Positions 1 through 38,417 of a stretch of DNA of 38,417 nucleotides are shown one piece after another. The notes beneath the pieces were generated by a model. The model was not told the origin of the DNA and did not search any database. It saw only the letters and a list, made by a program, of their open reading frames with translations. Where the stretch lies: positions 1 to 38,417 of the forward strand of contig JAJYHF010000035.1 of the NCBI GenBank assembly GCA_021784875.1. The letters are read 5' to 3'. The DNA is from a bacterium (GTDB taxonomy: Bacteria; Patescibacteriota; Minisyncoccia; Phycocordibacterales; Phycocordibacteraceae). The stretch's first letter is position 1, and each line of letters begins with the position of its first letter. Position numbers and translations under genes: made by a program.

Positions 1-9
1 AACTTCGCT

Positions 10-50
10 GGAGCAACTTTGCCGAAGCAACTTTACTGAAGCAACGAGCG
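10..50. repeat. three imperfect tandem units with 14-nt period, at the window edge and possibly truncated
   Basis: GCAACTTT at 13-20 and 27-34, GCAAC at 41-45. A period of 14 is not a multiple of 3, so this is not codon periodicity. Confidence 0.3.
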
Positions 51-90
51 CAGCCTCTGATTGCAAGGATAAACCTATAAAGGACACTGT

Positions 91-120
91 AAAGGACAGC
101 CCTGTGGATAACTGTCCTTT
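91..120 (-). terminator. stem-loop overlapping the xth stop codon; the loop carries a perfect DnaA-box 9-mer
   Basis: AAAGGACAG (91-99) pairs with CTGTCCTTT (112-120) around a 12-nt loop. The minus-strand loop contains TTATCCACA (103-111). There is no long U-run beyond the UUU of the stem. Confidence 0.35.
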
Positions 121-883
121 ACCTGAGCGTTATAGAAACAGGGCAGTGGTCGGAGCCGTAGATGTCGCCGTGGATTTCGGCTGCATGGACACGCTTCAGG
201 AGCTCGGAAGCAACGAAGAAATAATCGAGGCGCCAGCCGATGTTGCGATCGCGCGCGTGGAAGCGTTGGTCCCAGAAGCTGTAAGCAACTGCACGGGGGT
301 GGAAATGACGGAAAGTGTCGACATAGCCGGCGCCGACGACCTCGTCGATCCAAGCGCGTTCTTCGGGCAGGAAGCCAGTGTCCTCCTCGTGCGCCTTGGG
401 TTGGGCAAGATCGATCCCCTCGTGAGCGGTGTTCACGTCGCCACAGAAGATGACCGGCTTCTGCTTCCGGAGCTTCTCGGCGAACGCAAGGAACGCGTCG
501 TAGAAGCGCATCTTGTAGTCGAGGCGGTGAGGGCCTTGTCCGCCATTGGGGAAGTAGGCATTCAAAAGCCAGAAATCCTCATATTCCGCACCAATGAAAC
601 GGCCTTCCCGATCGAATTCTTCAATCCCCATGCCGTAGATCACCTGTAGGGGCTCAATTTTCGAATAGAGTGCGACGCCGCTGTAGCCCTTCTTCACCTG
701 TGACGAGGCGAAAAAAGAGGAGAAGCCTGGCACCTCGCGCAATTCCTCAGGCAATTGCTCGGGAGTCGCCTTGGTCTCCTGAAGGCAGAAGATGTCCGGC
801 TTCACGCCGTGCAGGAACTTAGCCCAATAATCGTCCTTCACAAGCGAGCGCAGGCCGTTGACGTTCCACGAGACGAGCTCCAT
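119..883 (-). CDS. xth: exodeoxyribonuclease III (ExoIII/APE1 EEP family)
   Basis: 254-aa ORF. MELVSWNVNGLRS..., CLQETK, FCGDVNTAH and SDHCPVSITL match the ExoIII motif order. Confidence 0.9.
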   Translation of the reverse strand: MELVSWNVNGLRSLVKDDYWAKFLHGVKPDIFCLQETKATPEQLPEELREVPGFSSFFASSQVKKGYSGVALYSKIEPLQVIYGMGIEEFDREGRFIGAEYEDFWLLNAYFPNGGQGPHRLDYKMRFYDAFLAFAEKLRKQKPVIFCGDVNTAHEGIDLAQPKAHEEDTGFLPEERAWIDEVVGAGYVDTFRHFHPRAVAYSFWDQRFHARDRNIGWRLDYFFVASELLKRVHAAEIHGDIYGSDHCPVSITLR

Positions 884-980
884 GCGGATATTCTAGCCCA
901 CCGATGCCACAATTGCGTTCTCTGGAGAGCAGAGTAGTGTTTACTGCGGATGAACAAAACGATGCTGAAAGGAGGAGAAC

Positions 981-1448
981 ATGCAGATACGCTACGGAGC
1001 TACCCGCCTGGTTCTCCTCGTGGGGGATCAGGCCATCAAGATCGGAAGGATACGGTTATGGAAGCTTTTAGGCCGGGTGGTTATTCTTCCTTTCTCAAAG
1101 AAAAGCCGAGGGCACTTTCTAAAGAAATACGGACCGGGGTTCTGGCATGCTGTATGGCACAGCCTGTTCATCGGACTGTACGCAAACCGGCTTGAGTAGG
1201 CGTATTGGACGGAAACGCAAGATCCCCGAATCATGCCGGTAATCGCATGCAAACTGTCCGGCTGGGTCACTATCCAGACACGCGGGTTCTCCGTCTCGGA
1301 AGAGGAAATTGAGCGTTTCTTTATTGAGGCACACAACAAGGAACTGGAGTTGCGCCCGAAACAGTTCTGCAAGCATCCAGACGGGCGAACCGTATTAATT
1401 GATTATGGCCGGCCAGAGACGGTCGCCTTTCTGAAAGCTACGAAATAA
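981..1448 (+). pseudogene. single reading frame interrupted by one in-frame TAG (1197-1199); unknown function with weak protein-kinase-like motif order
   Basis: Track ORFs 981..1199 and 1233..1448 share a frame and are separated only by TAG plus 11 sense codons. A strong SD (AAAGGAGGAGAAC) precedes the ATG at 981. Motifs AIKIGR, ANRLE and LIDYG appear in kinase-like order. Confidence 0.45.
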
Positions 1449-1474
1449 GAGCGGCGCGGCGCTCTTTCTCTTTT
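1448..1474 (+). terminator. hairpin plus T-rich tail after the 981-1448 ORF
   Basis: AGAGCG (1448-1453) pairs with CGCTCT (1460-1465), followed by TTCTCTTTT. Confidence 0.45.
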
Positions 1475-1478
1475 AGCG

Positions 1479-2378
1479 TCAGGTTTCGCGGTTTGAGTGG
1501 TACTTCTTATGCACCTCACGCAGGTGGGCGTCGGTAATGTGGGTGTAGATCTGGGTCGTGTTGATTGAGGCATGGCCGAGAAGCTGCTGGACGGAGCGGA
1601 TGTCGGCGCCGTTGTTGAGGAGGTCGGTGGCGAAGGCGTGGCGCAGAACGTGCGGCGTGAGCTTCTTCGTTATGCCCGCTTTTGCAGCGTAATGCTTCAA
1701 GATCCGTTGGACGGAGCGGGGCGTGAGACGGGTCGGCATTTCCTTACCGATCGGGATGTTGACGAAGAGCGCTTCGCTCATGTCCTTACGCGCCTTGAGA
1801 TAACGGGCGACAGCCTCCTTGGCGGCAGCGGAGAGGAAGACGACGCGCACCTTCTCGCCCTTACCGCGGATAGGGAAGGAGTCCTGCGAGAGGTCGAGGT
1901 CGCTGTCGAGCGAGCAGAGCTCAGAGACGCGCAGGCCGGTCGAGAAGAAAAGCTCGAGAATCGCCTTGTCGCGTAGCTGGCGCAATTCTTCGCCATTTGC
2001 TGATGCGAGGAGCCGGTCGAGCTCGGCAGGGGAGATGAGGTCGAGCTGGCGCTCGGGGAGTTTCGCGAGCTCGATCTTCTCGGGGGAGAGGGCCTCGATA
2101 TCGCGCTTCCGCAGAAACTTGAGAAACGCGCGGAGGGCGATCATGTAGTAGTTCTGGGTGCGACGCTTCATCGAGCCGCTCCCGGCTCCTGGCTGTCGGT
2201 TAAGCCAGAGGCGAAACTCGCGAACGTTCTGTTCGCTGATGTCGCTCGTCTTCTTGATTCCCATCTGTTCGAAATAACGGGAGAGGTAATGGTCGTAGTT
2301 CTCGACCGTCTTCACCGCGCGCCCGCGCTCGATCTCGATGTATTCCAAGAATTGGCGCTTCGCCGCTTCTGCGTCCAT
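1479..2378 (-). CDS. xerC: tyrosine site-specific recombinase, XerC/XerD family
   Basis: 299 aa. N-terminal SAM-like domain (FLEYIEIERGRAVKTVENY). C-terminal catalytic region has LTPHVLRHAFAT ... GHASINTTQIYTHI (R..HxxR..H..Y). Confidence 0.85.
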   Translation of the reverse strand: MDAEAAKRQFLEYIEIERGRAVKTVENYDHYLSRYFEQMGIKKTSDISEQNVREFRLWLNRQPGAGSGSMKRRTQNYYMIALRAFLKFLRKRDIEALSPEKIELAKLPERQLDLISPAELDRLLASANGEELRQLRDKAILELFFSTGLRVSELCSLDSDLDLSQDSFPIRGKGEKVRVVFLSAAAKEAVARYLKARKDMSEALFVNIPIGKEMPTRLTPRSVQRILKHYAAKAGITKKLTPHVLRHAFATDLLNNGADIRSVQQLLGHASINTTQIYTHITDAHLREVHKKYHSNRET

Positions 2379-2512
2379 GCGTCCATGGTAGCACCGATAT
2401 TGTGCGACATAAGAAAGCCCTCACCTTCAAAGCACGAGGAAGTGCATATTGCAAACCAGGAGTCTTCTTGTGCTAGACTGATGATAATTTAATCCTATTA
2501 AATAAATTGCTT

Positions 2513-3169
2513 ATGAGCGAAAAGATGCCGAGCTCGTCCGAATTGGAAAAGATTCAGAAAGAAAATCTCACCAATGAGCAACAAAAAGAAACCCGCATAC
2601 GGGAAGAAGCTTATTTGGCCGGCATCGAAGTAAAAGATCGACAGAGTAATGAAGCAGAAAAGAAGGTTGAGACTATTGAACAGTCGATTCGAAAGTGGCA
2701 TCAACCCGCGTCTGAAGTCATAGAAGACGGAGCGAGGAAGATGGGCTCGAAAGTTGTCGAACAAAATAGGCAGAAGATTGAAACCGTGCTCAAAGAACTT
2801 TCTGGCCGCGATTATATAGACCATGAACGTTTTGAAAGATTTATAGACACATTCGGGTACGTTATGAAGCATGATTTAGAAGCTATGTTTAAGTGGGGCT
2901 ATTTATCTCATGGAGATGGTGACGCGAAAGATCTCCTGGACAGCTTCTGGCAGGCAGTAGATGACTCCGAATATGAAAGAAACCGCTACAAAATGAGGGA
3001 GTTGTACGATTCCCTTCTTAAGGAAGGGACTGAGATGATGCAGGAAAAAATGAAAGAAATCCTCGCTTCTTTTCAGGATGTCGAGGAGCTAGAAGGAGCT
3101 GTTTCTAGAGGTGGCAACCGTTATATTATGCGTGACGAGTTGGAAAGTCTTAAGGCGAGATTGAGATAA
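2513..3169 (+). CDS. hypothetical charged/coiled-coil protein in a lower-GC segment
   Basis: Long ORF with ATG at 2513 (the track starts at TTG 2507). Highly E/K/Q-rich. No family recognised. GC is about 45 % by eye. Confidence 0.55.
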   Translation: MSEKMPSSSELEKIQKENLTNEQQKETRIREEAYLAGIEVKDRQSNEAEKKVETIEQSIRKWHQPASEVIEDGARKMGSKVVEQNRQKIETVLKELSGRDYIDHERFERFIDTFGYVMKHDLEAMFKWGYLSHGDGDAKDLLDSFWQAVDDSEYERNRYKMRELYDSLLKEGTEMMQEKMKEILASFQDVEELEGAVSRGGNRYIMRDELESLKARLR

Positions 3170-3203
3170 TCGCAACCTACTTTTCGCGTCCACGGCGCAA
3201 TAC

Positions 3204-3232
3204 TTGCGTAAAATAGCAAGGCGTGGTAGGGT
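3204..3232 (+). promoter_or_regulatory. possible sigma70-like promoter of rpsO
   Basis: TTGCGT (3204-3209), 17-nt spacer, TAGGGT (3227-3232). The ATG at 3243 lies only 10 nt after the -10 element. Confidence 0.3.
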
Positions 3233-3242
3233 AGGAACATCC

Positions 3243-3509
3243 ATGCTTACCACGAAGAAAAAGGCGGCAGTCATCAAGGGTGCCGCGATTCATGACACGG
3301 ACACCGGCTCGGCCGATGTACAGATCGCGCTCCTTTCGAAGCAGATCGACGAACTGGCCAAACACCTCAAGAAGAACCCCAAAGATGTCCATTCTCGCCG
3401 GGGACTCCTCCAGATGGTCGCCGATCGTCGCGCCCACCTGCGCTACCTCGAGACTTCTGACAAGCGCCGCTACAACGCGCTCGTGAAGAAACTCGGGCTT
3501 AAGAAATAA
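3243..3509 (+). CDS. rpsO: 30S ribosomal protein S15
   Basis: 88 aa from the internal ATG. GSADVQIALLSKQIDELAKHLKKNPKDVHSRRGLLQMVADRRAHLRYL is the S15 signature region. Confidence 0.92.
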   Translation: MLTTKKKAAVIKGAAIHDTDTGSADVQIALLSKQIDELAKHLKKNPKDVHSRRGLLQMVADRRAHLRYLETSDKRRYNALVKKLGLKK

Positions 3510-3538
3510 ATATCTTCTCAGGGTGGTAATATGGGGAA

Positions 3539-3556
3539 GCGGCCGAGCCGCATTTT
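3539..3556 (+). terminator. short GC hairpin plus T-run after rpsO
   Basis: GCGGC-CGA-GCCGC followed by ATTTT. Confidence 0.35.
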
Positions 3557-3588
3557 AGTAATCTTGTTTTCATAAGCTTTCATTTTTT

Positions 3589-4098
3589 ATGGCAGTCATC
3601 AAACATCCGGCGCAGCGCGTTGGCGTATTCATCGACACGCAGAATCTCTACCACAGCGCCCGCCACCTCTATAAGGCGCGCGTCAACTTCAGCAAGATTC
3701 TCGAAGAAGCAGTAGGCGGGCGCGTACTCGTTCGCGCGATCGCTTACGTGATCTCGACGGAAAGCGGAGAAGAGAAGAATTTCTTCGAAGCGCTCACCAA
3801 GATGGGTATCGAGACGAAAGTGAAGGATCTCCAGATCTTCGCCGACGGAGCCAAGAAAGCCGACTGGGACGTGGGCATCGCCATCGACGCAGTGAAGCTC
3901 GCACCAAAGCTCGACACGGTCGTGCTCGCGACCGGCGATGGCGACTTCGTGCCGCTCATTCAATACCTAGATATCCATGGCGTTCAGACCGAGGTGATCT
4001 CCTTTGGACGTTCTTCTTCAGCGAAGCTCAAGGAGGCCGCACACGCTTTCACGGACATGGGCGAAGATCCGCGCAAGTTCACCATCGCCGCACGCTAG
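3589..4098 (+). CDS. NYN-domain (LabA/DUF88-like) protein
   Basis: VGVFIDTQNLYHSA ... VVLATGDGDFVPLIQYL are the typical NYN/LabA acidic motifs. Confidence 0.85.
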   Translation: MAVIKHPAQRVGVFIDTQNLYHSARHLYKARVNFSKILEEAVGGRVLVRAIAYVISTESGEEKNFFEALTKMGIETKVKDLQIFADGAKKADWDVGIAIDAVKLAPKLDTVVLATGDGDFVPLIQYLDIHGVQTEVISFGRSSSAKLKEAAHAFTDMGEDPRKFTIAAR

Positions 4099-4163
4099 CC
4101 ACGGGCAGGGCAGGGATAACGTGCTCGCACGGCACCGGGGATGCGTTACCATACGAAGGAGGT

Positions 4164-5285
4164 ATGGGAACCGACGCGAATGACACCGGCGACATGCCGC
4201 CAAAGAGGTACATCCGCACCTTCGCGGGCGACATGAAGACGCTGCAGGGCGGCAATGAGCCGGAACTGAAGCCGCTCACAACCGCCGAAGCGGAACCGAC
4301 TCCGACGGCGCCGGGTCCTTCCATCGGGCAGGCTCACCTCATGCCCCCTCCCGAGCCGATCATTCCGACGCAGCCGATACGGGAAGAAAAGCAGGTTCCG
4401 CTAGCGCCGCCTAAGCCGCCAGAGCCGCCCGCGTCCCCGATCGAGACGTACGCAGGCGACTTTTCCGACCATGTGAAAGAAACGGGGGCCACACCTACAA
4501 CCGTTCTCGCAGCAGAGCAGGATGCTCGCGTACCGAGTGCCCCGCAGCCAACCCCTGTCCCGAGCTCGTCCCGGAGCAGCATCTGGTACATCATTGGAGG
4601 AGCTATCCTGATTGTCATCGCCAGCGTCGCCGCGTTCCTCGCGTATGCCCGATACGCATCCTCAGTGCCGCAAACCATCATACTTGCGCCGAACCTGTCG
4701 GCGCCAATCGCCGTCGATGAGCGTGCGCAGGTCTCCGGTACTGGTGAAGCGCTTATGGGCGCAATCGCTCGATCAGTCGGAACGCCGATCAAGGCAGGAA
4801 CTGTGCGACTCCTCGCCGCGACCACGACGACCACAAGCATCTTTTCCTCTCTTGACCTGTCTGCGCCTGACATACTCACGCGCAACGTGAATGCTGCGGG
4901 CAGTATGGCAGGGATAGTCGTCGCCGATGGCGTACCGAGCCCGTTTTTCATCCTCTCTGTCGCATCGTACGGAGACACCTTTTCGGGCATGCTTTCTTGG
5001 GAACCGGATATGCTGAACGACCTGTCGCCTCTCTTCCCAGCGTATGCGACAACCGTCGCGAGCACTTCCGCAACATCTTCGACACCGACCATGACGGCAG
5101 GGTTCCGCGATGAAGTCATCGGCAATCATGACGCGCGTGTGTATCGCGATGCACAGGGCCGGAGCGTCATCCTTTATGGCTACTGGAACCAAGGGACGCT
5201 TATCCTCGCACGAGACCCGGCAGCGTTTTCTATACTGTTAGAGCGGCTCGCGGCCTCGGGCAATAGCGACAACAGCGGTTCATGA
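4164..5285 (+). CDS. hypothetical single-pass membrane protein with a Pro-rich N-terminal region
   Basis: 373-aa ORF with SD GAAGGAGG upstream. One hydrophobic helix ([23 protein letters not shown]). No family recognised. Confidence 0.7.
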
Positions 5286-6871
5286 CCTCTTCTCCGTCAG
5301 AGGCTACGAAAGATAAGGCGCATTCTGCAGCCGCCGCAGCGCCGAAAACGCTCCCGCGACACGGCTACGCGAAGACGCTCGCCGCGCAACCGGTCGGATC
5401 GAACGCCGAACTGGTCGTCGTCGAAGCGGACCTCACGCGCGGTCTGCACAACTTCGCGGTCGTCGGTCTCGCGGACAAGGCGGTCGACGAAGCACGCGAC
5501 CGCGTCTCGGCCGCGATACGCCACAGCGGCTACAAGCCGCCCAAACAGCAGAACAAGCGCATCGTCCTCTCGCTCTCGCCGGCTGACCTGAAGAAAGAAG
5601 GCTCGCATTACGACCTCGCGCTCGCCGTCGCTTATCTCATCGCAGCGGGAGACCTCGAACCGCTCGAGGAAGAGGCGCTTTTCATCGGTGAGCTCGCGCT
5701 CGACGGGTCCCTACGGAGCGTTCGCGGCGTCCTGCCGCAGGTACTCGCGGCAAAACGAGCGGGCATTACGACCATCTTCATCCCGCCCGGCAACACGCGC
5801 GAGGCGCTTCTCGCCGAGAACGTGGCGATCCATGCGCCGAACTCGCTCGCAGAACTCCTCGCGCATCTGAAAGGGGAGAAGATCCTGCCGCGGCTCGTCC
5901 GCGACCGGAGCATGCCGACGCCGCCGGTTGCCCTCGATCTCGCTGATGTAAAAGGGCAGGAGAGCGCGAAACGTGCGCTCGAGATCGCGGCGGCCGGCCG
6001 GCACAACATCGTCTTCTACGGCCCGCCCGGAACCGGGAAAACGATGCTTGCCCGTGCACTCGCGAGTATCCTCCCACCACTCACGAGCGACGAAACGCTC
6101 GAGGTGACCGCGATCCATTCGACCGCCGGACTCCTCAAGGACGGCGAGGCGGTCTTCTGGCCGCCTTTCCGCGCGCCGCACCATAGCGTCTCGCATGTCG
6201 CAATCGTCGGCGGCGGCGCCTTCCCGAAGGCGGGGGAAGTGACGCTCGCGCACAAAGGCGTCCTCTTCCTCGATGAATTCGCCGAGTTCGACTCGCGAAC
6301 GCTCGAGGCGCTGCGCCAGCCGCTCGAGGACCGTGTCGTGACCGTCTCGCGCGCCCGGGCGACCGTCACCTTCCCGGCCGACTGTATGGTCGTCGCGGCG
6401 ATGAATCCGGCTGACACGCTTGCCGACGACGCTCGCGCCGCCCTGCGCGCCGCAGCCAAGCAGGCGCGCCGCATCAGCCGGCCGATCGTCGACCGGCTCG
6501 ACCTCTGGATCGAGGTGCCGCTCGTCCCGCATGAGACCTTGGCCAAGCTCGACAGGGGAGAATCGTCAGAGACGGTGCGCAAGCGCGTCGTCGCCGCCCG
6601 CACCCAAGCCGAAAAGCGGGTTGGCAGGAAAGGCGCAGCCAACGCCGCATTGACCGGCCGGCAACTCGATGAAGCAAGCGGCTTCACGCCCGCCGCGCGC
6701 GAGGCGCTCACCTCGGCGGCCGCGCGCCTCCGGCTCTCACCCCGCTCCTATCACCGCACCATGCGCGTCGCGCGCACCATCGCCGATCTCGCGAGCGCTG
6801 ATTCTGTCACCCCCGCTCACATCCACGAAGCCCTCCAATACCGCCCCCGCGGCCTCTTCGGGTTTGAATAA
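5282..6871 (+). CDS. comM: YifB/ComM family Mg-chelatase-like AAA+ ATPase
   Basis: Lon-like N-domain ([16 protein letters not shown]), Walker [14 protein letters not shown], Walker [13 protein letters not shown]-terminal [22 protein letters not shown] overlap with the upstream gene. Confidence 0.9.
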
Positions 6872-6907
6872 TTAGGAATTCCGTACGTTGAGTAGGGTAT
6901 ACTGGTA

Positions 6908-7351
6908 ATGATGGAATACCAGGTGCCGCAGTTCATCGAGGTCGAGAACAAGATCGTCGGTCCGCTGACGCTGTCGCAGTTCATCTATCTCGCGGGTGCG
7001 GCAGGAATCAGTGTCGTCTCGTTCCTCTATCTGCCGCTCATCGCCGCCATCATCATCTCCGCAGCGGCAGTCGGGCTCGCGGTCGCGCTCTCGTTCTATA
7101 AGATGAATGGGAAACCGTTCATAGAGATTCTCGAGGCCGGCTTCGGCTACTATACCGGCGCACGCTTCTTCCTCTGGAGGCATGAGGACGCCCCTGCGCC
7201 CAAAAAACAGCCACAACGAAAAACGCCGGCCATGGCGGCCGCCGAGGAGCCCAGGCGTGCGCCGGCGCTCACGCGGGGGAGGCTCTCCGAACTCGCCTGG
7301 TCGCTCGATGTCCAGAACGCGATTCCTGATTCACGGACCCCATCTCCCTAA
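6908..7351 (+). CDS. PrgI-family small membrane protein (T4SS-associated)
   Basis: YQVPQFIEVENKIVGPLTLSQFIYL followed by two hydrophobic helices, which is the PrgI-family pattern. Confidence 0.75.
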   Translation: MMEYQVPQFIEVENKIVGPLTLSQFIYLAGAAGISVVSFLYLPLIAAIIISAAAVGLAVALSFYKMNGKPFIEILEAGFGYYTGARFFLWRHEDAPAPKKQPQRKTPAMAAAEEPRRAPALTRGRLSELAWSLDVQNAIPDSRTPSP

Positions 7352-7354
7352 GGT

Positions 7355-7993
7355 ATGGCAGGACCCCGATCGACAGGCGCGTCGCAGCAGTTCGTTCCGG
7401 TCAAGGAGATCCGGAATGGAACCATCGTGCTCAAGGATGGTAGTTATCGTGGCGTCCTCCTCTGCTCATCGGTGAACTTCGAGCTCAAGTCGGCGGACGA
7501 GCAGCGCGCGATCATCCAAGGCTTCCAGAGCTTTCTCAACACGCTCGATTTCTCGATCCAGATCGTCGTGAACTCGCGCAAGATGGACCTGCGCCCCTAC
7601 CTCTCGCTCCTCGAGGCGAAGGAATCGGAACAGAAGACCGAGCTCCTGCGGATCCAGCTACGGGAATATATCTCGTTCATCCGCTCATTTGCTGACGAAG
7701 CGAACATCATGACGAAGTCGTTCTATATCGTCGTCCCGTATTCTTCCTCAGCGTCAGCCGCAAAGGTTTCCGGCTTCTTGCATCACAAGAGTGCCTCTGA
7801 GAAGGAGACGGTCGCGGAAACCTCGTTCGAAGAGGATCGCGCGCAGCTCGAACAACGGCTCGCGCTCGTCACGGGGAGTCTCGCCGGCACTGGCGTCCGT
7901 GCCGTCCCGCTCGACACTGAAGAAGCTATCGAGCTCCTCTATCGCTCCTTCAACCCGGGAGAACTTGAGAATCCTATAAGGCTAGATAGTTAG
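7355..7993 (+). CDS. protein resembling the N-terminal domain of Gram-positive-type VirB4/TraE/TcpF ATPases
   Basis: 212 aa. VPVKEIRNGTIVLKDGSYRGVLLCSSVNFELKSADEQRAIIQGFQSFLNTL matches the pattern I recall at VirB4-family N-termini. The ORF ends at the TAG that opens IR-L. Confidence 0.5.
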   Translation: MAGPRSTGASQQFVPVKEIRNGTIVLKDGSYRGVLLCSSVNFELKSADEQRAIIQGFQSFLNTLDFSIQIVVNSRKMDLRPYLSLLEAKESEQKTELLRIQLREYISFIRSFADEANIMTKSFYIVVPYSSSASAAKVSGFLHHKSASEKETVAETSFEEDRAQLEQRLALVTGSLAGTGVRAVPLDTEEAIELLYRSFNPGELENPIRLDS

Positions 7994-8014
7994 GCTCTAG
8001 GCACTAGGCTTTAG
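7991..8014. repeat. IR-L of the cassette
   Basis: TAGGCTCTAGGCACTAGGCTTTAG. It matches the reverse complement of 8857-8880 at 22/24 positions, with a 17-nt perfect core at 7998-8014. Confidence 0.85.
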
Positions 8015-8024
8015 CTCCCATTCC

Positions 8025-8492
8025 ATGAAAATATCATCTGACGAACTCACTTCCTTCTTGAACGCCGCGAATAAAGCGGGGTACGCCAATGCGGACGCAC
8101 CAAAAGCCACTTCGCTGCGGCCAGCATCGGAAGATTATCACTTTGAACAAGGCGAGTTTGTGTATCACGATACCTATTTCGGCGCACGAGATTTTATCGG
8201 GGAAGAAATCGTATATCAAGCTAATGAACCTGTTTGGGGAGCAAATTACTACGGATACATCCTAGACCCGAACATGCCAGCGAAACCGCTATACGACTTT
8301 CTCCGTTTCGCGCTTATGCAGGAAGCCGCAGGAATACTCCCGATTCGCGGCCCGAGAGAATTCTCCGAGGACGGTAGCTACTACACAAATAAGGTCGCCG
8401 GGACACTTGATCGATTCTCTGGCGAGGAGCGCATCCTTATCGACAACAAGCTTGTATATCGTTGCTGGTACCATGGCGGTGCAATCACCTGA
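8025..8492 (+). CDS. DUF5680-family protein
   Basis: 155 aa. FLNAANKAGYAN ... YHDTYFGARDFIGEEIVY..EPVWGANYYG ... LVYRCWYHGG matches my recollection of DUF5680. Confidence 0.7.
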   Translation: MKISSDELTSFLNAANKAGYANADAPKATSLRPASEDYHFEQGEFVYHDTYFGARDFIGEEIVYQANEPVWGANYYGYILDPNMPAKPLYDFLRFALMQEAAGILPIRGPREFSEDGSYYTNKVAGTLDRFSGEERILIDNKLVYRCWYHGGAIT

Positions 8493-8495
8493 CGT

Positions 8496-8867
8496 ATGCA
8501 AACCTACCGCGACCTTGTCGTATGGCAGAAATCGATGGAACTAGCGACTGCGGTATATACATTGACAGCGTGTTTCCCGCAGGAGGAGCGTTTTGGTCTC
8601 GTATCCCAGATGCAACGGGCGGCTGTTTCGATTCCTTCAAATATCGCTGAGGGGAAATTGCGTGGTTCTGCAAATGAATGGGGGCATTTTCTTCGAATCG
8701 CATTCGGTTCCGGTGGGGAACTTGAAACCCAAGTTGAGATTGCGAAACGGCTCCCGAAAACAAGTTCGCTCGAGTATGCGCACATCGACACGCTCTTGAA
8801 CGAAGTTATGCGCATGTTGAATGTTATGATTTCTAGACCACGGGCTTCGCTAGTGCCTAAAGCCTAG
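8496..8867 (+). CDS. four-helix-bundle protein of the 23S rRNA intervening-sequence protein / DGR Avd family
   Basis: YRDLVVWQKSMELATAVY...FPQEERFGLVSQMQRAAVSIPSNIAEG...GSGGELETQ is the hallmark motif series. It lies 3 nt after the DUF5680 gene. Confidence 0.85.
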   Translation: MQTYRDLVVWQKSMELATAVYTLTACFPQEERFGLVSQMQRAAVSIPSNIAEGKLRGSANEWGHFLRIAFGSGGELETQVEIAKRLPKTSSLEYAHIDTLLNEVMRMLNVMISRPRASLVPKA

Positions 8868-8880
8868 TGCCTAAAGCCTG
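8857..8880. repeat. IR-R of the cassette; part of a 14-nt tandem duplication
   Basis: The reverse complement reads CAGGCTTTAGGCACTAGGCTTTAG. TAGTGCCTAAAGCC occurs twice in tandem (8851-8864, 8865-8878). Confidence 0.85.
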
Positions 8881-8887
8881 CATTCTT

Positions 8888-10702
8888 ATGTCCCTCATCG
8901 ATTTTTTCAGCAAGAAGAAGGAAGAGACCCCATCGATCGTCCCGGTCCTCCCGAAGGATATCTACACGCGCGGGACGCTCGACCTCGTCGATACCATCGC
9001 GCCGACCGCGCTCAAGATCGGCGCGCGGGAGATCGAGCTCGGCGAGAAGTTCGTCCGGGCTTTCTACACCATCTCCTATCCGCGCTTCCTCTCTGACGGA
9101 TGGTTCTCCCCGATCATCAATCTCGATAAGGTGCTCGATGCATCTGTCTTTATCCACCCCATCGAGACCGCCCAGGCTCTGCGTGGATTCCAGAAGAAGG
9201 TCGCCGAGGTACAGAGCCAGATCAACGAGCGCGAGGCGAAAGGGCTCGTACGCGACCCGCTCCTCGATACCGCGTACCAGGACCTCGAGGCCTTGCGCGA
9301 CAATCTCCAGCAAGCGCAGGAAAAACTCTTCGACGTAGGCCTCTACCTCGCGCTCTACGGCGACTCGAAGGAAGAGATCGACAAGACGGAGGGCGATATC
9401 CGCGGCATCCTCGATGCGAAGCTCGTCTACACCAAGCCGGCTCTCTTCCAGCAGGAGCAAGGGTTCCGCTCCTGCCTGCCGCTCGGTACCGACGAGCTCC
9501 TGGTGAACAGCAAGCTCAACTCCTCGCCGCTCTCTTCGATGTTCCCGTTCGTCTCCTTCGACCTGACGAGCGATCGCGGCATCCTCTACGGCATCAACCG
9601 GCACAATTCCTCGCTTATCCTCTTCGACCGATTCTCGCTTGAGAACTACAATTCCGTCGTCTTCGCGAAGTCCGGCTCCGGCAAGAGTTACGCGACAAAG
9701 CTCGAGATCCTGCGCTCCTTGATGTTCGGCACGGACGTCATCGTCATCGATCCTGAACGCGAATACGACCAGCTTACTAAGGCGACCGGCGGCCGTTCCT
9801 TCCACATTTCGCTCTCTTCGGAGCATCACATCAACCCGTTCGATCTGCCGGCAGTCAAGGAGGATGAAGACCCGAGAGACGTGCTGCGGAATAACATCAT
9901 CTCGCTTGTCGGTCTCTTCCGCATCATGCTCGGCGGCCTCTCGCACGAGGAAGACGCTATCATCGACCGCGCCATCAGCGAGACCTACGCTCTGAAAGAT
10001 ATCACCGGCGATGCCGACTTCACGGGCGCCGAGCCGCCTTTGCTGACCGACTTCGAGCAGGTACTCTCCGGCATGGAAGGGAGCGAATCGCTGGTTGAAC
10101 GCCTTTCTAAATACACGCACGGGACCTGGGCCGGCTTCCTCGATAAGCCGACCAATATCGACCTCACCCGCCAGTTCGAGGTCTTCTCGGTACGCGACAT
10201 GGAGGACGAGCTCAAGCCGGTCGCGATGTACATGATCACGCATTACATCTGGAACGCCGTCCGGCACGATCTGAAAAAGCGCCTTCTCGTCATCGACGAG
10301 GCCTGGTGGATGATGAAGAGCGAGGATACCGCCTCCTTCCTCTACTCCGTCGCGAAGCGCGGACGCAAGTATTACCTCGGCGTCTGCACCATCACGCAGG
10401 ACGTTGAGGACTTCCTCAAGAGCCCGTACGGCCGCCCGATCCTCACCAACTCCTCTCTGCAGCTCCTCCTCAAACAGTCGCCGACGACCATCGACGTCCT
10501 CCAGCAGACCTTCAACCTCACGGACGAGGAGAAATATCTCCTTCTTGAGGCCGGAGTGGGGGAGGGACTCTTCTTCGCGGGGCTCAAGCACGCCGCGATA
10601 AAGATCGTCGCGAGCTATACCGAGGACCAGATCATCACCTCCGATCCTTCCCAGCTCCTCGCGATAAAGGAGGAGAAGGAGCGCCATGCCGCGAACGCTT
10701 AG
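8888..10702 (+). CDS. virB4: VirB4/TraC-type T4SS ATPase core (DUF87/AAA)
   Basis: 604 aa from ATG 8888 (the track ORF starts at GTG 8867 inside IR-R). Walker A FAKSGSGKSYATK, Walker B LLVIDEAWWMM, then YYLGVCTITQD. Confidence 0.85.
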   Translation: MSLIDFFSKKKEETPSIVPVLPKDIYTRGTLDLVDTIAPTALKIGAREIELGEKFVRAFYTISYPRFLSDGWFSPIINLDKVLDASVFIHPIETAQALRGFQKKVAEVQSQINEREAKGLVRDPLLDTAYQDLEALRDNLQQAQEKLFDVGLYLALYGDSKEEIDKTEGDIRGILDAKLVYTKPALFQQEQGFRSCLPLGTDELLVNSKLNSSPLSSMFPFVSFDLTSDRGILYGINRHNSSLILFDRFSLENYNSVVFAKSGSGKSYATKLEILRSLMFGTDVIVIDPEREYDQLTKATGGRSFHISLSSEHHINPFDLPAVKEDEDPRDVLRNNIISLVGLFRIMLGGLSHEEDAIIDRAISETYALKDITGDADFTGAEPPLLTDFEQVLSGMEGSESLVERLSKYTHGTWAGFLDKPTNIDLTRQFEVFSVRDMEDELKPVAMYMITHYIWNAVRHDLKKRLLVIDEAWWMMKSEDTASFLYSVAKRGRKYYLGVCTITQDVEDFLKSPYGRPILTNSSLQLLLKQSPTTIDVLQQTFNLTDEEKYLLLEAGVGEGLFFAGLKHAAIKIVASYTEDQIITSDPSQLLAIKEEKERHAANA

Positions 10703-11450
10703 CCGAGCTGCGCCCACGCCCCCGCCGGTGATGACGTGGCCCAAAGCGTCACCGGTACTCATTTTCGCAGGATTTCTCTACGCGCTGCGCCTTTTTTTCG
10801 AATCGTTCTGGTTCTTCGGCCCGGCGCTCGCGGCAGCTTACTGTACAAGCAAGGTCTCCGGATGGGTCGGGTCGCTCGGCGGCCTCACGGCGGCGGCCTG
10901 TACGGCCGCCAGCGGCGCAGTGGGATATGTCAGCGCGCCGGCGCTCATAACGTTCGGCACGGTCATGGCTATGGTAGTAGGCTTTATCGGCTGGCTTATT
11001 ATCGGTTTCTGGCTCATGATGACGAATCGGCGGATATTTGAGGACAACGCTTTCTGGTTCGTCGGCGGCCTCGCGATAAGCGAGATCCCGATTCTCGACG
11101 CGCTACCAGGCACCATCGGATCCCTCTTTAAGATGTACCGCAACCAGATCAAGCACGATAAAGCGGCTTTTGCGAAATATCAAAAGGAGCTGGAGGCATT
11201 CAACAAACAGCAGCAGCTTGAACAGCTTCAGGCGTACCAAGAACAAGCATATGCTCTCGAGCAGGCGGAGGCGGATGAGGCGGAATCTGAAGCTACTACG
11301 CAGAGCGAAGGCGCGCAGTCAGAGCTTGATGATGAGCCTCTGTCTCTCCCAATCCCGAGGCCTTCAAAAATACTCTATGCTGATTTCTCTAAGAACGCCG
11401 CTAAAAGCAGGGTCCAAGAAGAGGACGAGCGCCTTGATAGGGCTGCATAG
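10686..11450 (+). CDS. polytopic membrane protein with a Q-rich coiled-coil and acidic tail (T4SS-locus component)
   Basis: About 4-5 hydrophobic helices followed by QKELEAFNKQQQLEQLQAYQEQAY. The start could instead be ATG 10731. Confidence 0.6.
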   Translation: MPRTLSRAAPTPPPVMTWPKASPVLIFAGFLYALRLFFESFWFFGPALAAAYCTSKVSGWVGSLGGLTAAACTAASGAVGYVSAPALITFGTVMAMVVGFIGWLIIGFWLMMTNRRIFEDNAFWFVGGLAISEIPILDALPGTIGSLFKMYRNQIKHDKAAFAKYQKELEAFNKQQQLEQLQAYQEQAYALEQAEADEAESEATTQSEGAQSELDDEPLSLPIPRPSKILYADFSKNAAKSRVQEEDERLDRAA

Positions 11451-11488
11451 ATACCAATCGCTCGCTTGACGTGCGCTATACTAAGCGC

Positions 11489-12481
11489 ATGCGTCCTTAT
11501 TTCATTTCTCTCCTGATCGGCGCCCTCACCCTCTCACCGCTCGTCGCGTTCGCACAATTCGATATGGGTAACACAGGGTCGTCATTTACCATGTCGGTCC
11601 TTCCGCAGTATCCCGAACCCTTAAGCCAGACGACGCTCTCTGTCACTTCTTCTTCGCTCAATCTCGCGAATGCGATCATGGCAGTATCCGTAAACGGGAA
11701 GGAGATCTATAAAGGCAGCGTCCAGCCGATCGCCATCCCGGTCGGCAAGGCGGGAAGCGCCACGAACGTGCAGGTCTCGATAACGACGAATGGTTCCACG
11801 ACGAGCCAGTCGCTCTCTATCCAGGCTCAAGACGTCACGCTGATTGCCGAACCACTTTCGTCCGCTCCTCCGCTCTACGCAGGGAAGCCGCTCATCCCGC
11901 TTGATGGGAACGTCCGCGTGGTCGCCATGGCAGATCTGCGCACGCCGGAAGGGAAGATCATCAATCCTTCGTCATGCTCATATGTATGGACGGTCGACAA
12001 CACTCAGGAAGACGATTTTTCCGGCATCGGCAAAAACACTCTCATCGTTTCCGCGCCGCTCCAATATCGCGCTCGCACCGTATCCGTCACGGTCGAGAGT
12101 CAGGACGGGAGCGTGAGCGGCAGCGCGACGATGGTGGTCTCTCCAGAGGAGCCTTCTCTGCGCATCTACCGGGTCGATCCTCTGCTCGGCGTCCTTTTTG
12201 ATCATGCCTTGAGCGATACCTACACCATCACGGGCGCCGAAGACACTTTTTACGCGGCTCCGTTCTCTTTCTCGCTCACGAACGGGACGCCAACGATCCA
12301 ATGGCTCCTGAACGGCCAACCAGCACAATCCGGCGATACGATAACCATGCGCCCGTCCGGAAACGGACAGGGTAGTGCCCTAGCCTCCGTTTCAGCTTCT
12401 GTAGGAGAAGTGCAAACCTCCACGAACCTCTCGCTCTCCTTCGGGTCAAACAAGAGTGGCTTTAATCTCTTCGGCTTATGA
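11489..12481 (+). CDS. secreted beta-rich protein of unknown function
   Basis: Signal peptide MRPYFISLLIGALTLSPLVAFAQ. S/T/V-rich. ATGA overlap with the next gene. Confidence 0.6.
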   Translation: MRPYFISLLIGALTLSPLVAFAQFDMGNTGSSFTMSVLPQYPEPLSQTTLSVTSSSLNLANAIMAVSVNGKEIYKGSVQPIAIPVGKAGSATNVQVSITTNGSTTSQSLSIQAQDVTLIAEPLSSAPPLYAGKPLIPLDGNVRVVAMADLRTPEGKIINPSSCSYVWTVDNTQEDDFSGIGKNTLIVSAPLQYRARTVSVTVESQDGSVSGSATMVVSPEEPSLRIYRVDPLLGVLFDHALSDTYTITGAEDTFYAAPFSFSLTNGTPTIQWLLNGQPAQSGDTITMRPSGNGQGSALASVSASVGEVQTSTNLSLSFGSNKSGFNLFGL

Positions 12482-13677
12482 AAAAGGTTCTGGTCATCGC
12501 CGCATTCCTTATCGCTCTCGCTGGGCTCGCGCCGCACGCGCTCGCCGCGAGCTCAGGGTCGGGTTTCGTCCCCCTCGCACCCATCCCCGGTCTCACCGAC
12601 GCCCAGAGCACGAGCGTCATTAACTCGACCTCGCTCGCAAACTTCCTCAACAACCTCTACCGCTACCTCGTCGGCCTCGCGGCGATACTCGCCGTCATCG
12701 AGATTATCCGCGGCGGGCTCGAGATATCGACGAAGGACTCGGTCAGTAAGAAGACCGATGGTAAGCAGCGTGTCTATCAGGCGCTCGGCGGCCTCGCGCT
12801 CGTCCTCTCGCCGTATGTCGTCTTCTCTATCATCAACCCGAGCATCCTCGACCTCTCGCTCAACTTGCCGGCGATCAAAAACGTACCGCCTCCGGCCGAA
12901 GTCAGCACGAGCGGAGGGGGGTACGGCGGCGGAGGCTCAAGTACCGGAAACGTCTGCAATGGCGTCACCTATTCACAATTCAAGACGGTGCCAGTCCCCG
13001 CAGGCCAGTATTGTGCGAATGTCCTTGGTTCTGGATGGACGGATGTCGATTCGACATGTGCTCGGAATCCTGAAGTCGATCCGGCTTGCACTGGAACAAG
13101 CCCGGCGTCGACCTGTACGACATGCGGTCTCACCGCCACTGACCAGCAATCGAGCGTTTGCAATGTGACCGGCGCACCCGGCATCCTTCAGTTCGCCACC
13201 TGCCCCTCGGATGCGGCGGCTCAGCAGTGGGGTAATAGCTGTACCCAAAATAACGGGGATTTCTATGTGACCAACCAAAGCAAATTAACTGACGGGACTG
13301 TCACGTCTGAAGACGTGATGTGCGAAACTAAGAAAGAATACGTATTCGTGAATACGAGTACCAGCGGGTTGAAGTCTATGGTCAACATCATAAATTTGCT
13401 TCAGCCGCTGGCTGTAACATCAGATAATTCGAGCAACGCCTCTGATGCTATCCAGTTTGCGAGCGTATGCGCCGGTAGCGCAGGTACCACTTGTGTCAGT
13501 AAATATCCTGGGTACTCTTTCTCTATCCCTTGTTCGCCAACACCCACGACAGCCTTGCCTGGTGGGGCGAGCGGAAAATGCTACTCCGAAACTTTGACTT
13601 GCTGGAGTAAGGGTGCCGTGTCTACAGCGCTCAATGCCTTATGCTCGAAAAATCCTAGCTGGGCACCATTCCAATAA
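12478..13677 (+). CDS. T4SS pilin-like (TrbC/VirB2-type) N-terminal module fused to a Cys-rich extracellular domain
   Basis: Signal peptide, then the LAPIPGL..NLYRYLVGLAAILAVIEIIRGGLEI and ALGGLALVLSPYVVF helices, then a Gly-rich linker (GGGYGGGGSS), then about 250 aa with 16 Cys by my count. Confidence 0.6.
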   Translation: MKKVLVIAAFLIALAGLAPHALAASSGSGFVPLAPIPGLTDAQSTSVINSTSLANFLNNLYRYLVGLAAILAVIEIIRGGLEISTKDSVSKKTDGKQRVYQALGGLALVLSPYVVFSIINPSILDLSLNLPAIKNVPPPAEVSTSGGGYGGGGSSTGNVCNGVTYSQFKTVPVPAGQYCANVLGSGWTDVDSTCARNPEVDPACTGTSPASTCTTCGLTATDQQSSVCNVTGAPGILQFATCPSDAAAQQWGNSCTQNNGDFYVTNQSKLTDGTVTSEDVMCETKKEYVFVNTSTSGLKSMVNIINLLQPLAVTSDNSSNASDAIQFASVCAGSAGTTCVSKYPGYSFSIPCSPTPTTALPGGASGKCYSETLTCWSKGAVSTALNALCSKNPSWAPFQ

Positions 13678-13680
13678 CCT

Positions 13681-14880
13681 ATGCGCCGCATCCTCATCAT
13701 CGCCGCAGTCATCATCGCCCTCCTTGGGACCGGCGCGTTCGTATATTTCCGATTCTTCGCCGGCTCGTCGTCGACGATCGCCACCACGCCTTCAGGGACG
13801 ACGAATTTCCCGTCCGCAAATCCAAGCCCTAGCGCAGGAACGCCCACGGACATGCCCGAGACGGTGCCGGCCGCGCCGACCACCGTCTCAGCACGACTCG
13901 TGAAGATAAGCGCCGGGCCGGCCGTGCCGGGCGAGGCCGTCGTTGATCAAGGCACGGCGAGTTCTTCTGACGTTTCCGTCTCATATATCGAGCGCGAGAG
14001 CGGCAATGTCTTCTCCTACCTCACCCGCGCCGACACCATCACCCGTATCAGCAATCGCACGCTCCCGGGCATCCAATCCGCTTATTGGCTCCCGAACGCT
14101 TCATCCGCGTTCGTCCAGTATCTCTCGGGCGATGATTTCTCGACCATAAACACCTATGCGCTCCCTGCCTCTTCGGACGGCAGCACGCAAGGGTTCTTCC
14201 TGCCTCAGGACCTCGCCGGTATCGCCGTATCCTCGACAAGCGTGCTCACGCTCGCCTCAGGCGCAAACGGTTCTGTCGCCTCGATTGAGAAGACCGATGG
14301 CACACATTCCTCCCAGATATTCACGACTCCGCTCTCGGCCGTGCGCGTATCCTTCGCAGGGAAAGGGAAGTACCTAGCGTTCAGCAAGCCGTCCGCAGAA
14401 CTCGCGGGCGATGCTTTCTTGGTAGACAGCGCCGGAGACTTTTCTCGCGTCGCCGGGCCTTTGAACGGCTTAGTCGCCTTGCCGAGCCCGGACGGGAAAT
14501 GGGCGCTCGTGAGCTACACATCCGGCAGCGCCATGCAGATGGAACTCGTGGATACGGAAACCGGCCAGACGACTCCTCTCCCGGTCGCCACCATCGCAGA
14601 CAAGTGCGTCTGGGCGGCTGATGATTCCGCCGCATACTGCGGCATCCCCGAGAATCCGCCGAGCGCCACCTATCCGGACGACTGGTATCAGGGCGCCGTC
14701 CACTTCAGCGACCGGATCTGGAAGATCGACGTCGCGAGCCGGTATGCCGAGCTTGTGCTCGACTTCCCTAAAGAGACGAATGATACTCTCGACGCCACCG
14801 CGCTCGCGGTCGATCCGCTCGGAACCGAGCTCGTCTTCGTCAACAAGAATGACGGTTCGCTCTGGGGCTACCAGCTCTAG
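13681..14880 (+). CDS. N-terminally anchored protein with a possible beta-propeller-like ectodomain
   Basis: TM helix ILIIAAVIIALLGTGAFVYF and an S/T/P linker. SPDGKWALVSY-type repeats are reminiscent of TolB/PD40. Confidence 0.55.
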   Translation: MRRILIIAAVIIALLGTGAFVYFRFFAGSSSTIATTPSGTTNFPSANPSPSAGTPTDMPETVPAAPTTVSARLVKISAGPAVPGEAVVDQGTASSSDVSVSYIERESGNVFSYLTRADTITRISNRTLPGIQSAYWLPNASSAFVQYLSGDDFSTINTYALPASSDGSTQGFFLPQDLAGIAVSSTSVLTLASGANGSVASIEKTDGTHSSQIFTTPLSAVRVSFAGKGKYLAFSKPSAELAGDAFLVDSAGDFSRVAGPLNGLVALPSPDGKWALVSYTSGSAMQMELVDTETGQTTPLPVATIADKCVWAADDSAAYCGIPENPPSATYPDDWYQGAVHFSDRIWKIDVASRYAELVLDFPKETNDTLDATALAVDPLGTELVFVNKNDGSLWGYQL

Positions 14881-15626
14881 GCAGCGGAGGCTCCCATTTT
14901 CGCCTCTTTATCGAGCGTGCGGCGGACGTGCCATTCTTGGAAGACACCCACGAGGTTGGTCGTTATGAAATAGAGTGCGATAGCGCCGGATGTGGTGTAG
15001 GAGATGACCCCGATGATGAACGGGAAAACATACTTGAGCTGTGCGCCGAGCATCTTCTGGAAACCTTCCTGCATGCCTCCTCCTTGGGCAGTCGGGCTCA
15101 TGGTGCCGGAAAGTGCCATATGCGCCTGGAAAAACTGGGTTACCCCGGCGATGATCGCAAGGGTGAGGCTCTGTCCCATCACCGACAATATCCCGAGGAA
15201 CTGAAGCGATACGCCGTGCGGGATCGGCGTGAAGGAATAGAGACGCGCCGCGTCGACGGTAAGGAATGGCTCGTAGCGGAAGACCCAATAGAGCGCCAGC
15301 AGGACGGGAATCTGGATGATAGCTGTCAAAATGCTCGCGAACGGGTTCACGCGCGCTTCTTTATAGAGGGCGAGCGTTTCGACTGCTTCTTTCTCCTTGT
15401 TGCCTTTATGCTTCTCCTTAAGTTCCTTGATGCGCGGTTCCAGGGTCTTCATAGCGCGTTGTGTGCGTGCCGCCGAAAGCGAGAAGGGGAGGAGGACGAG
15501 CCGGATAGCGATAGTGAGAAGGATAACCGCGATGCCAACGTTCGACCCGGGAACGATAGCCATGAGCGCCACGAGCGCGTTATATATCGGATTATAGAAA
15601 AAAGCGTGGAAAAGGTACGATATCAC
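14877..15626 (-). CDS. yidC: YidC/Oxa1-family membrane protein insertase (short form)
   Basis: IAVILLTIAIRLVLLPFSL...PRIKELKEKHKGNKEK...YKEARVNPF...IQIPVLLALYWVF. Confidence 0.9.
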   Translation of the reverse strand: MISYLFHAFFYNPIYNALVALMAIVPGSNVGIAVILLTIAIRLVLLPFSLSAARTQRAMKTLEPRIKELKEKHKGNKEKEAVETLALYKEARVNPFASILTAIIQIPVLLALYWVFRYEPFLTVDAARLYSFTPIPHGVSLQFLGILSVMGQSLTLAIIAGVTQFFQAHMALSGTMSPTAQGGGMQEGFQKMLGAQLKYVFPFIIGVISYTTSGAIALYFITTNLVGVFQEWHVRRTLDKEAKMGASAA

Positions 15627-15640
15627 GGATTTTGCGGTGA

Positions 15641-15970
15641 TTATTCAAGGACGCGACGCAGCAAATCGGCAAGTTCGGCCCTCAAGTCCTTATAGCTTAC
15701 ACTACGCACGGAAGCGGAGGGAAATACGATGAGCGCCGGCGGGAGGTCGAGTGTCCGTAGCGCCGAGAGAATACGCCGTTTTATCGCATGGCGGTTCGCA
15801 GCGAGACGTACGGTTTTCTTCGGAATCACGACCGCGTAACCTCGTACGCCCTCAGGAAGCCTAGCCGGTAGCGGGACGACCACGGAGAGATGAGGAGAGG
15901 AGAAGCGCCGACCGCTCTTCAAAACGGCAGGGAAGATAGCACGCGGGAGCCGCTGTCGGCGCGGAAACAC
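15641..15970 (-). CDS. rnpA: ribonuclease P protein component
   Basis: FPRRQRLPRAIFPAVLKSGRRFSSPHLSVVV...IPKKTVRLAANRHAIKRRI. The start is placed at GTG 15970, 7 nt after rpmH. The longer track ORF would overlap rpmH. Confidence 0.75.
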   Translation of the reverse strand: MFPRRQRLPRAIFPAVLKSGRRFSSPHLSVVVPLPARLPEGVRGYAVVIPKKTVRLAANRHAIKRRILSALRTLDLPPALIVFPSASVRSVSYKDLRAELADLLRRVLE

Positions 15971-15977
15971 GGGGAAT

Positions 15978-16115
15978 TTAGGCAGCGAGACGAGCTCGGC
16001 CGCTCCGCCGGCGCTTCTGGACGATCTTATTCCCCGAGGAGGTCTTCGTACGCGAGAGGAAGCCATGCGTCCCGGCGCGCTTCTTCTTCTTCGGCTGGTA
16101 GGTTCGTTTCGGCAT
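15978..16115 (-). CDS. rpmH: 50S ribosomal protein L34
   Basis: Hand translation gives MPKRTYQPKKKKRAGTHGFLSRTKTSSGNKIVQKRRRSGRARLAA (45 aa, too short for the track). Canonical position upstream of rnpA. Confidence 0.92.
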   Translation of the reverse strand: MPKRTYQPKKKKRAGTHGFLSRTKTSSGNKIVQKRRRSGRARLAA

Positions 16116-16219
16116 ATGGGTATTCGGTTATACACACCATACTAACAGGTTCTCCCCAAACCGCCAGCCTGGTCCCGTTCATGAACGAGAGTATACTCAC
16201 TCTATATATATATGGATAA
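16116..16219. promoter_or_regulatory. rpmH-dnaA intergenic region: DnaA-box-like sites, palindrome and (TA)n run
   Basis: TTATACACA at 16128-16136. Palindrome GAGTATACTC at 16189-16198. TATATATATAT at 16203-16213. Minus-strand TTATCCATA at 16211-16219 overlaps the dnaA ATG. Confidence 0.45.
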
Positions 16220-17567
16220 GCGGAACCTACAGGAACTTTGGGAGTATGTACTGACGCAGGTCGAGCTTTCCATTTCTTCCGCGAACTTCAAGACTTGGTT
16301 TTCGAACAGTTTCATTGTGAAGATCGGCGAGGATGGTGTGGTCCAAATCGGGGTGCCGAGCCAATTCTTTAAGGATTGGTATGTAAAGAAGTTCAACACC
16401 CTCCTTCTGAAGATATTCAGGGATGTTTCGTATGAATTCCGGAATATCGAATACGTCATCGTGAAGGACGAGCGGCGGAAACCGCCGAAAGAATCTCGCT
16501 CCTCAGCCGCCGGAGCGCTCTCGCTCCCGCTCGATGAGTTCTATATCAATAAGAGCGACAATCTCAACCCGCGCTATACCTTCGACACGTTCGTGATAGG
16601 TTCCTTCAATGCGCTCGCTCATACGGCAGCGCAAGCCGCGCTCACCCGTCCCGGTATCGCTTATAATCCGCTCTTTATCTATGGCGATACCGGCCGCGGG
16701 AAAACGCACCTGATCCAGGCGATCGGTAATCAGTTCAAGAAGTCCTATCCGGGACGGAAAGCGTTCTACCTTACCTCTGAGAAGTTCGCGGTCGATTATA
16801 CCGATGCGCTGCAGGCAGGGACCGCGAACCGCTTCAAGGACCGATATCGCCAGTACGACCTCCTCATCATGGACGACATACAGTTCCTCTCGGGGAAGGA
16901 TAAGACGCAGGAGGAGCTTTTCCATCTCTTCAACGCTCTCCGTGACACGAACAAACAGATCATATTCTCTTCCGACCGATCACCAGCCGCAATCCCGGAC
17001 ATCGCAGAACGGCTTAAAGGGCGCCTCGCGAGCGGTATGGCCGTCGACATCAGCGAACCGGATACGGAGTCACGCATGGAAATCGTGAGGAAGAAAGCCG
17101 CTGCACACGGATTCCTCTTCTCTGACGAGGTCATCGAGCATGTCGCGACCGTGGCGCCCGGCTCGATCCGCGAGCTTGAAGGGATGATCAATTATGTCGT
17201 CTGCCAGGCACAAGCGAAGGGAACCTCTCCTGACATCGCAGAAGTCCGCAACGCGCTCCGTTCCTTCGCTAAACCGGCAAAGAACGTGTCGGTGAAGCAT
17301 GTGGTGGGGAAGGTTGCTGAATTTTATGGCATCGACGAGGAGAGTGTCTATGAAAAGACGCGGCGGCGCGAGGTGGTGCGGCCGCGACAGGTGATCATGT
17401 TCCTTCTGCGCGAAGATTTCAACGTCTCGTATCCGACCATCGGCACGAAGCTTGGCGGTCGCGATCACACGACCGTTATCCACTCCTGTGAGAAGATAAA
17501 GAAGGATATCGTTGTGGATACCGACCTCGCAAAGGAGATCCAATCCATCCGCTCGATACTCGTATGA
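16212..17567 (+). CDS. dnaA: chromosomal replication initiator DnaA
   Basis: 451 aa. GDTGRGKTHL, LLIMDDIQFL, and the C-terminal DNA-binding signature IGTKLGGRDHTTVIHSCEKI. Confidence 0.95.
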   Translation: MDKRNLQELWEYVLTQVELSISSANFKTWFSNSFIVKIGEDGVVQIGVPSQFFKDWYVKKFNTLLLKIFRDVSYEFRNIEYVIVKDERRKPPKESRSSAAGALSLPLDEFYINKSDNLNPRYTFDTFVIGSFNALAHTAAQAALTRPGIAYNPLFIYGDTGRGKTHLIQAIGNQFKKSYPGRKAFYLTSEKFAVDYTDALQAGTANRFKDRYRQYDLLIMDDIQFLSGKDKTQEELFHLFNALRDTNKQIIFSSDRSPAAIPDIAERLKGRLASGMAVDISEPDTESRMEIVRKKAAAHGFLFSDEVIEHVATVAPGSIRELEGMINYVVCQAQAKGTSPDIAEVRNALRSFAKPAKNVSVKHVVGKVAEFYGIDEESVYEKTRRREVVRPRQVIMFLLREDFNVSYPTIGTKLGGRDHTTVIHSCEKIKKDIVVDTDLAKEIQSIRSILV

Positions 17568-17710
17568 TGTTATCCTTGGCATTATCCCCAGCTTTTGAAT
17601 CTACCTTCGGCCGAATACGCGAGGAAAGACGCGCCTCTGACGGCTTTTCCACTTATCCACGCTGCTAATAGGAATGAGTATGAATATCATCATTGATAAA
17701 AAAATATTCT
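17476..17710. promoter_or_regulatory. candidate oriC core: cluster of six DnaA-box-like 9-mers plus an AT-rich stretch
   Basis: TTATCCACT 17476-84. GTATCCACA (minus strand) 17513-21. TTATCCTTG 17570-78. TTATCCCCA 17582-90. TTTTCCACT 17645-53. TTATCCACG 17653-61. AT-rich 17666-17710. Confidence 0.55.
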
Positions 17711-18780
17711 CGGAGGCTGTGCATATCGCAGCGCGGTTCGCGGATAAGAAGAACGCCTCGTTACCCGCGCTCTCATCGATCCTTATCATCGCAGGCGACG
17801 ACGGGATAAAGATGCGCGCCACCAACCTCGAGACCGGCATAGATCTCAAGCTCGCGGGAGAGATGAAGGATGAGGGTGTTGTGGCACTGCCGGCTCTCCT
17901 CCTTCAACAGATCGCTAGCTCCTTATCGCCGAATGGGACGCTCTCACTCGAGCATACCGGCGACATTGTCTCGATAATGAGCGGGAGCGGCAAGAGTTCG
18001 ATCAAGACCGTCGCCTATGACGATTTTCCCTCCATCCCGTTCCCGGAGAACCCGAAAAATAAGATCGTCCTTCCCGGCGTCCTGCTTAAGAACCTTTTTA
18101 CCTCGATCGCGTCCTGTGCCTCGCCCTCGACGATACGCCCTGAGCTTGCGAGCATCTATCTCTCGATCGAAGGCGGCGTCCTGACGGCAGTGGCGACCGA
18201 CTCCTTCCGTCTCGCTGAGAAAAAAGTGCCGTTGGTACAGAAGGGGACGCAAGGGAAGTTCCTCATCCCGGCAAAGAACGCGTTCGACATCGCCGCCGCG
18301 CTCCCCGACGAAGACATCATCATCTCGTTCGACGAACACCAGTGCGCCTTCGTGAGTCCTTCAGGGATGCTCGTCTCGCGCCTCACGAACGCGGTCTATC
18401 CAGACTACCGTCAGATCATCCCGAAGGAATCGATCGTCGAGGCGATCGTGCTCCGTAAGGACTTCGAAGCGGCGCTCAGACAGACGACCATCTTTTCCGA
18501 TTCTTTTCAGAAGGTAGTCTTGCATTTCGATCCGAAGAAAGGGCAGCTCGCGCTCTTCGCGAAGAATACCGATATCGGCGAGTCGTCTGAAGCTCTTACA
18601 GCGAAGGTGTCGGGAAACGCGCTCGACATATCCTTCAACCACCGTTACCTCTCTGCCGCGCTCGCGCTCACGCCGGCGGAAAGCATCACGCTCATGGCAG
18701 CCGGCCCCGGTCGTCCGCTCGTCATTAAGGGCGTCGGCGACACCTCGCTCCTCTATCTCGTCTCGCCGATGAATCAGTAG
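17674..18780 (+). CDS. dnaN: DNA polymerase III beta sliding clamp
   Basis: 368 aa with three-domain beta-clamp-like length and the ...LLYLVSPMNQ C-terminus. Canonical position after dnaA. Confidence 0.92.
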   Translation: MSMNIIIDKKIFSEAVHIAARFADKKNASLPALSSILIIAGDDGIKMRATNLETGIDLKLAGEMKDEGVVALPALLLQQIASSLSPNGTLSLEHTGDIVSIMSGSGKSSIKTVAYDDFPSIPFPENPKNKIVLPGVLLKNLFTSIASCASPSTIRPELASIYLSIEGGVLTAVATDSFRLAEKKVPLVQKGTQGKFLIPAKNAFDIAAALPDEDIIISFDEHQCAFVSPSGMLVSRLTNAVYPDYRQIIPKESIVEAIVLRKDFEAALRQTTIFSDSFQKVVLHFDPKKGQLALFAKNTDIGESSEALTAKVSGNALDISFNHRYLSAALALTPAESITLMAAGPGRPLVIKGVGDTSLLYLVSPMNQ

Positions 18781-18795
18781 AGATTGGTTGTAATA

Positions 18796-21003
18796 TCAAA
18801 TCGCCGGCGAAGTCGTGGCGGAAGGAGAGGAAGAAGCGGTCGAGAGCGGAGCAGAAAGGGGCACCATGAGGGGAGGATTGGCCGCGAAGAGGGCGGGATG
18901 CGAGGCATACCAGGACTGCACGCCGTACTCCCAACGGGAGAACTGCGGATCCTGTGAGGGGTCGCTGGGCGGCGGGCCTTGCGGGTCGTTCCTGTCGGTC
19001 CAGTAGAGGAGGCTGTGCGGGATGACCGTGCCGTTCTTGTCGGGTACCTGCCAGTCGCCGCGGAGCATCGGCGGCACGCTCGAGGATATCTGATCCGGTT
19101 CCCCGAAGTATTCCTTGGGGTATTTCGTGAGCACATAGGCCATGATGTCGTGCCAGGATGGCGCGAGGATCATTCCTGCGATGCTCTTCACCATCGGGCT
19201 GTTGTCATTATTGCCGGCCCAGGTGCCGATAGCGATCGAGGGCGTGTAGCCGATAACCCAGGCGTCGCGTGTGTCGTCAGTGGTGCCGGTCTTCACCGCC
19301 ACGTCATAGCCGGGGAAGTAGAGCGGCGAGTCGAGTGTGTATTCAGGCACGCGGGCGGGGTTGTCCGAAAGCATCGCGTTCATGTCATTTGCGATATTCG
19401 CAGGAAGCACTTGGACCGGATCAGGGGAATATTTGTAGAGTACGTTCTCTTGACCGTCATCGACCTCGAGGATGCCGGTCGGCGTGTTCTTCGTGCCGCT
19501 GTCGGCGAAGGCGGCATAGGCGCCGGTGAGGTCGAGGAGCCGTACTTCGCCGCCGCCGAGCACGACCGTAAGGCCGTACTGGTTCGCGTCGCCGAGGGAG
19601 GTGAGACCCATCGATTTCGCGAGGTTGATGGCATTCTGGATGCCGACGAGATAAAGCATCTTGATCGCGGGGATGTTGATCGACTGCGCGAGCGCGGTCT
19701 CTAAGGTCATCGGACCACGGAACGCGCCATCGTAATTTTGCGGGGCGTAACAAGGCGTGGTGTTGTTCGTTATATCTGAAGGAGCGCAGGCGGTCGAGAA
19801 CTGGGTGGGCGTGTCGAAGACGACCGTGTCGCGGGTGTAGCCCTTCTCGAGCGCGAGCGAGTAGATGAAAGGCTTCATGGTCGAGCCGGGCTGCCTGAGA
19901 GCGAGCGCGGCATTATATTGTCCGTCGGTCGTCGTGCTGAAGAAATCGCTCGATCCCACCATCGCGAGGATCTCGCCGGTCGAGGGCGCAATCGCGACCA
20001 TCGCCTCATTGCTCGCGTTGTCGTTCTTACGCAGGGTCGGAGCGGCATCCTTGATGATCGATTCGGCGTGCGTCTCGAGATCCGCGTCCAAGGTCGTCGT
20101 CACGGTGAGGCCGGAGACGAGCGCTTGGGGACCGTATTGCTGCTTGAGCTGGTCGAGGATATAGAAGACGAAATGCGGCGCGATGATGGTCGTCTTCGTT
20201 CCGGTCGGCGAAAAGGCGACCTTCTCGGCCTTAGCAGCGCTTGCGGTGGCGGCGCTCACGAACCCGAGCGTCTGCATCCGATCGAGGACGAGATCTTTCC
20301 GAGCGTCGAGTTCAGCTCGATGTGATCCATAAGGGGAGTAGTAAGAAGGCGCTTGGATCATCGCGGCGAGATAGGCGGCTTGCGCGAGATCGAGATCCTT
20401 CGCCGCTACGCCGAAATAAGCTTCTGAGGCCGCTTCGACTCCGTACAGCGTCCCGCCATACGGGATGTTGTTGAAATAAGCCTCAAGGATCTGATCCTTG
20501 GAATATTCCTGCTCGAGCTTTATAGCAAGGACCCATTCATGGACCTTGCGCGTGATGCTCTTCTCGTTGGTGAGAAGGGTATTCTTCACGACCTGCTGCG
20601 TGATGGTCGAACCGCCCTGCGCGAGCGAACCGCCGAAGACGTCAGCGATCGCCGCGCGCAGGATCGAGGAGAGGCGGATACCGCCATGCTCATAGAAACT
20701 CGAGTCCTCGATGGCGATGGTCGCCTGGATGCTGTAGGGAGAGACGGCGGAAAGCGGAATGACATCCCGCCGCGCGTCGCGGTTGTAGTCGTAGAGGAGG
20801 ACCTGGCCGGTACGGTCGTATATCTTGGTCGATTGATCGACCTGGCGAGCAGCGAAGGAGCTCATACTTGGCGCCGGCGTGATCGATACGTCGATGAGCA
20901 GGAGACCTGCTACAAGAAAACCGAGGCCGAGAAGGATCAAGACGCCCACCAGGAGCGTGTGCCGCCAGGGAAACGTGCGGTGTCGGGGAGCCATTCCCCG
21001 CAT
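18796..21003 (-). CDS. class A penicillin-binding protein (glycosyltransferase + transpeptidase)
   Basis: GT51 motifs IAIEDSSFYEHGG and GGSTITQQ. Transpeptidase motifs STMKP, SIN and KTGT. N-terminal TM helix and Pro-rich tail. Confidence 0.9.
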   Translation of the reverse strand: MRGMAPRHRTFPWRHTLLVGVLILLGLGFLVAGLLLIDVSITPAPSMSSFAARQVDQSTKIYDRTGQVLLYDYNRDARRDVIPLSAVSPYSIQATIAIEDSSFYEHGGIRLSSILRAAIADVFGGSLAQGGSTITQQVVKNTLLTNEKSITRKVHEWVLAIKLEQEYSKDQILEAYFNNIPYGGTLYGVEAASEAYFGVAAKDLDLAQAAYLAAMIQAPSYYSPYGSHRAELDARKDLVLDRMQTLGFVSAATASAAKAEKVAFSPTGTKTTIIAPHFVFYILDQLKQQYGPQALVSGLTVTTTLDADLETHAESIIKDAAPTLRKNDNASNEAMVAIAPSTGEILAMVGSSDFFSTTTDGQYNAALALRQPGSTMKPFIYSLALEKGYTRDTVVFDTPTQFSTACAPSDITNNTTPCYAPQNYDGAFRGPMTLETALAQSINIPAIKMLYLVGIQNAINLAKSMGLTSLGDANQYGLTVVLGGGEVRLLDLTGAYAAFADSGTKNTPTGILEVDDGQENVLYKYSPDPVQVLPANIANDMNAMLSDNPARVPEYTLDSPLYFPGYDVAVKTGTTDDTRDAWVIGYTPSIAIGTWAGNNDNSPMVKSIAGMILAPSWHDIMAYVLTKYPKEYFGEPDQISSSVPPMLRGDWQVPDKNGTVIPHSLLYWTDRNDPQGPPPSDPSQDPQFSRWEYGVQSWYASHPALFAANPPLMVPLSAPLSTASSSPSATTSPAI

Positions 21004-21031
21004 GGTATCACTTATTCGGTTTCAGTAGGTA

Positions 21032-21190
21032 TCACCCCTCGTCTTCTTCTCCGAGGATAGAGAAACCTTCAAGCTCGTCCCCCTCAGGACTCAGATCCTC
21101 GCCGTCCTCAAGGTCGTCGAGAGCGCCTTCCGGAGGAAGCTCAATTTCCTCGTCGAGAGGATTGTCGAAAAGTTGTTCGTCGTCAGGCAT
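21032..21190 (-). CDS. hyper-acidic 52-aa protein of unknown function
   Basis: MPDDEQLFDNPLDEEIELPPEGALDDLEDGEDLSPEGDELEGFSILGEEDEG. Sits directly upstream of the PBP gene. Coding status is unproven. Confidence 0.35.
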   Translation of the reverse strand: MPDDEQLFDNPLDEEIELPPEGALDDLEDGEDLSPEGDELEGFSILGEEDEG

Positions 21191-21249
21191 ACGGTATAGA
21201 TTTATCAGAAAGACGTTTTCGCGCAAGAGGGTCTCCGCCGGGGTGTGGA

Positions 21250-21726
21250 TTAGTGACGGAGGGGTGCGCTCGCGAGGGCGGCGATGCCGATCGCGATAGC
21301 GTCAAGCTCATCATCGCGGCGCTTCTTCTGCGGGAGTTTGATGAGTTTCGGGACCATGAGTTCGATGGCCTTCTTGTCGGCCGAGCCGTAGCCCGTAACG
21401 GCGAGCTTCACCTCCTGGGGCGAACACTCGACGACCGGGAGGGAAGCGGCGCCGGCGGTGGCGAGGATCGCGCCGCGCGCCTCGGCGACCTTGAGCGCCG
21501 TCTTCGTATTCTTGCTGAAGAAGAGCGTCTCGATGGCGAGCGCGTCGGGCGCGTAGGCGGCGATAGCATCGCCGACAGCACGCAAGACGACCGCGAGGCG
21601 TTCCGCAGTTTCTCCCTTTGGTGGCTCGACGCAGTCGCTCCAGACGAGCGTCGGCCTCGACGGATCGCCCTCGATGACCGCGATGCCGAGTCGGTCGTAG
21701 CCGGGATCAATCGCCAGTATCCGCAT
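21250..21726 (-). CDS. ruvC: crossover junction endodeoxyribonuclease RuvC
   Basis: 158 aa from MRILAIDPGYDRLGIAVIEG ... ETLFFSKN ... DELDAIAIG. The longer track ORF is an upstream extension overlapping yebC. Confidence 0.9.
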   Translation of the reverse strand: MRILAIDPGYDRLGIAVIEGDPSRPTLVWSDCVEPPKGETAERLAVVLRAVGDAIAAYAPDALAIETLFFSKNTKTALKVAEARGAILATAGAASLPVVECSPQEVKLAVTGYGSADKKAIELMVPKLIKLPQKKRRDDELDAIAIGIAALASAPLRH

Positions 21727-22276
21727 CGTCGGTGCTCTCGTAGCCGCGTGCATTAGTGAAGACCGCCTGCACGTCGTCGTGCTCGTCGAGGGCGGAGAGG
21801 ATGTTCGCGAGTTTCTCTTCATCGGCGCCGGCAATCTCGGCGAGCGGCTCGTTCGGGACATACGTCTCGCCCTGTTTGGTGAAGGCCCAGGCGGCCGCAC
21901 CGGGCGCAGCGACCTCGACACCCTGCTTCGAGAGAAGGTGCTTCACCTCCTGGGTGGTGCGGTTCTTGTTGTCGGTGAGCGCGTCGACGATGAGCGCGAC
22001 GCCGCCCGGGCCGTAGGCTTCATACGTGACGCGCTCAAGCGTGCCCGCATCCTTCGAGACGCCCTTGGCCACCGCGCGCTCGATGTTCTCCTTCGGCATG
22101 TTGACCGCCTTGGCGCGCGTGATGGCGGCCGCGAGCCCTGGGTCAGAGAGCGAGCCGCTCGCTTTCTTCGACTCGAGGGTGATGAGCCGTGCATATCTCG
22201 CGAACACCCGGCTCCGCGCCGCATCTGCGACGCCCTTCTGCCTTTTGATTTGTGCCCACTTGGAATGTCCGGACAT
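21707..22276 (-). CDS. yebC: YebC/PmpR-family transcriptional regulator
   Basis: MSGHSKWAQIKRQKGVADAARS... is the invariant N-terminus. 20-nt overlap with ruvC. Confidence 0.92.
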   Translation of the reverse strand: MSGHSKWAQIKRQKGVADAARSRVFARYARLITLESKKASGSLSDPGLAAAITRAKAVNMPKENIERAVAKGVSKDAGTLERVTYEAYGPGGVALIVDALTDNKNRTTQEVKHLLSKQGVEVAAPGAAAWAFTKQGETYVPNEPLAEIAGADEEKLANILSALDEHDDVQAVFTNARGYESTDDADTGD

Positions 22277-22324
22277 GATGGAACTATACCAAAATGGAAA
22301 CGAATTTGTTTCGAAACCCAATTC

Positions 22325-22684
22325 TTACTTGAGATAATGATAAGTATTTACTATTGAAATTACGAAATAACTGAACAACACCAACATGATCAATTTGTCA
22401 GGAAGAACAAAACCGAAACGTTTCTTTAAAGTTCTATTGATAAAATTCTCCCCCTCTTTTCCCAATCGTAAACGCAATCTCAATTTATCCTCAATAATAG
22501 TCAGAGGGCAATTTACAAAGAATATAATTTCAAGGCCTACAACAACCAAATAGAAAATAGTAAAGAAAAACTTAAAAGGATTTAAAAATATTAAAAACAA
22601 ACCTAAAAAACCTACGACAAGAATCGCCGTATGAATTGACACAACGGATTTCAAAACAAATAAACTAATTTTTTGTCGTTGCAT
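22325..22684 (-). CDS. DUF2784-like small membrane protein in a very AT-rich insert
   Basis: 119 aa, about 4 TM helices, and a CPLTIIEDKLRLR motif resembling the CPLT..E..LR signature I recall for DUF2784. GC is about 30 % by eye. Confidence 0.6.
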   Translation of the reverse strand: MQRQKISLFVLKSVVSIHTAILVVGFLGLFLIFLNPFKFFFTIFYLVVVGLEIIFFVNCPLTIIEDKLRLRLRLGKEGENFINRTLKKRFGFVLPDKLIMLVLFSYFVISIVNTYHYLK

Positions 22685-23657
22685 CTAGATATTCCCGCCC
22701 CTTCATAGTGAGGATGCGGCCGCGGGGGGAACGCTCGATAAAGCCGAGGCGCAGAAGATAGGGCTCATAGACGTGCTCGACGGTTTCGGGTTCCTCATGG
22801 AGCGCGGCTGCAATTGCGCGGACGCCGGCCGGGCCGCCACGGAAGCCTTCGAGAAGAGTCGAGAGATAGCGGCGATCGTCCTTGGTGAGTCCGAGCGCGT
22901 CGATGCCGAAGAGTTCGCAGGCCTCGTCGGTAAGCGCGGAGGAGAGCGGTTTCTCGTGGACTTCAGCGTAGTCACGGACGCGTTTCAGGAGTGCGTTACC
23001 CACGCGCGGAGTCGCGCGGCTTCGCGCAGCGATTGAGGCGATTGTCTCCTCCGGCGCGTCGAGGCCGAGGAGCGCGGCCGAGCGGCGGATGATCGCGCGC
23101 AGGTCCTCGTCTCCGTAGAGGTCGAGCTGATAGGTGCCGCCGCCGAAGCGCGAGCGCAGCGGGCCCGAGAGCTCGGCGACGCGGGTCGTCGCGCCGACGA
23201 GCGTGAAGGGCGGGAGCGCGAGCTCGACCGTGCGTGCCGAAGGACCCTTGCCGAGGATGATGTCGAGGTGGCCGGACTCGAGGGCGGGGTAGAGGAGCTC
23301 CTCGATCTTGCGCGAGAGGCGATGGATCTCGTCGATGAAGAGGACGGTGTTCGGGTCGAGGTTGGTGAGGATGGCGGCGAGGTCGCCGGCGCGCTCGATC
23401 GCGACGCCGGAGGTCGTCTTCAAGGGTGATTCAAGCGTCGCGGCGACGAGGTGGGCGAGGGTTGTCTTCCCGACGCCCGGCGGGCCATAGAAGAGGAGGT
23501 GTTCCGGCATACTGCCGCGCTTCTTGGCGGCGTCGAGGGAGATCCGAATACTCGCTTTCACCTGCGCCTGGCCGACATATTCATCCCACGAAGCGGGGCG
23601 GAGAGCCGCATCGAGCGAGGCAGCGGGCAAGGAGGACTTCTCAGGGGGGGTTGACAT
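22665..23657 (-). CDS. ruvB: Holliday junction branch migration ATPase RuvB
   Basis: LLFYGPPGVGKTTLA, VLFIDEIHRL, TLVGATTR, plus a winged-helix C-terminus. Confidence 0.95.
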   Translation of the reverse strand: MSTPPEKSSLPAASLDAALRPASWDEYVGQAQVKASIRISLDAAKKRGSMPEHLLFYGPPGVGKTTLAHLVAATLESPLKTTSGVAIERAGDLAAILTNLDPNTVLFIDEIHRLSRKIEELLYPALESGHLDIILGKGPSARTVELALPPFTLVGATTRVAELSGPLRSRFGGGTYQLDLYGDEDLRAIIRRSAALLGLDAPEETIASIAARSRATPRVGNALLKRVRDYAEVHEKPLSSALTDEACELFGIDALGLTKDDRRYLSTLLEGFRGGPAGVRAIAAALHEEPETVEHVYEPYLLRLGFIERSPRGRILTMKGREYLDATTKN

Positions 23658-23679
23658 AAAAAACCGGTGGTGCTATATA
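23651..23679 (+). promoter_or_regulatory. near-consensus sigma70-type promoter pointing away from ruvB into the ORF-free region
   Basis: TTGACA (23651-23656), exactly 17-nt spacer, TATATA (23674-23679). The -35 element overlaps the ruvB start codon on the other strand. Confidence 0.5.
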
Positions 23680-23692
23680 TGATAGCACGGTT
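23662..23692 (-). terminator. hairpin followed by a U-run on the minus strand
   Basis: GTGCTAT/ATAGCAC 7-bp stem (23670-76 / 23682-88) plus an outer AACC/GGTT. A run of six A (23658-63) reads as UUUUUU on the minus strand. This overlaps the plus-strand -10 element, so the two readings compete. Confidence 0.35.
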
Positions 23693-24276
23693 ACTTGATC
23701 CTGTTCATACTCCTCTGGGCAAGGCTTGACGGCTTCGGGCGATTCCCCAAGGACTCTCTGGTCCGGCACTTCGGTGCTGGCACTGGGGATCTCCTCAGGT
23801 GCTTCGTCTACCCGGCATTTCGCCGGTTTTTGCCCTGAGGAGTACGGACGGGATTTTGTTTTTCTGGCATCAAGATATCAGATCGGTATGAAAATGAACG
23901 ACCGCGGCTTTCAAAGCCCGCGGTCGAATGTGAACGAAAGAGCGGCTACCAGACGATAGGAACGGTGCGAGTGTTTACCCGGTAACCGAGCCTTTCACTT
24001 ATGATGACGGCCATCCTAAGTATGGTATTTTTGCAGCATTTTTTGGGAAAGATGCTCACACTCCCGTGTTTATTTTTATGAATTCTCCCTGCCTCGCCAC
24101 CAAGGCTTTTGCGTAAGCTGGGCAGGGCTTCGTTCGGTATTCCGTAGAACACGAAAAACAAAACCCCTTTGTACCTTTTTACGCCTCCAATGACGGGTGG
24201 CGCCCCCTCTTCTCCCGGCTTTCCTGTAACCATAACTCTCCTTTCCCACTGAAAAGTTCAACATCCCCAAGGATGT
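23686..24276 (+). ncRNA. candidate large structured RNA(s); family not recognised, strand and ends uncertain
   Basis: 713 nt lie between ruvB and pilB with no credible ORF. GC is about 48 % by eye. Hairpins are many, including a canonical cUUCGg tetraloop hairpin with a G-U pair that exists only on the plus strand (23763-23780). GGTTAC (23689-94) is complementary to GTAACC (24227-32). Confidence 0.3.
23812..23831 (+). terminator. intrinsic-terminator-like hairpin about 145 nt downstream of the promoter
   Basis: CCGGC-AUUUC-GCCGG followed by TTTTT (23827-23831). Confidence 0.35.
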
Positions 24277-24370
24277 AAATATACGCTACCGCACATAACC
24301 AATTTCGCAACCCAAAAAGGGTGGATTATGGTTGGTTGTACTCTGTCCTATAGCGTGCTTTTAGAATCCA

Positions 24371-26053
24371 TTAGCGGGGCAGGTCGACGGTGGCGGCGAC
24401 TTCGGAGAGGGAAGTGACGCCTGCGAGCGCCTTGAGGATGCCGTCCTGCGCCATGGTGAGGTAGCCCTGCTTGGTGGCGAGCTTGGCGATGTCGGCATCG
24501 GGCGGATTGTCGCGAAGGAAGTGCGCGAGCTCGTCGTCCATGAAGATCGCTTCGTAGAGGCCGATGCGGCCTTTGTAGCCGGTACTATCGCCTTCGGCGA
24601 CTGGTTCCCAGACGGTCTCGATCTTCTCCGGGATGAGGGACTTGTCCTCGAGCGGTTCGAATACCTTGGCGATCATCGCCTTCTCCTCGTGGGTGAGCGG
24701 CCGCTCTTTCTTCTGGTCGGGATCGAGGCGGCGCAGGAGGCGCTGCGCCATCGAGACGGTGACGGCCGAGCCGAAGGACTTCGGGTCCGCGCCGAGGTCC
24801 ACGAGGCGGGGGAAGGTGCCCGCCGCGTCGTTGGTATGCAGGGTCGAGAAGACGAAGTGACCGGTGAGCGCGGCCTGAATGGCGATATCAGCCGTCTCGC
24901 CATCGCGGATCTCGCCGACCATGATGACATCCGGGTCCTGGCGGACGATTGCGCGGAGACCGTCGGCGAAGGTGTACTGCTCACCCGCGACCTGCGTCTG
25001 CACGATACCCTCGAGATGATATTCGACCGGATCCTCGATGGTGATGATCTTGGTTTCCGGCGTATGGATCTCGCGGAGGAAGGAATAGAGCGTGGTTGTC
25101 TTACCCGAGCCGGTCGGACCGGTGGTGAGGAGCATGCCGTTCGGGCGCCGGATCTCCTCTTCGAGGCGAGCGAGGAGCTTCGGGTGGATGCCGAGCTCCT
25201 TATAGGAAACCTGGGTCGCCTTCGGATCGAGGATACGCATTACGATCGCTTCGCCGTAGTTGCCGGGGATGAAGGAGACGCGCATCTCGACCTCGCCGCC
25301 GTCGGCGGAGGTGACCGAGAAGCGGCCGTCCTGCGCGCGGTTGGTGACGTTGAGCTTCACGCCTGAAAGGAGTTTGATGCGTGAATTGATCTGTCGCGCG
25401 GTCTCAGAGTCGAAGAAGTAGACGTCGGTGAGTACGCCGTCGATGCGGAGGCGCAGACGCGTCTTCTCCTCTTCGGGCTCGATATGGATGTCCGAGGCGC
25501 GGAGCGCGAAGGCGCCTGCGAGGACGGTCTCGAAGATGCGCGAGACGCGATTGAGCGATTTCAGGTTGACCGCTTCGTCGAGTTTCGCGGTGAGTGCGCC
25601 GCGAGCACTGCTGTCGCGGCTTATCTCGTCGAACACGCCCTGGTCGACGGCGAAACTGCCCGCTCTCGATTCGGTAGCGAGGGAGAGGTCGCCGTAATGT
25701 TCGAGCGCCAGATCGATACTCTTCTTCGAGGCGAGGTATTCGGTGAGGGAGAATCCTCGAGCGACGAGGTCCTCGCGGAGCTTCTGATACGCGGGATTGT
25801 TCGGGTTACGGACGGCGATGGAAAGCGCTTCGGCAACGCGGGCGAAGGCGACCGTTTCTGCCTCGCGCGCGTCCTTCTCCGGGATGGTGCGGAGCGCGTC
25901 ATTGTCGATCTCCTGCATCGAGAGGTCGGCATAACCCATGCCGTACTTCTCGGAGAGAATACGGGCGACATCCTCCTCCTCCCGCAGATGTGTCTCGGCG
26001 AGCTCCCGCTCCTCCTTGCTCGTGTCGAATGGCAGGTCCATAAAGGGCATCAT
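24371..26053 (-). CDS. pilB: GspE/PilB-family type II/IV secretion (type IV pilus assembly) ATPase
   Basis: 560 aa. N-terminal GSPII_E_N-like domain. Walker A TTGPTGSGKTTTLYS. DPDVIMVGEIRD. FVFSTLHTNDA. Confidence 0.9.
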   Translation of the reverse strand: MMPFMDLPFDTSKEERELAETHLREEEDVARILSEKYGMGYADLSMQEIDNDALRTIPEKDAREAETVAFARVAEALSIAVRNPNNPAYQKLREDLVARGFSLTEYLASKKSIDLALEHYGDLSLATESRAGSFAVDQGVFDEISRDSSARGALTAKLDEAVNLKSLNRVSRIFETVLAGAFALRASDIHIEPEEEKTRLRLRIDGVLTDVYFFDSETARQINSRIKLLSGVKLNVTNRAQDGRFSVTSADGGEVEMRVSFIPGNYGEAIVMRILDPKATQVSYKELGIHPKLLARLEEEIRRPNGMLLTTGPTGSGKTTTLYSFLREIHTPETKIITIEDPVEYHLEGIVQTQVAGEQYTFADGLRAIVRQDPDVIMVGEIRDGETADIAIQAALTGHFVFSTLHTNDAAGTFPRLVDLGADPKSFGSAVTVSMAQRLLRRLDPDQKKERPLTHEEKAMIAKVFEPLEDKSLIPEKIETVWEPVAEGDSTGYKGRIGLYEAIFMDDELAHFLRDNPPDADIAKLATKQGYLTMAQDGILKALAGVTSLSEVAATVDLPR

Positions 26054-26084
26054 ACCATTGCCTCCCGGCGCTTCTGCGGCGTTC

Positions 26085-26113
26085 TTGACAAAATAGGAAA
26101 GCCAGTTCAGTAT
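26085..26113 (+). promoter_or_regulatory. possible promoter of the exonuclease-like gene
   Basis: TTGACA (26085-26090), 17-nt spacer, CAGTAT (26108-26113). Confidence 0.3.
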
Positions 26114-26159
26114 ATGTCCAGAAGGTCGTTAAATAACCATAATTAAGGGGGAATCGGAA

Positions 26160-26854
26160 TTGGAACCGAAACCGAAGGAACAGAAAAGAATCTATATCGC
26201 CAACGACATCGAGTGCACTGGAAATACGGTCGGCATTCACAGCGTCATGTCATGGGGTGCCTGCGTGGTAACGCGGGAGAAACTGACTAAGGAAGAGCGT
26301 CTCAAGGAAGGACTTACTTTCTATGCCGAATTCAAGCCGAAAAGTTCGCGCTTTGAGCCCGAGGCTGTGAAGATCGGCTGCGCCGGTCTCAGTTTCGTAA
26401 AGGTCATGAAAGTGACCGACTTGAGATTCGACCCAGCTTCAAAGGAATTCGATCCCGGGCTCGTCGTCACAGGCCTCTATGATCTTGGCGAAGGAGTGTT
26501 TGAGGGCGTCTCACGCTTCATGAGGTGGATCAAGGATATTAAGGAGACTGCTGGTGGAGATGTGCGGATCGTCCCGGTGACGGACACGGTTTTTTTGACT
26601 CCGTGTTCATAGCAAACCTTTTCCAGGACTACTGCTACAAAACAGGGGAAGCAAATCCCTACGGCTGGTCGGGTATCGACCTCGATTCCTTGTACCGAGG
26701 TTATGCCCGAGAAATGGGAGCCAACCTAAAGGACTTGGGGCTAACGGACGACAGGGAAACGGCGCATTGTGCTCTGGATGACGCGATGTACCTAGCCGAT
26801 ATGGCGAGCGAACTTATATACCGCCGTATTGGAGAATGGGAGGTGATGAAATGA
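26160..26854 (+). pseudogene. DEDDh-type 3'-5' exonuclease-like gene split by a -1 frame change at a T7 run
   Basis: ORF 26160..26612 carries Exo I (IANDIECTG). ORF 26603..26854 carries Exo III (HCALDDAMYLA). Joining them at TTTTTTG (26591-97) gives ..VTDTVFFDSVFIANLF.. (Exo II-like). The start is TTG with SD AAGGGGGA. Confidence 0.6.
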
Positions 26855-27090
26855 AAAAGTTCGCCATTCTTTTCGTGACGATCATCATTCTGTTCGCGAC
26901 GGGGTGTGCCGTGGGGGTATACAACCCCAAGACAGGGGATACTCAGTTGATGGGTGTCTTCCCGGTTGCTACGCCGGCGTATCCGGCAACGGCGGTGGCT
27001 CCATATCCGTATTACTCTTACCCGTGCTACTACCCCTATCCGTACTACTATGGATATGGGTGGCACTACCGGCACTGGCGCCGGTGGTAA
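26851..27090 (+). CDS. small lipoprotein with a Tyr/Pro-rich tail
   Basis: MKKFAILFVTIIILFATGC has a lipobox. The tail reads APYPYYSYPCYYPYPYYYGYGWHYRHWRRW. SD GGGAGGTGA upstream. The ATG overlaps the upstream TGA. Confidence 0.6.
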   Translation: MKKFAILFVTIIILFATGCAVGVYNPKTGDTQLMGVFPVATPAYPATAVAPYPYYSYPCYYPYPYYYGYGWHYRHWRRW

Positions 27091-27107
27091 GACAAACAAC
27101 GGTTCAT

Positions 27108-27141
27108 ACGCCCGCTTCGAGAGAAGCGGGCGTCATCTTTT
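27108..27141 (+). terminator. rho-independent-type terminator
   Basis: ACGCCCGCTTC-GAGA-GAAGCGGGCGT (11-bp stem) followed by CATCTTTT. Confidence 0.55.
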
Positions 27142-27158
27142 GGCGGTACAATAGCGGG

Positions 27159-27608
27159 ATGGAGAAGGAGATAGGCTCGATCGGGGAGCTTGAGGCCGAG
27201 GCGAAGCGGTTTGCCGAAAGATTGAAGCCTCGCGCTGAGAGCGCGACGCTGGTCACACTCTCGGGCGAGCTCGGGGCGGGGAAGACGGCCTTCACGAAGG
27301 CAGTCGCGAAGGCGTTCGGGGTCGAGGAGGAGGTGACGAGCCCGACCTTCGTGCTGGAGAAGATCTATACCTTGCCCACGCCGCGGAGCGGCGCGGGCTT
27401 CTCACGTCTGGTCCATATCGACGCATACCGGCTCGCCTCGGGCGCCGATCTCGCGGCGCTCGGCTTCACCGAACTCATGCGTGATCCTGGTACCCTGATC
27501 CTGCTCGAGTGGCCGGAGCGGGTCGCGGACCTGTTGCCGCCCGTTACGATCCGCATCGCCCTTGCCGCTCGCGAAGACGGCATCCATACCATTTCCTATG
27601 ACGAATAA
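27159..27608 (+). CDS. tsaE: tRNA t6A37 biosynthesis ATPase TsaE
   Basis: LSGELGAGKTAFTKAVAKAFG...VTSPTFVL...HIDAYRL. Confidence 0.88.
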   Translation: MEKEIGSIGELEAEAKRFAERLKPRAESATLVTLSGELGAGKTAFTKAVAKAFGVEEEVTSPTFVLEKIYTLPTPRSGAGFSRLVHIDAYRLASGADLAALGFTELMRDPGTLILLEWPERVADLLPPVTIRIALAAREDGIHTISYDE

Positions 27609-29982
27609 GAAGCGCCTCGTCCTCCTCGACGCGCACGCGATCATCCATCGCGCCTATCACGCGCTGCCCGAGTTCACGAGCCCTTCTGGCGAGCCGACCG
27701 GCGCGCTCTACGGCCTCGTCTCGATGCTCCTGAAGATTATCACTGAGCTCCGTCCCGATTATCTTGCCGCCTGTTACGACCTGCCGAAGCCTACCATCCG
27801 TCACGAGGCGTTCGAAGGGTATAAAGGCACTCGCGCCGCGATTGACGACGCGCTCGCGCGGCAGCTCCAGGAGTCGCGCAAGATCTTCGAAGCGTTTTCC
27901 ATACCGATCTACGAGAAAGAAGGTTTTGAGGCGGACGACCTCCTCGGCACCATCGCACACGGATTGAAAGGAGAGAAAGTCGACGTCATCATCGCTTCGG
28001 GCGACATGGACACGCTTCAGCTCGTCGATAATGCTCGCGTCCGTGTCTACACGTTGAAGAAGGGCATGGGCGACACCATTCTCTACGATGAGAAGGCGGT
28101 GAAAGAACGTTTCGGCTTCCCGCCTGCGCTTATCCCCGACTACAAAGGTCTGCGCGGCGATCCCTCCGACAACATCAAAGGCGTTCCGGGTATCGGCGAG
28201 AAGATGGCGACCGAGCTCATCACTGCCTTCGGCAGTGTCGAGGACATCTACGCGAAGCTCGGCAAGAAGGGCGGCGAGGACGCTTTCAAGAAGAAAGGGA
28301 TCAAGGCGCGCGCCATCACGCTCCTTAAGGAGCACGAGGAGGACGCGCGGCTTTCGAAGGCGCTTGCGACCATCCGCCTCGACGCGCCGATCGCCTTCTC
28401 GCTTCCGCAGGAGCCGTGGGGCAGGGCGGTCAAGGAAGCGACCGTGCTCGCCGCCTTCGACGGATTCGGCTTCCGCTCCTTGCGCGACCGAGCGAAGACG
28501 GTGATCGAGCGTGCTTCAGGCATCGCGAGCGAAGACATTGAGGAAGCGGAGCAAGAGTCGCCACAAGAGGAAATCGACCCGACAAAGCTCGCCGAGGCGG
28601 CGGTGAAGCTCTGGCTCATCTCCTCCGAGTTCACCAATCCTTCGCTCGACGACGTTCTCGCCTTTACCAAGAAACGGACCTTCGCCGAGGCTGACGCCGA
28701 ACTCACGAAGCTCGTCCGCGAGACGGGGCGCCTACAGGACGTCTACGAGCGCATCGAGAAGCCGCTTATCGGGGTCGTACGTGGGATGGAAGAGCGTGGC
28801 ATCTTGGTCGACAAGGACGTGCTCGCGAGGCTTGCGGAAGAGTATCGGGCAGAACTGCGGACGATCGAGAAGCGCGTCTACGAGCGCGCTGGGCGCGAGT
28901 TCAACGTGAGCTCGCCGAAGCAGCTCGGCGAGGTGCTCTTCGACGAGCTCCATATCGTCCCCGAGAAACAGAAGCGGACGGCCGGGGGCATGCGTTCGAC
29001 GCGCGAGAGCGAGCTCGAGAAGATCCGCGACGCGCACCCGATCGTCGGCGATGTGCTCGAGTATCGCGAGCTGAAGAAGCTCCTTTCCACCTACATCGAG
29101 AACCTGCCAGCACAGCTCGGAGCGGACGGTCGCCTGCACGCCGAGTTCATCCAGACTGGCACGACGACCGGCCGCATGGCCTCGCAGAATCCGAACCTTC
29201 AGAACATCCCGCTTCACTCCGAGCGCGGGCGGGCGATCCGACACGCGTTCGTCGCGTCGGAGGGCTTCACGCTCGTTGCGCTCGACTATTCTCAGGTCGA
29301 GCTCCGGCTCGCGGCGATCCTCTCGGGCGATGAGAAGCTCTGCGGCATCTTCCGCGCGGGTCGCGACGTGCATACGGAAGTGGCGGCAATGGTATTCGGT
29401 GTCGCTCCCGACGCGGTCGACCGCGAGATGCGCCGCCGGGCCAAAGTGATCAACTTCGGCATCCTCTATGGTATGGGCGTCAACGCGCTCCGCGTCCAGC
29501 TCGGGAGCACGACCGCCGAGGCACACAAGTTCCTCGACGATTATTTCCATACCTTCACGGCGCTTACGGAGTATCTCGAATCGACCAAGGGCTTCGCGCG
29601 TAAGAACGGCTACACCGAGACCCTCTTCGGTCGTCGCCGACAGTTCCCGGAGATGAAGTCGTCGCTACCGTATGTCCGCGCACAAGCGGAGCGCATGGCG
29701 ATCAATGCGCCGATCCAAGGCACCTCGGCGGATCTCGTCAAGCTCGCGATGGTACGAGTCGACGAGATGCTCGAGCGGGAAGGAGGCCGAGAAGACGCCC
29801 ACCTGCTTCTGCAGGTGCACGACGAGCTCGTTTATGAGATTCGCTCGGAACATGTCGGCAAGTTCTCGCCGGCGATCCGACGGATCATGGAATCGGCGCT
29901 TGAGGGAGAGGAGACGTACGGCGTTCCTATCCTTGCGACGATGAAGTCCGGCCCCGATTGGGGAAGTCTAGCGAGCGTCTAG
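27598..29982 (+). CDS. polA: DNA polymerase I
   Basis: 5' nuclease domain (LVLLDAHAIIHRAYHAL, GDPSDNIKGVPGIGEK). Polymerase motifs LVALDYSQVELRLAA, RRRAKVINFGILYG and LLQVHDELVYE. The ATG at 27598 overlaps the tsaE end. Confidence 0.93.
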   Translation: MTNKKRLVLLDAHAIIHRAYHALPEFTSPSGEPTGALYGLVSMLLKIITELRPDYLAACYDLPKPTIRHEAFEGYKGTRAAIDDALARQLQESRKIFEAFSIPIYEKEGFEADDLLGTIAHGLKGEKVDVIIASGDMDTLQLVDNARVRVYTLKKGMGDTILYDEKAVKERFGFPPALIPDYKGLRGDPSDNIKGVPGIGEKMATELITAFGSVEDIYAKLGKKGGEDAFKKKGIKARAITLLKEHEEDARLSKALATIRLDAPIAFSLPQEPWGRAVKEATVLAAFDGFGFRSLRDRAKTVIERASGIASEDIEEAEQESPQEEIDPTKLAEAAVKLWLISSEFTNPSLDDVLAFTKKRTFAEADAELTKLVRETGRLQDVYERIEKPLIGVVRGMEERGILVDKDVLARLAEEYRAELRTIEKRVYERAGREFNVSSPKQLGEVLFDELHIVPEKQKRTAGGMRSTRESELEKIRDAHPIVGDVLEYRELKKLLSTYIENLPAQLGADGRLHAEFIQTGTTTGRMASQNPNLQNIPLHSERGRAIRHAFVASEGFTLVALDYSQVELRLAAILSGDEKLCGIFRAGRDVHTEVAAMVFGVAPDAVDREMRRRAKVINFGILYGMGVNALRVQLGSTTAEAHKFLDDYFHTFTALTEYLESTKGFARKNGYTETLFGRRRQFPEMKSSLPYVRAQAERMAINAPIQGTSADLVKLAMVRVDEMLEREGGREDAHLLLQVHDELVYEIRSEHVGKFSPAIRRIMESALEGEETYGVPILATMKSGPDWGSLASV

Positions 29983-30017
29983 CTGTTCCTAAGTAGGGGG
30001 TTAAGGCGACAAAATAG

Positions 30018-30046
30018 TTGCCAGAATTACCAATCTAATCTATGAT
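30018..30046 (+). promoter_or_regulatory. sigma70-like promoter of the HigB/HigA-ImmA module
   Basis: TTGCCA (30018-23), 17-nt spacer, TATGAT (30041-46). Confidence 0.45.
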
Positions 30047-30103
30047 ATTTCTATACACACGATGGGTAAATAAAAGTTGCGGGCAATCCTTTTTTGAGAT
30101 AGT

Positions 30104-30420
30104 ATGAAAATACACTGGAAACGCCAGAAGTTGTACGACACGGTGCAGCAATATGCCCAAAGTAACCGCATTACTGCTCGTCGTATGATTAGTATAGAAG
30201 GGGCGACCAACTTCTTGGATCTGTGTCCAGATAGTATGGGTCGAGCACATTTTTTGGAAGGAGAGTATGAGGGCTGTTTTCACTCGATTTAGAGAAAAAA
30301 GGAAATGGGAAGCGTCTCATCTGTGTGCCGCACGGCGATTTCAAGAAGAAGGGTGCTCAGTATATGAAAGAGACTATTACCGAGTTCGAGGTGGTAAAGA
30401 TAACGGACTACCACAAATAA
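30104..30420 (+). pseudogene. higB: HigB-type (RelE/ParE superfamily 'killer') toxin gene with a -1 frame disruption
   Basis: Frame A gives MKIHWKRQKLYD...AHFLEGEYEGCFHSI*. The -1 frame continues ..SLDLEKKGNGKRLICV...EFEVVKITDYHK*. The L.G...G..S....R.... DYH pattern matches HigB as I recall it. Confidence 0.4.
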
Positions 30421-30426
30421 AAACTT

Positions 30427-31575
30427 ATGATGATGAAAATAAAAGGGCAGATGGTCGGCTGGGAGTCCCCGATTGCTGTCCACCCAGGTGAGTTCTTGGC
30501 GGAGATGCTTGAAGAGTTCCGTATGACACAAGCAGATCTTGCGGAGCGCATCGGTATCTCAACGAAGGTGCTCAATGAGATTGTGAAGGGCAAGAACCCG
30601 ATTACGCGCACGACCGCCTTCAAATTGAGCAAGGTGTTCCCGGTATCTGCGGAATACTGGACGAATCTCCAGCAGATCTATGAGGCAGACAAGGCACGAC
30701 TCGAAGAAGGGGTACGTCTCGCGAGCGAGGTGAAGAACTATCTCCCGCTCCTTCAGCACACCTACAAGCAACTCGCGGCGCTCGGCGGTTCGTTTGTGAG
30801 TGGTCTCCGTTGGACGGAGAAGTCGTTTCAAGTGATTGCACTTGAGTTGCAACGGTTCTTCGGTGTTGACTCGTTCGAGTATATTGGTTCGACGACGCAG
30901 GTTGCTTTTCGTAAGCATAACCGTGACAACCTTGATCCGTACGCGCTCGCTGCATGGATTCGTATCGGCGAGATAAAGGCACAAAAGACACAAACCGTCC
31001 CCTATGATGAAAAGAAACTCAAGGCAAGTTTACCGAAACTGAAGCGTTTATCACGTGAGAGGAAAGAAGCATATCTACCAGAGATAGAACAGATGCTCGC
31101 TGATTGTGGCATTGTCGTGGCGTACATGCCACTCATAAGCAACACGCACGCACAAGGTGCGGCGAAGTGGGTCGCGCCAGACAAAGTACTTCTCATGCTG
31201 AATACGCACAAACGAGACGAAGGGAAGTTTTGGTTCAACCTATTCCACGAACTCGGACACATTCTTCTGCACAGCAAGAAGGAGTGTTTCGTCGATCTTG
31301 ATACTGAGCGGGATGGCAAGGTGGAAAAAGAAGCTGATGAGTTCGCACAAAAGTGGCTTATTAATGACTTCGACGCGACGATTATCACCTTCCGTAAGGA
31401 GATGAATACTTCTCACGACATAAAGTCGGCTGTTCATGCTGCAGCTAAAGCGAACAATGTCTCGGACGCAATCATTGCAGGTCGCCTCACAAATGAGTTC
31501 AAACATGACCGGCGTATTTACGCAATCATGAATGATTTCTTGCAGGAGCGAATCGATACGGTAAACGTACTATGA
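30427..31575 (+). CDS. higA: HigA-type XRE HTH antitoxin fused to an ImmA/IrrE zinc metallopeptidase domain
   Basis: HPGEFLAEMLEEFRMTQADLAERIGISTKVLNEIVKGKNPIT..AEYWTNLQ is the HigA HTH. FHELGHILLH is an HExxH motif in the C-terminal half. Confidence 0.85.
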   Translation: MMMKIKGQMVGWESPIAVHPGEFLAEMLEEFRMTQADLAERIGISTKVLNEIVKGKNPITRTTAFKLSKVFPVSAEYWTNLQQIYEADKARLEEGVRLASEVKNYLPLLQHTYKQLAALGGSFVSGLRWTEKSFQVIALELQRFFGVDSFEYIGSTTQVAFRKHNRDNLDPYALAAWIRIGEIKAQKTQTVPYDEKKLKASLPKLKRLSRERKEAYLPEIEQMLADCGIVVAYMPLISNTHAQGAAKWVAPDKVLLMLNTHKRDEGKFWFNLFHELGHILLHSKKECFVDLDTERDGKVEKEADEFAQKWLINDFDATIITFRKEMNTSHDIKSAVHAAAKANNVSDAIIAGRLTNEFKHDRRIYAIMNDFLQERIDTVNVL

Positions 31576-32267
31576 TCTACCTCTTCCATGGTTCCGATGA
31601 GGCGAAAGCGCGGACGAAGGCGTTCGAATGGATCGCAAAAGCGCGCGAGAAGGAGCCGAACCTCGCCTACGCGCGCCTCGCGCGCGAGGACCTTACGGAC
31701 GCCACCCTTGAGCAGGCGGCGCTCTCGGGCGGGCTCTTCGTGAAGCGGCTCCTGGTGCTCATCGACAATCCCTATCAGACTGTGCGTGGCAGTGACGATG
31801 AAGAAAGCGCACCGGCGACGAATCTGCTCGACGATCATCTCGATGTGCTCACCGCCTCGGAGAATGCGATCCTCATCCTCGCGCCCAAGCTCATGGCGGC
31901 CAAACAGAAGAAGCTCGCGGGCCTCGCGAAGGCGGAATATAAGTACGACAAACCCGCGGCCGTCTCCGGCGGCCGCGGATTCAACTCCGCGCTGGTGAAC
32001 GCGCTCGCCTTCCGCTCGCGCGAGAAGCTCTGGCTCGAGGTTGAGCGCGCGCTCCGGGCTGGCGACGCGCCCGAGATGCTCCACGGCCTCCTGCACTGGA
32101 AGGCGCGCGACCTGATGGACCTGCCTGCCGGCAGGCAGGGAAGGGCGGCGTGGACTCGGGATGAAGCGAGACGACTCTCCCTCGACCTCATCGAACTCCT
32201 CCAATCCTCCCGCCGCGGCGGCCTCTCGCTCCCCTTGGCCCTCGAGCGCTTCGTATTGTCGGTTTAA
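31572..32267 (+). CDS. holA: DNA polymerase III delta subunit-like protein (short)
   Basis: MIYLFHGSDEAKARTKAFEWI...SGGLFVKRLLVLID resembles the HolA N-terminal domain. Assignment is by weak motif resemblance only. Confidence 0.5.
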   Translation: MIYLFHGSDEAKARTKAFEWIAKAREKEPNLAYARLAREDLTDATLEQAALSGGLFVKRLLVLIDNPYQTVRGSDDEESAPATNLLDDHLDVLTASENAILILAPKLMAAKQKKLAGLAKAEYKYDKPAAVSGGRGFNSALVNALAFRSREKLWLEVERALRAGDAPEMLHGLLHWKARDLMDLPAGRQGRAAWTRDEARRLSLDLIELLQSSRRGGLSLPLALERFVLSV

Positions 32268-32650
32268 AGTCCTTCGCCGCGTTCCGCTTCGCGGAGGCGG
32301 ACTTCGGTCTCGTCCATGCCGAAGTGGTGGGCGAACTCGTGCCAGATCGTCTCGGCGATGACGTCGCGCACGTCTTTTCCATCCTCCTCGGCCGCTGCCT
32401 CGATGGGGAACTGGTAGAGGGTGATGGTGTCAGGGAGCTCCATACTCGCCTCGTAGCTGCGGGCGTTCCGCGGGACGCCCTGATAGAGGCCGAGCAGGGT
32501 CTCGTCGTCCCCTAGCTTCTCGAGCTCGCGGACTTCCTCCGACGGTTCGTCCTCGAGGAGGAGGGCGACATTCTCGATCTGTTTACGCACCCGCTCCGGC
32601 AGGCGCTCGTAGCCTTCCTCGATCATTTTCTCGAACGCCGCGCGTTCCAT
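32264..32650 (-). CDS. metallopeptidase-family protein (Zincin_1/DUF1025-like)
   Basis: 128 aa. LPERVRKQIENVALLLEDEP...LGLYQGVP...WHEFAHHFGMDE. Confidence 0.78.
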   Translation of the reverse strand: MERAAFEKMIEEGYERLPERVRKQIENVALLLEDEPSEEVRELEKLGDDETLLGLYQGVPRNARSYEASMELPDTITLYQFPIEAAAEEDGKDVRDVIAETIWHEFAHHFGMDETEVRLREAERGEGL

Positions 32651-32651
32651 G

Positions 32652-32724
32652 TGCGCCCACCTGGACTCGAACCAGGGACCGTCTCCTTAAAAGGGAGCTG
32701 CTCTACCGACTGAGCTATGGGCGC
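32652..32724 (-). tRNA. tRNA-Lys (anticodon UUU), CCA not encoded
   Basis: The minus strand reads GCGCCCATAGCTCAGTCGGTAGAGCAGCTCCCTTTTAAGGAGACGGTCCCTGGTTCGAGTCCAGGTGGGCGCA. It folds as a cloverleaf with a 7-bp acceptor stem, GTTCGAGTC T-arm and anticodon loop CTTTTAA. Confidence 0.9.
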
Positions 32725-32768
32725 ATTCCTCCTGTCGCATCCACTTTACCTCTTTCACCTTATCTTTT

Positions 32769-33710
32769 CTAGTACGAGAACGCGTCTACCGTGTCGCCCT
32801 TGTCGTCAAGGAGCTTCACCAGCTCGTTTTGTGGCCGCCACATCGAATCAGAGCGGCCGAGATAAACGTGCCAAGTGTCGCCGAGGAAGTCAGTGTCGTT
32901 CTGGTGCGCCTCGAGGCAGCCGTTGTAGTTCAAGTATTTTACCAGGAAGGTCTGGCATGAGCCTGAAAGGGTCGTGGGCGGAGTCAGGACCGGCTTGCAG
33001 CGCGGGAGGCTTTTCACATACTCGATGCAAGCGTCGTCGCGGATATAGCCGCTCGCGTCATAGAAGGATGAAAGTTCGTCAGAGGGATCGGGGCAATCTT
33101 GCGGGAGTGAAGGCGAGAAGTCCTGATAGGCGCCGAAGTAGCCGATGCATTTGTTCTCACGAAAGGAAGCGCCGATAGGAGACTGCCCGCTCACGATGAT
33201 TGCCTGCTCGCCCGGCTGAAGCACGATGTCCTGCGCAGCGTTGATGATGCCCGAAGTCGGGATCTCCGTCCCTTTCGGGATCACGCTTGCGTTTCCGGTA
33301 GCGTCGCTTTTAAGCGTCCATCCGGTGATGTCGACCGGCACGCTCGCGCTCGACGAGACGGAAATCTCGACGTACTCCTGATCGGGATTGGTCGAGCCGG
33401 CTCCGGAGACGTAATGATCCATGGTGACGATGCCATGGTAGGTCGAAGGCGTGCCGAAGGAGCTCCCGCCGGGGAGGACAGGGAGATTCCCGAAACCGCT
33501 CTTGCCCGTGGAACCCGGCAGAGAGATCGAGACGCCGCCGACATTGAAGGGCGTTTTCGGAAAGGAGAGGTAGGTGCCGCCACCGAGCGCGCCAGGGAGC
33601 GAGAGCGTCGGACCGGAAAAGGAGATCGGGCGCGTCGGTCCGCCGATAGCGAACCAGACGATGAAGATAAAGGCGAACACCCCTACAAAAAACCACGCGT
33701 CATGTTCCAT
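32769..33710 (-). CDS. secreted/anchored protein with a lamin-tail-domain (LTD)-like region
   Basis: N-terminal hydrophobic helix. NPDQEYVEISVSSSASVPVDITGWTLKSD...QPGEQAIIVSG matches the LTD pattern. Confidence 0.65.
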   Translation of the reverse strand: MEHDAWFFVGVFAFIFIVWFAIGGPTRPISFSGPTLSLPGALGGGTYLSFPKTPFNVGGVSISLPGSTGKSGFGNLPVLPGGSSFGTPSTYHGIVTMDHYVSGAGSTNPDQEYVEISVSSSASVPVDITGWTLKSDATGNASVIPKGTEIPTSGIINAAQDIVLQPGEQAIIVSGQSPIGASFRENKCIGYFGAYQDFSPSLPQDCPDPSDELSSFYDASGYIRDDACIEYVKSLPRCKPVLTPPTTLSGSCQTFLVKYLNYNGCLEAHQNDTDFLGDTWHVYLGRSDSMWRPQNELVKLLDDKGDTVDAFSY

Positions 33711-33722
33711 AGCCTAATAATA

Positions 33723-35000
33723 TCAGTTTCTTGCTTGGAGCCGTTCGAGTTCTTCATGTGCGACCGCGGCGTCGCTCCAGGGCGTCCTCTTCCCGTGTGC
33801 TTCCATGATATAGGGGTCGGTGCCTTTGCCCGAGATCAGGACCGCGTCGCCCGGGCGCGCCGCGCGAAGCGCGGCGCGGATCGCCTCGCGACGATCCATG
33901 ATGATCTCTGGCGTACGTGCCATGCTCTTCGCCATCGCGGCGACGATCGTGTGCGGATCCTCGTCATACGGGTCCTCGTTGGTGAGGATGACCGTCTCGC
34001 AGGCCTCGTCCGCGATGCGACCCATCTCAGGGCGCTTCCAAACGTCGCGGCCGCCGCCCGTGTTCCCGAGGACGCAGATTCGCCGTTGGTTCGGGAATGC
34101 ACCATAGAGCGCCCGGAGCGAATCGGGCGTGTGTGCGTAGTCGACGACGACGATGAAATCCTGTCCGGCCTCGATGCGCTCGACGCGGCCCCGGACCGGC
34201 GGGAGCTTCGCGAGTGCTGTTGCGGCGGTCGTGGGCGGGATACCGATCGCCTCAGCCATCTTCACCGCCGCGAGCGCATTCATCGCGTTGAAGGCGCCGG
34301 GAAGGGGGAGCGAGAAGCGCGTTCCGGCGTAATCGAAGCTCGTCGAGCGGTCGTCGCTTGCGAGCGCGCCGAGCTCGTGGGCGCTGAAGCCGATCGCCTC
34401 GGAAACATGGGCTTCGAGGAAACTCTTTGTCTCCGGCACATCCGCGTTCGCGACCAGGATGCGCCACCGCTTCGATGAACGTGCGAGCGCCTCCACGATC
34501 TTCTGTTTCGCCGCGACGTAGTCCGCGAAGCCGCCGTGCCGTTCGAGGTGCTCCTTCTGGATGTTCGTCACGACGAGTCCGTCGAGCGAGAGGAACCAGT
34601 GCCGGTATTGGAGGACGCTCTCGCTCGTGAGCTCGATGACGAGGTGCGTGCAGCCCGCGTCGAGCGCCTTCTTAGCGAAGGCCTGCGCGAAGCCGCGGCC
34701 CTGTAAGGTCATCTTGTACCGGTTCGGCTCGGACTCGTCCTCGATGGCGAAGCGGATGGTCGAGAGGAGAGCGGTCTTCCGGCCAGCTGCGCGCAGGATC
34801 GAGAAGAGCATCTCGGCGACGGTCGACTTACCCTTCGTGCCGGTGATGCCGATGACGGTAAGGCGGCGAGCAGGGAAGCCGTAGGAGGCCGCCATGAGGA
34901 GGGCGAGGGCGGCGTGGTAGGGCCTGCGGAAGAAGCCGACGACCGGTTCCGGGACGACTTTTTTCAGGAGGCGGACGATTCGATTGATGAGTTCGTACAT
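33723..35000 (-). CDS. murE: Mur ligase, MurE-like (UDP-MurNAc-L-Ala-D-Glu : diamino acid ligase)
   Basis: 425 aa from MYELINR. GITGTKGKSTVAEM, VVVDYAHTPDSL, LTNEDPYDEDP. The longer track ORF runs into ruvA. Confidence 0.82.
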   Translation of the reverse strand: MYELINRIVRLLKKVVPEPVVGFFRRPYHAALALLMAASYGFPARRLTVIGITGTKGKSTVAEMLFSILRAAGRKTALLSTIRFAIEDESEPNRYKMTLQGRGFAQAFAKKALDAGCTHLVIELTSESVLQYRHWFLSLDGLVVTNIQKEHLERHGGFADYVAAKQKIVEALARSSKRWRILVANADVPETKSFLEAHVSEAIGFSAHELGALASDDRSTSFDYAGTRFSLPLPGAFNAMNALAAVKMAEAIGIPPTTAATALAKLPPVRGRVERIEAGQDFIVVVDYAHTPDSLRALYGAFPNQRRICVLGNTGGGRDVWKRPEMGRIADEACETVILTNEDPYDEDPHTIVAAMAKSMARTPEIIMDRREAIRAALRAARPGDAVLISGKGTDPYIMEAHGKRTPWSDAAVAHEELERLQARN

Positions 35001-35004
35001 GGTG

Positions 35005-35550
35005 CTAGTGATGGGCGGAGAGCGCCGCCTTGAGCCGCGCGTCCTTGCCGATGATCTCGCTCGGGACGGCCTGCAGCGCCTTGCGCGCCTCGCGCTCGGT
35101 GTAGCCGAGGGCGACAAGGGTGTCGAACACCTCGCCGTCCGCGTCGTCGTGCGCATGATCTCCGACTTTCTCTGCAAGCTCGACGATCATCTTTTCTGCG
35201 CTCTTCCGGCCGAGGCCGGCGACCTTCGTGAGGTAATCGAGATCCCGCTTGCTGATCGCGCCCTCGAGCGCCTGGCGCGGCGCCTTGCGCAGGATCGCGA
35301 GCGCCGTCTTCGGCCCCACACCCGAGACGGAGAGCACGAGCTCGAAGAAGTCGCGGTCGGCCGCATCGCTGAAGCCGTAGAGCTCCATCCCGTCCTGCTT
35401 CACGGTGAGATGCGTCGCGAGCCGGGCTTCCTGCCCGATCGCCAGCCCTTCGCCTCCAGCGAGATGCACCAACACCCCGAACCCCGCGATCTCGACGACC
35501 GCGCTTCCTGGATTCACCTCAAGAACCGTTCCTCGTATCTGCCGGATCAT
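35005..35550 (-). CDS. ruvA: Holliday junction DNA helicase subunit RuvA
   Basis: MIRQIRGTVLEV... and LVLSVSGVGPKTALAIL (HhH motifs), with a C-terminal domain III. Confidence 0.92.
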   Translation of the reverse strand: MIRQIRGTVLEVNPGSAVVEIAGFGVLVHLAGGEGLAIGQEARLATHLTVKQDGMELYGFSDAADRDFFELVLSVSGVGPKTALAILRKAPRQALEGAISKRDLDYLTKVAGLGRKSAEKMIVELAEKVGDHAHDDADGEVFDTLVALGYTEREARKALQAVPSEIIGKDARLKAALSAHH

Positions 35551-35567
35551 AGGAGCATCGTAGCACC

Positions 35568-35596
35568 TTGCGGATACGGCGCATACGCGGTAGATT
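35568..35596 (+). promoter_or_regulatory. possible sigma70-like promoter of rpsT, implying a near-leaderless mRNA
   Basis: TTGCGG (35568-73), 17-nt spacer, TAGATT (35591-96). The ATG at 35605 lies 8 nt after the -10 element, and no SD is visible. Confidence 0.4.
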
Positions 35597-35604
35597 AGCG
35601 AGAC

Positions 35605-35868
35605 ATGGCAATCACCAAGTCCGCGAAGAAGGCGAACCGCTCCTCGGCGAGGAAGCACGTCTTCAACCTGCGCCGCAAGAGCGCGCTCTACGGCGCGACC
35701 AAGTCGTTCACCAAGGCGCTCGCCGCCAAGGACGTCGCCGGCGCCGAGAAGCTCCTCCCGGCCGCCTACAAGGCAATCGACAAGGCTGCGAAGCGGGGCG
35801 TCATCAAGCCGAACACGGCCGCGCGCAAGAAGTCCCGCCTTGCCGCCTCCGTCACGCGGGCGAAGTAG
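35605..35868 (+). CDS. rpsT: 30S ribosomal protein S20
   Basis: MAITKSAKKANRSSARKHVFNLRRKS...IDKAAKRGVIKPNTAARKKSRL. Confidence 0.92.
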   Translation: MAITKSAKKANRSSARKHVFNLRRKSALYGATKSFTKALAAKDVAGAEKLLPAAYKAIDKAAKRGVIKPNTAARKKSRLAASVTRAK

Positions 35869-35874
35869 GTGAAG

Positions 35875-35911
35875 AAAAGCCCGCGCGCCGCTAAAGCGGC
35901 GCGCGGGTTTT
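35875..35911. terminator. bidirectional rho-independent terminator
   Basis: AAAA-GCCCGCGCGCCGC-TAAA-GCGGCGCGCGGGT-TTT. The stem is 13 bp, including a terminal G-U pair. Confidence 0.75.
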
Positions 35912-35917
35912 CCTTTG

Positions 35918-35989
35918 TGCTCTCGGCCAGAATCGAACTGGCATTGGCTCCTTCGGAGGGAGCTATCCTATCCGTTGAATGACGAGAGC
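35918..35989 (-). tRNA. tRNA-Arg (anticodon CCG), CCA not encoded
   Basis: The minus strand reads GCTCTCGTCATTCAACGGATAGGATAGCTCCCTCCGAAGGAGCCAATGCCAGTTCGATTCTGGCCGAGAGCA. Full cloverleaf with anticodon loop CTCCGAA. Confidence 0.88.
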
Positions 35990-36013
35990 GATCTCATCAC
36001 TATATGTTCTACC

Positions 36014-36397
36014 TCACTTCACTCGCGTCTTCCAGGTCTTCTCGACGATCTCGGCCTTCGCGGGTTCGAAGAGGGTTGCGATCTTCTTGGCTGCCTTGCG
36101 GCCGTACGGGCGATTGTTTCGCGTCTCGTTGCAGACGTTCAGCTCGCCTGCGACGTGCCGCGCCTCGCGGTAGGTGCCCATCGAGAAATGCGATTCTGAA
36201 AGGTCGAGATGTGCATTGACCGTCCCGTCGGGGTAGGGGACGATGGAAGCGTTCTTCACCGTCATGCCGGCGTCCTGGACGGCGCGGACGAGCGCCTCGA
36301 GAGAGAAGCCTTGATCGAGCGTGATTCCCCGACGGCAGTCGTGGAGATCGATGAGGAACCGAGTTCCCGAGGTGGCGATCGTCTTCTTCTTTTTCAT
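36014..36397 (-). CDS. S-adenosylmethionine decarboxylase (pyruvoyl, SpeH/SpeD-type) family protein
   Basis: 127 aa from MKKKKTIATSG. LIDLHDC and LDLSESHFSMGTYRE resemble the ..ESH..HT.PE self-cleavage region. ATGA overlap with the thrC stop. Confidence 0.65.
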   Translation of the reverse strand: MKKKKTIATSGTRFLIDLHDCRRGITLDQGFSLEALVRAVQDAGMTVKNASIVPYPDGTVNAHLDLSESHFSMGTYREARHVAGELNVCNETRNNRPYGRKAAKKIATLFEPAKAEIVEKTWKTRVK

Positions 36398-37854
36398 TTC
36401 CTTATAAGGTCCGCAGTATAAGCCATGTGCGGCGAAACGCAATGCTGCGACGCGTGTTCGGTAATGTAGCGCTTCAGCGTGTCGGCGTTTGCGTCGATTA
36501 TCTCGACGCGTTCGGGGAGCTCCGCAAGTTCCCGATAGCTGTCGGGTAGGGGTGCCTCGCGGCCGAGCGCTTCGCGGATAGTGCCCGCAAACTTAACGGC
36601 CTGGGCGGTTCCGAGGCAGAGGAGCGGCACGCCCGGTTCCTGGTGCTTCAGGCCGGTCGTCACGCCGTCCGCCGTGTGCGGGTCGATGAGAGCGCTATAT
36701 TTCGCGGAGAATAGGCGAATAGCTGCGAGGCGGTCGGCGTGCGCGGACGATCCGGCGACGAGGCCGGTCTCGCCGATGCGGGCGAATTCTGGCGTTCTCG
36801 CGAGATCGAACGAGCCGCGGGTCCGCAGGTCGGACCAGAGCTCCCGCAGTCGCGTCCCGTCGCGCCCGACGAGGTCGAAGAGGTAGCGCTCGAAGTTCGA
36901 CGCCTTGGAGATATCCATCGAGGGAGACGATGTGGCGACAACCTCGCCGCTTTTGCGCGGACGGTAGCGCCCCGTCGTGAAGAATTCCTCAAGCACGTTG
37001 TTCTCGTTGGTGGCGACGACGAGCTCCTTGATTGGCAGGCCCATCCGTCGCGCGATGTAGCCGGCGAGTACGTTGCCGAAGTTGCCTGACGGGACGGCGA
37101 ACGACACCTGCTCGGCGTTTGATCCGGTCGCACGGAAGTATCCCCAGAAATAATAAGGCACCTGCGCCGCGATGCGCGCCCAGTTGATCGAGTTCACGGC
37201 GCCGAGATGATAGCGCTGCTTGAACGCGGCGTCCTCGTTAAGGCATTTCACGAGATCCTGACAGTCGTCGAACGTGCCGCGCACCGCGATGTTGAAGATG
37301 TTTTCATCTTGCAGGGTGTACATCTGGCGGCGCTGGAATTCGCTCATGCGGCCGTACGGCGACAGCATGAACACCTGCACGCCCTTTCTCCCGCGCGTCG
37401 CATATTCTGCTGCGGAACCCGTATCGCCCGAAGTCGCGCCAAGGATGGTGAGCGTCGCACGCTCTTTGTCGAGGGCATACTCGAAAAGGCGCCCGAGCAG
37501 CTGCAGCGCGATGTCCTTGAACGCGAGCGTCGGTCCTTCGGAAAGATCGAGGAGATAGAGGCCGTCGTCGATCCTTTTCACCGGGACGATCTCGTCGCTC
37601 CCGAACCGTTCTTTCGTATAGGTGTCGAAAATGATGCGCCTGAGATCCGTCGCGGGGATGTCATCGGCGAAGCGTGAAAAGACCGTATAGGCGAGCTCCG
37701 GGTACGACATGGTCCGCATTCCGTCGAGTTCTTTTGTGGAGATTTCCGGATACCGCTCTGGCACGTACAGCCCGCCATCGGGCGCGAGTCCTTCAAGCAG
37801 AATCTTCGTAAACGTCCGCAGATCGCCTCCTGTGCGGGTAGAGATGTATCGCAT
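36394..37854 (-). CDS. thrC: threonine synthase (long form)
   Basis: 486 aa. MRYISTRTGG...GGLYVPE, the PLP-lysine motif PTLAFKDIALQ, and GDTGSAA. Confidence 0.92.
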   Translation of the reverse strand: MRYISTRTGGDLRTFTKILLEGLAPDGGLYVPERYPEISTKELDGMRTMSYPELAYTVFSRFADDIPATDLRRIIFDTYTKERFGSDEIVPVKRIDDGLYLLDLSEGPTLAFKDIALQLLGRLFEYALDKERATLTILGATSGDTGSAAEYATRGRKGVQVFMLSPYGRMSEFQRRQMYTLQDENIFNIAVRGTFDDCQDLVKCLNEDAAFKQRYHLGAVNSINWARIAAQVPYYFWGYFRATGSNAEQVSFAVPSGNFGNVLAGYIARRMGLPIKELVVATNENNVLEEFFTTGRYRPRKSGEVVATSSPSMDISKASNFERYLFDLVGRDGTRLRELWSDLRTRGSFDLARTPEFARIGETGLVAGSSAHADRLAAIRLFSAKYSALIDPHTADGVTTGLKHQEPGVPLLCLGTAQAVKFAGTIREALGREAPLPDSYRELAELPERVEIIDANADTLKRYITEHASQHCVSPHMAYTADLIRK

Positions 37855-37891
37855 TGCCTTATACTAGCGCACCGGAGAAGATAAAATCGTC

Positions 37892-37966
37892 TGGTGCTCT
37901 CGCAAGGAATCGAACCTTGATTGCCAGCTCCGCAAGCTGGTGTCCTATCCGTTGAACGACGAGAGC
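37892..37966 (-). tRNA. tRNA-Arg (anticodon GCG), 3' CCA encoded
   Basis: The minus strand reads GCTCTCGTCGTTCAACGGATAGGACACCAGCTTGCGGAGCTGGCAATCAAGGTTCGATTCCTTGCGAGAGCACCA. Full cloverleaf with anticodon loop TTGCGGA. Confidence 0.85.
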
Positions 37967-37981
37967 CTTTTCTTCCTTATA

Positions 37982-38417
37982 TCAGAACCCGAGCCAAACT
38001 GCCACTAGGTCGACGACCGTCGGCCTGTGCTCGCCCTCGTCGACATGCTCGAGGAAGTGGTCGTAGACCAGATCGGCATCGACGTCCGCGAGCGGTATCA
38101 CGAAGTGCGGCGTGAGCCAGGAATCGTTCTTGATCGAGAGTTCTGGCGGCAGGCTGTCGTCGATGCTCTCAAAGACGGTGAACGAGGTCATCCGCGAGAA
38201 GGGATGCAGTTCCTCGCCGATCAGGAGCCCGTCTTCGACGAGAGCGAAGCGGTGTATCGGCGGCTCCTTGGCAGCGCGCAGGGCGATTGCCGCCGCCGCG
38301 ACGATGATTAAGAGTGCGAGAAGATAGCTCCCGAAGAGTACGGCCGCGATCGCGCCGGCGGCGGCGATGATGCCGAGCACCCAGTACCAGTCGGCGCTAC
38401 GAGGCGTGTGCTCGTAT
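37982..38417 (-). CDS. membrane protein of unknown function; the ORF is open to the window edge
   Basis: The reading frame has no stop up to 38417. Two hydrophobic helices (WYWVLGIIAAAGAIAAVLFGSYLLALLIIVAAAAIAL). The start is either M at 38380 or beyond the window. Confidence 0.5.
   Translation of the reverse strand, partial: YEHTPRSADWYWVLGIIAAAGAIAAVLFGSYLLALLIIVAAAAIALRAAKEPPIHRFALVEDGLLIGEELHPFSRMTSFTVFESIDDSLPPELSIKNDSWLTPHFVIPLADVDADLVYDHFLEHVDEGEHRPTVVDLVAVWLGF

Follow-up and report, generated by a model that had tools for sequence, protein, structure and literature searches.

The window (the whole 38,417-nt stretch of DNA analysed here) contains a conserved chromosomal T4SS-like block, and all of the features described below are given on the forward strand. 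The first gene of this block (6908-7351) encodes a PrgI-family protein (Pfam PrgI score 30.8 bits, cut-off 27) and is syntenic in 80/80 relatives. It is followed by a gene for a TraC-like protein (7355-7993; PF26593) and, beyond the cassette that is the subject of this study, by a VirB4-type ATPase gene (8888-10702; P-loop_TraG 2.4e-23, AAA_10 and DUF87) whose product is 73-92% identical in 80 relatives. The gene immediately upstream of the cassette had been taken for prgI in the original prediction. It is instead the TraC-like gene, a detached N-terminal domain of VirB4 whose match to NCBIfam VirB4 models spans approximately positions 2-236, with limits that vary between models. As the upstream gene is the VirB4 N-terminal domain and the ATPase gene the C-terminal part, the cassette therefore separates the two parts of a divided virB4, a division that is also found in all relatives.

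Two small genes 3 nt apart, predicted from the reading frames and matched to their families by profile searches, make up the coding content of the cassette. The first (8025-8492, 155 aa) encodes a DUF5680 protein (PF18931, 2.8e-31; score 108.4 bits, cut-off 25, covering all 104 profile positions). Its AF2 model has a pLDDT of 92, but the best hit of this model in a PDB fold search was not significant (E 0.011, TM 0.25, UTRA or lipocalin-like) and a sequence search of the PDB gave no match. The second (8496-8867, 123 aa) encodes a four-helix-bundle (4HB) protein of the S23p 23S-IVS family, with scores of 119.4 bits against 23S_rRNA_IVP PF05635 (cut-off 33.8, profile positions 1-105 of 106) and 112.9 bits against TIGR02436 (cut-off 24), a match to the Xanthomonas protein PDB 2gsc (E 9e-24) and the conserved SIPSNIAEG motif. 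Domain searches of both proteins found no transposase or recombinase, in agreement with the prediction, and neither protein was matched by the PADLOC models of known anti-phage defence systems. The cassette is indeed lower in GC than its flanks (50.2%, compared to 58.4% for the window and 58-63% for the flanks; 52nd lowest of 751 equal-sized windows), but the difference is 8-13 points rather than the 10-15 first estimated.

The genes are bracketed by the inverted repeats IR-L (7991-8014, TAGGCTCTAGGCACTAGGCTTTAG) and IR-R (8857-8880, CTAAAGCCTAGTGCCTAAAGCCTG). These are complementary at 22/24 positions with a 17-nt perfect core, exactly as claimed, and a repeat search placed the arms at 7992-8014 and 8857-8879 (23 nt, 96% complementary). 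The outer boundaries were also correctly called: IR-L starts on the TAG stop codon (7991-7993) of the upstream ORF (7355-7993), and 7 nt separate the end of IR-R from the ATG at 8888. What had been overlooked, in reading the arms as plain 24-nt repeats, is their heptad structure, which is the key hallmark of the class. Both arms consist of tandem 7-nt units, TAGGCNN on the left and the complement on the right. The left arm (7991-8014) comprises 3.4 heptads (TAGGCTC TAGGCAC TAGGCTT TAG), is rich in G and poor in C, and presents TAG in all three frames. The right arm (8850-8880; CTAGTGC CTAAAGC CTAGTGC CTAAAGC CT(G)) is C-rich, contains a perfect 14-nt tandem and encloses the last codons and stop of the 4HB gene. 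TRF reported a period of 7 or 14 at 7991-8009 and 8850-8879, by which the arms qualify as heptameric arrays of the STRR or GGGAATC type (three or more tandem 7-nt units in an intergenic gap). An Rfam scan of the window identified only three tRNAs and no family over the arms. A second heptad-like array is located at positions 1-45 of the window, with no inverted partner within 1.5 kb.

Two degenerate heptads (TAAGGCT AGATAGT, 7977-7990) lie in the last codons of the TraC-like gene and are probably the true left edge of the inserted DNA. At this 3' end the carriers (the window and relatives L092 and L096) read AT[AC] AGG CTA GAT A[GA]T TAG, and non-carriers read CGN CTC GAC AAT TAA for the same amino acids; further out, the carriers have no extra similarity to each other. 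On the right, the 7-nt spacer CATTCTT (8881-8887; compare ..tgacattctttATG in relative L023) is probably a remnant of the original intercistronic spacer. The source of the window is a metagenome assembly, and nothing beyond this suggests a chance repeat or an assembly artefact. The 17-mer occurs in the 38-kb window (≤3 mismatches) at the two arms only, compared to 0 expected from 100 shuffles, in which the repeat never arose. The same arrangement was assembled independently in at least three samples and is shared by diverged orthologues. We consider chance or artefact to be refuted, with a negligible probability of being correct.

Four-helix-bundle genes and heptad arms outside rRNA

The original prediction proposed that the module is more general than its rRNA context implies, and this was borne out by 80 metagenomic relatives, all located outside rRNA and most with arms of this kind. 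A flanking inverted repeat (score ≥14) was found for 49 of 67 other metagenomic 4HB genes, none of them in rRNA, compared to 9/402 mismatched flanks and 0/224 random positions at the same loci (p 8e-30). The arms of these 49 have a period of 7 nt in 40 cases and 8 nt in 8, and the sequence of the unit is different in nearly every element. The left arm is G-rich in 61/68 elements, and TAG makes up 5.9% of trinucleotides in left arms compared to 1.7% in right arms. The left arm starts ≤17 nt from the upstream stop codon in 29/37 cases, the 3' array starts at the stop codon of the 4HB gene, and the downstream ATG lies ≤28 nt from the right arm in 31/39. Both neighbours are co-oriented with the element in 30/46 metagenomic cases and not in the remaining 16/46. 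Stops in all three frames are present in 44% of left arms (14% when shuffled) and 33% of right arms (7% when shuffled), but this enrichment is not decisive alone because the antisense strands are similarly enriched. The asymmetry of TAG on the left and CTA on the right is the cleaner signal.

As judged from these sequence comparisons, the general cassette was shown to consist of one PF05635 gene, a 5' array of (T)AGNNNN units and a complementary 3' array. The proposal of an IVS-type module outside rRNA was correct: a PF05635 gene occupies the loop of a long inverted-repeat stem. Homologues of DUF5680 stand alone in at least six other, varied contexts with no inverted repeats (scores 7.5-9), and for this reason DUF5680 was rejected as a part of the module, to which the prediction had assigned it. 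DUF5680 is instead passenger cargo captured in the present lineage. A survey of the full-text literature, with subscription journals outside its scope, found no prior description of this cassette class outside rRNA, nor of PF05635/4HB genes linked to heptad inverted repeats.

A classical MITE or IS (a non-autonomous transposon mobilised in trans) would be expected to have terminal inverted repeats, no internal transposase and a pattern of presence and absence among relatives, all of which are seen here. Such an element is nevertheless largely refuted, and we regard it as very unlikely, for three reasons. First, there is no target-site duplication at the cassette, as had been noted from the start, and in 49 related elements the longest word shared by the two boundaries averages 3.33 nt compared to 3.29 nt in controls. 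Second, the arms are tandem arrays of variable length and not defined termini. They differ in almost every element, even within a genome, and because of this no single transposase could recognise them. Third, the domain searches found no transposase in cis, and neither terminal repeats shared between elements nor a multicopy family of identical elements was found.

Distribution of the cassette at the TraC-like/virB4 junction

The gap between the TraC-like and virB4 genes is 898 nt here and ≤45 nt in 69/80 related Paceibacteria genomes, most of which have an empty gap of 5-30 nt. Because 69 of the 80 relatives have so short a junction, the cassette is an insertion; the empty site that the prediction had called for is the common state. 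The further copies that it also envisaged were not seen: there are no near-identical copies elsewhere, no second copy in the contigs carrying the cassette and no sign of recent transposition. Orthologous cassettes with homologous arms are present at the junction in L092, L096 and L193. In L193 the 4HB gene is internally deleted and the arms are intact. Differences between the arm units of orthologues are matched on the opposite arm (GCAC/GTGC vs GCGC/GCGC, and GCTT/AAGC vs GCTC/GAGC), depending on the register chosen, and the arms of L096 include one U.G pair. Heptad hairpins with no ORF occupy the same junction in six relatives and have identical polarity in 6/6.

Other elements are related to the cassette by protein, by arm unit or by position. 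L059 carries a 4HB gene 67-69% identical to those of the cassettes and flanked by heptads of the same dialect, but located elsewhere in this operon, at the junction upstream of prgI. L048 and L061 carry elements of unrelated dialect at the same junction; the L048 genome contains two 4HB genes, 38% identical to each other and flanked by different units. ORF-less hairpins that adjoin a 4HB element share its unit in L049 (GAGTTAN) and L061 (AGCTNNN). Across the CPR loci plus the window, all 12 4HB genes point in the direction of the operon.

Orthologous copies of the cassette have 63-71% amino-acid identity, a sign that it is old. This identity is similar to the identities of the flanking PrgI (60%) and TraC-like (74%) proteins and could indicate ordinary accessory genes that are inherited vertically, with hairpins serving local regulation (translational coupling, attenuation or mRNA stability). 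The lack of a second copy in the carrier contigs is consistent with this explanation, as is the 70% identity of the nearest DUF5680 protein elsewhere, which is not an orthologue of the one encoded here. We consider vertical inheritance improbable, however. In a neighbour-joining tree of PrgI, TraC-like and VirB4 proteins, which is star-like and has no bootstrap values, the carriers do not cluster and approximately 40 cassette-less species lie between them; the topology does not discriminate between a single gain and multiple losses. The 3' end of the upstream gene is recoded in a derived form that the carriers share. A close relative of the 4HB protein with the same dialect is found at another junction (L059), elements of unrelated dialect are found at this one (L048 and L061), and other phyla contain the same module, both in rRNA and in accBC and cas operons. 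The history of the cassette fits rare gain, loss or relocation, with decay to ORF-less hairpins, as opposed to active transposition.

Predicted RNA stem and comparison with known systems

Sequence comparison identified the element as a resident member of a widespread class of cassettes, sited in an intercistronic gap of a conserved chromosomal T4SS-like operon of Paceibacteria (CPR). Our favoured explanation, which we believe is probably correct as a whole, is that this copy is co-transcribed with the operon and that its arms form an RNase III-type stem. Neither a promoter (by a sigma-70 scan, which CPR promoters may escape) nor a terminator was found on the sense strand in 7991-8880; because none is recognisable, transcription of the cassette is predicted to occur together with the rest of the operon. 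Within the resulting RNA, the arms would pair into a stem of ~23 bp and bring the upstream stop codon within a few nt of the downstream ATG, which is 7 nt past the right arm. Such an insertion should be nearly silent for the host genes: a TAG every 7 nt would halt ribosomes in any frame at the edge of the cassette, and a ribosome terminating at the left arm would open the stem beside the virB4 start, so that coupling is preserved. Long stems are the type of substrate cut by RNase III, and cleavage would cut out the RNA of the cassette and leave the messages on either side as separate molecules, as in rRNA intervening sequences (IVSs). No RNase III gene was identified within the 38-kb window.

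When a 951-nt transcript was folded, a check proposed in the original prediction, the arms paired in both the MFE and the centroid structures. The joined arms of orthologous cassettes gave -34 to -40 kcal/mol (z -3.8 to -5.9). The arms of the class are imperfect (~18% mismatches in a relaxed alignment), and pairing registers are ambiguous because the arms are tandem repeats. Sense-strand mismatches in 72 elements were G.U in 86 cases vs A.C in 88, and this parity therefore does not tell whether the arms act as a stem in RNA or as an inverted repeat in DNA.

ORF-bearing 23S rRNA IVSs are known from Leptospira, Coxiella burnetii and Brucella. RNase III cuts the stem of the Coxiella 23S IVS, which carries GACAGAT heptads beside the ORF (PMC4990558). 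The cassette resembles these elements in several respects. The loop holds a PF05635/S23p gene that reads in the same direction as the host transcript, heptameric units lie beside this gene, and terminal inverted repeats would enclose it in a long stem (23 nt and 96% complementary here, 20-30 bp in IVSs). The 5' arm is G-rich and the 3' arm C-rich, and versions with no ORF or a decayed ORF exist. In Azospirillum lipoferum AZO_p2, a 4HB gene inside the 23S gene has heptad arms (GAGGACG/GATGACA) of the same polarity as those of the window. In contrast to IVSs, which interrupt rRNA genes (at helix 25 or 45 of the 23S, or in the 16S), the cassette lies in an mRNA operon, is placed between a stop and a start codon as opposed to replacing a helix tip, and carries a second gene (DUF5680). 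Excision by RNase III has been demonstrated for rRNA IVSs; for the cassette it is inferred by analogy.

Avd, the accessory protein of diversity-generating retroelements, is a pentameric protein that binds nucleic acid and reverse transcriptase, and the prediction had linked its fold to the 4HB protein. The two are distant homologues, but the scores (bAvd 24.4 bits, cut-off 40; NF033474 21.6, cut-off 80; PHROG Avd 5e-7) are below the cut-offs of both families. No reverse transcriptase is present among the scanned or annotated genes of the window and contig, and no template/variable pair of direct repeats was found near the cassette. A diversity-generating retroelement was rejected on the basis of these scores and the lack of a reverse transcriptase. 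We know of no Avd gene of such elements that is bracketed by heptad arrays.

Heptameric repeats are an over-represented and unexplained class of bacterial repeats, and their arrays are often paired convergently (70 pairs in X. campestris; PMC4692102). Like the cassette arms, the arrays of Xanthomonas (GGGAATC), cyanobacteria (STRR and GGGGATT) and Beggiatoaceae (TAACTGA) are tandem 7-nt units between co-oriented genes, often abut start codons or overlap the end of the upstream ORF, and vary in copy number. Unlike the cassette arms, they are mostly ORF-less and of one dialect per genome, whereas each CPR element has its own dialect. The papers describing them link no gene to the arrays, name no four-helix-bundle or IVS protein, and propose G-quadruplex or translational roles. 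In Xanthomonas, exactly GGGAATC-type units flank the 4HB gene that separates accB from accC, and a 4HB element of the same design lies between cas6 and cas4 in Pseudanabaena.

These associations could also reflect a DNA-level two-component element similar to REP/RAYT (REPIN) systems, in which the arrays are binding or recombination sites of the 4HB protein, acting as an Avd-like nucleic-acid-binding pentamer, and the RNA stem is a by-product. Gene-bearing cassettes would then be autonomous, and ORF-less hairpins of the same dialect their non-autonomous copies. Such systems likewise have a small gene between inverted copies of a short repeat, no target duplications, and many gene-less intergenic hairpins whose dialect matches the resident gene. 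The units shared by adjoining hairpins and 4HB elements (L049 and L061) are consistent with this, as are the Pseudanabaena hairpins after cas4 and before cas2, which use the dialect of the cas6/cas4 element, and the Xanthomonas genome with ~186 GGGAATC arrays in addition to the 4HB gene in accB/accC, 70 pairs of these arrays being inverted (PMC4692102). The different units of the two L048 genes, the resemblance of a conserved (T)AG core with four free positions to a protein recognition code, and the absence of a G.U bias also favour a DNA-level element. On the other hand, RAYTs are HUH/Y1 transposases, and neither the 4HB nor the DUF5680 protein has a nuclease, recombinase or HUH/Y1 signature. 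REPs are single palindromes and not tandem heptads. The mobility of 4HB elements and the binding of heptads by 4HB are both putative, neither identical copies nor target duplications were seen, and the strict orientation to transcription (6/6 ORF-less hairpins) is more readily accounted for at the level of the transcript. We regard the DNA-level element as rather doubtful; it is compatible with the favoured explanation and the two are not mutually exclusive.

A broader and tentative possibility is that 4HB (S23p/IVS) proteins and heptad arrays form an ancient cross-phylum two-component element, in which the hairpins act as RNase III "punctuation" and the protein pentamer reads (T)AGNNNN. Gene-bearing cassettes and gene-less hairpins may then share a dialect and settle in intercistronic gaps and rRNA helices. 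If correct, this would explain the origin of rRNA intervening sequences, give a function to the PF05635 family with its roughly 20,000 protein clusters and account for much of the excess of heptameric repeats (Xanthomonas GGGAATC and cyanobacterial STRR). To our knowledge, rRNA IVSs and S23p ORFs have gone unexplained since about 1990. The present finding ties them, the PF05635 family and heptameric arrays together: the rRNA IVS is one particular form of a general cassette, which is found mostly between protein-coding cistrons and whose arms are heptad arrays of fixed polarity with a (T)AG core. The association with cas reported for "23S_rRNA_IVP" may at least partly reflect cassette insertions in cas operons, and an operon that contains a heptad hairpin could be the site of a former cassette. 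Culturable carriers include Xanthomonas (accB-4HB-accC), Nostoc and Pseudanabaena (cas operons) and Azospirillum (rRNA).

Structure and surroundings of the cassette

The cassette consists of a DUF5680 gene (8025-8492) and a four-helix-bundle (4HB) gene (8496-8867) between inverted-repeat arms at 7992-8014 and 8857-8879, which in a repeat search were 23 nt long and 96% complementary. The original prediction, made without database searches, had reported a match at 22 of 24 positions with a perfect core of 17 nt, and both figures were borne out. With up to three mismatches allowed, this core has no match in the window outside the two arms and none in 100 shuffles. Also as predicted, the left arm opens with the TAG stop codon of the upstream ORF (7355-7993), the right arm stops 7 nt short of an ATG at 8888, and 3 nt separate the two enclosed ORFs. 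Profile searches placed both proposed family assignments well above their cut-offs: DUF5680 at 108 bits (cut-off 25), and the 4HB protein at 119 bits for PF05635 (cut-off 33.8) and 113 bits for TIGR02436 (cut-off 24).

Both arms are built of tandem 7-nt units (heptads), a feature that had been overlooked. The left arm reads TAGGCTC TAGGCAC TAGGCTT TAG, and the right arm, from 8850, reads CTAGTGC CTAAAGC CTAGTGC CTAAAGC CT, with the 4HB stop codon inside it. In the predicted transcript fold, a check suggested along with the original prediction, the arms pair with each other, and when joined they fold far better than shuffled sequences. No sense-strand sigma-70-type promoter or intrinsic terminator was found between 7991 and 8880, and the cassette contains no recombinase. 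On the minus strand, opposite virB4, a 632-aa ORF (8864-10762) is not a gene but a shadow ORF of the kind common in GC-rich coding DNA.

The cassette was expected to be 10-15 GC points below its flanks; it is indeed lower (50.2% versus 58-63%), but the gap is 8-13 points, and its GC content ranks 52nd lowest among 751 windows of equal size. Further patches of 45-50% GC, compared with 58% overall, occur at 2251-3600, adjoining a tyrosine recombinase gene (1479-2378, minus strand), at 22051-22950 and at 29701-31500, which spans an HTH + Peptidase_M78 (ImmA/IrrE-like) gene near tRNA-Lys (32651-32724). These patches may be further accessory islands. Positions 1-45 (1977-2018 in L001), in the gap between a CCA-adding-enzyme gene and an Exo_endo_phos gene, hold a tandem array with a 14-nt period, AACTTCGCTGGAGC AACTTTGCCGAAGC AACTTTACTGAAGC, with no inverted partner within 1.5 kb.

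The window is part of a 47-kb metagenome contig. Around the cassette lie prgI, a TraC-like gene, virB4 and a number of genes without annotation; yidC, dnaA and dnaN come next. As the remainder of the window is housekeeping (PBP1, RuvC, RuvB, PolA, Mur ligase, ThrC), the setting is chromosomal, an operon of a CPR bacterium of the Paceibacteria/Kaiserbacteria type; the same cassette arrangement has been assembled from other samples. The gene directly upstream is not prgI, as had been supposed, but encodes a 212-aa protein matching the VirB4 N-terminal region. The cassette therefore lies where virB4 is split, between the TraC-like N-terminal domain (7355-7993) and the ATPase gene (8888-10702).

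Insertion at the TraC-like/virB4 junction

A VirB4 scan of species-representative genomes gave 80 syntenic loci (73-92% identity), all 80 of which share the split, with a stop codon, 5-30 nt and an ATG. The search for empty sites, another suggested check, showed that in 69 of the 80 relatives the TraC-like/virB4 distance is at most 45 nt (typically a stop codon, 2-10 nt and an ATG), compared with 898 nt in the window. The cassette is thus an insertion. One other relative, L058, has a 316-nt spacer here (~4685-5001) without heptads or a 4HB gene, part of which is GC-rich and seems to be structured.

Orthologous cassettes with homologous arms occupy the window's junction in three further lineages: the Kaiserbacteria MAG L092, L096-99 and L193. 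Their left arms read TAGGCTC TAGGCGC TAGGCTC TAG (L092), TAGGCTT TAGGCGC TAGGCTT TAG (L096) and TAGGCTT TAGGCGC TAGGCTC TAG (L193), and the right arm is CTAGCGC CTAGAGC CTAGCGC CT in each. Relative to the window, GCAC/GTGC has become GCGC/GCGC and GCTT/AAGC has become GCTC/GAGC, with a U.G pair at the latter position in L096. In a 16-bp register these changes would be compensatory, a reading that is suggestive only because the arms are tandem repeats and the register is not unique.

Among carriers the cassette proteins share 63-71% identity, close to the values for PrgI (60%) and for the TraC-like protein (74%), and the cassette is therefore old. Carriers are scattered and do not cluster in a PrgI+TraC-like+VirB4 tree (star-like, without bootstrap). 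Their last five TraC-like codons are AGG CTA GAT AGT TAG, a derived recoding of the CGN CTC GAC AAT TAA of non-carriers that leaves the amino acids the same; beyond this end, carriers show no extra similarity. The heptad array thus reaches ~14 nt into the upstream coding sequence (7977-7990), and the arm provides the stop codon. In L193 (2573-2700) ~85 codons have been lost in frame from within the 4HB gene, joining MQTYRDL to ...ETLLDEVMRMLNAMLSKASA, while both heptad arms and DUF5680 remain whole; the locus captures an intermediate stage in the decay toward forms without the ORF.

Such forms exist at the same junction in six relatives (L027, L049, L051, L065, L075 and L082), as heptad hairpins with loops of ~30-90 nt, energies of -33 to -63 kcal/mol and identical polarity. 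An HMM search of ~900 kb (the 80 loci and the window) identified 12 4HB ORFs, one in the window and 11 in related loci. All 12 are in the operon sense and at most 2.5 kb upstream of virB4, located before prgI, in the prgI/TraC-like gap or at the TraC-like/virB4 junction. Each is bracketed by inverted heptad arms with a unit of its own, such as TGAAGNN and AAGAATN (L048), GAGTTAN (L049), AGCTNNN (L058, L061, L069) and CTAGNNN (L059, L065). Heptad elements have repeatedly entered the TraC-like/virB4 junction and those around prgI. The virB4 split itself might even be the work of such an element.

The L059 element, a pseudogene upstream of prgI, has a 4HB sequence 67-69% identical to the window type and the same unit sequence, or dialect (...gctagtgcctag...cctagcgcctagcgtctagcgt). 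The L048a and L061 elements occupy the window's junction, yet their 4HB proteins are only 49-54% identical to it and their dialects differ. One element lineage thus occupies two junctions, and one junction hosts several lineages, which means that cassettes relocate or are re-acquired over evolutionary time. The evidence for the mobility originally proposed is therefore indirect.

Heptad arms around 4HB genes in other genomes

Intervening sequences (IVSs) of rRNA that carry an ORF, have inverted repeats and are excised by RNase III are already known. PF05635, a large family with a relationship to Avd, has no known function, and heptameric arrays are a known but unexplained class of repeat. At E ≤ 1e-3 the family comprises 19,891 representatives of 50%-identity clusters. 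In CPR bacteria it is found in rRNA insertions too (PMC11270868).

A metagenome scan with a 4HB alignment gave 80 loci (42-64% identity), none containing rRNA. Full flanks were available for 67 of them. When the 200 nt on the two sides of each gene were compared, the best inverted repeat had a median score of 17, and 49 genes reached at least 14. Mismatched flanks and random positions in the same loci both had medians of 8, and scores of at least 14 were seen in 9/402 and 0/224, respectively (Mann-Whitney p = 8e-30 against random positions). With arms at 49 of 67 non-rRNA genes, the module is more general than its rRNA context, as predicted. Units repeat every 7 nt in 40 of these 49, every 8 nt in eight and every 9 nt in one, and their sequence differs in nearly every element. 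The longest arms (138 nt, ~20 AGTTCAC/AGTTCTT units per side) are those of L166 (contig Ga0302187_10126351).

Polarity is fixed: 61/68 elements have a left arm rich in G and poor in C, and units take the form (T)AGNNNN, with AG in 56/70 consensus units. TAG makes up 5.9% of trinucleotides in left arms and 1.7% in right arms, with CTA its mirror image. Placement is intercistronic. Right arms begin at the stop codon of the 4HB gene (median offset -1), left arms begin within 17 nt of the upstream stop in 29/37 cases, the downstream ATG is within 28 nt of the right arm in 31/39, and 30/46 elements are co-oriented with both neighbours. Target duplications, noted at the outset as absent from the cassette, are absent from the metagenomic elements as well.

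DUF5680 is a passenger. Homologues (55-70% identity) are common in CPR bacteria, and in at least six other contexts the gene stands alone without a 4HB gene or inverted repeats (scores 7.5-9). Its AF2 model is confident (pLDDT 92), but no known fold resembles it significantly (best E 0.011, TM 0.25), and no matches were found in PDB sequences, PADLOC or PHROG.

A tblastn search of plasmids gave 24 records, mainly Nostoc, Calothrix and Anabaena. In Calothrix the 4HB gene lies with heptad arms between toxin-secretion genes of opposite orientation, and an unannotated Gemmatirosa plasmid copy has an 8-nt unit. Nostoc sp. PCC 7120 plasmids gamma (L194) and alpha (L195) encode an identical 4HB protein (WP_010994075.1) next to transposase genes; a C-rich downstream array (CTTCTGC/CCTCTGC) is retained alone, the left arm having apparently been lost or replaced.

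In Xanthomonas citri (L200/L201, 1923-2381) a homologue of the crystallised XCC0516 (PDB 2gsc) lies between accB and accC. Its left arm is GGGAATC GGGAGTG GAGAATG GGGAATC, and its right arm, CCCACTC CCCATTC TCGACTC CCTATTC CC, abuts the accC ATG. These flanking units are the GGGAATC repeats that an earlier paper (PMC4692102) found to be enriched and to form G-quadruplexes, without a known function; it counted 70 pairs in convergent orientation in X. campestris and makes no mention of the 4HB gene. This locus links those published repeats to 4HB cassettes.

The 4HB gene (14398-14730) of Azospirillum lipoferum AZO_p2 (L202) lies inside the 23S rRNA gene (13183-16381) and is part of a genuine, classical IVS; the plasmid gene table is empty here because RNA genes are omitted. 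Its left arm is of GAGGACG/GATGACA type with a complementary right arm, in the same orientation and polarity as the cassettes. These units resemble the GACAGAT heptads, variable in number, beside the S23p ORF of the Coxiella IVS, whose 28-bp stem is cut by RNase III (PMC4990558).

Possible function of the arms

We classify the window element as an IVS module that is located in an mRNA operon and carries a passenger gene, and it very probably belongs to this class of 4HB-heptad cassettes. In full-text searches of the openly available literature we found neither the rule of inverted, fixed-polarity heptad arrays around non-rRNA 4HB genes, nor their precise intercistronic placement, nor published heptamer arrays such as GGGAATC recognized as 4HB arms.

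The cassette would be co-transcribed with the operon, and the stem could bring the upstream stop beside the downstream start, restoring the native 5-10 nt spacing. Periodic TAGs would halt ribosomes of any frame at the cassette edge, and a stem of at least three heptads (~two helical turns) could be cut by RNase III like the stems of rRNA IVSs. The arms are imperfect, with several possible pairing registers, and show no sense-strand wobble bias. We regard this RNase III/coupling mechanism, proposed by analogy with rRNA IVSs, as tentative; class membership and mechanism taken together make a reasonably probable reading.

A possible alternative, compatible with an RNA stem, is that the 4HB protein reads heptad arrays as DNA and that the hairpins lacking the ORF are non-autonomous copies, much as in REP/RAYT systems. 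In its favour, dialects are shared within genomes. In Pseudanabaena galeata pPg_01 (L204, 24000-28100) a type I-D CRISPR-Cas operon contains a 4HB cassette with heptad arms between its cas6 and cas4 genes, and hairpins without the ORF, after cas4 and before cas2, have the same AGCTNTT/AAAAGCT dialect in arrays of up to 18 units. This cassette may explain reports of '23S_rRNA_IVP' as cas-associated.

Follow-up and report, generated by a model that had tools for sequence, protein, structure and literature searches.

A conserved structured RNA of about 177 nt encoded head-to-head with ruvB in Kaiserbacteria-type Patescibacteria

Non-coding DNA is very scarce in the tiny genomes of bacteria of the candidate phyla radiation (CPR; Patescibacteria), and of their regulatory RNAs we know almost nothing. 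A search of the literature on 6S and non-coding RNA in CPR, Patescibacteria, Parcubacteria, Kaiserbacteria and Saccharibacteria returned nothing relevant. The window analysed here, a 38,417-nt stretch of patescibacterial DNA, contains a gap of 713 nt flanked by ruvB (22665-23657, minus strand) and a gene for a PilB-type secretion ATPase, here called pilB (24371-26053, minus strand), with Pfam matches to RuvB_N at 3e-65 and T2SSE at 2e-104, respectively. The gap had been read from its letters as an ORF-free region encoding one large structured RNA, and the question is what it does encode. Its GC fraction of 0.495, compared with 0.659 in ruvB and 0.628 in pilB, agrees with the lower value noted originally. 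It is not strictly free of reading frames, as a 95-aa ORF (23946-24233, minus strand) has an AAGGAG Shine-Dalgarno-like box, where the ORFs of the gap had been described as lacking one, and is followed past its stop codon by a hairpin (23899-23926) and a T-rich tail. This ORF is an orphan, for which 5.8 billion proteins contain no homologue and Pfam gives no match; it could be an accessory gene or could be spurious. The statement that no known RNA family fits holds for the entire gap: Rfam searches of both strands gave no family at gathering thresholds and only chance-level matches at E <= 10 (group-II D1D4-2 at E = 0.11 on the minus strand, 24061-24172; gltS; AdoCbl-II; mir-2545).

Comparison with related genomes shows that a much shorter segment is conserved. 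We collected 80 ruvB loci from one-genome-per-species contigs, all of them CPR and labelled Kaiserbacteria, Paceibacterota or Parcubacteria, whose RuvB proteins are 77-86 % identical to that of the window. When searched with the 713 nt using blastn and nhmmer, every one of the 80 loci matches, and solely over query positions of about 26-206 (window about 23683-23863), at 73-91 % identity. The matching stretch lies immediately upstream of ruvB and on the opposite strand. Column conservation is about 100 % in long blocks within 23699-23853 and collapses past a run of U residues at 23854-23863. The same segment is the one that folds above chance, with z = -7.3 for 23687-23866 on the plus strand (MFE -89.7 kcal/mol). 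We conclude, with a probability that we place above 0.9, that positions 23687-23863 of the plus strand, the first quarter of the gap, are a stand-alone gene for a structured RNA of about 177 nt. The search of related genomes that had been proposed as a check finds homologues for the first 180 nt or so, whereas the rest has no counterpart in 200 loci. The RNA family beside ruvB is uncatalogued, with no match in Rfam and none in the literature searched.

The remaining 507 nt (23864-24370) form a strain-specific spacer outside the conserved RNA. This segment has no blastn or tblastx match in the 200 loci, and it folds like shuffled sequence on both strands (z = -0.68 plus, -1.73 minus). In the two closest relatives found (L201 and L202), whose RuvB proteins are 96 % and 90 % identical to that of the window, homology spans ruvB and the RNA and stops at window positions 23857-23865; in L202, which was aligned on the pilB side, it resumes exactly at the pilB stop codon at 24371. 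Both relatives carry unrelated genes between the RNA and pilB, including an IS4-type transposase. In 92 loci the spacing between the RNA and the pilB stop codon is anywhere from -5 to 2253 nt (median 41 nt), and because it varies in this way we regard the interval as an insertion hot spot, of which the 507 nt in the window are one strain's accessory cargo. An insertion hot spot just 3' of an RNA gene is reminiscent of the integration sites at tRNA and tmRNA genes, although this RNA has no tRNA-like sequence or fold match and no integrase lies beside the inserts examined. We note that in 12 relatives the RNA 3' end has been duplicated, with a copy flanking the insert. Short repeats of core motifs in the window's spacer hinted at a degraded second copy of the RNA, and this was rejected, as our model of the RNA (R1), run without filters, scores below 7 bits there. 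There is also no conserved downstream gene for which the RNA could be a leader, the ORFs past the RNA in relatives being mutually unrelated, and a search for a trans partner RNA within the window gave only four 14-nt complementarities, about the chance level.

These comparisons bear directly on the larger RNA proposed at first. That all 713 nt form a single structured molecule could draw on the fold of the whole gap (z = -5.95) and on several local hairpins downstream, but the excess stability is due to the first module of about 180 nt alone; the sequence beyond it is replaced by unrelated DNA even in the two closest relatives, and a U-run or a terminator lies past the core. Conservation, covariation and above-chance folding all stop at about 23863, at the U-run, and neither a 713-nt nor a 545-nt RNA is sustained; we consider a single large RNA barely credible. 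The individual helices described downstream do exist as sequence. The bulged hairpin at 23899-23926 is present, but in strain-specific DNA that folds like shuffles, and the CCCTGCC/GGCAGGG helix (24086-24127) is found within 1 nt of its described position, but in DNA that has no counterpart in the 200 loci. The GGTTAC and GTAACC sequences likewise lie within 1 nt of where they were placed (GTAACC at 24227-24232), but their closing of a 545-nt domain has no support: the 5' arm is in the unconserved 5' tail of the RNA and the 3' arm in strain-specific DNA.

The conserved RNA folds as a rod or a four-way junction, and the RNAalifold consensus agrees with the single-sequence fold. All of its elements are on the plus strand. 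The predicted 5' end is at a conserved CA (23686/87) and is followed by a variable 5' tail (23687-23698). The 5' strand of the closing helix P1 (23697-23722) pairs with 23830-23855 in segments of 10, 8 and 6 bp, 24 bp in total, and in a model-based alignment 15 of 23 P1 pairs show compensatory changes. Next is a nearly invariant 14-nt 5' junction ('bubble') strand (23723-23736; GGCUUGACGGCUUC), and then a long irregular arm, P2-P6 (23737-23809), which combines an invariant tandem G-U (CUGG/CUGG) with a UUCG-capped apex that is variable and covaries (loop 23770-23773). A 5-bp hairpin in the 3' junction (23812-23826) is indicated by both the fold and covariation, with compensatory changes in all five pairs and 99.4 % of cells paired in the model-based alignment; it is separated by UUUU from the 3' strand of P1 (23830-23855), which has the same two kinds of support and runs into the U-run (23854-23863) that is the likely 3' end. 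In relatives this end is formed either by a U-run or by an intrinsic terminator that follows separately, a short way downstream on the plus strand. Most members of the family share a core of 43 nt with hardly any variation. The 5' junction strand may itself form a 4-bp mini-hairpin (23723-23726 with 23731-23734); few changes are seen in it, each of them one-sided, and because all preserve pairing the centre of the RNA may be a closed four-way junction instead of an open bubble.

Support from covariation was obtained with two alignments. In a MAFFT alignment of 79 sequences 87.7 % of the cells pair, and there are 34 compensatory pairs and 231 compensatory cells; none of 500 shuffles reaches these values, and controls in which the partner strand was slid gave 41-51 % paired and 34-64 compensatory cells. 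The 3' hairpin is misaligned in this alignment. The model-based alignment of 95 sequences, which is biased towards the structure on which it was built, has 95.3 % of cells paired, compensatory changes in 38 of 59 pairs and 361 compensatory cells, compared with 0/500 shuffles reaching these values and 40-50 % paired and 33-97 compensatory cells with slid partners. Two helices noted in the first reading are thus parts of the conserved RNA: the C(UUCG)G hairpin at 23763-23780, with its G-U pair, is present and covaries, and the 13-position helix 23708-23720 / 23832-23844 is a portion of the 24-bp P1. Covariation, which the first reading had proposed to test, supports both of them, and it ends at about 23863. 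A variation on this organization is seen in about 25 relatives, in which a structured insertion of 40-150 nt separates the conserved start region (TAnCACAG) from the core; in these genomes the promoter remains at ruvB and the RNA gains a 5' domain.

The consensus promoter that was predicted to point into the gap on the plus strand (TTGACA, a 17-nt spacer and TATATA) is present and conserved, and is read here as driving the RNA. Its -35 hexamer TTGACA (23651-23656) overlaps the ruvB start codon (CAT on the plus strand, 23655-23657), and the -10 element is extended (TGC TATATA, 23671-23679, with TATATA at 23674-23679 and 17 nt from the -35 hexamer). Upstream of the RNA, 76/81 loci have TTGACA and TGcTAnnAT with a spacer of 16-18 nt between them, and the other five, the window among them, have the variant TGCTATATAT; in every promoter detected (76/81 loci) the -35 hexamer overlaps the start codon of ruvB. 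Most relatives have as their -10 region a palindrome, ATGCTAGCAT, which can be read as TGcTAGCAT, an extended -10, on both strands. A consensus scan also identified a promoter-like site for ruvB on the minus strand (23679-23707; TGAACA, 17 nt, TG-TATCAT), a putative promoter that lies back to back with that of the RNA and overlaps it. Judged from this arrangement of sequence elements, the two promoters are probably mutually exclusive. The ruvB gene lacks a Shine-Dalgarno box, and neighbouring small genes in relatives have one.

The RNA is encoded on the plus strand, divergent from ruvB and convergent with pilB, as is clear from the excess of G-U cells, the folding energy, the R1 scores, the conserved promoter, and the plus-strand U-run or terminators in relatives. 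In the plus sense the helices contain 808 G-U cells and 88 A-C cells, and the preference for this strand in the original prediction is confirmed by this ratio together with the promoter and the downstream terminators. The opposite arrangement, in which the conserved element belongs to the minus strand as a 5' leader or riboswitch of ruvB or as a pilB-ruvB intercistronic region, would be compatible with its location directly upstream of ruvB, with pilB and ruvB sharing a strand, with the absence of a Shine-Dalgarno box from ruvB, and with a minus-strand fold that is better than shuffles (MFE -70.7 kcal/mol, z = -5.5). We nonetheless consider it very improbable, as only 72.6 % of the cells pair when the same helices are read on the minus strand, compared with 87.7 % on the plus strand; R1 gives 15-44 bits on the reverse strand and 98-207 bits on the sense strand in 81 loci; the promoter and terminators point along the plus strand; and the 40-150-nt insertions part the core from ruvB in many relatives. 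A small protein gene was also considered and rejected. The sole ORF crossing the core, a 47-aa frame, is intact in just 2/95 homologues, and segment lengths are distributed 49/24/22 across the three residues modulo 3.

The position of the gene is as constant as its structure. In 81/81 ruvB loci there is a single match to model R1, always at the same site, and a context-blind motif scan followed by R1 recovered 20 further members from metagenome contigs, with RuvB identity as low as 74 %. All of the metagenome members whose contigs reach a neighbouring gene have ruvB and/or pilB beside them in the same arrangement, and the RNA is head-to-head with ruvB in every locus that reaches ruvB, about 100 in all. 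It is thus a single-copy gene fixed between ruvB and pilB throughout this Kaiserbacteria-type ultra-small clade, the copy count covering about 100 loci and about 1.4 Mb. A second RuvB protein search returned close relatives only, with at least 80 % identity. True members are well separated in R1 score, at 98-207 bits against 44 or less for everything else, and one weak match elsewhere (locus L078, 4592-4812) is merely a long terminator-like hairpin. The 25-nt terminal inverted arms could be those of a MITE or a relic inverted repeat with no RNA gene involved, but a mobile or decaying element is hardly to be expected at one copy per locus with a fixed site and orientation in about 100 genomes, and it would not account for a conserved promoter of its own, covarying internal helices or a strand-asymmetric G-U content. 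We give this explanation next to no weight.

Expression is plausible, on the evidence of unstranded contigs. Three metatranscriptomes from the window's own study yielded nothing from the ruvB-pilB RNA locus. Many other metatranscriptome runs, covering sediment, wastewater, wetland and soil, include contigs with the consensus core, and one contig of 193 nt equals the RNA almost end to end. Other contigs continue into pilB or ruvB, and as these contigs carry no strand their ends do not define the transcript.

What the RNA does is a choice between two main readings that we regard as about equal rivals. One, which we adopt tentatively and at somewhat less than even odds, is by analogy: a 6S-type decoy of RNA polymerase. 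An abundant rod-shaped RNA would imitate an open promoter and hold the housekeeping RNA polymerase holoenzyme, which would read the invariant 5' junction strand and the adjoining strand of the closing stem; these strands could possibly template a short product RNA starting near C23725. 6S RNA is a rod of about 200 nt in which a central region lies between a closing stem and an irregular apical arm. The ruvB-linked RNA resembles 6S RNA (SsrS; RF00013) in its predicted length of about 177-180 nt between a conserved promoter and a U-run or terminator, in having a closing stem made from both ends and an irregular apical arm, both supported by covariation, in the concentration of conservation at the centre, and in being a stand-alone gene with a strong near-consensus sigma-70-type promoter. 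The layout is nearest to that of Firmicutes-type 6S RNA. The dimensions are also close to those of B. subtilis 6S-1, with the junction about 36 nt in from the predicted 5' end and an apical arm of 74 nt, and the candidate template C23725 would be position 39, compared with a product-RNA start at nt 40. In free 6S-1, the 3' strand of the bubble holds a stable hairpin of 5-7 bp and a weak one is predicted for the 5' strand (PMC8876501), an arrangement matched here by the 5-bp 3' junction hairpin and the possible, weak 5' one.

Several features depart from 6S RNA. The central region may close into a four-way junction, the sequence invariance of the 43-nt core is much higher than usual, and the gene is fixed head-to-head with ruvB. 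At E <= 10 there is no match to the Rfam 6S model (RF00013) or to 6S-Flavo, either in the window or in 13 further members, and inspection by eye found no convincing alternative helix of the 6S-release type. A parallel is offered by Ms1 of the Actinobacteria (PMC9130861), which is related to 6S and binds core polymerase; it too is lineage-specific, 6S-shaped and missed by the 6S model, and it was traced by gene synteny. Ms1 belongs to another phylum and is about 300 nt long.

The other main reading, to which we give a weight near to but still short of one half, is that the RNA has no relation to 6S and is a new housekeeping or regulatory RNA specific to this clade, acting as the RNA part or the sponge of a ribonucleoprotein and recognized through a closed four-way junction, the invariant 43-nt core and the tandem G-U pairs. 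The failure to match an Rfam family at any threshold argues for it, as do the 5' junction mini-helix kept by pair-preserving changes, the very high sequence invariance around the junction, and the absolute head-to-head linkage with ruvB in about 100 loci. It is weakened by having to postulate a partner protein, by the possibility that linkage with ruvB is mere synteny within one family-level clade, and by overall dimensions that suit 6S equally well. In one version a junction-binding protein such as RuvA/RuvB, next to whose gene the RNA lies, would read the junction, but RuvA is known as a binder of DNA junctions, not of A-form RNA; in another, polymerase would be bound in a new way. Expression of a new RNA of this kind would be mechanically coupled to ruvB through the shared palindromic -10 box, because both promoters could not be occupied at once, and the reading as a whole, of an undescribed, abundant housekeeping RNA with ruvB-coupled expression, stands at the same level, somewhat below an even chance. 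Far less probable is a familiar housekeeping RNA (SRP RNA, RNase P RNA, tmRNA or Y RNA) that has diverged too far for Rfam. A single-copy, clade-universal and strongly promoted gene would suit such an RNA, and the small SRP RNA (4.5S) is likewise a single-copy, rod-like, universal small RNA. There is, however, no sub-threshold match to any of those models in the window and 13 members, and ARAGORN finds no tmRNA at the locus. The apex of SRP RNA is its conserved, Ffh-binding part, whereas here the apex is the most variable part and is capped by UUCG and not by GNRA; helix 8, with its GNRA cap and its symmetric/asymmetric loops, is lacking, and no Rfam SRP model matches.

The comparisons correct the first reading of this gap, which contains an RNA of 177 nt and not of 713 nt, and the ruvB-linked RNA provides one of the clearest covariation records obtainable from metagenomes. 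Under either of the two main readings a family model is merited, so that the RNA can be annotated. If the 6S-type decoy is the true one, then RNA-based global control of polymerase survives extreme genome reduction and has been missed by current annotation; if it is not, the gene is a sign that a major bacterial lineage has a ribonucleoprotein so far unknown.

The stretch from the 3' end of the structured RNA to the pilB stop codon (the spacer, window 23864-24370, with counterparts at L201:1-2944 and L202:424-1004 in the ruvB loci of the two closest relatives) is an insertion hot spot. Among 92 relatives the gap ranges from -5 to 2253 nt, and its contents differ from genome to genome and are mutually unrelated. 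The open reading frames that it carries across the relatives include small zinc-ribbon-like and NDK-like ones as well as others, and in the closest relative an IS4-type transposase lies here.

Just 3' of the RNA in L002, L004, L005, L008, L010, L020, L032, L036, L044 and L053, at about locus position 5700-5800, the 3' strand of P1, the closing helix of the RNA, is followed by ~85-100 nt of inserted DNA. At its far end this insert repeats the RNA 3' end, CAUAUGGACGGGA plus a U-run, which gives a mini-P1 terminator. This direct duplication of the RNA 3' end looks like the att-site pattern of tRNA and tmRNA genes. The window spacer holds an inverted 15-nt copy of the RNA 3' tail, GGGAUUUUGUUUUUC (23850-23864 and 24153-24167, 93 % complementary), and motifs of the conserved RNA core recur as short direct repeats at 24118-30 and 24264-73. 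A second RNA copy in the spacer was considered and rejected, as the RNA model found none there, so the repeats may have arisen by chance or may be scars left by earlier insertions. Within this unconserved spacer (window 24061-24172, minus strand), Rfam gives a weak match to group-II intron D1-D4-2, at 20.7 bits (gathering score 36) and E = 0.11, that is probably due to chance.

Upstream, the RNA promoter and a putative ruvB promoter overlap back-to-back (window 23651-23707), arranged around a -10 that in relatives is the palindrome ATGCTAGCAT. The start codon of ruvB, a gene that lacks a Shine-Dalgarno box, is overlapped by the -35 box of the RNA promoter. In L009, L010, L015, L025, L039 and L046, the RNA core is set apart from the conserved transcription-start motif by a 5' extension of ~140 nt that is itself conserved and structured, with a long-range helix, CAAAACGGCGUC...GACGCCGUUUUG; the inserts that other relatives carry at this site are shorter hairpins.

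On the other side of ruvB, a DUF2784 gene of ~30 % GC (window 22325-22684) separates it from yebC. The closest relative, L201, lacks this gene, with yebC 36 nt after ruvB, and this absence identifies the DUF2784 gene as a recent insertion.
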